Shown: in pieces, positions 1 to 39,384 of the stretch
Layout: each line of letters starts with the position of its first letter
How positions within the stretch are numbered: the stretch's first letter is position 1
Origin: Candidatus Natronoplasma sp.
Lineage (GTDB): Archaea; Thermoplasmatota; Thermoplasmata; Halarchaeoplasmatales; Halarchaeoplasmataceae
Direction: 5' to 3'
Length of the DNA stretch: 39,384 nucleotides
NCBI GenBank assembly: GCA_048621055.1
Contig: JBMCXO010000002.1
Location: forward strand, 1 to 39,384
Position numbers and translations under genes: made by a program
The notes under the pieces: model-generated
The model's database searches: none
The model's input: the letters and a program-made list of their open reading frames with translations, nothing else
What the model was told of the DNA's origin: nothing

Positions 1-734
1 CCATAAGGTTCACCAGTATCATCCAGCGGATACCAGGTCATCTCCCACATCGATTCATCTTCATCAAAGGTGTAATAGTCATTGATCTCTGAACCTTCCA
101 TATAGACCTCAGAGCCGTTCTCCACCATCAGTCTAGGTCCGTCATCATTATCATCGATCGCTTCGTTTTCTAACTCTCCTTCATCCCAAAGATAATCATA
201 ATCAGGTACGTTATCTAACGCCTCAAAAGCAGAATCGATCATCTCTAACTCAGAGCCGTCGATGTTGACGAAACCCGGAAAAGTAAAGGAAGAACCTTCC
301 CTTAAGGATAATTTAGAACCGTTTTTTACCGTCACATCGGTCTTGAGGAATGGGCGTAGCAGATCAGAATCATCATACATGGTCTTGATAGTGCTGTTCC
401 ATAGACTCAATTTTCCACCGTCTCTAACTGTGATATTATATTGTCCCCCTTTGTCCATCAGAAGTCTCAAAGTAGAATTATTGAGGATGAGATGACCGCC
501 TGATTCTATAGTTATGTTGTTGTCCTCTTTTCTAGTATCGGTCCCATTTATGTACTCTTTTTCATCTATAACTCGGGTGTCCTCATCAGCCTGAAGTGTT
601 GGAGAATCAGAAGTCAGTGATTCATCTTCAGTCCCTTCTTCCCCAACTACCTCGGCGATAGGAGCTAAAAGCCCCAAAATAAGAGTCAGAACAATCAGCA
701 TACTGAGCATCTTGTGAGGTTTTCTTCCACTCAT
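1..734 (-). CDS. Secreted/surface protein, 5' part only (continues beyond the left window edge)
   Basis: Manual reverse-strand translation from ATG (732-734) is open to position 1, with no stop in 244 codons. It is absent from the ORF track because it has no stop in the window. N-terminus MSGRKPHKMLSMLIVLTLILGLLAPIAEVVG is a signal peptide or TM anchor. Repeated motifs (GGHLILNNSTLRL, DGGKLSLWNSTIK, KNGSKLSLREGSS) resemble parallel beta-helix turns and carry N-x-S/T sequons. GGTGA lies just upstream of the ATG. Confidence 0.6.
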   Translation of the reverse strand, partial: MSGRKPHKMLSMLIVLTLILGLLAPIAEVVGEEGTEDESLTSDSPTLQADEDTRVIDEKEYINGTDTRKEDNNITIESGGHLILNNSTLRLLMDKGGQYNITVRDGGKLSLWNSTIKTMYDDSDLLRPFLKTDVTVKNGSKLSLREGSSFTFPGFVNIDGSELEMIDSAFEALDNVPDYDYLWDEGELENEAIDDNDDGPRLMVENGSEVYMEGSEINDYYTFDEDESMWEMTWYPLDDTGEPY

Positions 735-896
735 GTTTTTCACCATACAAGTAAAGTTAAGCTATAAAGCTAGTTACAGATATAAATTTTTTGTCCTCAT
801 ATCTGAGGTGCTGCCGAATTTTTATATTTATAGGTTATTGGAACAATTTTAATAACCCTCTTTACGATATGAGAGCCAAAAGTAAAGGTGTTATCG

Positions 897-1442
897 ATGG
901 ACGTTTATGAAGCTATCAAAAAGAGAAGGAGCATTAGAAGATACGAAGATAAAGAAGTACCAAAGAGTGTTCTGAAAAAATGCGTCAACGCCGCAAGATT
1001 ATCTCCGAGCGGAGCGAACATCCAACCTTTGAAATTCATCACCGTGACCGATAGACTAGACGCGGTTTTCGAGCACACGAACTGGGCCGGTTATCTCGAC
1101 TGGAGCCCTCCCAAAAAAGAGATGCCAAGAGCTTATGTGGCCATAACGAAGGAAACGGACCGCGGCCTCGAGACAGATGCCGGAATAGCCGCGCACAGCA
1201 TTTGTCTAACGGCGCTGAACGAAGGAATCGGTAGCTGCATCTTGGGAGCTTTAGATAAAGAAAAGTTGGAAGAAATACTACCGATTCCAGACGACCACGA
1301 ACTAAAATTGATGGTAGCTCTCGGTTATCCCGCCGAGGATCCTGAGGTCGTGGAGAGTGAAGAAACAGTAGAATACTACCATGATGGCGGAGAACTGAAC
1401 GTCCCGAAGAGACCTCTGAATGAGGTATGGATCAAGCGGTGA
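897..1442 (+). CDS. Nitroreductase family protein
   Basis: N-terminus MDVYEAIKKRRSIRRYEDKEVP...ARLSPSGANIQPLKF is the classic nitroreductase signature. The track starts at GTG 888; ATG 897 preceded by AAAGGTG is the more likely start. Confidence 0.85.
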   Translation: MDVYEAIKKRRSIRRYEDKEVPKSVLKKCVNAARLSPSGANIQPLKFITVTDRLDAVFEHTNWAGYLDWSPPKKEMPRAYVAITKETDRGLETDAGIAAHSICLTALNEGIGSCILGALDKEKLEEILPIPDDHELKLMVALGYPAEDPEVVESEETVEYYHDGGELNVPKRPLNEVWIKR

Positions 1443-1480
1443 TGGCCTAGGCGCTCAAAACAGCTAGCCAAAGGAACACA

Positions 1481-1488
1481 TTTAAATA
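1481..1488 (+). promoter_or_regulatory. Candidate archaeal TATA box (TTTAAATA) for the tRNA-Lys gene
   Basis: TTTAAATA lies about 41-48 nt upstream of the tRNA 5' end in an AT-rich spacer. This fits a TATA box about 26 nt from the TSS plus a short leader. Confidence 0.35.
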
Positions 1489-1528
1489 CATGTTATGTTT
1501 AAGTCGGTAGTTGCAGTTCGTCATTGAT

Positions 1529-1663
1529 GGGCCTGTAGCTCAGCCAGGTAGGAGAGAGATAACAGGCTTTCTCCCTGGATAGAGCATCTGGCTTTTAACC
1601 AGGTGGCCTGGGGTTCGAAAATGGATCATCGAAAGGTGATTCTCGGAAATCCCCACAGGCCCG
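1529..1663 (+). tRNA. tRNA-Lys (anticodon UUU) with two introns, one in the D-loop and one in the T-loop
   Basis: Acceptor GGGCCTG/CAGGCCC, D-stem GCTC/GAGC, anticodon arm TCTGG-CTTTTAA-CCAGG (TTT at 1594-1596), T-stem TGGGG/CCCCA, discriminator G, no encoded CCA. The gene is 135 nt. Removing about 30 nt (about 1546-1575) and about 30 nt (about 1620-1649) gives a 75-nt cloverleaf. Confidence 0.8.
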
Positions 1664-1709
1664 TCGATCACGTTACCTCTGTATATAAGTTCAAAAAAGG
1701 GGAACAAAA

Positions 1710-1976
1710 ATGGGTAATAAGGATGAGATAAACGTATTGGAGCACGGGCTTGTTCCCGAACATAAACTCGTGCCTAAAGAAGAAGAGAAAGAGATTCTAG
1801 AGAGACTTGGAATCAAGAGAGAGAATTTACCGAAGATACGAAAATCGGATCCAGCGTTAAGGGAGCTTGAAAAAGTACATGGAGACATAAACGTTGGAAG
1901 GATGATCGAAGTCAGAAGGAAAAGCAGAACTGCAGAGTCTGCAAAGGCTTATCGCCTCGTTGTCAAACGTGATTGA
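1710..1976 (+). CDS. rpoH: DNA-directed RNA polymerase subunit H (Rpo5)
   Basis: 88 aa. HGLVPEHKLV...ILERLGIKRENLPKIRKSDPA...GRMIEVRRKSRTAESAKAYRLVV matches the RpoH/Rpb5 C-terminal domain. It sits directly upstream of rpoB, as in the canonical archaeal operon. Confidence 0.9.
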   Translation: MGNKDEINVLEHGLVPEHKLVPKEEEKEILERLGIKRENLPKIRKSDPALRELEKVHGDINVGRMIEVRRKSRTAESAKAYRLVVKRD

Positions 1977-2011
1977 AATGATCTGTCAAAGTTTATTGGG
2001 GATGATATAAG

Positions 2012-5000
2012 ATGAGAGAACTTGTAGAGGCTTTTTTTGAGGAATCAAACATAGTAGGTCATCATATTGAATCGTACAACGATTTTTTACCTACGGCCGA
2101 TAATCCAAGCAACAGAGCACAAAAAATAATCGATAATATACGGATAGGATTCGCCGAAGGTGGATGGGGGAATATCAAGCTCGATCCTGAAAAAGTGGAC
2201 GGTGAGGACATACAGATAAGGGTCGGAAGAAAAAGAACTGAAGACGGTAGGATCCCTCCAAATTCTGAACCAACGATCCGGATAAAAAAACCGACCATCA
2301 AAGAAGCCAGTGGTTCTGAACATAAACTCACGCCTCACGAGGCAAGACTGAGAGACCTATATTACGATGCAGAACTAGAGATGAAATTCAGCATTATACG
2401 AGAGGGAATAGAAGAAGAGCCAAAATGGATATCTGTGGGTAGACTGCCCGTGATGATAGGATCTAAGGTATGCAACCTTCATCTTGATAATCTGGACAAA
2501 ACTGTAGAAGAAGTGCTCAATGTGGATCCAGAGAGCAAAGAAGTTACGGAGATGTCCAGAGATGACAAGGTCACGGAACTCGGTGAAGATCCTGTGGACC
2601 CTCAGGGATATTTCATCATAAGCGGAACTGAAAGGAACCTGATGGCCGTGGAGGATATGGCGACCAACAGAGTGATGTGCGAGATAAACGAAAAATACGG
2701 AAGAAAACATGAAGTGGCGAAAATATTCTCTCAGAGACACGGTTTCAGGGCTATGACGAGACTCGAAAGGAAAAAAGACGGTATGATAACCGTTTCGGTT
2801 CCTTCGGCTAGAGGCGATATCCCCCTGATCATCTTGATGAAAGCCCTAGGGATGGAAAGGGACGAGGAGATCTACAATTCTATAGTAACAGAGCCCGAGA
2901 TGGCAAGTCTAGTGTTCGCCAACATTGAGATGTGCCAAGAAGAAGAAGAGTACTCTCCAGAAGGAGTGTATGACCAGGAAGATGCTATGGCCTATCTCGA
3001 AAGGAAGTTCGCCACAGGACAGGCAGAAGAATACAGGCGTAGAAAGATAGAATCGATCTTAGACAGATCGTTGCTGCCTCATCTTGGAGACAAAAAAGAG
3101 AACCGGATGAAAAAGGCAGTGTTCCTGGGAAGGATGGCTAGAGCGATACTCGAACTCTATATGGGGGAGAGAGAATCTGACGATAAGGATCATTACGCTA
3201 ACAAGAGGTTGAAACTCGCAGGCGATCTGATATCAGATCTGTTCCGAGTCTCGGTCGTAAATCTGCTGAAGGACCTAAAATATCAACTCGAGAGGAATTT
3301 CAGAAAGAAGGGAGATATCAGGATCAAATCATCCATCAGGCCTGATCTTCTAAGCAACAAATTACAGCATGCTATGGCAACAGGAAATTGGGTCGGCGGT
3401 AGAACTGGTATTTCTCAACTGTTGGATCGGACCTCCAATATGGCGACTATAAGTCATCTTAGGAGGGTCAAATCACCTTTGTCTAGGAGTCAACCCCATT
3501 TCGAAGCTAGAGAACTTCATCCCACACATTGGGGCAGACTATGTCCCAACGAAACACCAGAAGGACAGAACTGCGGTTTAGTAAAAACCTCAGCGCTCAT
3601 GATCAACGTTTCGAAGGGTGAAGAACCGATGGAAGTCCGCTGGAAACTCCATGACGTGGGTCTTAAAGAGATGGGCCAGGGATCTGAAGCAACCACGAAG
3701 GTATATCTCAACGGAGATCTTGTTGGAGTCGTTAAAGATCCTGAAGAATTTGTTAAGAATGTGAGATACGAAAGGAGAAAAGGAGGCATCTCTGGGCAAG
3801 TCAATCTGAGATACGACGAAAAAATGAACGAAGTGATAGTGAACTCCGACGAGGGCAGAGTACGAAGACCCCTCCTGGTAATAGAAGATGGAAGCGTTAA
3901 TTTCAGCACTGATGTTATAGAAGAACTTGAACAGGGTAAGAGAAACGTCGACTCTCTCTTCGAAGATGGCTTTGTAGAGTGGATAGACGCTGAAGAAGAA
4001 GAAGATATTTACGTCGCGCTTTATCCCTTTGATCTACCGGACAAATGTAACGAATGCGAGGAACCTTTATCCGAGGCAGATTTAAAATGGACCAATATGG
4101 GTTCAGGAGAAGATATAGCTAAAATAGAGTGCAGGAGATGCGGTGGAAAGATGGAAGTCGAATCTAATATCGAAGAAGAACATACCCATATGGAAGTCGA
4201 CCCGCTTCTTATGCTCGGCGCTTCGACAGGTTTGGTTCCCTTCGCAGAACATAATGCCGCTCCACGATGTTCTATGGGAGCTAACATGATGAAGCAGTCC
4301 CTGGGATTGAACGCATCGAATTACAGGACTAGGCCAGATACGAGAGAACACCTTCTTCACTACCCTCAGTTGTCGCTTATGCAGACGGAAACTATGGATC
4401 TGGTCAACTACAATAAAAGACCCGCAGGACAAAACTTTGTCGTGGCGGTCATGCCTTATCACGGTTACAATATGGAGGATGCTATCGTGATGAATAGGGC
4501 CGCGATAGATAGAGCCCTAGGTAGATCCACCTTCTTTAGAACTTATACTGCCGAAGAAAGAAAGTATCCCGGAGGTCAGGAGGATGAATTTCAGATCCCT
4601 GACCCTGACGTTAGAGGAGCTAGAAGCGACCAGCAGTACAGCAAATTAGATAAGGACGGGTTGATAAGCCCCGAAACCAAAGTAGATGGAGGTGAAGTCA
4701 TCGTAGGTAAAACCTCACCACCTAGATTCCTTGAAGAGGACACAGACCTGATGGCCCCTCAGAAAAGAAGGGAGACCTCTGAGATAGTTAGACCTAGAGA
4801 GAAGGGATGGATAGATTCCATCATGCTCACAGAATCAGAAGACGGGAGTAGAGTAGTCAAAACGAAGATAAGAGACCAAAGGATCCCTGAGCTCGGTGAT
4901 AAATTCACTTCTAGGCACGGTCAAAAAGGAGTTATAGGTAAGATGGTAGAACCCGAAGACCTGCCGTTCACCGAGGAAGGCGTTGTTCCTGACCTTATAG

Positions 5001-5631
5001 TTAATCCACACGCGATGCCATCGAGGATGACCGTAGCCCACATGCTGGAGATGCTTGGGGGTAAAGTCGGATCTTTAGAAGGTAGATTCATCGATAGTAC
5101 ACCTTTCAGCGGTGAAAGCGAAGATGCTCTGAAAGAGGCACTAAGAGAAGCTGGTTTCAAATCCAACGGCACCGAAATCCTTTACGATGGAAGGAGCGGA
5201 GAGATGCTTGAAGCGGAGATATACATGGGAGTCATCTATTACCAAAAATTGCATCACATGGTATCTAACAAACTCCACAGCAGGTCTAGAGGACCGGTTC
5301 AGATACTGACGAGGCAGCCTACCGAGGGGCGCTCTCGTAAGGGCGGCTTGAGGTTCGGTGAGATGGAGAGGAACTGTCTCATAGGCCACGGCACGGCCAT
5401 GGTCATAAAAGATAGATTACTCGATCAGTCAGACGGCACGACTGAATACATCTGCGGCAATCCAGACTGTGGACATATAGCCATACTTGACAGCAACGGA
5501 GAGTTGAGATGTCCCGTCTGTGGAGAAAAGTCAGATGTATACCAGATCCAGACCAGTTTCGCTTTCAAACTTTTGATGGATGAATTGAGATCGCTTGGAG
5601 TCACCATGCGTTTGAATGTGGAGGATCAAAG

Positions 5632-5635
<4 letters not shown>
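2012..5635 (+). CDS. rpoB: DNA-directed RNA polymerase subunit B (Rpo2), unsplit, with lineage-specific insertions
   Basis: 1207 aa. Conserved blocks include GYFIISGTER, RLKLAGDL, CPNETPEGQNCGLVK, MPYHGYNMEDAIVMN, SRHGQKGV, NPHAMPSRMT, FGEMERNCLIGHG and the C-terminal zinc ribbon CGNPDCGH...CPVCGE. The B'' and B' parts are fused in one ORF. Confidence 0.97.
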
Positions 5636-9755
<4,120 letters not shown>

Positions 9756-9825
9756 ATTCTTTAAAAAATTCTAAATACCAGCATCATGATGAAGAAGATG
9801 ATTACTATAGAAAGGTGGTGCCAGA

Positions 9826-10116
9826 ATGGATGTAAATAGGGAAATCAGGATGGCCGTGAACACGGGAACGGTCGATTTCGGTATCAAAGAGGCGAAAGAA
9901 AACGTAAAGGATGATGAGTGTGAACTTCTGATAGTGGCGTCTAACTGCCCCGACGAGAGTTTGACGGATAGCAAGGAATACGATGGTGTACCGATATACG
10001 TTTACAGAGGAAACAACCAACAGTTAGGATCTGCGGCGGGAAAACCTTTTTCTGTTTCCGCTATCTCGATAAAAGATGTTGGTAATTCGAACATACTATC
10101 TTTGAGGGCGGAATAA
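9826..10116 (+). CDS. rpl30e: Ribosomal protein L30e
   Basis: 96 aa. IRMAVNTGTVDFGIKEAKENV...LLIVASNCP...VPIYVYRGNNQQLGSAAGKPFSVSAISI is typical L30e. AGGTGGTG lies upstream. Canonical position after rpoA''. Confidence 0.9.
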   Translation: MDVNREIRMAVNTGTVDFGIKEAKENVKDDECELLIVASNCPDESLTDSKEYDGVPIYVYRGNNQQLGSAAGKPFSVSAISIKDVGNSNILSLRAE

Positions 10117-10118
10117 AA

Positions 10119-10556
10119 ATGTCAGATAGCATGGAAGATATAAGTTTCAATGAAAAGACGCTGAGGTACATCTCTGTTTTTGAGAAGATCACAGATGCTG
10201 AAGTCGTGGACTGTATAGACATACCCGAAAAAGTCATATTTATCGTGGAGAAGGGGGCTATACAGAAAGCTATCGGTAAAGGAGGCAAAAACGTCACAAA
10301 GATCAGTGACGCAATCGATAGGAACGTGCACGTCATTGAATTCAGTGATGATGCGGAAGAACTGCTCAAAAATATATTTTACAGCTACGACGTGAAAGAC
10401 GTAGAGATCGAGGATAAGAACGGGGTTAAGCACGGAACCGTAGAAGTGGCACAGGAAAACAAAGCCCGGGCGATAGGAAAAGAAGGTAGGAATCTTTCCA
10501 TCGCAAGGAAGATAATGATGAGGCACTCAGACATATCCAGCGTATCTGTTGCGTAG
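10119..10556 (+). CDS. nusA: Archaeal NusA-like transcription elongation/termination factor (two KH domains)
   Basis: 145 aa. KH-type motifs AIGKGGKNVTKI and AIGKEGRNLSIARK. It starts 2 nt after the L30e stop. Canonical operon position. Confidence 0.9.
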   Translation: MSDSMEDISFNEKTLRYISVFEKITDAEVVDCIDIPEKVIFIVEKGAIQKAIGKGGKNVTKISDAIDRNVHVIEFSDDAEELLKNIFYSYDVKDVEIEDKNGVKHGTVEVAQENKARAIGKEGRNLSIARKIMMRHSDISSVSVA

Positions 10557-11573
10557 TATTTTGGGTGCACCTCTGAAATGAAGGTAGGGTTCTATTTCTT
10601 TTTCAATATTCCACCTGCTTCTGCAATCGCACTCAGGTAGCTTTTTTAATATCGACTTTTCCTGGCTTTTGGTAAACTCATCTATCAGTTTCAAGACCTG
10701 ATCGTTACAGTCTTGACAGTTCGAAGCGCCTCTATCTGATCCCAATCCAGCGTTAGATACAAAGACAGGTTTATCGACTGTCTCAATAGAATTAATCACT
10801 TCTGTTATCGACCATAACCAAGGCGGACTGTAAAGGTCCCTGTGCCAAAGTTCTTCCAACAGAGTACCTTTTTGAATATTGACTGGATTGACTGAGATTA
10901 TATCGGTCAGGTCTGAGATGCTCTGTATAGAATTAATCAGATCTGCTATCGCCTCCCTTTCCGTCAATAACGGGGGTTTTAACAATAGATAGGTCCTGAT
11001 AGAAACTAAATCTGATATCTTTTCAACGCATTCTTTATAATCATTGAAGGTGAAACCTTTGTTTATGCAGTTTTCCAAAACAAAATCGTTCGCGGATTCC
11101 AGTCCGAGGGCGAGTTCCAACTCGTCCACAGTCTGAGAAAGTTTTTTAACTCTATCTCTCTCGACGAATTCAGGTCTAGTCTCTATCACTATCTTGTCGA
11201 CATCAAAACTTTCGATTATCTTGAAGGCAGTTTCATCGTCTATTTCATCTCTATCCAAAAAGCTACCAGAAGTGTATATCTTGACTATCTCTTGTCCTCT
11301 ATAACGTGAGAGAGCTTCGTCCAATTGGTCTTTTATATTTTCGTTATCTATCTCGGGGTTAGTATCGGTGTAATAGCCACACATCGAGCAGCCTGAGTTA
11401 TATGACCTGTAACAGCCTCTTGTGCGAAATATTAGAGAAAAAACATCCTTTATCTCATCTTTATAGAATTCTTCTTCCTCCCAGTATGCGATAAGGTCTT
11501 TTCTATCGCTTCTTGAGGCTTTTCGATGATATCTTTTGATCTCTGACTGCAATCCCATATATTTGGAAGTCAT
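10527..11573 (-). CDS. Radical SAM protein of the TIGR01210-like family (RaSEA-like, archaeosine biosynthesis candidate)
   Basis: 348 aa. Cys cluster TRGCYRSYNSGCSMCGYY near the N-terminus followed by an Elp3-like TIM-barrel region, plus C-terminal Cys pairs (NCQDCN, CDC). The family call is from memory of the RaSEA/TIGR01210 pattern and is not verified. Confidence 0.6.
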   Translation of the reverse strand: MTSKYMGLQSEIKRYHRKASRSDRKDLIAYWEEEEFYKDEIKDVFSLIFRTRGCYRSYNSGCSMCGYYTDTNPEIDNENIKDQLDEALSRYRGQEIVKIYTSGSFLDRDEIDDETAFKIIESFDVDKIVIETRPEFVERDRVKKLSQTVDELELALGLESANDFVLENCINKGFTFNDYKECVEKISDLVSIRTYLLLKPPLLTEREAIADLINSIQSISDLTDIISVNPVNIQKGTLLEELWHRDLYSPPWLWSITEVINSIETVDKPVFVSNAGLGSDRGASNCQDCNDQVLKLIDEFTKSQEKSILKKLPECDCRSRWNIEKEIEPYLHFRGAPKILRNRYAGYV

Positions 11574-11651
11574 TGTAAGATAATAAAAGTTTTTCTTCTT
11601 GATAGAGAAAATGCAATTATATACCTTCTACAATACGGTTAACGAGTACCC

Positions 11652-12431
11652 ATGAAAGTATTACGTGACAAATCTAAGATGACGAAATTCATCTTACTTT
11701 ACAAGTCAGCGGTGGAAAGACCGAACAAACTCGCTGATCTAGCTTCTGAGCTGGATATGAGCGAACAGGCAGTATCCAACTACATATCTAAAATGGAAGA
11801 GGAAGGGATCATCGATAGATCGGGCACTTTTTATCGACCAACTTCAGAAGGCATGGAACTGGTGAGAGAAATTGTCTCGGAACTGGGATCATTTCTCGAT
11901 GAAGCTAGCGATAAAATAAACTTCATCTCAACATGCACCGCTATAGCTTCTGAAAATATTAATGAGGGCGAAAGGGTAGGTCTTGAGATGAAAAATGGTT
12001 TTCTTCACGCTTCATTGGAGGAATCAACTAGTATGGGTACAGCTCTCAATAGCGCAAAACTTGGCCAGCCTTTAAGAGTGGGAGGTCTCCAGGGAATAAC
12101 GGAGATGGAGCTCGGCGAACTTTATCTTTTGGAATCAGATATCGATGGAGCTACAGAAGAAAAAGCTGAATCTTTAAACTCTGATATAGAAAATATCGAC
12201 TATGATAAGCTCGCGATAATGGGAGAGATGCAGCACGGTCTATGCAACATAATCGGTTTAGAGCCTGATATACGATTCGCTCCGATAGAGTCAGCCATAA
12301 ATGCTGCGGAAAAAGGACTCGACGTACTGTTGATGTTATCAAAACAGGACCTAGATGAGATTCTAGAAAAACTAAAGGATAGGAATAGAGATCTAGATGA
12401 TGAGTACAGGATAGATTATAGGGTGCTCTAA
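11652..12431 (+). CDS. Winged-helix transcriptional regulator with an uncharacterised C-terminal domain
   Basis: 259 aa. The N-terminal PNKLADLASELDMSEQAVSNYISKMEEEGIIDRSGTFYRPTSEGMELV is a wHTH. I could not assign the about 170-aa acidic C-terminal domain. Confidence 0.6.
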   Translation: MKVLRDKSKMTKFILLYKSAVERPNKLADLASELDMSEQAVSNYISKMEEEGIIDRSGTFYRPTSEGMELVREIVSELGSFLDEASDKINFISTCTAIASENINEGERVGLEMKNGFLHASLEESTSMGTALNSAKLGQPLRVGGLQGITEMELGELYLLESDIDGATEEKAESLNSDIENIDYDKLAIMGEMQHGLCNIIGLEPDIRFAPIESAINAAEKGLDVLLMLSKQDLDEILEKLKDRNRDLDDEYRIDYRVL

Positions 12432-13423
12432 GTAACAATCGGTATATCACGGCCGCAGTTAGGACATTTTCCCTCTTCTAGATTTAATCTTCCAGAAGAG
12501 AAATAAGAGCGGGAAAGTATGGTCGTATCGCATTTCGGACATCTAGTATCGTTATCCGCCCTCATATTGCCCAGATAAACGAAATTGAGTCCAGTTTTTT
12601 TAGCTATATTTCTAGCTTCTTTCATCTTTTCAGGTGAAGTTGCAGGTGTATCCCTCATCTCATGGTCAGGATGAAAACGAGAGAAGTGGACGACATTATC
12701 TTCTCCTAGGTATTCCTTGACCCATCGGGAGAACCTCTTTAGCTCATCCTTAGAATCGTTGTGACCTGGGATGATCAGGTAAGTGACTTCTACGTGAATG
12801 TTATTGTCGATCGCTATTTTTGCGGTGTCGAGAACAGGCTTTAATTCTCCCCCGACGATCTCTTTGTAGAACTTTTCATTAAAGGCCTTGATGTCTATGT
12901 TCATCGCATCGAGATAAGGTGTTATCTTCTTTAGTGGTTCATCTTCGATAAAACCGTTGGTAACGTAGACCGTATACTTATCGTGGTTGATCTTCAATTC
13001 TTTGAACACTTCGTAGCTGAATTCGTATGATATAGTAGGTTCATTGTAGGTCCAAGCTATGCCGTCATATCTCAAAGTCTGTTTGATAATGTCTTCCACT
13101 GAGCTTTCTTTTAGGTAAGGGCTTTCAGGATCACCGCAGGATAGTGAAGCGTTCTGACAGAAACTGCACGATAGATTGCATCCCATGGCTCCGTAGGAAA
13201 GAACTTTAGACCCTGGATGGAAGTGATATAGTGGTTTCTTCTCTATAGGATCAACCGCTAAAGAGGCAGCTTTACCATATATCAAAGAATATAGGGTGCC
13301 GTCTTGATTTTCTCTCACGTTGCACAGTCCCCTTTGCCCTTCTGATATCAGGCAGTTATGAGGACAGAGGTGGCACCTCACTTTATCGTCCTCTTTTTCC
13401 TCCCAGAACATCGCTTCTTTCAT
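12428..13423 (-). CDS. AmmeMemoRadiSam-system type radical SAM enzyme (PFL-activase-like)
   Basis: 331 aa. N-terminal CHLCPHNCLISEGQRGLCNVREN, DPIEKKPLYHFHPGS and radical SAM motif GCNLSCSFCQNA are the characteristic pattern of this family. C-terminal CPKC...CPNC zinc ribbon. Confidence 0.8.
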   Translation of the reverse strand: MKEAMFWEEKEDDKVRCHLCPHNCLISEGQRGLCNVRENQDGTLYSLIYGKAASLAVDPIEKKPLYHFHPGSKVLSYGAMGCNLSCSFCQNASLSCGDPESPYLKESSVEDIIKQTLRYDGIAWTYNEPTISYEFSYEVFKELKINHDKYTVYVTNGFIEDEPLKKITPYLDAMNIDIKAFNEKFYKEIVGGELKPVLDTAKIAIDNNIHVEVTYLIIPGHNDSKDELKRFSRWVKEYLGEDNVVHFSRFHPDHEMRDTPATSPEKMKEARNIAKKTGLNFVYLGNMRADNDTRCPKCDTTILSRSYFSSGRLNLEEGKCPNCGRDIPIVT

Positions 13424-13467
13424 GATATCATATCATAGACTGATATATACAAATATATTTCCATCCG

Positions 13468-14466
13468 TCAGCCGTAGACCTCAAAATCTACAACTACATG
13501 AAAAACATGAGGAGCATAGGATTTTATTTTTTCGATGGCCCTGATCTCAAATTTTTGAGAGATGTTCTCTTTTACTTCTTTCTTCACATCCCTAGGAAAG
13601 TTCCTGTCCAGACTCCTAGTGTGATAATGGATGATACCTTCACCATCTAAAAATTCCACCGCCTTTCCCAAAAACTTCCATGTATCGTGTAAATAACCCA
13701 TCACGACTCTATCCGCTCCGACAAAGGAGAAATCTCTGTTGTCGCCCTGCCATGCCTCGACAATATCTTCAACCTCATTTAAAATGATATTCTGTTTCAG
13801 ATATCGAAAGGCTGTGGGATTGATCTCTAAAGAGTAGATTTTTTTTGGTTTACCATGTACGGCCATAGGAAGAGAGAAATAACCTATACCAGCAAACATA
13901 TCTACCACGACTTCTTCTACTTCAGCTACTTCCGCCATCCTGATCCTCTCGTCGATATTGCCGCTGGAGAACATGATCTGGGATGTATCCATCTTGTATC
14001 TGATCCCGTTTTCGATATGGATCGTTTCGGTCTCTTCACCGTGAATCTTCTCAACTTCCGGTTCTCTTTTTCTTCCTTTGATTATGCCCTGAAGCATCAC
14101 AGTTTTTGCGCCCAATACATCAGCGTAAACTTCTCCAATCTCATCTTTATATTCGATCAACCCTTCAGGCAATTTTATCAATAGTACGTCCCCAATCATC
14201 TCCCAATTATCCGGAAGTTTATCTTTTTTAGAACTCGGTAAATCGAGTCTTTCTAAGATATGTTTATACGGTTTTATTTTCTTCTCTCTAAATTCTGGAT
14301 CGCTGTCGGATAGATCAGCATCTTCCTTTACTGGAAATATTAAGAAATCATCTTCGCTCCTTATCCTTCTATCAGGGTCTAGATTATTTTTTTCTTTTAA
14401 TATCCGAAGCATCTTTTGGCCCTGTTTCTTTGGAATTTTGATGATGGGATGATCTTCTTCACTCAT
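13468..14466 (-). CDS. Trm5/Taw2 (TYW2)-family tRNA methyltransferase or acp-transferase
   Basis: 332 aa. SAM-binding motif VVDMFAGIGYFSLPMAVHG and NPTAFRYLKQNIILN are typical of Met-10+/Trm5. Trm5 versus Taw2 cannot be resolved by eye. Confidence 0.75.
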   Translation of the reverse strand: MSEEDHPIIKIPKKQGQKMLRILKEKNNLDPDRRIRSEDDFLIFPVKEDADLSDSDPEFREKKIKPYKHILERLDLPSSKKDKLPDNWEMIGDVLLIKLPEGLIEYKDEIGEVYADVLGAKTVMLQGIIKGRKREPEVEKIHGEETETIHIENGIRYKMDTSQIMFSSGNIDERIRMAEVAEVEEVVVDMFAGIGYFSLPMAVHGKPKKIYSLEINPTAFRYLKQNIILNEVEDIVEAWQGDNRDFSFVGADRVVMGYLHDTWKFLGKAVEFLDGEGIIHYHTRSLDRNFPRDVKKEVKENISQKFEIRAIEKIKSYAPHVFHVVVDFEVYG

Positions 14467-14527
14467 TCATTTGCTCTATGAGTCACGGTCACATAAATAT
14501 TTTATAGTCTCATCGATTAATATCTTG

Positions 14528-15289
14528 ATGATGCATCACAGATATATAGCTATAGTTACAGTCTTCATCTTGATAGTTCCTTTTTCATCTACTTCATCAG
14601 GGTCTTTTGATATTTCGGATCCAGAATACACCAATCAGATCATCGAGGAGATCAACACACCAAGTATAGAACCGGGGGAGGATGGGATCATTAATTTGAT
14701 CATTAAAAACCCAGATACAGAAGATGAAAACAGTGTGATGCAGAATACAACGTTTGAAGTCGAGATATACTATTATGATTATCTAGATGTCGAAAAAAAC
14801 ATTTCAGAGTTAGATGAACCGCCTGTTTTCGATACAGGGGAAGTGGCTTTAAAAGAAGAGATTGGTAACTTATCAACCGATGAAACTCATGACCTAGAAT
14901 ATCTAATACATACTTCAGAAGATACTGAAGAAGGTGTTTACTCAATCAGATTCATACTCGAATTCTCGATTGATGACGAAAGACATATTATGAAATCAAA
15001 GGGTCACTTTTCAAATGAAGAGTGGGAAGATGCGAGGGTCTCTGATTTCACGGAACTTAACGTTAGCGGTATACTTCCTGAAAGTACTTTTGAAGTGAGA
15101 ACTCCTATTCCACGCTGGCCCCAATACGCACTCGGTCTCATCACTATAGTAGCAGGAGTTCTAGCGGTTATGTTTTACATGCAGGAGAAATACGGTTCAT
15201 TTCCAAAACTAGAAAAGACTTTTGATAACTGGACCAGTAAATTTGAGGAGTTCAGGAGCACTCTTAAGAAGAGGTTTAAGAAGCGCTGA
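14528..15289 (+). CDS. Acidic type-I membrane-anchored protein of unknown function
   Basis: The track ORF starts at TTG 14471. ATG 14528 gives MMHHRYIAIVTVFILIVPFSSTSSG (signal/TM). Acidic ectodomain with N-x-S/T sequons, C-terminal TM (YALGLITIVAGVLAVMFYM) and a basic tail (KKRFKKR). Confidence 0.55.
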   Translation: MMHHRYIAIVTVFILIVPFSSTSSGSFDISDPEYTNQIIEEINTPSIEPGEDGIINLIIKNPDTEDENSVMQNTTFEVEIYYYDYLDVEKNISELDEPPVFDTGEVALKEEIGNLSTDETHDLEYLIHTSEDTEEGVYSIRFILEFSIDDERHIMKSKGHFSNEEWEDARVSDFTELNVSGILPESTFEVRTPIPRWPQYALGLITIVAGVLAVMFYMQEKYGSFPKLEKTFDNWTSKFEEFRSTLKKRFKKR

Positions 15290-16351
15290 GTGGCGATCGA
15301 TATCTCCTTCTTCCTCTATCACCCGCTTCGCTTTGTCTTTTTTCAATATACTTATCAGTTCATCTATCTCCTCATCAGATAAGTTCCTGAAGACCTTTCT
15401 AACCTTCATCCCTCTAGATATCCTTTTGCCTATATCCAGCTCCCATCTTTCATGATACTCTTTCAACCTTTTTTCCGAAATATCTCCTTCTTCCAAAGCA
15501 TTTATCACAACTTCTGAGCAGATATCAGCGGCTTTTATACCTAAATAAATACCGCCACCGGAAAGAGGCTTGATTTGACAAGCCGAATCTCCAACGAGGC
15601 ATAATCCATCCCTTACAGTGTTTTCTAGATTTCCAAGAGGTATCGTTCCCGATAAGAAAGTTATCACGTTATCATCAAGATTTTTCGATCTTAGGAAATC
15701 CATCAGATGTTGGTAAGTATTGCCGTCATCTGAAGCAAGGCCGATCAGTTTTCCAGTCAAGAACGGAACTTCATAAAGAAAAAAGCCCGGTGCTGTCTTA
15801 CTCCCTATGTGTATCTGGACCGTATTATCGTTTGATAGGACAACAGCCTGAACCGCGGGAAGAACTTCCTCAGGTGATGGTAGATCAGCGGTTCTCCTTA
15901 CAATAGAGGTGGGTCCGTCGGCGCCTATCACAACATCGGCTTTCAAAGTCTCTTTTTCTCCTTGATGTAAATATTCTACTTCTCTTTTACCATTATATGT
16001 AGTGTTTTTCACAGCAGATTTAAGTCTGATCTCAGCGCCGGCTTTTGCTGCTTTAGCTGCCATCTCTCTGTCGAACTTAGCTCGATCGATCACTACCGCT
16101 TTTTCACTTTTCGCTTCGATGGTCAAGCTTTCACCAGAAGGTGAATTTATCACTGCCTTCTTAGGCTTCTCTATAACACTTTCAGTATCTGTCAATTCGA
16201 CAACGCGAGGACTGACTAAGCCAGCGCACTGGACAGGTTTGCCTATCACTGCATTCTTCTCTAAAACAACGGTATCATATCCTGCGTTCGCGGTGTTCAT
16301 CGCGACTCTTAGACCGACAGGGCCCGCTCCTACAACGACGACTTCAGTCAA
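15209..16351 (-). CDS. Geranylgeranyl reductase family FAD-dependent oxidoreductase (archaeal lipid saturation)
   Basis: 380 aa. N-terminal VVVVGAGPVGLRVAMNTANAGYDTVVLEK Rossmann motif, GADGPTS, LVGDSACQIKPLSGGGI typical of GGR. Confidence 0.85.
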   Translation of the reverse strand: MTEVVVVGAGPVGLRVAMNTANAGYDTVVLEKNAVIGKPVQCAGLVSPRVVELTDTESVIEKPKKAVINSPSGESLTIEAKSEKAVVIDRAKFDREMAAKAAKAGAEIRLKSAVKNTTYNGKREVEYLHQGEKETLKADVVIGADGPTSIVRRTADLPSPEEVLPAVQAVVLSNDNTVQIHIGSKTAPGFFLYEVPFLTGKLIGLASDDGNTYQHLMDFLRSKNLDDNVITFLSGTIPLGNLENTVRDGLCLVGDSACQIKPLSGGGIYLGIKAADICSEVVINALEEGDISEKRLKEYHERWELDIGKRISRGMKVRKVFRNLSDEEIDELISILKKDKAKRVIEEEGDIDRHSALLKPLLKSAPELLKFTGPVIKSLF

Positions 16352-16454
16352 GATAGTAGCTAAGAAGATTCATATCTTTTTAACATTTCGCATCTTAGAG
16401 ATATCGTCACAAAGTTACTCTCTCTTCTAATTATACTCACAATATTTCTAAAAA

Positions 16455-16464
16455 TTTTTAATAT
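16455..16464 (+). promoter_or_regulatory. Candidate TATA box (TTTTTAATAT) for the P-type ATPase gene
   Basis: It lies 28-37 nt upstream of ATG 16492. No obvious SD lies between, which fits a leaderless or very short-leader transcript. Confidence 0.4.
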
Positions 16465-16491
16465 CACCATAAAGTTATCAGCCTTAACTAA

Positions 16492-19176
16492 ATGAAAAAA
16501 GATTGGCACTCTTTGAGTATCGACGATATTTACACAAAGTTGAACTCCTCGGAAAGAGGTTTATCTCAGGAAGAAGCAAAAAGACGATTGGAGAAACACG
16601 GAAGGAACGAGATCGAGGAAGTGGAAGGAGAATCCCCCCTAAAGATCTTCTTGGGGCAATTCCAAGACTTTTTGATTTGGATCCTTATTGCAGCAGCTGT
16701 TATCTCTTTTTTGGCAGACCGTACGATCGATGCCTACCTTATATTGACTATAATCCTGGCCAACGGTATCTTCGGCTTCGTTCAGGATTGGAAGGCTGAG
16801 CAGTCGATACAAGCTCTGAAAGAGATGGCTTCATTGGAGGCTGTGGCTCTAAGAGATGATAGAAAGAGAAAGATAGATTCCGTAGATCTCGTTCCCGGAG
16901 ATATTATTTTCGTCACTCAGGGAGATTCCGTGCCAGCGGATTCGAGACTGGTAGAACAGCAGAATTTAGAGGTCGACGAGTCCACTCTGACAGGGGAAAG
17001 CGTGGCCGTGAACAAGAAAGCCCATCCTGTGGAAAAAAAGGTAGAATTGGCTGAGAGAGAGAACATGATATACAAGGAAACGACGATCACAAAGGGAAGG
17101 GGAAAGGCTGTCGTTGTGGGAACGGGTATGGATACTGAGATAGGAAGCATCGCTACTGAGCTTCAGAAGGTCGAGGAAGAAGAGACCGTATTTCAGAAAG
17201 AGGTCAACGATCTAGGCAAAAAAGTGGGTGTGATGATCCTAGCAATCTGTGCTTCTTTAGTCCCGATCCTTCTCTTCAGAGATTCCAACTTACTCGACGC
17301 GTTCATAACCGCTATAGCACTAGCTGTAGCCGCGGTTCCCGAAGGACTTCCCGCTGTTGTGACTTTAACTCTCGCTCTCGGAACGCGAAAGATGTTGAAA
17401 AGAAATGCATTGGTAAGGAGATTACCGGTGATCGAGTCGCTAGGTTCTGTAGACGTGATCTGTACTGATAAGACAGGGACTTTGACTGAAAGCAAGATGG
17501 TTGTAAGAAAGATACTCTTCGGTAGAAAAGAGATCGAAGTTTCAGGTGGTTATTCCCGAGAAGGTGATTTCACTAGAGAAGGAGAAAAAATGAATGGCTT
17601 AGAACTGGAAAGCATCCTAGAGGCGGGAGCGCTCTGCAACGATTCAGAGATCACCGATGGAGAAACGATAGGCGATCCGACAGAAATAGCGTTGATCCAA
17701 TCCGCTCAGAAAGTCGGTCTTGATAAAGGGAGTCTAGAAGAAAAATACAGGAGGATAGACGAGATCCCATTCTCCTCTAAAAGGAAGATGATGACCACCA
17801 TCCATGAAGGAGAGGGGGGAAAGGATAAGGCTTTCGTGAAAGGAGCTCCAGAGATTGTACTGGAAAAATGCGATAGGTACTACGACGATGGAGATGTAAA
17901 AGAACTAGATGAAGAGAAGAAAGAAGAATTCCTAAAGAAGAACGAAGAATTCGCCGATGAAGCGTTGAGAGTTCTAGCCATGGGTTATAAGGACCTCACA
18001 CTTGAAGGAGATACAGAGGAAGACAAAAAGGAAGAGATAGAGCGTGGAGAGGAAGAGATAGAGCGGAACTTGATATTTTTGGGACTACAGGGTATGATCG
18101 ATCCGCCGAGAGAGGAAGTCAAAGATGCTATAGAAGCATGCCGTAGAGCAGGTATTCGGACAGTGATGATCACCGGTGATAACGCTATTACTGCAGGAGC
18201 TATAGGAGAAAAGCTCGGATTTAGTGGTAAGGTGGTGACGGGCAGGGAATTGGAAGCTATGTCGGAAAAAGAACTAGGCGAGAAGGTTAAAGAAGCTGAT
18301 ATATTCGCCAGGGTATCTCCATCTCACAAGGTAAAGATTCTGAAAGCATTGAAGGACCAGGGACACGTCGTCGCTATGACTGGAGACGGCGTGAATGATG
18401 CTCCTGCACTGAAAGAGTCCGACGTCGGTACTTCGATGGGGGTTAGAGGCACAGATGTAGCTCAGCAGGCTTCCGACATAGTCTTGTTAGACGACAACTT
18501 TGCGACGATAAAAAACGCTATAGAAGAAGGCAGAGGGATATTCGACAACATAAGAAAGTTCGTCAATCTCTTGCTCTCTGGAAACATGGGAGAAGTACTG
18601 ATTGTACTCATAGGTACGCTCGTAGGGCTTGGCCTGCCTTTGACCGCTGTGATGCTGTTGTGGGTCAATCTCCTGACCGACGGTTTACCCGCGCTGGCTT
18701 TAGGTGTCGATCCTGGTTCTGATGAGATCATGAAGAGGAAGCCTAGAGGTCAGGACGAGAACATAATCGATAAGACTCTAGCATTTTCGATCGGATGGAT
18801 AGGTATCTGGGTCACAGTTATATGTCTATCGCTCTACCGCTACGGTTTAACAGAAAGTGCTCGCCTAGCTAGAACTCTTACTTTCACAGGTCTAGTGGTC
18901 TTAGAATTGATAGAGGTATTTCCGATCAGGCAGAGATACGGTACTCGGTTATGGTCTAACAGGTGGTTAGGCGCCGCGATATTGGTATCGTTGGTAATGC
19001 ACATGGTGATCTTATACACGCCGATGGGAGTTTATTTTGAGGTAGTACCTCTAAGTCTAGATTCATGGATTATGATATCGATAGGTACGATAATATTTTT
19101 TGGAGCCATGGTCTTGATGAGAATTATAGAGAACAGACTGTTCAAGAACAGTGAGGATATAAATAGCAACGAATAA
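16492..19176 (+). CDS. P-type cation-transporting ATPase, type IIA (Ca2+-ATPase-like)
   Basis: 894 aa. TGES, PEGLPAVVTLTLALG, phosphorylation site ICTDKTGTLT, MITGDN, MTGDGVNDAPALK. Ten-TM-like hydrophobic pattern. Confidence 0.95.
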   Translation: MKKDWHSLSIDDIYTKLNSSERGLSQEEAKRRLEKHGRNEIEEVEGESPLKIFLGQFQDFLIWILIAAAVISFLADRTIDAYLILTIILANGIFGFVQDWKAEQSIQALKEMASLEAVALRDDRKRKIDSVDLVPGDIIFVTQGDSVPADSRLVEQQNLEVDESTLTGESVAVNKKAHPVEKKVELAERENMIYKETTITKGRGKAVVVGTGMDTEIGSIATELQKVEEEETVFQKEVNDLGKKVGVMILAICASLVPILLFRDSNLLDAFITAIALAVAAVPEGLPAVVTLTLALGTRKMLKRNALVRRLPVIESLGSVDVICTDKTGTLTESKMVVRKILFGRKEIEVSGGYSREGDFTREGEKMNGLELESILEAGALCNDSEITDGETIGDPTEIALIQSAQKVGLDKGSLEEKYRRIDEIPFSSKRKMMTTIHEGEGGKDKAFVKGAPEIVLEKCDRYYDDGDVKELDEEKKEEFLKKNEEFADEALRVLAMGYKDLTLEGDTEEDKKEEIERGEEEIERNLIFLGLQGMIDPPREEVKDAIEACRRAGIRTVMITGDNAITAGAIGEKLGFSGKVVTGRELEAMSEKELGEKVKEADIFARVSPSHKVKILKALKDQGHVVAMTGDGVNDAPALKESDVGTSMGVRGTDVAQQASDIVLLDDNFATIKNAIEEGRGIFDNIRKFVNLLLSGNMGEVLIVLIGTLVGLGLPLTAVMLLWVNLLTDGLPALALGVDPGSDEIMKRKPRGQDENIIDKTLAFSIGWIGIWVTVICLSLYRYGLTESARLARTLTFTGLVVLELIEVFPIRQRYGTRLWSNRWLGAAILVSLVMHMVILYTPMGVYFEVVPLSLDSWIMISIGTIIFFGAMVLMRIIENRLFKNSEDINSNE

Positions 19177-19208
19177 AGAATTTAAGTTAGAACACTATAG
19201 GTGAGAAT

Positions 19209-20066
19209 ATGCAGCCAAAGGAATTAGATTTCCCGATACTCGATAATCACATCCATCTACAGGAGAGAGGAGATAATATAGAAGCTGTAAAGAAGTTCGA
19301 AAGGGCTGGAGGGACTCACCTTATATTATCTCATCTGCCCTACCATGATCTTAGAGATTGGGACAAAAAAGGATATGAACCCATATATGATAGAACGGTG
19401 AGATTAGCAGAGAGATGCATGGAAAAGACTTCGGTGAAGATATTCGTGACTTTAGGTCCCTATCCTGTTGATCTAGTAAACCTGAAGGATAAAGTGAGTC
19501 TGGAGAGAGGAGAAAAAATATTGAGAACGGGGATGGAACTAGCCGCTGAGTACGTTGAAGATGGCAAAGCTGTCGCACTAGGAGAGATCGGTCGTCCACA
19601 CTTCGACGTTTCTGAAGATGTGTTGAAAGCTTCTAACAGTATCATGAGATATGGTATGAAACTTGCTGCGGATGGAGATTATCCTGTTGTACTTCACACA
19701 GAAAGCACGACACCTGAAGTATGCGAGGAGATTGGCGAGATGGCAGATGAAGTGGGGCTTTCAAGAGAAAAAATCATCAAACATTATTCTCCCCCTTTTG
19801 TGGATAGAGAGGAGAATCACGGGCTCTTTCCCTCGGTTTTGGCTAATGAAGAGAATATTGAAAAAGCCATATCTAAGGGAAATAGATTCATGTTGGAAAC
19901 GGATTACCTTGACGATCCAAATCGACCTGGAGCTGTCTTAGGAATCAAAAACGTCCCCAAGAAGACTTTCAAACTGCATGAAAAAGGCATCTTGAAAGAA
20001 GAGGATATATGGACTATCCACAAGGAAAACCCAGAAGAGGTCTATGGAGTGAATATCGAGTTATGA
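19209..20066 (+). CDS. TatD-related metal-dependent hydrolase (TIM-barrel amidohydrolase fold)
   Basis: 285 aa. ILDNHIHL near the N-terminus, GEIGRPHF and VVLHTES metal-ligand style motifs. 32 nt downstream of the ATPase. Confidence 0.7.
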   Translation: MQPKELDFPILDNHIHLQERGDNIEAVKKFERAGGTHLILSHLPYHDLRDWDKKGYEPIYDRTVRLAERCMEKTSVKIFVTLGPYPVDLVNLKDKVSLERGEKILRTGMELAAEYVEDGKAVALGEIGRPHFDVSEDVLKASNSIMRYGMKLAADGDYPVVLHTESTTPEVCEEIGEMADEVGLSREKIIKHYSPPFVDREENHGLFPSVLANEENIEKAISKGNRFMLETDYLDDPNRPGAVLGIKNVPKKTFKLHEKGILKEEDIWTIHKENPEEVYGVNIEL

Positions 20067-20195
20067 CTCCATCTCTTCCTTTATGATACTGATCAGTTCA
20101 TTGAGGCAGTCCTTGCAGATGCTCTTGTCTCCAACTCTTTTGTACTGTTTAGTCCAATTACGACAAAAATGGCATCTATCCGAATCATAGGGCAT
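20061..20195 (-). CDS. Small zinc-ribbon protein (44 aa), below the ORF-track size cut-off
   Basis: Manual translation gives MPYDSDRCHFCRNWTKQYKRVGDKSICKDCLNELISIIKEEMES. It has two CxxC pairs 15 aa apart, a strong SD (ACGAGGAGAATATA-ATG) and a TAA stop. Its 3' end overlaps the TatD-like stop by 6 nt. Confidence 0.5.
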   Translation of the reverse strand: MPYDSDRCHFCRNWTKQYKRVGDKSICKDCLNELISIIKEEMES

Positions 20196-20366
20196 TATAT
20201 TCTCCTCGTTAAAAGGTATCGTAGATGAAGGATATAAAGTTTTTACCGCTGCTTTCAGCCCTTGTATATTCGGATCTTTACATCAGTTCGAGTTTCGACC
20301 TATATTTTAAAATCTTCTCATTCATTTATGACGTCAGTCATAGCGACCTTATCTCCTATCCTCTGA

Positions 20367-21182
20367 TCACTGCGAGTCCACTGTAGCCAGCATAGTACAG
20401 GCACGAAATACCTTGTAGTTAGTCTCGATTTCTCCTGTGTCTATTATGAACTCTTTTGGTCCGATTCTCTCCACTGATGGTAATAGCTCTAGATTGTCTA
20501 GTTTTCCCGCATCTTTGAACCAAACATGATATCTAGTATTGTCGGGTTCAATGATCTTGCCCATATCGTTTTCAATAGCTTCTTGAACCTTCTCCTCTAT
20601 CTCTTCTCTAACAACTTTCGGATGCCTGCATTTAGCGCTATATCTTCCCGTGGCTTTTTTGGTCATAACATGAGGGATCTCAGGATAAAGTTCCTTAGCT
20701 TCACGGACGATCTCATCGTCTCCAGCTAGAAAGAATACGGGCACGTCATATTGAGACGCAAGAAAGGAATTCATGGCAAATTCGCTAGCCATCACGTCTC
20801 CTATCATCAGTTTATCCACCACAGCACCGGAGTAAGTGTGTGAAAGCGTTCCTTGGCTATGGGCTGAGCTATGATAGCCAACGTAACCAACACCTTCTAA
20901 GTCTTCGCTGAGACCCTCCATCTGGGACAGCAATTTTGGTCTTCCACTGAACAGTTCAACTCTCTCATCTAGATCCTCGATAACTATGTTTCTCATCTTT
21001 CCATGTCCGTCAGTCACGTAAACGGTCTCGGCTCCCGCTTCAAAAGCTCCTTTAGCCGCTGAATTAGCTTCTTTCGTCATCAACTCCTGGGCTCTATCGT
21101 ATTCTTTAGAATCCATCTTGCATTGAGGTCCAGAAACTACACCGGAAATACCTTCGATATCGACTGAAAATAAATATGTCAT
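20367..21182 (-). CDS. Peptidase M55 (DppA-type D-aminopeptidase)
   Basis: MTYLFSVDIEGISGV...EANSAAKGAFEAGAETVYVTDGHG matches DppA. The track start is 21194; ATG 21182 preceded by GGTGGA aligns better with family N-termini. Confidence 0.85.
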   Translation of the reverse strand: MTYLFSVDIEGISGVVSGPQCKMDSKEYDRAQELMTKEANSAAKGAFEAGAETVYVTDGHGKMRNIVIEDLDERVELFSGRPKLLSQMEGLSEDLEGVGYVGYHSSAHSQGTLSHTYSGAVVDKLMIGDVMASEFAMNSFLASQYDVPVFFLAGDDEIVREAKELYPEIPHVMTKKATGRYSAKCRHPKVVREEIEEKVQEAIENDMGKIIEPDNTRYHVWFKDAGKLDNLELLPSVERIGPKEFIIDTGEIETNYKVFRACTMLATVDSQ

Positions 21183-21274
21183 GTTTTCCACCATGTGCAG
21201 TAAGTTATAGATTATTTATAATGTTTTGCAATACTTACTTGAGATCTCCTTCTTTTATTGAGAATTCATTTTCG

Positions 21275-21973
21275 CTAACCGATAGTTACTTCTGTGTCGT
21301 AGGTTCCGATCTCTTCTCCGTAAGAATATATCCCTAGATTTAAAGAGTGATCACCTTCCTCTTTTACTATACTTATGTTTTCTTCGACTTGGGTGTTCTC
21401 ATCTGGAATCAATTCAAACTTCTGCTCAAATTCAATATTTTCGGATTCATCCTCACCTATAGTCAGATCCATACTGTCGAGGAATACCGATAAGTCCCCT
21501 TCGTTCTCTAGATCGATAGTGATGGATATTATCTCCCATTCCTCTAGGTCCTTGTCGTATTCAGTGTCCAATTCAACATCTATTATTTCGATATCTGGTC
21601 CTTCAAAGGTGATTTCGTCCTCGTAAATATCCTCATCTATAGAAGGATCTCTGATTACCATCCTATAACTACCTGGTTCAGGATTTCCCTCATCAGCTAT
21701 CGAAAGTTCAACAGTTGTCTGCACAACTCCGATAAAACGTTTGGTCATATCGTCGGAAGAAATATTGACTGAACCTACTCTTTTATCACCGGGGTCGTAT
21801 AAACAGAGTTGATTTCCCTCCTCTACGCCTTCCACGTTAACACTCAACTGGGCATCTTCTACAACTTGATATGTAACTCGGATCTTAGGGGTATTATCGC
21901 CGATACTCATACCTACGGCAAGAATCAAAATGGTAATGAATACAACCCCGATTATTTTCTTTTTTTCGCTCAT
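21275..21973 (-). CDS. Acidic N-terminally anchored membrane/secreted protein of unknown function
   Basis: The likely start is ATG 21973 (MSEKKKIIGVVFITILILAVGMSIG, a signal anchor) rather than 22045. The rest is a very acidic, beta-rich ectodomain. Confidence 0.5.
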   Translation of the reverse strand: MSEKKKIIGVVFITILILAVGMSIGDNTPKIRVTYQVVEDAQLSVNVEGVEEGNQLCLYDPGDKRVGSVNISSDDMTKRFIGVVQTTVELSIADEGNPEPGSYRMVIRDPSIDEDIYEDEITFEGPDIEIIDVELDTEYDKDLEEWEIISITIDLENEGDLSVFLDSMDLTIGEDESENIEFEQKFELIPDENTQVEENISIVKEEGDHSLNLGIYSYGEEIGTYDTEVTIG

Positions 21974-22128
21974 GATGTATTCTCTATAAGATTTTACGGA
22001 ATTGTCATATAAATAATTAAGGAGAATATCTCTGAGATAGTTCAAAAAAACTTGTTAAGGAAAGTTACTGAAAACCGAAAGAGGTATTTAGTCTGTTCTT
22101 TTATTATGTGTATGCGGTGGTTTAAAAG

Positions 22129-22884
22129 ATGATCAGCGACTCAGGTCTTGTGGAGTTTTTGGACGACCTCCTCTCGATAAACGAAATCGAAGACGAGAGC
22201 ATGAATGGAGTTCAGGTCGATGCTCCTACAGAAGTGGAAAAGGTAGCTTTCGCCGTAGACGTCAGAAAAGACATCGTGAAGAGAACGATCGAAACTAAAG
22301 CTGACCTTTTGTTCGTTCATCACGGGCTCATATGGAACAATGGTATCGGACCCCTGACCGGCAAGGATTACGAGATAGTTAGTGATCTGATTCAAAACGA
22401 GATAGGGCTTTACGGTGCTCATCTTCCTCTAGATATTCACGACGAAGTCGGCAACAATGTTCAGCTGGCTAAAACCATAGATGCAGATATCGGAGAGCCT
22501 TTTATGGAATACAAAGATACGAAGATAGCGAGGATGGCCGTGCTTGAAGAAAAAAGAACTGTCGAAGACATAGCTATAGAGCTAGAGGAAAAACTGGAGA
22601 CCGATACTTTCACATCAGAAGGTAAGAAGAAGGTTAAGAAAGTGGGTATACTGACCGGCAAAGGAGGACAGGCTTTGAAGGCCTCAAAAGAAAATGGAGC
22701 TGATCTATTCATCACTGGTGAGCGGACCTACATGACCTACAATGAGGCTATAGATATGGATATGCCTCTGATCTTCGCAGGGCACTACGCTACAGAAACT
22801 CTAGGAGTCAAAAAGATGATGGAGATAGTTGAAAGTGATTTCGGATATGAGACCTGCTTTTTATCCGGAAAAACGACCATTTAA
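22129..22884 (+). CDS. Nif3-like dinuclear metal centre protein (GTP cyclohydrolase 1 type 2 homolog family)
   Basis: 251 aa. NGVQVD, LLFVHHGLIW, LYGAHLPLD, FAGHYATE are the Nif3/YbgI metal-binding blocks. Confidence 0.85.
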   Translation: MISDSGLVEFLDDLLSINEIEDESMNGVQVDAPTEVEKVAFAVDVRKDIVKRTIETKADLLFVHHGLIWNNGIGPLTGKDYEIVSDLIQNEIGLYGAHLPLDIHDEVGNNVQLAKTIDADIGEPFMEYKDTKIARMAVLEEKRTVEDIAIELEEKLETDTFTSEGKKKVKKVGILTGKGGQALKASKENGADLFITGERTYMTYNEAIDMDMPLIFAGHYATETLGVKKMMEIVESDFGYETCFLSGKTTI

Positions 22885-22954
22885 ACACGAAATTCTCTCT
22901 TTGGATAATTATGTTCTCTATTCATTTTTGTATCGTTATTACGCTATCTTAATG

Positions 22955-22972
22955 TTTGCATAGCGATGCAAA
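22955..22972. promoter_or_regulatory. Perfect 7-bp inverted repeat TTTGCAT-AGCG-ATGCAAA abutting the MATE promoter (candidate operator)
   Basis: Read directly. It sits 3 nt upstream of TTTTAATA (22975-22982), which itself lies about 30 nt upstream of the MATE start. Confidence 0.45.
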
Positions 22973-22974
22973 GG

Positions 22975-22982
22975 TTTTAATA
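22975..22982 (+). promoter_or_regulatory. Candidate TATA box (TTTTAATA) for the MATE transporter gene
   Basis: It lies 27-37 nt upstream of GTG 23009/ATG 23012. Sequence and spacing match the box upstream of the ATPase gene. Confidence 0.4.
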
Positions 22983-23011
22983 CCTTTTTCTAAATCCGTT
23001 ATCGAAAAGTG

Positions 23012-24649
23012 ATGGACAGAGATAAGTTCAAAATTTTCTATTGGTTAATCTCCATCCTAAAGAGCATCGTCAAAAAACCTGGAGAGATAGCTAAAGGGAT
23101 GCGGCAAGAAGGAGTCTATCCTTTCCTTAAAGACAGGATGGGCAAGCCCGGAAAAAACGAGATACTAGAAGGGAACGTTATTGCTGTGATGTTCAAATTG
23201 GGATGGCCGATGATGATCGCTACTTTTTTGAGAACTCTGTACAATCTCATAGATACTTTTTGGTTGGGTAATATTCCAAATCCAGCAGTAGCAGAATATT
23301 CGGTAACTGCTGTCGGCCAAGGATGGACCGTTGTGTTCATGATGATGTCAATTGAGATGGGTTTCGGCATCGCAGCTTTAGCTTTAATATCTCAGTATAC
23401 TGGTCAAAGAAATTTTGAAGAGGCTGATCGAACAGCTGGACAACTTTATTTCATAGCGATAGCAGCCTCATTATTAATAGGGATCATCGGATATTTTTTG
23501 ACACCTAGTTTCATGAATATCTTGACTAGTGGGGAACAGGAACTTGCCTATTACGGGACTCAATATATTCAGATAATATTTTTGGGTCTCCCATTCATGT
23601 TCTTATTCTTCGCATTCATGTATACCCTGAGAGGGTGGGGAGATACTATAACTCCAATGAAGATAACCGCCATCTCAGTATCTTTGAATATGATTATCAA
23701 TCCCTTTCTTATATTCGGTTCCGGGAGCGTGATAGCGTTAGGATCCCTTGAAATCACAATACCCACTATTTTCGGATATTCAATTCCTCGGTTGGGAGTG
23801 AGAGGCGCCGCTATCGGAACCGTAATGAGCAGGGGGATCGGTTCTATATATGCAACCTACCTGATGTTCTCAGGGAAGGTGGGTTTGAAACTAAAATTAT
23901 CCTATCTGAAACCGCACATATCCCGATTAAAAAGTTTATTGAATATAGGTATCCCCGCCGGAATCGGAAGATTCGGCACTTCTATTGGGTTCATAATCTT
24001 ATGGGCTGTTATCTACAGATTACCAAATCCTGAAGTCGCAGGAGCAGCATACAGCGTGGGTAATAGGATATTGAACATCACATTCCTAATAATGGGTGGC
24101 TTCGCCATGGCTATCAGCACGATGGTAGGCCAGGCTCTTGGTGCAGACGATGAAGAGAGGTCTGAAGAAGTCGCAGTAAAAGGGTTTATAGCCGTTGCGG
24201 GTCTGATGTTGGTCTTCACGGGGTTACTGTTCGCTCTGAGAAATAATCTTATCATGATATTCATACCTGAATCCCCAGAAGTTATCGCGGAAGGAGCAAA
24301 CTTTTTGGCGATCTTTGCCCTTGCAATGCCATTTTTTGGCATCTTTAGGGCTGTGACTTCACTCTTAGGAGGTTCTGGCCATACTAGACTTCAGATGGGT
24401 CTGAATCTGACTAGGCTTTGGGGTTTGAGGCTTCCCTTTGTATTCCTTTTTGCCATATTCCTCTCGATGGGATCCACAGGCGTTTGGACCGGTATGGCAC
24501 TCAGCAATGTAGTAGGGTTCATTTTAGCTTTGGGTGTTTATAAGACTGGATGGTGGAAAGAGAAGGTGATAGAAGATAAACCTAGGCCTAAACCGAGCAT
24601 GGACTTGGATGAAGATGAACCTAGGAGGGATAGAAATACTGAAAGCTAA
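23012..24649 (+). CDS. MATE family multidrug/compound efflux transporter
   Basis: About 545 aa, 12-TM-like pattern. N-terminal LEGNVIAVMFKLGWPMMIATFLRTLYNLIDTFWLG is the MATE signature. Hydrophilic C-terminal tail. Confidence 0.9.
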   Translation: MDRDKFKIFYWLISILKSIVKKPGEIAKGMRQEGVYPFLKDRMGKPGKNEILEGNVIAVMFKLGWPMMIATFLRTLYNLIDTFWLGNIPNPAVAEYSVTAVGQGWTVVFMMMSIEMGFGIAALALISQYTGQRNFEEADRTAGQLYFIAIAASLLIGIIGYFLTPSFMNILTSGEQELAYYGTQYIQIIFLGLPFMFLFFAFMYTLRGWGDTITPMKITAISVSLNMIINPFLIFGSGSVIALGSLEITIPTIFGYSIPRLGVRGAAIGTVMSRGIGSIYATYLMFSGKVGLKLKLSYLKPHISRLKSLLNIGIPAGIGRFGTSIGFIILWAVIYRLPNPEVAGAAYSVGNRILNITFLIMGGFAMAISTMVGQALGADDEERSEEVAVKGFIAVAGLMLVFTGLLFALRNNLIMIFIPESPEVIAEGANFLAIFALAMPFFGIFRAVTSLLGGSGHTRLQMGLNLTRLWGLRLPFVFLFAIFLSMGSTGVWTGMALSNVVGFILALGVYKTGWWKEKVIEDKPRPKPSMDLDEDEPRRDRNTES

Positions 24650-24657
24650 GATTAAGA

Positions 24658-24677
24658 GTGATAAGACTTATTATCAC
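24658..24677. promoter_or_regulatory. Inverted repeat GTGATAA-GACTTA-TTATCAC between the MATE stop and the MarR start (candidate MarR operator)
   Basis: Read directly. 7-bp arms, 6-nt spacer, 22 nt upstream of MarR ATG 24699. GAGG SD at 24688-24691. Confidence 0.4.
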
Positions 24678-24698
24678 AGAATTTTATGAGGCTATTAT

Positions 24699-25127
24699 AT
24701 GACAGAAGAACACTCCGAGGATTCAATCCACAAGCTTTATCAGAGAGTCTACAAAAATTTGATCACATTAATACGGTCTGAATTGGAACCCTACGATTTC
24801 AACCGAGGAGAATTCCCTCTTCTTTTCAAGTTGCTAAAAGGAGGAGACGGAGTAACTCAAAAAGAAATCTGTGAAAAACTTCACGTATCGAAATCCACCA
24901 CCTCTAAGATAATAAAGAGTCTTGTCGAGAAAGGATATCTCAGGAAAGAGAAAGACCCAGAGGACAAACGTGCCTCTAGGATTTTTCTCACCGATAAAAA
25001 GGAGGAGATCGAAGATCTGATAAAAGAGATAGACGAAAAAGCCGAAAACAAAATGTTGAAGGGTTTTGATGATGAGGAAAGAAAAAACTTGAAAGCTTAT
25101 TTAGAGCGTATACTTGACAACCTATAA
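24699..25127 (+). CDS. MarR family transcriptional regulator
   Basis: 142 aa. GVTQKEICEKLHVSKSTTSKIIKSLVEKGYLRKEKDPEDKRASRIFLTDKG-like wHTH with the MarR wing motif (D-x-R). Confidence 0.85.
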   Translation: MTEEHSEDSIHKLYQRVYKNLITLIRSELEPYDFNRGEFPLLFKLLKGGDGVTQKEICEKLHVSKSTTSKIIKSLVEKGYLRKEKDPEDKRASRIFLTDKKEEIEDLIKEIDEKAENKMLKGFDDEERKNLKAYLERILDNL

Positions 25128-25224
25128 TTATTTAGATTTTCTATTTTAAAAAAGGCACTGAAAGCGACCTATCCCCGCACAAACTATATCTATCATAAAC
25201 CAGATATACAAGAAGGGAGATCAG

Positions 25225-26655
25225 ATGGCAAATCAAGATATCTCTAAAATAATACATATAAATTCCGGTTTTCAGAAGATGTTAGAGGGAGAGAAAATTA
25301 TCTGTTTAGTAGACGGTCAGCATTATCCTCCAGTAACCAAGAATACGTTAGAAGTGTTGAGGAAGATTGGGGCAGAAATAAAAGCCCTTATCTTTCTGGG
25401 CGGAACTGAAAAGGTCGAGGATGCAGAGGAAGAACTTGGAGAGGCTGACATAGATATTTTCATGAGTTGTAGTAAAGAACAGCTTCCTATACAGAACTTA
25501 CGAAAGGCGATAAGTAAGTATGATCCAAAAATCGTCGTCGATCTATCGGACGAACCGGTGGTCGACTACGGAGACAGATTCGAGATCGCCTCATCAGTCC
25601 TTCAAGAAGGAGCAACTTACATGGGAGCGGATTTTTTCTTTTCCCCTCCAAATGAATTGAACGTTTTAGAAAAACCGAGTTTATCAATAATCGGAACCGG
25701 AAAAAGAGTCGGTAAGACCGGGGTCAGCGTTTCGATAGCTAGAACGCTGAAAGGAAAAGGGCATGAACCAGTTATCGTATGCATGGGCCGAGGAGGTCCT
25801 CCGGAACCAGATTACATCGATCCAAAGAAGATCGCTATGAACGCAGATACTTTATTGAAAGTCGCAGAAAAAGGAGGACATGCTGCATCAGATTATTGGG
25901 AAGATGCTCTGTTAGCCCAAGTCTCTACAGTGGGATGTAGAAGATGTGGTGGCGGGATGGCGGGAAATCCGTTCTCCTCTAATGTGATCAAAGGAGCTTT
26001 AAAAACAAACAATCTGAAAGAAAATCTGGTCATAATGGAAGGTTCTGGTTCTACTTTCCCACCTGTCAAAACAGAAGCAAAGATAGTTATCATTGGAGCT
26101 TCCCAGCCCCTAGATAACATACTTGAATATTTCGGACAGTACAGGATAAATATATCCGATCTAGCGATAATCACCATGTGTGAAGAACCTATGGCTAGCG
26201 AAGAAAAAATAGAGGATATCGAGACAGGGATAAATGAGTTGAATCCAAATATCGATATCGCTCGCACCATTTTTAGGCCTCAGCCTCTCAAAGACATAAC
26301 GGGAAAGAAAGTCTTCGTCGCCACGACCGCACCTGAAGATATCCTGCCAAAGATAATGGAACACATTGAAACTGAAAAAGGAGCAGAGATAGTTGGTCAC
26401 TCCAATAAGCTTTCTAATAGAGAGGCACTGAGAAAAGACTTGAACCGGGGACTAAAAGAAGCCGAAATGCTTTTGACAGAAATCAAGGCAGCCTCAATAG
26501 ACGTTGCTGGAAAAAGTGCTAAAGAAAAAGGTGCCGAGATAGTTTTTATGCATAATGAATCAATTCTAGTAGGTGGAACTGTCGAGACCTTCGAAGAGGC
26601 AGTATTAGATGTCTATGATAAAGCTATGGAAAGATATGGGGGTCAAAATGATTGA
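25225..26655 (+). CDS. cpgS: Cyclic 2,3-diphosphoglycerate synthetase (candidate)
   Basis: 476 aa. N-terminal ICLVDGQHYPPVTKNTLEVL...FLGGTEKV and P-loop-like IIGTGKRVGKTGVS fit my recollection of the cDPG synthetase family. Size and 8-nt overlap with a 2-phosphoglycerate kinase gene support the call. Confidence 0.65.
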   Translation: MANQDISKIIHINSGFQKMLEGEKIICLVDGQHYPPVTKNTLEVLRKIGAEIKALIFLGGTEKVEDAEEELGEADIDIFMSCSKEQLPIQNLRKAISKYDPKIVVDLSDEPVVDYGDRFEIASSVLQEGATYMGADFFFSPPNELNVLEKPSLSIIGTGKRVGKTGVSVSIARTLKGKGHEPVIVCMGRGGPPEPDYIDPKKIAMNADTLLKVAEKGGHAASDYWEDALLAQVSTVGCRRCGGGMAGNPFSSNVIKGALKTNNLKENLVIMEGSGSTFPPVKTEAKIVIIGASQPLDNILEYFGQYRINISDLAIITMCEEPMASEEKIEDIETGINELNPNIDIARTIFRPQPLKDITGKKVFVATTAPEDILPKIMEHIETEKGAEIVGHSNKLSNREALRKDLNRGLKEAEMLLTEIKAASIDVAGKSAKEKGAEIVFMHNESILVGGTVETFEEAVLDVYDKAMERYGGQND

Positions 26656-27532
26656 AGTTACCAAGGAAGGAACGAAATATCCCTTTTCCAAGGGTATATT
26701 GGCGAGGTCTCTTTCCATCACGGGACTGACCCTTGATCAGATATATGAGATTGTAAGAGATATAAATAAAAAGATTCAAGAAGGGGAGCAAAACACGATA
26801 AGCTCCAAAATAATAAAAAGGATGGTGAGAAGAGAACTCTTAGATAGAGGATATGAAGAGGAAGAAAAGTTTTACAGAGTCTCTAGAAAGATACGATATC
26901 TAGATAAACCTCTACTGGTCTTGATAGGTGGTGGTGCAGGTGTTGGAAAATCCACAATATCTTCAGAACTAGGCGTGAGATTAGGTATAAACAGGATCGT
27001 CGGAAGCGATTCTGTCCGTGAGATAATGAGAGAGATGCTACCCTACGAGGTCATACCAGCATTGCACGAATCGAGTTTTACCACCCATAAAGCTGTGGAA
27101 GCTTCTTTCGTAAAAAACAAGTTGATATATGGGTTCGACCAGCAGGTAAGACTTGTGAGTGTTGGATTGAAAGCCATCATAGAAAGAGGTATCAAAGAAG
27201 GTCTGAATACGATCATAAACGGCGTTCACTTGGTTCCTGGATATCTAGATATAGAAAGTGAAAAAGGCAGCTACGCCTTCCAATACGTTTTAGATGTCTC
27301 CGGCCAGAGTGAACATGAAGAAAGATTCAAAATGAGAGCCGAGGGGAGCCACAGAGATCCAGATAGATACATCGAAAATATTGACAATATAAAGAAAATC
27401 CAGGAATACAATATACGTCAGGCGGAACAGAACGACGCTCGAGTTCTCAACAACTCAGATATAGAATCCACGATAAGAGAGATCATGACAGATATAATAA
27501 ATAAATTGGAGCCGGTGATAGAGAATGAATAA
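26648..27532 (+). CDS. 2-phosphoglycerate kinase (ATP-cone + P-loop kinase)
   Basis: The start is chosen at ATG 26648 (overlapping the cpgS stop) rather than 26609. N-terminal ATP-cone-like MIEVTKEGTKYPFSKGILARSL, then P-loop LIGGGAGVGKSTISSELGVRLGINRIVGSDSVRE, typical of 2PGK (COG2074-type). Confidence 0.8.
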   Translation: MIEVTKEGTKYPFSKGILARSLSITGLTLDQIYEIVRDINKKIQEGEQNTISSKIIKRMVRRELLDRGYEEEEKFYRVSRKIRYLDKPLLVLIGGGAGVGKSTISSELGVRLGINRIVGSDSVREIMREMLPYEVIPALHESSFTTHKAVEASFVKNKLIYGFDQQVRLVSVGLKAIIERGIKEGLNTIINGVHLVPGYLDIESEKGSYAFQYVLDVSGQSEHEERFKMRAEGSHRDPDRYIENIDNIKKIQEYNIRQAEQNDARVLNNSDIESTIREIMTDIINKLEPVIENE

Positions 27533-27956
27533 AGCTGCACCAAATTTTTACGACGTAGATATGCCTATACGCTCTTTTATTACAAAACGTCTGATAGGAG
27601 TTAGGTCCAAAAGCAGTGTTCAAGAAGCCGCTAAGAAGATGGTGGAGTTCAATACGGGATCACTTGTAGTTATCGAGGATGAGGATATCGTGGGGTTCAT
27701 TACAGACGGTGATATAAAGAAAAAAGTCGTGGCTGAAGGTTTGAAGACTGATATGCCAGTTAAAGAGATAATGGTGAAAGAACTGATTACAGCAGATATC
27801 AGCTCAACTATCAAAGATGTACTAGAGATTATGGCAGAGAAGAACATACAGCATATTTTGATAGATGAAGATGATGATATAGTGGGTATAGTGACTTTTA
27901 GAGATCTGATAGATATCAAAAGGCAAAAGCTCGAAACTTACATCTCGAGGGAATAA
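27525..27956 (+). CDS. CBS-domain pair protein
   Basis: 143 aa, two CBS repeats (VVIEDEDIVGFITDGDI and LIDEDDDIVGIVTFRDL). 8-nt overlap with the 2PGK stop. Confidence 0.85.
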   Translation: MNKAAPNFYDVDMPIRSFITKRLIGVRSKSSVQEAAKKMVEFNTGSLVVIEDEDIVGFITDGDIKKKVVAEGLKTDMPVKEIMVKELITADISSTIKDVLEIMAEKNIQHILIDEDDDIVGIVTFRDLIDIKRQKLETYISRE

Positions 27957-27957
27957 A

Positions 27958-29451
27958 ATGAGGATACTTCATATATCTGACACCCATATCGGCAAAAAAG
28001 ACCATTATAACAAAGAATCTCTGAAGATCGCTTTAAAAGAGCTTGAAGACGACGATCTAGATATGCTGATCCATTCTGGAGATCTCACACAGGATGGTAG
28101 CCTGAAACACTATGAAAAGGCAAAAAAAATTTTTGATAAAATAAGCATACCACATATCATAATCCCAGGAAATCACGACAAGAGGAGTGGAGGACTTTCT
28201 CTCTTCAAAGATCATTTCGGTTCGCCGAACGGTGTATTTGAAAGTCAAAAGGCGGTAGTAATCTATGTTGACAGCGCAGTTCCAGATACGGATATCGGAC
28301 GGGTAGGGATGGTTAAATACGATATGATAAAGGAGGCTCTTGCCGAGTACTGTAACAAATCGATAAAGATAGTCGTCCTGCACCATCACACTGTCCCTAT
28401 ACCAAAAGCCGGAAGGGAACGTAACGTCCTTTCCAATGCTGGAGATCTTTTGGAACTGTTTTTAAAGGGAGACGTAGACCTAGTATTGTCAGGACATAGA
28501 CACTATCCCAATGTTCATCGTATAGAAAACACTGTTTTTGTGAACGCTGGAACGGCTTCAGATAAAAAAACGAGATACGGCGACATAAACTCGTACAACT
28601 TGATAAAAATCGAGAAAAAAACATTGACAGTTAGAACCAAGAGGATCGACGGATCTAAAGAAAAAAAATGCTTTCCGAGAAAAGATAAAAGGGTCTTTTA
28701 CGACTTTGGAGACAAAATATTCAGGGTTGTCCATACCTCGAACACTTTTGTTTCTTCATCTCCAAAATTTCTCCAAACCCATTTTTTAAACGCCCTCAAA
28801 ATCATAAATTCACTAGATTGTGACCTAACTATACATTGTGGAGGGGTTGTGGAAGAAGGTATAAATCAAAATTATGAATTGGCTAAAACCTACATGGAAA
28901 AGTTCAATGTGCCGATAATTTACACACCTGCTGGAAGAGACATAAATTATCTAGGTTATGAGCTTTTTAAAGAATATTTTGGAAAGATGCTGCAGTCTTA
29001 TAGCAACGAAGAGGTCCTTTTCAGAGGGGTGTCTTCTGCCCAGTATGATTCTCCGGAGGGCTACATAGGAGAGACGCAGAAAGAAGAATTATTCAACGAG
29101 CTCGAAGATCAAAATCGATCTTTTAAATCCGTTTTCCTTCATCATAATATACTTCCGATACCTCACGCTAGAGAGAAAGGACTCCTTGAGGACAGTGGAG
29201 ATTTTCTCAGGGAAATAGTGAACAAGAGAATCGACCTAGTGTTGACCGGTACCTCGTCCCATCCATCGGCGATGAAGATAGGAGAGACTGTCGTAGTCAA
29301 TGCCAACTCCATGAGCAGCGTTTACCAGAGAAGCAGATACGGTAATTCATTCAACGTGATAGACATATACGAAAAGGCGATAGTGGTTTACGAAATAAAC
29401 AGTCTGTGGGGAAACAGAAAGATACTCGGTGTGTGGGATCGGAACAGCTAA
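27958..29451 (+). CDS. Tandem calcineurin-like metallophosphoesterase (intact N-terminal domain + degenerate C-terminal copy)
   Basis: 497 aa. Domain 1 has the full motif set: HISDTHIG, GDLTQDG, GNHDK, LHHH, SGHRH. Domain 2 aligns colinearly but has HTSNTF, HCGGVV, PAGRD, LHHN, TGTSSH. It starts 2 nt after the CBS stop. Confidence 0.85.
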   Translation: MRILHISDTHIGKKDHYNKESLKIALKELEDDDLDMLIHSGDLTQDGSLKHYEKAKKIFDKISIPHIIIPGNHDKRSGGLSLFKDHFGSPNGVFESQKAVVIYVDSAVPDTDIGRVGMVKYDMIKEALAEYCNKSIKIVVLHHHTVPIPKAGRERNVLSNAGDLLELFLKGDVDLVLSGHRHYPNVHRIENTVFVNAGTASDKKTRYGDINSYNLIKIEKKTLTVRTKRIDGSKEKKCFPRKDKRVFYDFGDKIFRVVHTSNTFVSSSPKFLQTHFLNALKIINSLDCDLTIHCGGVVEEGINQNYELAKTYMEKFNVPIIYTPAGRDINYLGYELFKEYFGKMLQSYSNEEVLFRGVSSAQYDSPEGYIGETQKEELFNELEDQNRSFKSVFLHHNILPIPHAREKGLLEDSGDFLREIVNKRIDLVLTGTSSHPSAMKIGETVVVNANSMSSVYQRSRYGNSFNVIDIYEKAIVVYEINSLWGNRKILGVWDRNS

Positions 29452-29461
29452 CATTTAGTTC

Positions 29462-32400
29462 TCAAGCTCTTTCTAGATATATATCAAACCTGACACCGCC
29501 AAGTTCGGAATCTTTGACTTCCAAACGCCCGTCATAACTATCGATCACCTTTTTGACCAGATACAGCCCAAGACCGGAGCCTCCAGATTTGCCTTGTTTG
29601 AAGCCTTTTTCAAGTATCTTTTCCTTTTTTTCATCAGGTATGCCCACTCCATCATCTTCAAATATGATCAAACCTTTATCATCTTCAGATAGTACTCTAA
29701 TCCTAATTTTTTCACAACCTGAATGCCTGATCGAGTTTTCGATAAGATTGAAAAATAGTGTCTCTAATAAAGGACCAGCTTTGACTTGAATTTCTTCTCT
29801 TTCTACTTCTAGATCGATATCCATATCCTCTAGATGGGTTTCGTATTTTGATAGAACTTCTTCTCTTAGAGGTTCTATAGGGACCTCACGGATATTCTCC
29901 TGCTCCTCCACCCTTCTGAGTTTGTCGACTTTTTCTATTATCTCTTGAGTTTGATTTATCACTTTGACAGTTTTATCCACCAATTCCTCATCTTCGTATG
30001 TTTCCTTCAAAAGTTTCAAGTAAGCTTTTGCTATTTGTGTTTTGTTACCCACATCATGGCAGATCATAGAATGTAGAAATTCTTTTCTCTCCTCAACTTC
30101 CTTCCTATCGGTTATATCTCTAATAACTGCGATGATCCGAGGTTCATCACCTATATCGTATCTATTCAAGCTTACTTCAGCATAGAATTCATCGCCGTTA
30201 TTCTTCTTATGAACCCATTCGAAAAAAGGGTCTTCTCCTTCAAAAACTTGCTTTATCTTCTCTAGAGCTTTTTCTTTTGACCGTCTACCGTCAGGTTGTT
30301 CCTCAGGAGAGAAGTGCCACGGCTTTTTACCGATGATCTCCCCACGATCACAGCCGAACATCTCTTCAGCCTTCTCATTACAGTCTATGAATTGTTCACG
30401 GTCCATGATGATTATGGCATCGTTCGCCGACTGAAATATGGTTCTATATCTTTCCTCACTCTTAAGGAGTTGCCTCTCCATCTCCTTCATTTCGGTTATA
30501 TCCATGATGATGCCTTCAAGATAAACCTCATCTTCATCATTCTTGGCTCCCTTTCCTCTCTCCCAGACCCATCTTATCTCCCCCTCAGCCGTTTTAATCC
30601 TGTAAATTATCTTATATCGTTCTTTCTTTTCGACAGCTTCGTCGATCGTACTTCGGACTTTTTTTCTATCTTCAGGTAAAATGAGGTCTATATAGGTGGT
30701 CTCTTTATTATCTATCAGATCTTCTGGATAATATCCGGTCACTTCCTTACAACCTTCACTCATAAATTTCATCGTGTAGTACTCATCGTTCAAGCACCGA
30801 AAGGCGACTCCAGGAGCGTTACCTAGAAGATTTTGAAGTAGGCGATATTGTTCTTCCAGTTCTTCCTCTGCCTTTTTCCTCTCCGATATCTCCCTTATAT
30901 TGCACTGTATGACTTCTTCGCCGCCGGCCCGATAGACGTTGCTTACGAACTCTACAGGTACCTTCTCACCATTTCTAGATTCGAGCGGTAAATCTTCATA
31001 ACGTACATATCCTTCCTCTCTAAGCTCATCGAACCTTTCCTTGTTCTCACATATCTGTTCAAAACTACCTATCTCCCACAGTTTACCTTCCTGAAGCTCA
31101 TCCAAAGAATAACTGAGAATATCTCTTATGTACGGATTCGCATCTTTGATCTCGCCCGTTTCAGAATTCAAGATCAAAATACCGTCTTTAGCGCTCTCGA
31201 AGAGTCTTCTGTATCTTTCTTCGCTCATCTGAAGGGCCTCTTCTGTCTGCTTTTGTGCGGTGATATCCACCAAGTAGCCAAGATAATATTTGACCTCGCC
31301 GTCCTCCCTGATTATCTTGGTGTAGTCCTTGACCCAGATGGTTTCTCCATTCTTTTTTATCAAACGGTATGGTCTGTGATCTATTCTATCGGCTCCGATG
31401 TTGAGATGTCTTTCGACCTCTCTTTTCAATTGGACAAAATCATTTTTCGGAAGAATATCAGCATAACTTATATCGCCGCTGATCATCTCTTCCTGAGTAT
31501 ACCCCAAAAGATATTCCACGTTCGGTGTGACGTATACTATCGGATAGTTTTCTTTAGCTCTCCATTTGAATAGGGTAGTTGAGCCTTCCACAAAGAGATC
31601 ACGTTCCTCTTCAAGCGTTTTTTCCGCTATCATCCTTCTTCTCGCAAGAGATAGATCATCGACAACCTCTTCTAAAAGTTCTATTTCTTTTCTCGAGAGG
31701 AATCTATCTGGTCTGTGACATACTATCAAAAATCCAAATAACTCCTCATCAGAGGTCATCGGCACCAAAACCGTATGATGATCGATATCTTCTTCAGGAT
31801 AATCGCAAAGGCTGCAGTAATCTTTCATACCTTCGATCATTACAGATGAACGCGTCCTCATAGCTTCCTTCACACATTCAGGGGCATCGCCCTCGCCTTC
31901 TTTCGTTAACTCCCAAGCCCAATGCTCGTGCTCTCCTGAACTCGCGAATGGTTTTATCTTTCCGCTATCATCATCGAAAAGAGCTATCTCCACATTCAGA
32001 TAACCACCGGTTTCTAACAGAACGTCACATGACTTCTCGATAAGAGTTGAAAATTTATCTTCTTCAAAGATCAATCTACCGATATTACGGATCGACATCA
32101 GTAGTGAATTGATCTCCACCAGCTCCTCTGCAGTCTCTTTATGTCTGACCTCCTGAGCTATCGCATCCGCTAAGATACCATACCGTGACTCCAGGTTCCC
32201 TTCTTTCATGACATACCGATCCGCACCTAGATTAAGAGCATCCATGGCTACATCTTCCCTACCCCTTCCGGTAAATATTAGGAATGGTATGGAATTCTCC
32301 CTTTCCTCCCGCAGTTCTCTCAAAAATTCTATTCCGTCCATCTCAGGCATCATGTAATCAGAAACAATGGCATCGTAATGATCAGCCTCAAGGAGCTCTA

Positions 32401-32524
32401 GAGCTTTTTTAGCCGATTCTACGGTAAATACTTTCAACTCTTCCTTTTCCTCTTCTAAAAATTCTTTAGCCTGATCCAAAAGACTAGTATCATCATCAAC
32501 GAGCAATACCCTCATATTTCCCAA
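29462..32524 (-). CDS. Hybrid sensor histidine kinase: N-terminal receiver, GAF, four PAS domains, HisKA-like + HATPase_c
   Basis: 1020 aa. REC (MRVLLVDDD...DYMMPEMDG...K), a Cys-containing GAF-like block, four PAS repeats each closing with D/R-ITE/D-RK, H-box HDVGNK, and G-boxes DDGVGIP and GSGLGLY. The start could be ATG 32524 or ATG 32515. Confidence 0.9.
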   Translation of the reverse strand: MGNMRVLLVDDDTSLLDQAKEFLEEEKEELKVFTVESAKKALELLEADHYDAIVSDYMMPEMDGIEFLRELREERENSIPFLIFTGRGREDVAMDALNLGADRYVMKEGNLESRYGILADAIAQEVRHKETAEELVEINSLLMSIRNIGRLIFEEDKFSTLIEKSCDVLLETGGYLNVEIALFDDDSGKIKPFASSGEHEHWAWELTKEGEGDAPECVKEAMRTRSSVMIEGMKDYCSLCDYPEEDIDHHTVLVPMTSDEELFGFLIVCHRPDRFLSRKEIELLEEVVDDLSLARRRMIAEKTLEEERDLFVEGSTTLFKWRAKENYPIVYVTPNVEYLLGYTQEEMISGDISYADILPKNDFVQLKREVERHLNIGADRIDHRPYRLIKKNGETIWVKDYTKIIREDGEVKYYLGYLVDITAQKQTEEALQMSEERYRRLFESAKDGILILNSETGEIKDANPYIRDILSYSLDELQEGKLWEIGSFEQICENKERFDELREEGYVRYEDLPLESRNGEKVPVEFVSNVYRAGGEEVIQCNIREISERKKAEEELEEQYRLLQNLLGNAPGVAFRCLNDEYYTMKFMSEGCKEVTGYYPEDLIDNKETTYIDLILPEDRKKVRSTIDEAVEKKERYKIIYRIKTAEGEIRWVWERGKGAKNDEDEVYLEGIIMDITEMKEMERQLLKSEERYRTIFQSANDAIIIMDREQFIDCNEKAEEMFGCDRGEIIGKKPWHFSPEEQPDGRRSKEKALEKIKQVFEGEDPFFEWVHKKNNGDEFYAEVSLNRYDIGDEPRIIAVIRDITDRKEVEERKEFLHSMICHDVGNKTQIAKAYLKLLKETYEDEELVDKTVKVINQTQEIIEKVDKLRRVEEQENIREVPIEPLREEVLSKYETHLEDMDIDLEVEREEIQVKAGPLLETLFFNLIENSIRHSGCEKIRIRVLSEDDKGLIIFEDDGVGIPDEKKEKILEKGFKQGKSGGSGLGLYLVKKVIDSYDGRLEVKDSELGGVRFDIYLERA

Positions 32525-32733
32525 ATATAACTACCTTCCATACACGATATATATTTTATGTTCAAATCTAAAGATTTGTGACATATCGAAGGAAGTACTA
32601 GGTCAAAATTTAGTTTGAGAACATAAAATTTTCAATATTTTCAATGATTTCATTATTTGTCAAAAAGCTGTTAAACAAATAAGCCCTAAGGTCTGTAGTA
32701 TTTCGCAATAGTAAAACTGGTTTTTATCAAAAG

Positions 32734-32741
32734 ATTTATAT
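32734..32741 (+). promoter_or_regulatory. Candidate TATA box (ATTTATAT) for the surface-protein gene
   Basis: 33-40 nt upstream of ATG 32774. GGGG at 32764-32767 could act as an SD. Confidence 0.35.
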
Positions 32742-32773
32742 CTACTAAAAATTAATGTGAGTTGGGGAAACAG

Positions 32774-35700
32774 ATGCGAGTGAAGGTGAAGTTCTTCTCC
32801 GTGGCTGTAATACTCCTTTTGGCATCTTTAAATTTGTCTTTTGGACTCGGAACAGGAGCACCAGAAAGTGAGAGTTTAATAGATGTAGATGAAAATGAGC
32901 TAGCGAGACCTGTAGATGAAAATTCTACCCTTACATCGGAGGAATATCCTTTCAAAGAGGAGTATCCTTCTGTGAATCAACTCTATGAATGGTATGAGAA
33001 TTTAGAGGAGGAATTTCCTGAGCTGGTCGATAAGCATCATTATGGGGAATCATACGAAGGGAGAGATCTCTGGGTATTGGAGATCACCTCGGATAATGAT
33101 ACTGTTGTAGATGAAAAACCGGCAGTGCTTATCGACGCGACTATCCACGCTAGAGAATGGTCAACCACTCAGGTAGCGGCTTACTTCACTTGGAGACTCC
33201 TAGATGAATACAACACAAATGAGACCATCAATTGGGTCGTGAACAATAGAAAGATCTTTGTAGTTCCGATGGTGAATCCTGATGGGTATATTCACGACGG
33301 AAATGGAACATTAGGGCAAAGAGAATATTGGCGTAAGAACAGGAACGATTCGATCCCTAAAGGTAAAGTCGGTGTGGATCTAAACAGGAACTGGGATTAC
33401 CTTTGGGAGAATGGTGAGGATGATCCTTCTATGGAAACGTACAGGGGGGAGGCTCCATTCTCTGAAGCCGAGACCAAACATCTTAAAGAATTCATACTTG
33501 AAAACGATATAGATTCCTACCAAAACTTGCATTCTCACTGGGGGGCATTATTGATCCCCTCTACCAATATGACCAACCCTACACCACATGATGATTGGTA
33601 CAGAGGTACAGCAGAGCACATGACTTCAATGACTACGATGTTGGGAGAAGACGAACAGTACTCATATGGTCAGCCTCATGAAGAGATAGGTTATGGTGCT
33701 CCAGGGGCAGCTGATAATTGGGTCTATGACGAGATTGGTGCCCAAGCATATACATACGAAATCTATACAGGAGAGTGGGAAGACTCCAAGCATGGATTTT
33801 ATCCTGAAGAAGATAAGATAATGGAGATAAATCAGGATGTTGATGATTCGCTCATCTATCAAGCTAGAGTGGCCGATACGGACCTAGGTGATGGTGAAGA
33901 GATAAAGCAGCCTCCAGTGCCTTATCTAGTTTACGGCACATTGGAGGATGAAGAGGGAAAAGCTCATTCTGACGTTGAAATAGAGGTGAAAAATCGAGAG
34001 ACCGAGGAAACGATTTACACGCACACAGACAGAAATGGTCATTATGAAATCAACCTCGCCGATCTCGAAGAAGGTTATCAGGAAAGAGATCTCTTCACAA
34101 TCGAGATCGAGCCAGGAACCACTAGATTGAATTTTGAAGTGGATGATAGTTGGGGTCAAAGGCTGGACCTTGAGTATTCTGAGAGTGCTCAAGTAACCAC
34201 CGAAGGCTTTTCAAATTTGACGTTGGATTCTGTCAATTTATTGGGTGATGTCACGCTGGCGGATGAGGGTTCTGTTGACGCCTATTTTGAGTACGGGATA
34301 ACAGGAGAAAAAGAATGGGAAGAGAGTAAAGTAGAAGAGATAAATGAAAATCGCACCTATAATATAGAGCTAGATGAAGACGACCTTCAAGTAGGTGAGG
34401 AGTATGAATTCAGAGCGGTGATCGAGTGGAATAATGAAATCAATAGAGGAAGGTCTATCACTTTCGTAGTGGATGAATATGAACTAGACATCGACTCCTT
34501 TGAAGGAGGCGAGGTAAAACTACCCGGAGAGGAGGGGTTTGACTATATTTATGGTAGAGAAGTAGAGATCGAAGCTTCAGCTGAGGAGGGCTTCGAATTC
34601 ATCAGGTGGATCGGAGATGTCGAGATGGTGGGAGATACAGAATCCAAAAGCACATCCGTGAAGATGATGAAGGATCTTAAGATAACCGCCCTATTCTGGG
34701 CAGGAGAAGGTACCGAAAATAATCCATATATCATTCAAAATGTCTATCATCTACCGGAGATACATGAAAATCTAGATGCACATTTCGAGCTTGCGGATGA
34801 TATAGATGCTAGTGAAACCAAAGATTGGAACGATAGAGATGGCTTTGAACCTATAGGGTATATGGAGGAAGGATTTACCGGCACTTTAGAAGGCAAAGGT
34901 CATGAAATCCAAGGCCTCCACATCAATCGAAGTGATGAGATGGGAGTTGGAATATTCGACGCGATAGGTGAAGACGGCGAAATAAATGATCTAAGACTAG
35001 TTGATCTGGAAGTGACAGGTCAAATGCAAGTCGGAGGTTTTGCCTCGATCAATGAGGGTAAAATAAAAAATTCCTCTGCAACAGGTGTAGTGATCGGAAA
35101 AGGAATGTATGGAGCTGGTGGACTTGTATCAGATTGTTATGGAGATATAGAAGACTCGTACTTTGAAGGCAGAGTCAAAGGGAATGAGATGGTAGGAGGC
35201 CTTGTAGCGTATATGGGAGGCTGGAGGGAGGAGGCTATACCTTCAAATGTGAAAAGATCTTACGCTCATGGGAATGTGAGTGGAGATGAAATCGTTGGAG
35301 GATTGGTGGGATGGAACGGCGACGGAGGAAGTATCTCCCAATCTTATGCAGCAGACAACATCAGCGCTAGACAAGGACATGCCGGAGGTCTAGTGGCGAT
35401 GAATTTCGCTAGTGTGACTAACACTTATTCTACCGGAACAGTGAAGGCGAGCACTCACTGTGGTGGGCTCATCGGAGAGAGTCAAGGAAACGTTTTTTAC
35501 TCCTACTCTACCGCTAAAGTGGCCAAAAACGGACGTAATGGAGGATTGATAGCTGCATCAAACGATGTTGTCATGAAGTCATATTGGCATATATTCTCTT
35601 CCGGTGTTGAGAGAAGTGCAGGTGGTAGAGGTATGACAACAGGAGAAATGATAGGAGAGAACACTGAATTCACTATGGAAGGTTTTGATTTTGACGAAAT

Positions 35701-36286
35701 TTGGGATGTGGAAGAAGAGCCATACTCTTATCCCTACCTTTCATGGCAAGATGAAGATAACATCCCTTACGTTCCCTATGAACTTGAGCATGAATTGACC
35801 ATCGAAGTGGATGGAAGAGGTTCAATAGAACCTGAATCCTCGACCTATCTTTACCCTGAAGGTGAAGAGGTTTCCATAGAAGCCATTTCTGATGAGCTTG
35901 TCGAATTTAGCCACTGGGAAGGAGATGTGCCTGAAGGGTATGAAAAAGATGAAGAAATTACCATCGTTATGGAAGATGACGTGGAAATAACCGCTAATTT
36001 TGAATATGAGCCTTGGTTCCAGGGATTGGTTTCCTTGATAGTATTGTCTGTCGTTATTGGTGGCGGAATTAAGATTTACAAAAGGTACAGAAAGGAAGAA
36101 GAGTCAGATGAAGAGATTTTGGTCCCTGAGGAATTAAAAGCTCGTGGAGACACGAAGATCGAAACGTGTCCTGAGTGTGATGAAGCAGCCCTGGTGATCT
36201 ACGAAGACGGATCGGCCTTATGTGAAAACTGTAGTCACGCAGAGAGGGGTAGAGAGCTGGGAGAAGAAGAGGAAGAGATGGTTTAA
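32774..36286 (+). CDS. Large mosaic surface protein: signal peptide, M14 zinc carboxypeptidase, beta-rich spacers, two B-repeat-like domains, GLUG-motif repeat array, C-terminal TM, cytoplasmic zinc ribbon
   Basis: The track start is TTG 32762; ATG 32774 gives MRVKVKFFSVAVILLLASLNLSFG. M14 motifs are TIHAREWST, NPDGY, NRNW and LHSHWG. Seven or so GGL(V/I)(A/G) GLUG repeats lie at about 35030-35570. F-x-x-W-x-GDV B-repeat motifs occur twice. TM LVSLIVLSVVIGGGIKIY, then CPECDE...CENC. Confidence 0.8.
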   Translation: MRVKVKFFSVAVILLLASLNLSFGLGTGAPESESLIDVDENELARPVDENSTLTSEEYPFKEEYPSVNQLYEWYENLEEEFPELVDKHHYGESYEGRDLWVLEITSDNDTVVDEKPAVLIDATIHAREWSTTQVAAYFTWRLLDEYNTNETINWVVNNRKIFVVPMVNPDGYIHDGNGTLGQREYWRKNRNDSIPKGKVGVDLNRNWDYLWENGEDDPSMETYRGEAPFSEAETKHLKEFILENDIDSYQNLHSHWGALLIPSTNMTNPTPHDDWYRGTAEHMTSMTTMLGEDEQYSYGQPHEEIGYGAPGAADNWVYDEIGAQAYTYEIYTGEWEDSKHGFYPEEDKIMEINQDVDDSLIYQARVADTDLGDGEEIKQPPVPYLVYGTLEDEEGKAHSDVEIEVKNRETEETIYTHTDRNGHYEINLADLEEGYQERDLFTIEIEPGTTRLNFEVDDSWGQRLDLEYSESAQVTTEGFSNLTLDSVNLLGDVTLADEGSVDAYFEYGITGEKEWEESKVEEINENRTYNIELDEDDLQVGEEYEFRAVIEWNNEINRGRSITFVVDEYELDIDSFEGGEVKLPGEEGFDYIYGREVEIEASAEEGFEFIRWIGDVEMVGDTESKSTSVKMMKDLKITALFWAGEGTENNPYIIQNVYHLPEIHENLDAHFELADDIDASETKDWNDRDGFEPIGYMEEGFTGTLEGKGHEIQGLHINRSDEMGVGIFDAIGEDGEINDLRLVDLEVTGQMQVGGFASINEGKIKNSSATGVVIGKGMYGAGGLVSDCYGDIEDSYFEGRVKGNEMVGGLVAYMGGWREEAIPSNVKRSYAHGNVSGDEIVGGLVGWNGDGGSISQSYAADNISARQGHAGGLVAMNFASVTNTYSTGTVKASTHCGGLIGESQGNVFYSYSTAKVAKNGRNGGLIAASNDVVMKSYWHIFSSGVERSAGGRGMTTGEMIGENTEFTMEGFDFDEIWDVEEEPYSYPYLSWQDEDNIPYVPYELEHELTIEVDGRGSIEPESSTYLYPEGEEVSIEAISDELVEFSHWEGDVPEGYEKDEEITIVMEDDVEITANFEYEPWFQGLVSLIVLSVVIGGGIKIYKRYRKEEESDEEILVPEELKARGDTKIETCPECDEAALVIYEDGSALCENCSHAERGRELGEEEEEMV

Positions 36287-36302
36287 TAGAGAGCTCGAGA
36301 TC

Positions 36303-36318
36303 AAAATCGATTTTTTTT
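36303..36318 (+). terminator. Palindrome AAAATCGATTTT running into a T8 tract; a further T-rich run (TGTTTTTGTT) follows at about 36328-36337
   Basis: 17 nt after the surface-protein stop. Oligo-T tracts are the usual archaeal termination signal. Confidence 0.45.
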
Positions 36319-36415
36319 AAAATCTCTGTTTTTGTTAACCCCTCAAATTAGAAGTTTCCGAGCGGTCTAGTGGAATCCACGAATTCACAGAGTGCACACA
36401 TTTTTCGTAGGAAAA

Positions 36416-36436
36416 TGGGGGCACGGGGATTTCGAC
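36416..36436 (-). other. tRNA 3'-end-like fragment (T-loop/T-stem/acceptor-like GTCGAAATCCCCGTGCCCCCA)
   Basis: This is a GC-rich island in an AT-rich spacer. On the minus strand it reads TCGAAA-TCCCC-GTGCCCC(C)A, like positions 55-73 of a tRNA. There is no matching 5' half, so it is not a functional tRNA. Confidence 0.3.
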
Positions 36437-36619
36437 TCTTATTTAATGGTAAATTTGTTTTATTATTGCGTAAATATATAAACTACACTTTTTTATTGAT
36501 TATATTTTTACTGTATAATATTGTAAAACCAAGGACTTTTATTTATATAGTCGCTAACAGACCGACTATATTTCCTTCTTTTCAATCAGTCTATTCCAAA
36601 ACAACTCTTACTCATTCTA

Positions 36620-38002
36620 TCAAAATACATCTGAAAAATCCTCGATAGAAAAATGAATAACATCCTTTTCACCCAACCACTTTTTGGCGTCAGGTGTGAA
36701 CTCTTTAGATACTATTAAAAATTTAGATACATTTTTCAATTTCGAATTCCTCATCTTTTCAAGTAGTTCTTTTACATCTCTCTTATCAGATAAGCTCCAT
36801 TTGACTTCACCTAAAAGGTTTTCATCTTTTGAAACTCCACAGATATCGATCTCATTGCCCTGTCTATCCCACCATGACCCTATTTTTTCATACTGGCCTA
36901 ATTCCGACTCAAGTAATTTCTTCCCATTTCTTTTTCTTATAATCTGTAGTACCACGTCTTCGAAAACTCTTCCCATATATCCACCGAATTCATCTTCAAT
37001 CTTGCCTTTTATACCCTCTTGATCACCCATCTCTAGTTGATCTTTATTGGGATAAACATAGTGAAACCAGAACCTGAAAAAGTTATCTTTAATCCTATAT
37101 CTCTTTTTCTTGCTTTTGGTGACTTTTTCAGTTGCAGGTGCTAATCTTTTGAGCATATCGAGATCTTTCCTAAGTTTTCTCATATAATACCCTAACGAAG
37201 TCCTTTCAAGATCTAATTGATCAGATATCTCTTTAGGAGTCTCCTTTCCGAGAGATATGAGCTTTAAGATATCGAAATACTTATCAGGAGATTTTAGTTC
37301 AGTTGAAAGGAGTACCCAAGGCTCGTCATAGAGCAGAGAGTGGGGAGAAAGGATCTGTTCGCCTATATTATCCATAAGCGATCCCTCTGTTGCAAACTCT
37401 AGGTATTTGGGAGTTCCTCCAAAGACAGCATATCTCTTCAATATGGATTCTTCATCCAACCTATTAGAGCTAAACCATTTCCTAACTCCCTCGTAGTCGA
37501 AAGGGTTCAACCTGATGTTCCGAGTCCTTCGCCCATAAAGCGAGGCATCGGATTGAAACAGCTTTTCTATCATGCCGATAGAAGAACCTGCAACACAGAG
37601 CAGCATCTTAGATGAATTTTTTCTTTCGTCTATAGCCTCTTGTAGGAGTGAAGGCACAGCTTCATTGATTTTCAAAAGCCTCTGAAATTCATCGAAAACA
37701 ACAACTAGTTTTTCTTTCTCACTTTTATCAAAAAGAGCATTGATGATGTCTCTCCATGTAGGTTCACCGACGAGACTTGATCCAAGAACCTCATTCAACC
37801 TTTCCGCTATATGGAGTCTGAGCTGTTTATCATCACTCATAGATATATAAAGATAGATGCCATGCTTTCCCTCTAAGAATTTCTTGATCAATTCTGTTTT
37901 GCCTACTCTTCTCCTCCCGATGACAGATATAAATTCAAATCTGTCTGATCGGTATAGTTTCCTTAAGGCATCTAATTCTCCTTCCCGATCTACAAATCTC
38001 AT
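36620..38002 (-). CDS. Archaeal ATPase (Arch_ATPase/AAA-type) fused to a DUF234-type C-terminal domain
   Basis: 460 aa. N-terminal FVDREGELDALRKLY...VIGRRRVGKTELIKKF (Walker A), VVFDEFQ (Walker B), wHTH-like middle region, and C-terminal EIDICG...GEVKW resembling a PD-(D/E)xK motif. Confidence 0.85.
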   Translation of the reverse strand: MRFVDREGELDALRKLYRSDRFEFISVIGRRRVGKTELIKKFLEGKHGIYLYISMSDDKQLRLHIAERLNEVLGSSLVGEPTWRDIINALFDKSEKEKLVVVFDEFQRLLKINEAVPSLLQEAIDERKNSSKMLLCVAGSSIGMIEKLFQSDASLYGRRTRNIRLNPFDYEGVRKWFSSNRLDEESILKRYAVFGGTPKYLEFATEGSLMDNIGEQILSPHSLLYDEPWVLLSTELKSPDKYFDILKLISLGKETPKEISDQLDLERTSLGYYMRKLRKDLDMLKRLAPATEKVTKSKKKRYRIKDNFFRFWFHYVYPNKDQLEMGDQEGIKGKIEDEFGGYMGRVFEDVVLQIIRKRNGKKLLESELGQYEKIGSWWDRQGNEIDICGVSKDENLLGEVKWSLSDKRDVKELLEKMRNSKLKNVSKFLIVSKEFTPDAKKWLGEKDVIHFSIEDFSDVF

Positions 38003-38024
38003 CGATATCTTCCTCTTAATTGTC

Positions 38025-38041
38025 TACACAATAATTGTGTA
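38025..38041. promoter_or_regulatory. Perfect 8-bp inverted repeat TACACAAT-A-ATTGTGTA in the ATPase 5' region
   Basis: Read directly. It lies 23-39 nt upstream of ATG 38002 (minus strand), between a TATA-like ATTTATGTAT and the SD AAGAGGAAG. Confidence 0.4.
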
Positions 38042-38247
38042 CTCAATACATAAATCTTTCCTTTTTAGCTCGGTCAAGTGAAGTAAAAAAAGATATGTTA
38101 GACAGGCTTTCGACGCATATATGAGGGTGATTTGTTGAAATATAGTTCTACTCCTCACTGTTGTAGTAGGAAAATATACTCGTCAAACACTATTTTCCCT
38201 GAAGATCTCTAATGATGATCAGGCATAAGTCTTACTCAATTCATAGA

Positions 38248-38406
38248 TTACCAGATTTCTTCCAAATTTTTGAGATCTTGGAGATAGTCTTCATAATCGA
38301 TATTGGCTGTAATACCGAATTCGTTCAATAGATCTATGAACCCAGTCAAAGGCATACCTAGAACTTGGACTGCTTTAACCAACGATATCTTCCCGCCCTT
38401 GTATAA
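38248..38406 (-). pseudogene. Truncated UPF0175-family (antitoxin-like) gene remnant
   Basis: Manual translation gives LYKGGKISLVKAVQVLGMPLTGFIDLLNEFGITANIDYEDYLQDLKNLEEIW*. This matches the C-terminal two-thirds of UPF0175 proteins (consensus-like LYeeGkiSlgkAAelaGms..eF.ellke.gi...yd.edleedl). An in-frame TAG at 38407-38409 removes the N-terminal part. No PIN/DUF3368 partner lies downstream. Confidence 0.5.
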
Positions 38407-38457
38407 CTAACAGATTGTAACCAATCGTTGAATCTAGTTTTCAATTTTTGTAAAGAG

Positions 38458-38721
38458 TCAGTTGTCCCTCTGTTGCACCCAAAGATAAGCTAGTAAAGAT
38501 ATCACTCCTATCATTAGTACGATCGCCATCGATAAAAGAAGGCGTTGATCCTCGAGTTCATCGATTCTATTTTCCAATGTAGTTTTATCTTCTTCTAAAT
38601 CCTTGTTATCTTCTCTAAGAGCAGATAAATTTTCCGATGAATCTGATAACTCTTCTGTTAAAATTACGATCTTTTGGTTTAAATTATCGATATCGGTTAG
38701 GTCTTGAGGCGCCAATATCAC
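38458..38721 (-). CDS. Small coiled-coil protein with a C-terminal TM anchor (GTG start)
   Basis: 87 aa. Heptad-like acidic segment (LSALREDNKDLEEDKTTLENRIDELEDQRL) followed by LLSMAIVLMIGVISLLAYLWV. GTG start preceded by AACAGGAGATAA. Confidence 0.45.
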   Translation of the reverse strand: MILAPQDLTDIDNLNQKIVILTEELSDSSENLSALREDNKDLEEDKTTLENRIDELEDQRLLLSMAIVLMIGVISLLAYLWVQQRDN

Positions 38722-38871
38722 TTATCTCCTGTTCCGAGTATAACCAGGATACAACACCTCGGCAGTTATGAATCCCATCAGCGCTATACCGCCGACCAGG
38801 AACAGAAAAATACCGACAACCGCCTTATCTTTGAATGGTAATATGTTCGATTTCTTATTCCTTTTTCTCAA
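38722..38871 (-). CDS. Possible 49-aa basic single-TM peptide (TTG start), tentative
   Basis: Manual translation gives LRKRNKKSNILPFKDKAVVGIFLFLVGGIALMGFITAEVLYPGYTRNRR*. Its TAA stop directly abuts the GTG start of the downstream 87-aa ORF. The frame is open for about 40 more codons upstream but has no ATG or GTG. Confidence 0.2.
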   Translation of the reverse strand: MRKRNKKSNILPFKDKAVVGIFLFLVGGIALMGFITAEVLYPGYTRNRR

Positions 38872-39384
38872 GTTGTTTCTCTCATGGTCACCTTTCTTCG
38901 TTTCGGAAGAGCTGTTTCTTTCCTTTAATCCTTTACTATTTATTCCGTTTTTACTTATATTACCATGGAGAAAGGTACGGAGACCAAATATATAATATGA
39001 TGTTACAAATAAATTCTATAAACTAGAGGTTTAAAGTAATTATAAGTCCAAATCGCCAACTCAACGGTTCATAAAACAGACATATTTTGTGATAAAAAAG
39101 TCTTTAGATCGGTGATCAAGTCCTGAGAAGAGAGTAAATATCGAATTCCCATCTATCCACTTTTTATCTAAAAAGATACATCATCGATTTTTTCGTAAAG
39201 CTTTTACTGGCCCTGAGCATATACTTTCAAATTGTCCGGTCCTTGAACTACCTTTCTAAAAAAAGATACCTTTTATCCCGTCATAATAACACTTTTTGAC
39301 GTATGAACAGAACATCGGTTCAAATAGTCCCTTTATTATAGTTGGATTGGGGCATTCGATGATTAAAAACGATATTAAGGTAGA

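Follow-up and report, generated by a model that had tools for sequence, protein, structure and literature searches.

The RNA polymerase subunit encoded in the window (the whole stretch of DNA that was analysed, 39,384 nucleotides) carries a 44-residue insertion that is unmatched in solved archaeal RpoB. Taken as a whole, this insert is probably an accessory structural zinc ribbon of the Thermoplasmatota RpoB, unrelated to the splitting of rpoB into B'' and B' genes in other archaea.

The protein is the archaeal RNA polymerase subunit B (Rpo2) in its unsplit form. Its gene sits in an rpoH-rpoB-rpoA'-rpoA''-L30e-nusA cluster, and the seven Pfam domains Rpb2_1 to Rpb2_7 occur in order within one ORF of 1207 aa, the length already given by an earlier reading of the letters alone (the sequence-only reading). 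The unsplit full-length model NCBIfam NF006335 covered residues 2-1206 and, at 1567.3 bits, exceeded its cutoff of 1402. Three features frame the comparisons below.

2012..5635, forward strand: rpoB (Rpo2), unsplit, 1207 aa, from the ORF list and its translation
2492..2560, forward strand: second, smaller insertion, residues ~161-183, between Pfam Rpb2_1 and Rpb2_2, seen as a phmmer gap
5453..5521, forward strand: C-terminal (clamp) Cys4 zinc ribbon, C1148/C1153/C1167/C1170, assigned from its Cys positions; canonical and used for comparison only

The smaller insertion had been placed near residues 165-190. It is real with respect to the Thermococcales, since query residues 161-183 face a gap in the Thermococcus and Pyrococcus chains when searched with phmmer against the PDB. 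Both its length and its sequence vary, and the phylum consensus is poorly conserved there; one of the loci described below, L110, has a shorter version.

The same search returned five solved archaeal RpoB sequences, each aligned in two blocks that left query residues 676-719 unmatched. The blocks abut in the targets at 630/630, 635/635 and 637/635 (Pyrococcus, Thermococcus and Sulfolobus/Saccharolobus RpoB, 1117-1131 aa). The insert lies within Pfam Rpb2_5, directly before the HTHxE motif that starts the hybrid-binding domain, and its features are as follows.

4037..4168, forward strand: 44-residue insertion, residues 676-719 (PDKCNEC...KMEVESN), unmatched in solved archaeal RpoB
4046..4057, forward strand: first zinc knuckle, C679-x2-C682, in 91/91 distinct insert sequences
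4088..4102, forward strand: W693-x-N695-x-G697 motif of the first ribbon strand, invariant in Cys4 forms
4130..4141, forward strand: second zinc knuckle, C707-x2-C710, invariant, at the turn of a predicted beta-hairpin (702-707/713-718; DSSP strands in both AF2 models)

From the DAEEEE block to HTHxE there are 65 residues in the window RpoB and 20 in every parsed non-Thermoplasmatota archaeal representative, which bears out the expectation that these blocks normally lie close together. The sequence-only reading had described about 45 extra residues at 4040-4180 with Cys at 679/682 and 707/710; the cysteines are exactly there, and the length and limits needed only slight refinement. C679, C682, C707 and C710 are invariant across the 91 distinct insert sequences, as are P676, W693, N695 and G697 in alignments of 48 and 35 sequences. 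Mean column identity is only ~55%, so the Cys pattern is not due to chance. Three further surface positions that are not ligands, S687, D690 and L705, show little or no variation even between deeply diverged orders. Together, these alignments show strong constraint on the four Cys and the W-x-N-x-G strand.

We modelled the insert with AF2 in two independent runs. In the full-length model its pLDDT was 80-88; the model as a whole was poor (mean pLDDT 55.7) and, for this reason, was kept out of the fold search and of any inference of contacts. In a 59-residue fragment the insert reached 84-91 (fragment mean, 81). Both runs agreed on strands at 691-693, 702-707 and 713-718, which are predicted to pair as three antiparallel strands of one sheet; the second knuckle falls on the hairpin turn of this prediction. 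The two CxxC knuckles that characterize a Cys4 zinc ribbon are both present in all distinct sequences. The earlier description of a Cys4, zinc-ribbon-like element thus agrees with the invariant pairs and with the AF2 ribbon (pLDDT 80-91). Residues 676-719 would form a small structural Cys4 zinc ribbon of three antiparallel strands and two knuckles, placed in the loop between Rpb2_5, the last external domain, and the hybrid-binding domain. The module putatively binds one structural Zn.

The top Foldseek neighbours of the AF2 model were all zinc ribbons (Rpp21, Elf1, aIF2-beta and TFS), all with E >= 0.28. The best of them, the archaeal RNase P protein Rpp21 (PDB 2ZAE_B / 1X0T), matched with a probability of 0.95, a TMq of 0.53 and an rmsd of 2.5 A over 42 columns at 19% identity. 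Its E value of 0.28 is not statistically significant, and the likeness to this protein, unrelated in origin and function, is one of fold class only. A C2H2 zinc finger was rejected, as the stretch between the Cys pairs has no conserved His and a completing His pair is lacking. In the PDB, the insert profile did match tandem arrays of C2H2 fingers, with a best E of 1e-9 over whole sequences and of 8e-4 for a single stretch. We regard this match as spurious because the Cys pairs have a spacing of 28 residues, which is also the period of C2H2 repeats.

The insert also occurs outside the genome of the window. All of the best 120 database proteins, which are 62-100% identical and 1193-1211 aa long, keep the four Cys, P676 and the W-x-N-x-G motif. 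Named taxa with the Cys4 form include Thermoplasmatales I-plasma, Thermoplasma sp., Thermoplasmataceae, DHVE2, Methanomassiliicoccales, Methanomethylophilaceae and Halarchaeoplasma. The genome survey was anchored on the motif EWxD[AT]EEEE and covered lineages that have it; its counts are lower bounds. Among the matches listed, all Poseidoniales and MGII (Marine Group II) loci carried a longer, Cys-less insert, in which the Cys of the first knuckle are replaced by S/V and S/N, all four ligands are gone and the hairpin is expanded by 7-30 residues. This form keeps W-x-N-L-G, and the shared strand motif is the main evidence that shows it, at the level of sequence, to be homologous to the Cys4 insert. 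In one lineage (L043, L063 and L110) rpoB is still unsplit and the insert is absent; the module is therefore dispensable for polymerase function. Four bins labelled as bacterial in the survey carried the insert, among the matches listed.

We did not find the Cys4 insert in any non-Thermoplasmatota sequence examined. The sequence-only reading had allowed that Cys pairs shared by many archaeal RpoB would speak against an insertion. They are indeed present in many RpoB, but only within Thermoplasmatota, and the segment is therefore still an insertion. The suggestion of a lineage-specific module holds at the scale of nearly the whole phylum, in which these comparisons show the insert to be an inherited feature. 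The literature outside paywalls yielded no prior description of the insert or of a Thermoplasmatota rpoB indel.

The history of the insert was traced on a neighbor-joining (NJ) tree of full-length RpoB (single gene, 1082 columns, 100 bootstraps). Thermoplasmatota and Poseidoniales were each monophyletic with 100% support. The no-insert lineage grouped with Cys4 forms in 76% of bootstraps and fell outside all insert-bearing lineages in 0%. NJ trees of the B' part only left that lineage unresolved (34% and 11% support), and the full-length tree is more informative. Most likely, the insert would have been gained once, its zinc ligands lost in one clade and the whole insert lost in another. Loss in the no-insert lineage is favoured over primary absence, with the 76% bootstrap value giving this reading moderate support.

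To relate the insert to the gene split, we located the equivalent of the B''/B' junction.

3674..3700, forward strand: B''/B' split equivalent, residues ~555-563, from NCBIfam models, B' N-termini and the split locus L085; no insertion here

Three independent routes place the junction at residues 555-563, in the interval that separates Pfam Rpb2_3 from Rpb2_4. In NCBIfam, the B'' model NF007175 spans query residues 2-554, and the B'-length model TIGR03670 spans 564-1206. At least 15 B'-type cluster representatives begin at query positions 554-561, one of them being P0131, a complete B' of 605 aa. In the split Aenigmatarchaeota locus L085, the B'' end and the B' start (MNDIFLNG) lie opposite query TKVYLNG (559-565), and the two ORFs overlap by 4 nt. 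A search of PDB chains for solved split RpoB structures that would locate the junction returned none. The insert starts ~115 residues downstream of this point, inside the B' part, and is thereby shown to be unrelated to the split.

These positions contradict the earlier placement of the insert in the linker where rpoB is split, and with it the proposal that the insert is a relic of secondary fusion between rpoB'' and rpoB', in which leftover intergenic or terminal sequence would survive as a scar. Some observations would suit such an origin: rpoB is unsplit in at least 81 Thermoplasmatota loci where this could be judged, and the insert-free sequences that score best in the region (P0123, P0125 and P0131) are of the B' type and come from split genes, so a secondary fusion within the phylum is plausible. 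However, the insert begins well inside the B' part, which excludes it as the relic of that event; at the true junction the window RpoB is no longer than the unsplit Pyrococcus RpoB, and a folded, invariant Cys4 module is unlike a junction scar. We give this origin practically no credence. Nearly as hard to sustain is the idea that the insert is a duplicate of the C-terminal clamp ribbon of RpoB or a captured ribbon of another RNA polymerase-associated protein (Elf1, Rpo12 or the TFS N-domain), which we consider extremely unlikely. The second knuckle is locally alike (KIECRRCGGKMEV versus ELRCPVCGEKSDV), and Pfam Zn_ribbon_Elf1 gave a sub-threshold match (E = 0.12). Nevertheless, the local likeness is that of a generic CxxCG knuckle, and hhalign of the insert against the C-terminal ribbon gave a probability of 15% over 17 columns, on which internal duplication was rejected. 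With the insert as the query, the best Pfam matches were DUF7479 (19 bits; cutoff, 27) and Zn_ribbon_Elf1 (13 bits; cutoff, 29.8). All matches lay below the gathering cutoffs, and membership in Elf1, TFS/Rpb9, Rpo12 or another Pfam ribbon family was rejected.

What, then, might the ribbon do? The domain that holds it is named "external" for its position away from the cleft (PMC3564978, PMC5467213). From the domain names and the variability of the loop, we infer that the ribbon would stand out from the outer, solvent-exposed face of the enzyme, on its RpoB side. As an accessory of that surface, it may either offer a rigid patch on which a lineage-specific partner protein docks or stabilise its surroundings. 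It would have no part in catalysis or in the binding of nucleic acids, and docking is a guess. The contacts reported for human RPB2 "external 2" (P617...I673, PMC10716050) were mapped onto the window RpoB and set aside, as the residue identities mismatch the recovered human chain numbering. Moreover, yeast residues 648 and 669 are assigned to "External 1" (PMC3564978). We therefore claim proximity at the level of domains and not of residues.

A different account would make the insert a neutral passenger, a self-folding ribbon in a tolerant surface loop whose Cys are kept only for folding. Loops at the site range from 20 to 98 residues in archaea and eukaryotes, a sign of tolerance; one lineage has lost the module altogether, Poseidoniales have lost its metal ligands, and it is not known to belong to a sequence family or to have a partner. 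Yet the near-invariance of the non-ligand residues S687, D690, W693, N695, G697 and L705 across deeply diverged orders, and a W-x-N-x-G strand that outlives the loss of the ligands, point to more constraint than folding alone usually needs, and we judge the passenger account unlikely. Contact with upstream DNA or nascent RNA, in the manner of the TFB/TFIIB or TFS/TFIIS ribbons, is very improbable: some of the Foldseek neighbours (Rpp21, Elf1 and TFS) are ribbons associated with nucleic acids, but those matches lack significance, the domain lies away from the cleft, and the insert is acidic on average (mean net charge, -1.5; range, -11 to +3), with no conserved basic residue. A more specific form of the docking idea, which we offer as a long shot by analogy, is that the ribbon serves as a platform for a Thermoplasmatota-specific initiation or elongation factor, or substitutes in cis for a trans-acting zinc-ribbon factor, in connection with the absence of TFE. 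The TFE alpha and beta genes are reported absent in Thermoplasmata (PMC4495717, PMC7289017), and the neighbouring external-domain surface of eukaryotic Rpb2 docks TFIIF, ELL-EAF, Elongin and PAF1-LEO1 (PMC10716050, PMC5467213). If this were true, both the Poseidoniales form without Cys and the lineage without the insert would mark a change of partner.

As an accessory structural ribbon, the insert resembles several known elements. Lane and Darst reportedly described, in 2010, lineage-specific insertions in the large subunits of bacterial RNA polymerase (beta SI1/SI2, beta' SI3 and others). Like these, it is an apparently folded extra domain in a surface loop between universally conserved large-subunit blocks; it belongs to a single phylum-level lineage, within which it varies or has been lost, and catalysis can do without it. 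It differs in being archaeal and a Cys4 ribbon of 44 residues, known here from sequence and prediction, where the bacterial inserts belong to the BBM2 or sandwich-barrel hybrid domains. Eukaryotic Rpb2 (S. cerevisiae and S. pombe) varies here too, in the loop that runs from the D-A/T-E-E-E-E block to T-H-C-E, which marks the site as an insertion hot spot. The fungal loops are similar in length to the insert, and phmmer aligns straight through them; however, they lack Cys pairs and do not resemble the ribbon in sequence, and human Rpb2 has only a short loop there. The clamp ribbon is also Cys4 and lies in the same polypeptide, but it occurs in all archaea and eukaryotes, and no homology between it and the insert could be detected. 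The loss of ligands has parallels as well. Makarova et al. are said to have described, in 2001, C+ and C- forms of zinc-ribbon ribosomal proteins with recurrent loss of the Cys ligands. The Poseidoniales insert is like the C- forms of S14, L31, L33 and L36 in keeping its strand motif while the four Cys are replaced; it differs in its hairpin expansion, in being fixed in a whole order and in having no paralogue pair.

The insert is best regarded as a lineage marker and a surface decoration, and not as the scar of a gene re-fusion. It is decoupled from the split or unsplit state of rpoB used as a character in archaeal phylogeny, and the attractive link between the two is wrong. As a rare genomic change it is clean and easy to score, being either Cys4, Cys-less expanded or absent, and these three states can help to place uncultured lineages and to flag contaminated bins. 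To our knowledge, lineage-specific decorations of archaeal RNA polymerase are almost unstudied compared with bacterial ones. The importance of the finding is moderate, given that one lineage dispenses with the module and that its function is putative. A conserved, putative metal-binding knob on the outer face of RpoB, in a clade reported to be without TFE, is a target for structural and interaction work.

The window carries an RNA polymerase cluster of the standard archaeal type, in the order rpoH, rpoB, rpoA', rpoA'', L30e and nusA. The rpoB product contains all seven Pfam Rpb2 domains in order and passes the NCBIfam equivalog for full-length RpoB (1567 bits, cutoff 1402). The genes and RpoB features lie at these window positions:

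1710-1976: rpoH
2012-5635: rpoB, 1207 aa
2492-2560: second insertion, RpoB residues ~161-183, a gap versus Thermococcales
~3674-3700: equivalent of the B''/B' junction, residues ~555-563
4037-4168: insert, residues 676-719, a gap versus solved archaeal RpoB chains
5632-8295: rpoA'
8292-9755: rpoA''
3' of rpoA'': L30e, then nusA

RpoA'' is 487 aa long owing to an N-terminal extension of ~95 residues (window 8292-8580, residues 1 to ~98), in which a Lys-rich run comes after an acidic helical segment. No solved archaeal A'' chain has this extension (RpoA'' residues 100-470 align to chain residues 17-386), and it had no significant match in Pfam.

We compared the window's RpoB (the query, to which residue numbers refer) with all PDB chains by phmmer. 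RpoB of Pyrococcus, Thermococcus and three Sulfolobales (1117-1131 aa) aligned in two blocks that adjoin in the target (e.g., 630/630, 635/635) yet omit query 676-719. The extra residues noticed by the sequence-only reading are therefore a genuine insertion, and its cysteines lie where they had been placed, at 679/682 and 707/710. The spacing between the DAEEEE block and HTHxE is 65 residues in this protein and 20 in every parsable archaeal representative outside Thermoplasmatota. A second, smaller insertion, also suspected earlier, proved in the same search to be a true gap versus Thermococcales. Its sequence is poorly conserved, its sequence and length vary within Thermoplasmatota, and it is shorter in the insert-free rpoB lineage L110; it appears to be a variable loop rather than a module.

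The sequence-only reading had also put the insert in the linker where other archaea split rpoB, possibly as a relic of re-fusion. Three independent lines place the junction elsewhere. The NCBIfam B'' equivalog (496 positions) covers query 2-554. TIGR03670, a B'-length model of 599 positions, covers query 564-1206, matching 643 residues, a surplus of ~44 that corresponds to the insert. We searched 1.84 billion cluster representatives (50% identity) with residues 520-800; in at least 15 of B' type, with Woesearchaeota and Diapherotrites among the named examples, the protein's own residues 1-9 align to query 554-564. One representative, P0131, is a complete 605-aa B' with the N-terminus MALDKTKVYING. 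Another candidate, P0168, was rejected as a partial Chara gene model. At the split locus L085 (Aenigmatarchaeota), a 493-aa B'' ending ...NIIKNMKTQVKT overlaps by 4 nt a 597-aa B', which starts MNDIFLNG, opposite query TKVYLNG at 559-565. Since models, B' N-termini and L085 agree, we set the junction at ~555-563, in the stretch that separates Pfam Rpb2_3 (469-533) from Rpb2_4 (564-625). The insert sits within Rpb2_5 (647-731), ~115 residues into the B' part, and at the true junction the window RpoB is no longer than the unsplit Pyrococcus RpoB. The shared linker, the most striking proposal of that reading, is thus refuted, and the re-fusion relic with it.

Among the same representatives, P0145 (1428 aa) is an RpoB'-RpoA' fusion in a lineage with split rpoB. 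Its single ORF runs from Pfam Rpb2_4 to Rpb2_7 and then directly from Rpb1_1 to Rpb1_5; the cluster has 14 members on separate contigs, and the JGI annotation is subunit A'. Four RpoB entries (P0124, P0149, P0286 and P0155) are frameshifted or adaptor-terminated fragments, P0155 ending ...SYTHLTLPTNREV and P0124 having an out-of-frame tail, and their lengths must not count as evidence of gene splitting.

The best 120 matches among 5.8 billion proteins were all 1193-1211 aa long and 62-100% identical to the query, and CxxC...CxxC was kept in 120 of 120. Named members are Thermoplasmatota, including Ca. Natronoplasma (~80% identical) and Methanomassiliicoccales (~63%). Across the 1.84 billion cluster representatives, the insert occurred in Thermoplasmatota-like clusters only (P0021, P0121, P0124, fragments, and P0122, the cluster of Thermoplasmatales I-plasma). 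Scanning one genome per GTDB species for EWxD[AT]EEEE gave at least 119 loci, and among the loci listed we distinguished three states. The Cys4 insert (spacing 63-68) is found in Thermoplasma sp., Thermoplasmataceae, other Thermoplasmatales MAGs, DHVE2, Methanomassiliicoccales, Methanomethylophilaceae, Halarchaeoplasma and many 'Thermoplasmata archaeon' MAGs. P676, C679, C682, W693, N695, G697, C707 and C710 are invariant in this group; conservation exceeds 90% at S687, D690 and L705. Every Poseidoniales or Marine Group II locus listed has a longer insert (spacing 76-98) in which each of the four ligand cysteines is missing. It retains P-x-x-(R)P...V-x-W-x-N-L-G in register with the Cys4 form, and carries a 7-residue 'MPNG...' expansion at the former second-knuckle position; from this sequence, it appears to be a zinc-free descendant of the ribbon. 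The third state, without insert, has the canonical 20-residue spacing (L043, L063 and L110), and rpoB is still one ORF, of ~1146 aa in L110.

The Poseidoniales insert is 11-33 residues longer (e.g., L005, L007, L008, L018-L020, L022, L023, L028, L032, L058 and L067) and falls into two length classes: loci named Poseidoniaceae or Poseidonia have a spacing of ~76-79, and others, Ca. Thalassarchaeum among them, one of ~90. The ribbon-less loci L043 (match 526-552, minus strand), L063 (2598-2624, minus strand) and L110 represent three species-level Thermoplasmatota MAGs. Thermoplasmatota rpoB also lies on contigs of four bacterial-labelled bins (L046, L052, L055 and L105; Deltaproteobacteria bacterium AH-558-G13, Faecalibacterium sp. 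CAG:74, Yoonia sp. and Firmicutes bacterium CAG:194), two inserts being of Poseidoniales type and two Cys4; contamination of these species-representative bins is the probable explanation.

We masked the insert and built a neighbor-joining tree from 55 full-length RpoB sequences (1082 columns, 100 bootstraps); L110 was the only insert-free locus complete enough to be included. Bootstrap support was as follows:

Thermoplasmatota monophyletic: 100%
Poseidoniales (Cys-less) monophyletic: 100%
L110 with Cys4 lineages: 76%
L110 outside all insert-bearing lineages: 0%

The grouping of L110 with Cys4 lineages, never basally, suggests precise secondary loss; a B'-only tree does not resolve its placement. 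The two insert forms have an in-register motif in common. Read most economically, the insert would have been gained once in the common ancestor, Poseidoniales would have lost the ligands and expanded the inherited insert, and the L043/L063/L110 lineage would have excised it cleanly. The evidence is moderate, since it comes from one gene and neighbor joining.

AF2 gave a poor global model for residues 8-1207 (48-sequence alignment, mean pLDDT 55.7), with ~537-727 at 72-88 and the insert at 80-88. For residues 668-726 (35 sequences) mean pLDDT was 81, with the ribbon at 84-91. Both runs predict identical strands (691-693, 702-707 and 713-718), with C707-x2-C710 at the hairpin turn and C679-x2-C682 in the loop before, a predicted placement that is the classic zinc-ribbon arrangement. 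A Foldseek search of PDB with the model gave nothing significant (best E = 0.28); the top neighbors were uniformly zinc ribbons (Rpp21, Elf1/ELOF1, aIF2-beta/eIF2-beta and TFS). Pfam holds no family for the insert. The insert profile matches tandem C2H2 fingers in PDB, an identity we rejected as an artefact of the 28-residue Cys-pair spacing, with no conserved His. Descent from RpoB's own C-terminal ribbon was not detectable (hhalign, 15%).

The insertion site is probably a tolerated surface loop of the 'external' domains, which lie on the outer side of Rpb2; the loops of fungal Rpb2 at this site are similar in length and free of Cys, and that of human Rpb2 is short. The eukaryotic external 2/protrusion surface docks TFIIF, ELL-EAF, Elongin and PAF1-LEO1 (PMC10716050, PMC5467213). 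The site is adjacent to this surface, and we claim neighborhood only, because contact residues are not reliably mappable; residue assignment to 'external 1' and 'external 2' differs between papers (PMC3564978, PMC10716050). The ribbon is acidic on average (mean net charge -1.5), which argues against nucleic-acid binding. The main rival explanation is a neutral passenger without a role, and the module is indeed accessory, being lost in one lineage. Against neutrality, its surface residues other than the ligands are conserved between orders, and the W-x-N-x-G strand survives in forms without zinc ligands, which suggests constraint beyond bare folding. We favor the reading that the insert is a rigid structural Zn module, which may serve as a docking or stabilizing surface element. 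TFE alpha and beta are reportedly absent from Thermoplasmata (PMC4495717, PMC7289017); any link with the ribbon is speculation only.

Literature searches found no description of the insert; lineage-specific inserts in RNA polymerase large subunits and zinc ribbons in RNA polymerase are both already familiar kinds. The insert, with a putative function, stands as a well-founded rare genomic change that spans the phylum in three character states.

Follow-up and report, generated by a model that had tools for sequence, protein, structure and literature searches.

Cyclic 2,3-diphosphoglycerate (cDPG) is still treated in the literature as exclusive to hyperthermophilic methanogens, and the closest described route to this compound is the M. 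fervidus pathway formed by 2-phosphoglycerate kinase (2PGK) and cDPG synthetase (cDPGS). Its degradation is known from Methanothermobacter thermautotrophicus as a membrane-bound hydrolase activity that converts cDPG to 2,3-DPG, is inhibited by K+ and Pi, and appears without an assigned gene in the works that cite it (Sastry et al. 1992, cited in PMC10690619 and PMC1224877); control by K+ and Pi means that the degradative step is regulated. A first-pass annotation of the DNA studied here had pointed to such an orphan activity, in agreement with the literature that we searched. Other relevant systems are the class III phosphodiesterase-type metallophosphoesterases (GpdQ of Enterobacter aerogenes, Rv0805 of M. 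tuberculosis, and CpdA/Icc) as well as the CBS-PPases, in which an adenylate-sensing CBS pair regulates a P-O-P hydrolase.

We analyzed a stretch of 39,384 nucleotides ("the window") from Candidatus Natronoplasma sp., a mesophilic-looking, salt-adapted Thermoplasmatota archaeon in which both pathway genes share an operon with a CBS protein and a metallophosphoesterase (MPE), whereas cDPGS stands alone at methanogen-type loci and no MPE was seen near it there. Proteins encoded in the window are moderately acidic, with a median pI of 5.1, and the closest relatives are Thermoplasmatota metagenome-assembled genomes from Great Salt Lake and soda lakes, which bears out the salt-adapted context read from the sequence at first pass. 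The first-pass remark that such a context would be unusual needs adjusting: cDPGS genes are not rare in halophiles and are carried by haloarchaea and Methanohalarchaeum.

Operon layout and the genes for synthesis

Four forward-strand open reading frames follow each other at 25225-26655, 26648-27532, 27525-27956, and 27958-29451, joined by an 8-nt overlap (ATGATTGA), another 8-nt overlap (ATGAATAA), and a 1-nt spacer. A convergent gene encoding a receiver/PAS/histidine-kinase protein of 1020 aa ends at 29462, 10 nt past the last stop codon. For the second gene, an earlier ATG at 26609 was rejected because homologs start at the position of 26648 (MIEVTKEG / MIQVTKED / MLKIEKDD). The 97-nt spacer upstream of the first gene (25128-25224) carries a Shine-Dalgarno-like GGGAG on the forward strand at 25215-25219, separated from the ATG by 5 nt, and the surrounding AAGGGAG is invariant across the window and the relatives L001 and L002. 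The TATA-like run noticed previously is present as TCTATTTTAAAAAA (25140-25153, forward strand), but this distal run is only partly common to L001 and absent from L002. The block conserved in all three is the promoter-proximal CACAAACTATATCTATCATAAACCAGATAT (25178-25207, forward strand), which L002 has kept despite the loss of its first gene and which is the more likely candidate for the archaeal BRE/TATA region. Inside the operon, matches to sigma-70-like promoters and terminators did not exceed the frequency seen after shuffling the sequence. Taken together, the junctions, spacer, and convergent gene are as the first-pass annotation had described them and support its view of a single operon-like unit that is translationally coupled. 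The arrangement lies far beyond chance, given that the same order with a CBS/MPE spacing of 4-5 nt recurs in dozens of unrelated lineages.

Family searches agreed with the first assignment of all four genes. The product of cpgS (476 aa; 25225-26655) matches M. fervidus cDPGS over residues 21-471 (PDB 8ORK/8ORU; E=1.4e-141), has a precomputed Pfam match to CpgS_N (PF27272), and retains an identical Walker A motif (GTGKRVGKT) as well as every DPG, ADP, and Mg ligand named in PMC10690619; judged by its sequence, it is a bona fide cDPG synthetase. The second gene (294 aa; 26648-27532) has ATP-cone and P-loop kinase domains (Pfam ATP-cone and AAA_18), and its best full-length match is the NCBIfam model NF003259, "2-phosphoglycerate kinase", at 297 bits over the full length with a curated cut-off of 343. 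These matches support a 2PGK-like identity, and a 2PGK-like gene adjoins cDPGS in archaea as well as bacteria.

The CBS protein and the two-domain phosphoesterase

The third gene (27525-27956, forward strand) encodes a stand-alone CBS pair of 143 aa (Pfam CBS, 83.6 bits, 2 repeats) that may serve as a regulatory subunit. It is 43-60% identical across phyla with a conserved C-terminal tail (LETxISRE), its ortholog PH0107 has a solved structure (PDB 2YZI), and it contains the canonical ribose-binding motifs. Weak similarity extends to the c-di-AMP-binding CbpB, to ProV, and to models of CBS-domain family II inorganic pyrophosphatases. The likeness to these CBS-PPases lies in the logic of placing a P-O-P hydrolase under the control of a CBS pair that senses adenylates, though in this operon the pair forms a polypeptide of its own and the fold of the putative hydrolase is calcineurin-like rather than DHH. 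None of 150 representatives carried CBS and MPE as a fusion.

MPE is indeed a tandem protein, since its halves are 33% identical to each other (E=5e-39) as expected for an internal duplication, but only the N-terminal half has a metal site. This predicted catalytic domain (residues 1-249; 27958-28704; Pfam Metallophos, 80 bits) has metal ligands D8, H10, D42, N72, H73, H143, H180, and H182 that are invariant in 84/84 homologs. The C-terminal half (residues 250-497; 28705-29451) lacks a Pfam match of its own and has lost 7 of the 8 ligands, with N262, F/L/Y264, G296, G/A326, R327, T432, and S434 in their places and only H396 kept; an AF2 model nevertheless gives it a pLDDT of 92.7. By these substitutions, the second domain is catalytically degenerate, and we propose that it acts as an allosteric or partner-binding pseudo-enzyme domain. 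The conserved R76, R115, R153, R155, K204, and R206 around the intact metal site would suit a small polyanion, and at pI 7.7 MPE is less acidic than any other soluble protein of the window.

Foldseek placed MPE closest to GpdQ and Rv0805, both dimeric phosphodiesterases; these enzymes and CpdA are the best structure and sequence matches and share the five metal-binding motifs, and the two halves of MPE probably mimic the dimeric architecture. However, identity to these characterized relatives is only 16-22%, and MPE differs from them in its duplication with one dead site, Arg-rich subfamily motifs, and cDPG gene context. Homologs of MPE carry the label CpdA/Icc in many sources.

Linkage to cDPG genes across genomes

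We surveyed tandem MPEs at 66 species-representative loci of species-level genomes from about 15 phyla, including Thermoplasmatota, Hadarchaeota, Aenigmatarchaeota, Methanomassiliicoccales, and Thermococcus as well as Planctomycetota, Acidobacteriota/Aminicenantes, Bipolaricaulota, Cloacimonadota, Balneolaceae, and others. The linkage of the CBS and phosphoesterase genes with cpgS and 2PGK, which had been put forward as a test of the original reading, is strongly supported: the gene immediately ahead of MPE encodes a CBS protein in 59/59 assessable loci, 2PGK is present in 53/55, and cDPGS in 39/49. Further look-ups added more examples. These counts make 2PGK-CBS-MPE the conserved core, and the tightest partner of the CBS-MPE pair is 2PGK, not cDPGS. 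In the close relative L002, cDPGS is cleanly deleted while the trio is intact, and Balneolaceae isolates (including Rhodohalobacter sp. 8-1 and Gracilimonas sp. Q87) as well as several Thermoplasmata carry the trio without cDPGS within 10 kb.

A second, independent association emerged on starting from cDPGS instead: 19 of 80 loci have a single-domain homolog of the MPE catalytic half (265-280 aa) immediately upstream, coupled to cDPGS without any CBS gene and in 7 of the 19 also without an adjacent 2PGK. Conversely, look-ups from single-domain MPEs found the MPE gene directly upstream of cDPGS in 4/4 cases, one of them in the cultured Rubrobacter xylanophilus DSM 9941, whose genome is complete. 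These proteins are 36-45% identical to the N-terminal half and share its motifs GNHDxR, GRxG, and GRERN. In 3 haloarchaeal genomes (L076, L082, and L164), a phosphoesterase is likewise translationally coupled downstream of 2PGK in a tight cDPGS-2PGK-phosphoesterase operon, but this metal-dependent enzyme is a PHP-family protein unrelated to MPE and lacks a CBS partner; we read it as a probable non-homologous replacement in the MPE slot. A phosphoesterase neighbor was absent at 46 of the 80 cDPGS loci.

Proposed function of the operon

The association of MPE with cDPG genes across many phyla makes it the strongest candidate so far for the cDPG-degrading enzyme that has long been missing, and our literature search found no published report of this association. 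We consider it about an even call that MPE is a CBS-regulated hydrolase of a phosphoanhydride or phosphoester of the pathway, most likely acting on cDPG to give 2,3-DPG, and that the operon builds and controls the cDPG pool. 2PGK would convert 2-phosphoglycerate to 2,3-DPG, which cDPGS would close with ATP to the cyclic pyrophosphate; the N-terminal di-metal centre of MPE would open the P-O-P bond again, and 2,3-DPG could return to glycolysis via reversed 2PGK or a phosphatase step. The C-terminal domain, in which a fixed Arg/His set persists without the metal site, would complete a built-in pseudo-dimer as its second protomer and would probably offer a regulatory site for an anion or a binding partner. 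Co-transcribed genes for synthesis and breakdown require post-translational control, and that such control has to be assumed counts against this reading; the CBS protein, made stoichiometrically just before the hydrolase, could gate it by adenylate or ionic state and so avoid a futile cycle. In a moderately acidic salt-lake archaeon, cDPG might be a K+ counter-ion as well as a phosphate and energy reserve rather than a thermoprotectant. While the analysis establishes gene identities, domain anatomy, and linkage, we infer the substrate of MPE (cDPG, 2,3-DPG, or another) only from gene context; in which direction the reaction runs, whether CBS and MPE interact, and what the physiological role is are inferences too. 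Against cDPG hydrolysis speaks that the M. thermautotrophicus activity, as cited, is membrane-bound, whereas MPE has no hydrophobic segment and is predicted to be soluble, and that the family was not seen beside methanogen-type cDPGS. The 46 cDPGS loci that have no phosphoesterase neighbor and the lack of a CBS-MPE fusion among the representatives count against it as well.

The trio without cDPGS, including the L002 deletion, is fitted at least as well by an enzyme directed at 2,3-DPG, the sole metabolite common to both partner enzymes. MPE would then be a phosphatase releasing 2PG or 3PG and Pi, and 2PGK, CBS, and MPE would set the 2,3-DPG level with cDPGS as an option. The trio lacks cDPGS at 10/49 loci (judged from the examinable flanks only), and pairs of single-domain MPE and cDPGS without an adjacent 2PGK point the same way. 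We still regard this as rather unlikely, as such a phosphatase would run an ATP-wasting cycle with 2PGK alone and compete with cDPGS for substrate where both occur, while the biochemically known orphan activity is the opening of cDPG to 2,3-DPG. It is improbable that CBS and MPE instead form a signalling pair, with MPE degrading a messenger (cAMP, 2',3'-cNMP, c-di-AMP, or Ap4A) sensed by CBS so that osmolyte synthesis is controlled and cDPG itself left untouched. The nearest characterized relatives are indeed cyclic-nucleotide or glycerophosphodiester phosphodiesterases, and the CpdA/Icc labels of homologs and the ribose-binding motifs and CbpB and ProV likeness of the CBS protein would fit. 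Yet scores fall far below family cut-offs (81 vs 225 bits for CpdA), single-domain MPEs pair with cDPGS without a CBS gene, and the PHP enzyme in the haloarchaeal slot argues for a metabolic step rather than a particular messenger.

The degenerate domain makes up half of the protein yet is conserved to 59% mean pairwise identity in the homolog alignment vs 56% for the catalytic half, and degenerate MPE folds such as Vps29 and GAP50 are among the structural neighbors of MPE. Together with a tight translational coupling that suggests complex formation, this could mean that MPE acts on proteins or as a scaffold, either as a protein phosphatase or as a pseudo-enzyme partner modulating 2PGK or cDPGS, with no small-molecule turnover. 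The invariant N-terminal metal site, single-domain relatives that are fully catalytic in sequence, and a subfamily resembling small-molecule diesterases rather than PPP phosphatases make this quite doubtful. Weak NCBIfam matches to anti-phage phosphoesterase and CBS models could hint at an unrelated hitch-hiking cassette such as a defence system, but this is hardly credible: PADLOC returned only a generic match covering the first 75 residues of MPE and none for the CBS protein, archaea and bacteria keep the same order and spacing, and a phosphoesterase is joined to cDPGS/2PGK in three distinct architectures.

Published proteomics of P. yayanosii speak for MPE as a cDPG-degrading hydrolase: 2PGK rises 9-14x and cDPGS 3-4x, but PYCH_14380, a hypothetical protein of 474 aa whose gene abuts theirs, drops to 0.15-0.2x. 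The position of PYCH_14380 matches that of MPE at three Thermococcus loci (L056-58), and by position and size it is a putative MPE; its decrease while the synthesis enzymes increase is the pattern expected of a degradative antagonist.

Operon layout and the genes of cDPG synthesis

An ORF listing of the window recovered all four genes of the module on the + strand at the coordinates given by the first-pass annotation, with ORF1 (cpgS, the candidate cDPG synthetase or cDPGS gene) at 25225-26655, ORF2 (2-phosphoglycerate kinase, 2PGK) at 26648-27532, ORF3 (CBS-pair protein) at 27525-27956 and ORF4 (duplicated metallophosphoesterase, MPE) at 27958-29451. The two 8-nt overlaps and the 1-nt spacer that join these ORFs were read as annotated, and the start of ORF2 at 26648 agrees with the N-termini of its homologs while an earlier ATG at 26609 does not. 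Within the 97-nt spacer upstream of ORF1 lie the expected TATA-like run (distal A/T-rich TCTATTTTAAAAAA, 25140-25153, + strand) and Shine-Dalgarno sequence (GGGAG, 5 bases before the ORF1 ATG, + strand), but a proximal block (CACAAACTATATCTATCATAAACCAGATAT, 25178-25207, + strand) would be the better promoter candidate because it is conserved in the two closest relatives. Inside the operon, no promoter-like or terminator-like signals rose above the level of shuffled sequence.

The convergent gene downstream encodes a 1020-aa receiver/PAS/histidine-kinase protein and ends 10 nt past the operon. Together with a MATE transporter and a MarR regulator on the other side (window 23009-25127 and, for the hybrid histidine kinase, 29462-32524), it is syntenic only among close Thermoplasmatota relatives (L001, L002 and L171, with MarR missing in L171), and the MATE, MarR and kinase genes are lineage-specific neighbours outside the conserved module. 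The acidic proteome on which the physiological argument of the annotation had drawn was found in moderate form (median pI of the window proteins 5.1), and ORF4 is the least acidic soluble protein of the window (pI 7.7). Elsewhere in the window, the regions 2012-9755 and 32762-36286 hold large co-directional ORFs (1207, 887 and 487 aa) as well as a very acidic 1174-aa ORF (pI 4.17).

No strong model was matched by ORF1 in local copies of Pfam and NCBIfam. Its residues 21-471 align to residues 3-456 of the Methanothermus fervidus cDPGS structure 8ORK, including the N-terminal domain (E=1.4e-141), and the domain CpgS_N (PF27272) is on record for the same window protein (P0121) in a large protein collection. 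Ligand residues of the M. fervidus enzyme for 2,3-DPG, ADP and Mg2+ are given in the structure paper (PMC10690619), and mapping via the 8ORK alignment found each of them identical in ORF1: E45 and K46 correspond to E62 and K63; K145, R146, K149 and T150 to K160, R161, K164 and T165; D208 to D223; E305 to E320; T353 to T368; and E404 and K406 to E419 and K421. The Walker A motif GxxGxGK[T/S] is likewise kept, the ligand positions are invariant or nearly so in the alignment A3, and overall identity to true cDPGS is about 55%. By family, ORF1 is thus a cDPGS as annotated, with ATP-dependent cyclisation of 2,3-DPG as its predicted activity. A mislabelled arginine synthetase of the recently described ArcE type, an outgroup with "low" similarity to cDPGS (PMC11032458), was considered and rejected, given the remote relationship of ArcE and the complete set of cDPGS ligand residues in ORF1.

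ORF2 combines an N-terminal ATP-cone domain (34 bits, Pfam) with a P-loop kinase core (AAA_18). Its best NCBIfam match is the 2PGK model NF003259, aligned over the full length (2-292 of 294 aa to 6-297 of 306) at 297 bits, below the curated equivalog cut-off of 343. The 2PGK-related family includes a mevalonate-3-phosphate 5-kinase, and the specificity of ORF2 is not readable from homology alone; we call it a 2PGK, in agreement with the annotation, because of its homology and the constant pairing with cDPGS, which it directly follows in archaeal and bacterial loci. At a locus of Ca. Methanohalarchaeum thermophilum (L077:4812-8309), there is no ATP-cone domain on the 2PGK that follows cDPGS, and a weak ATP-cone match is given by a separate ORF of 151 aa about 700 bp upstream; neither an MPE nor a CBS gene was found at this locus.

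Genomic linkage of phosphoesterases with cDPGS and 2PGK

Homologs of ORF4 of about 500 aa and at least 50% identity occur across very distant phyla, and the sizes of their contigs coincide with those of cDPGS matches. A scan from the MPE side with one genome per species gave 75 loci, 66 of them with full-length orthologs. The archaeal holders belong to Thermoplasmatota (including Ca. Saliniplasma and MAGs from Great Salt Lake and soda lakes), Hadarchaeota, Aenigmatarchaeota, Methanomassiliicoccales and Thermococcus, the bacterial ones to Planctomycetota, Acidobacteriota/Aminicenantes, Bradymonadales, Bipolaricaulota, Cloacimonadota, Spirochaetales, Ca. Mcinerneyibacterium and Balneolaceae. When neighbours were counted by tblastn, a CBS gene stood directly upstream of the MPE in 59/59 assessable loci (usually 4-5 nt apart), 2PGK was present in 53 of 55 (in canonical position in 50) and cDPGS in 39 of 49, which bears out the proposed co-occurrence of the CBS and phosphoesterase genes with cpgS and 2PGK across genomes.

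The 10 of 49 loci without cDPGS comprise every Balneolaceae locus (Rhodohalobacter sp. 8-1 and Gracilimonas sp. Q87 are isolates in this group) as well as several from Thermoplasmata; NZ_JBBVMF01, NZ_JBKINJ01, JAGXLF01 and CAYWJQ01 are genomes with the trio only. Among the ten is L002, a close relative (a Great Salt Lake Thermoplasmatota MAG) that shares the MATE-MarR and histidine-kinase flanks. It has retained the promoter block together with the first eight cDPGS codons (MADQHTDK), which run in frame into the start of 2PGK, with the junction at a short repeat, AAAAT[A/G]AT, that is found at both ends in the window. From the comparison of L002:8548-8720 with window 25100-25260 and 26600-26720, we read a precise, in-frame loss of the entire cDPGS ORF by deletion, which left 2PGK, CBS and MPE intact. 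Because of the linkage counts and of this deletion sparing the other three genes, 2PGK-CBS-MPE is the conserved core and cDPGS a frequent first gene. Another protein, P0128, marks a further complete four-gene module, and P0217, from an unrelated MAG, is a cDPGS standing by itself.

Two side observations concern other neighbourhoods. A small sister clade of MPEs in WOR-3/TA06 is unlinked to cDPG genes, and the neighbours at two of its loci (L067, L070) gave no consistent or informative context. In one lineage, the four-gene module is directly preceded by a complete pstSCAB-phoU operon for phosphate uptake (L166:1-9252, also L167 and L168), and a Hadarchaeota MAG has PstCA at a distance of 3 kb upstream (L013:2824-3986). 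Such a neighbourhood fits a role in phosphate storage but is sporadic, and we rejected phosphate-uptake linkage as a conserved feature because pst genes are absent at the other loci.

Seen from the other side, a survey of 80 metagenome loci centred on cDPGS contained the complete four-gene module in 8, the module cut by a contig end in 3, cDPGS-2PGK with a convergent MPE in 1, a haloarchaeal cDPGS-2PGK-PHP arrangement in 1, a single-domain MPE immediately upstream of cDPGS in 19, cDPGS and 2PGK only in 2, and cDPGS alone in 46. The single-domain MPEs (265-280 aa) are 36-45% identical to the N-terminal half of ORF4 (E about 1e-40 to 1e-49) and have subfamily motifs beyond the generic ligands in common with it; 2PGK lies downstream in 12 of the 19 loci, and no CBS gene was found at any of them. 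They belong to a large family that includes Rubrobacter xylanophilus DSM 9941, R. taiwanensis and Ca. Aquicultor. Looked up from the MPE, cDPGS follows within a few bases in 4/4 cases, as in R. xylanophilus DSM 9941 (CP000386, L159:5001-7163; MPE of about 270 aa). The spacing is 0-60 nt (L159, L161, L169, L170 and the 19 metagenome loci in L118-L158), and the pair is followed by a GlpX fructose-bisphosphatase or by 2PGK and a transaldolase. This gene order suggests cDPG metabolism in Actinomycetota, of which no report was found in the searchable literature.

In three haloarchaeal genomes, a 259-aa PHP-family phosphoesterase of a fold unrelated to MPE is translationally coupled after 2PGK (cDPGS-2PGK-PHP operons at L076:8001-11281, L082:2792-5875 and L164:5001-8099; in L164 the genes overlap by 4 nt at one junction and lie 1 nt apart at the other) and takes the slot that the MPE has in other lineages. 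Given the tandem MPE, single-domain MPE and PHP loci, three different architectures join a metal-dependent phosphoesterase to cDPGS/2PGK.

The duplicated phosphoesterase and its CBS partner

ORF4 is an internal duplication whose halves (residues 1-249 and 250-497) are 33% identical (E=5e-39). Five metallophosphoesterase motifs of the N-half (D8-x-H10, G41-D42, G71-N72-H73-D74, H143 and G179-H180-x-H182) are present in 84/84 homologs with all 8 metal ligands invariant, and this half scores 80 bits against Pfam PF00149. The C-half alone matched no Pfam family, and 7 of its 8 ligand positions are replaced (N262, F264, G296, G326, R327, T432 and S434); among the 84 homologs, these replacement residues are as fixed as the N-half ligands, and mean pairwise identity is 59% in the C-half vs 56% in the N-half. 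The C-half is thus homologous by descent and, as its residues predict, not a functional metal site, so that the description as a tandem metallophosphoesterase stands for the duplication and the intact N-half motifs but not for the C-half, whose metal motifs are lost. An AlphaFold2 model of ORF4 (pLDDT 92.7, pTM 0.91) finds its nearest solved folds in the dimeric diesterases GpdQ and Rv0805 (16-22% identity), each spanning one half, and the protein is likely a pseudo-dimer within one chain, in which one site is live and the other dead. Many Arg, Lys and His residues are invariant across the 84 homologs; R76, R115, R153, R155, K204 and R206 would line the N-half site, and the degenerate domain has a putative Arg/His pocket.

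In a neighbour-joining tree, the mirrored topologies of N-halves and C-halves indicate one ancient duplication behind the tandem MPE, with the single-domain clade as sister to the tandem N-halves. The duplicated architecture itself extends beyond the clade analysed, as relatives of tandem length (490-560 aa; P0381-P0405) reach down to about 30% identity. Thermococcus C-halves (L054-L058) are less degenerate, with HNGD/HCGD, PGHND and TGHGGN kept in some sequences, and look like an intermediate stage of active-site loss; an Aminicenantes MAG, Bin_127, carries two tandem MPE copies on different contigs (L029, L045). For enzyme evolution, the family offers a case in which a domain was duplicated, one of the two active sites was lost and strong selection has kept the dead copy in place.

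The ribose-phosphate motif of CBS domains is defined as G-h-h-[ST]-x-x-[DN]. ORF3 matches Pfam CBS in 2 stretches (83.6 bits) and conserves both ribose-binding motifs, GFITDGD (57-63) and GIVTFRD (121-127), which agrees with its annotation and makes it a CBS-pair (Bateman) protein with predicted ligand binding. Across phyla, these proteins are 43-60% identical, and they end in an invariant C-terminal tail, LETxISRE, that runs up to the stop codon (T138, I140 and E143 in alignment A8; window 27930-27956, + strand, right before the MPE start codon) and may be a docking peptide. The same tail is present in the ortholog PH0107 of Pyrococcus horikoshii, already crystallised as an uncharacterised structural-genomics entry (PDB 2YZI), so that a structure is at hand for the proposed built-in regulator; the searchable literature held no publication on PH0107/2YZI. 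No CBS-MPE fusion was found among the 150 best representatives.

Candidate functions of the phosphoesterase

Phosphoanhydrides and diesters are the bonds that metallophosphoesterases cleave, 2,3-DPG with its cyclic anhydride is what the partner enzymes have in common, and the conversion of cDPG to 2,3-DPG is the sole orphan step of the pathway. For these reasons, a CBS-gated cDPG hydrolase ranks first among the readings of the MPE from gene context, and we regard it as an even bet. An activity of this kind, inhibited by K+ and Pi, is described for Methanothermobacter thermautotrophicus, with no gene assigned (Sastry et al. 1992, as cited in PMC10690619 and PMC1224877). That enzyme is membrane-associated, whereas ORF4 has no hydrophobic segment (no 19-residue window with a Kyte-Doolittle value above 1.0, compared with 2.41 for the MATE control); if a cDPG hydrolase, ORF4 would for this reason not be the same protein as the methanogen enzyme, and no MPE was found at methanogen-type cDPGS loci. 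The trio lacking cDPGS favours a phosphatase acting on 2,3-DPG itself, which we consider unlikely overall. A phosphodiesterase of nucleotide messengers is quite improbable: ORF4 reaches 80.9 bits against an equivalog cut-off of 225 for the CpdA/Icc class III model NF008359, its similarity to Rv0805 and GpdQ is distant (E=1e-4, 16-22% identity), and the "CpdA/Icc" labels in databases are generic. Still less is to be expected of a scaffold or protein phosphatase role, and a chance neighbourhood or defence cassette is hardly credible; anti-phage defence was rejected as the PADLOC match is confined to residues 1-75 of the MPE, with none in the CBS protein, and the NCBIfam score is 81.6 bits vs a cut-off of 420.

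Returning to the cDPG hydrolase, we tentatively propose a wider picture that, taken as a whole, falls somewhat short of probable. The CBS protein and the duplicated MPE would form the missing, allosterically gated cDPG hydrolase, with the single-domain MPEs of Rubrobacter and other Actinomycetota and the haloarchaeal PHP protein as analogues; cDPG (or 2,3-DPG), rather than a peculiarity of hyperthermophilic methanogens, would be in wide use and under active turnover as a counter-ion of K+ and a reserve of phosphate and energy, in halophiles among both archaea and bacteria, in Thermococcales living under pressure and in actinobacteria that tolerate desiccation, and a cassette of three to four genes would have spread between them horizontally. 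Genes of the cDPG pathway are spread more widely and common in archaea and bacteria of hypersaline lakes, in whose cytoplasm a solute with three negative charges would be a natural partner of K+, and reviews still restrict cDPG to hyperthermophilic methanogens.

Both cDPG synthesis enzymes are already known and their steps well characterised, and the breakdown activity has lacked a gene since 1992. The searchable literature (subscription-only papers lie outside it) yielded no description of the association with this MPE subfamily in two architectures, of the CBS partner, of the PHP analogue or of the wide occurrence of the module among halophiles and actinobacteria, and nothing relevant on a cDPG hydrolase gene or on cDPG in Rubrobacter or Haloplasmatales/Natronoplasma. 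As cDPG is under development as an industrial "extremolyte", the identity of its hydrolase would matter for production strains, in which turnover limits yield. The MPE family is a testable candidate for this turnover, with cultured holders (Thermococcus barophilus MP, R. xylanophilus DSM 9941, Rhodohalobacter sp. 8-1 and Gracilimonas sp. Q87) of which some are genetically tractable.

An expression clue comes from the pressure-stress proteome of Pyrococcus yayanosii, in which 2PGK (PYCH_14390) is up 9- and 14-fold and cDPGS (PYCH_14400) 4.3- and 3.3-fold, while the abutting 474-aa "hypothetical protein" PYCH_14380 is down to 0.15 and 0.2 (p ~5e-4; PMC4890121, Supplementary Table S3). By its position, size and 3'-overlap with 2PGK, which match the convergent CBS-MPE / 2PGK-cDPGS arrangement of Thermococcus (L056-58), PYCH_14380 is probably an MPE ortholog. 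Proteome supplements for T. eurythermalis list cDPGS and not its neighbours. The 90% cluster of Thermococcus MPE orthologs, in which P. yayanosii is absent, contains T. barophilus and other isolates, and cultured holders in this genus are T. barophilus MP (ADT83426.1) and CH5 as well as Thermococcus spp. M39, LS2 and SY098.
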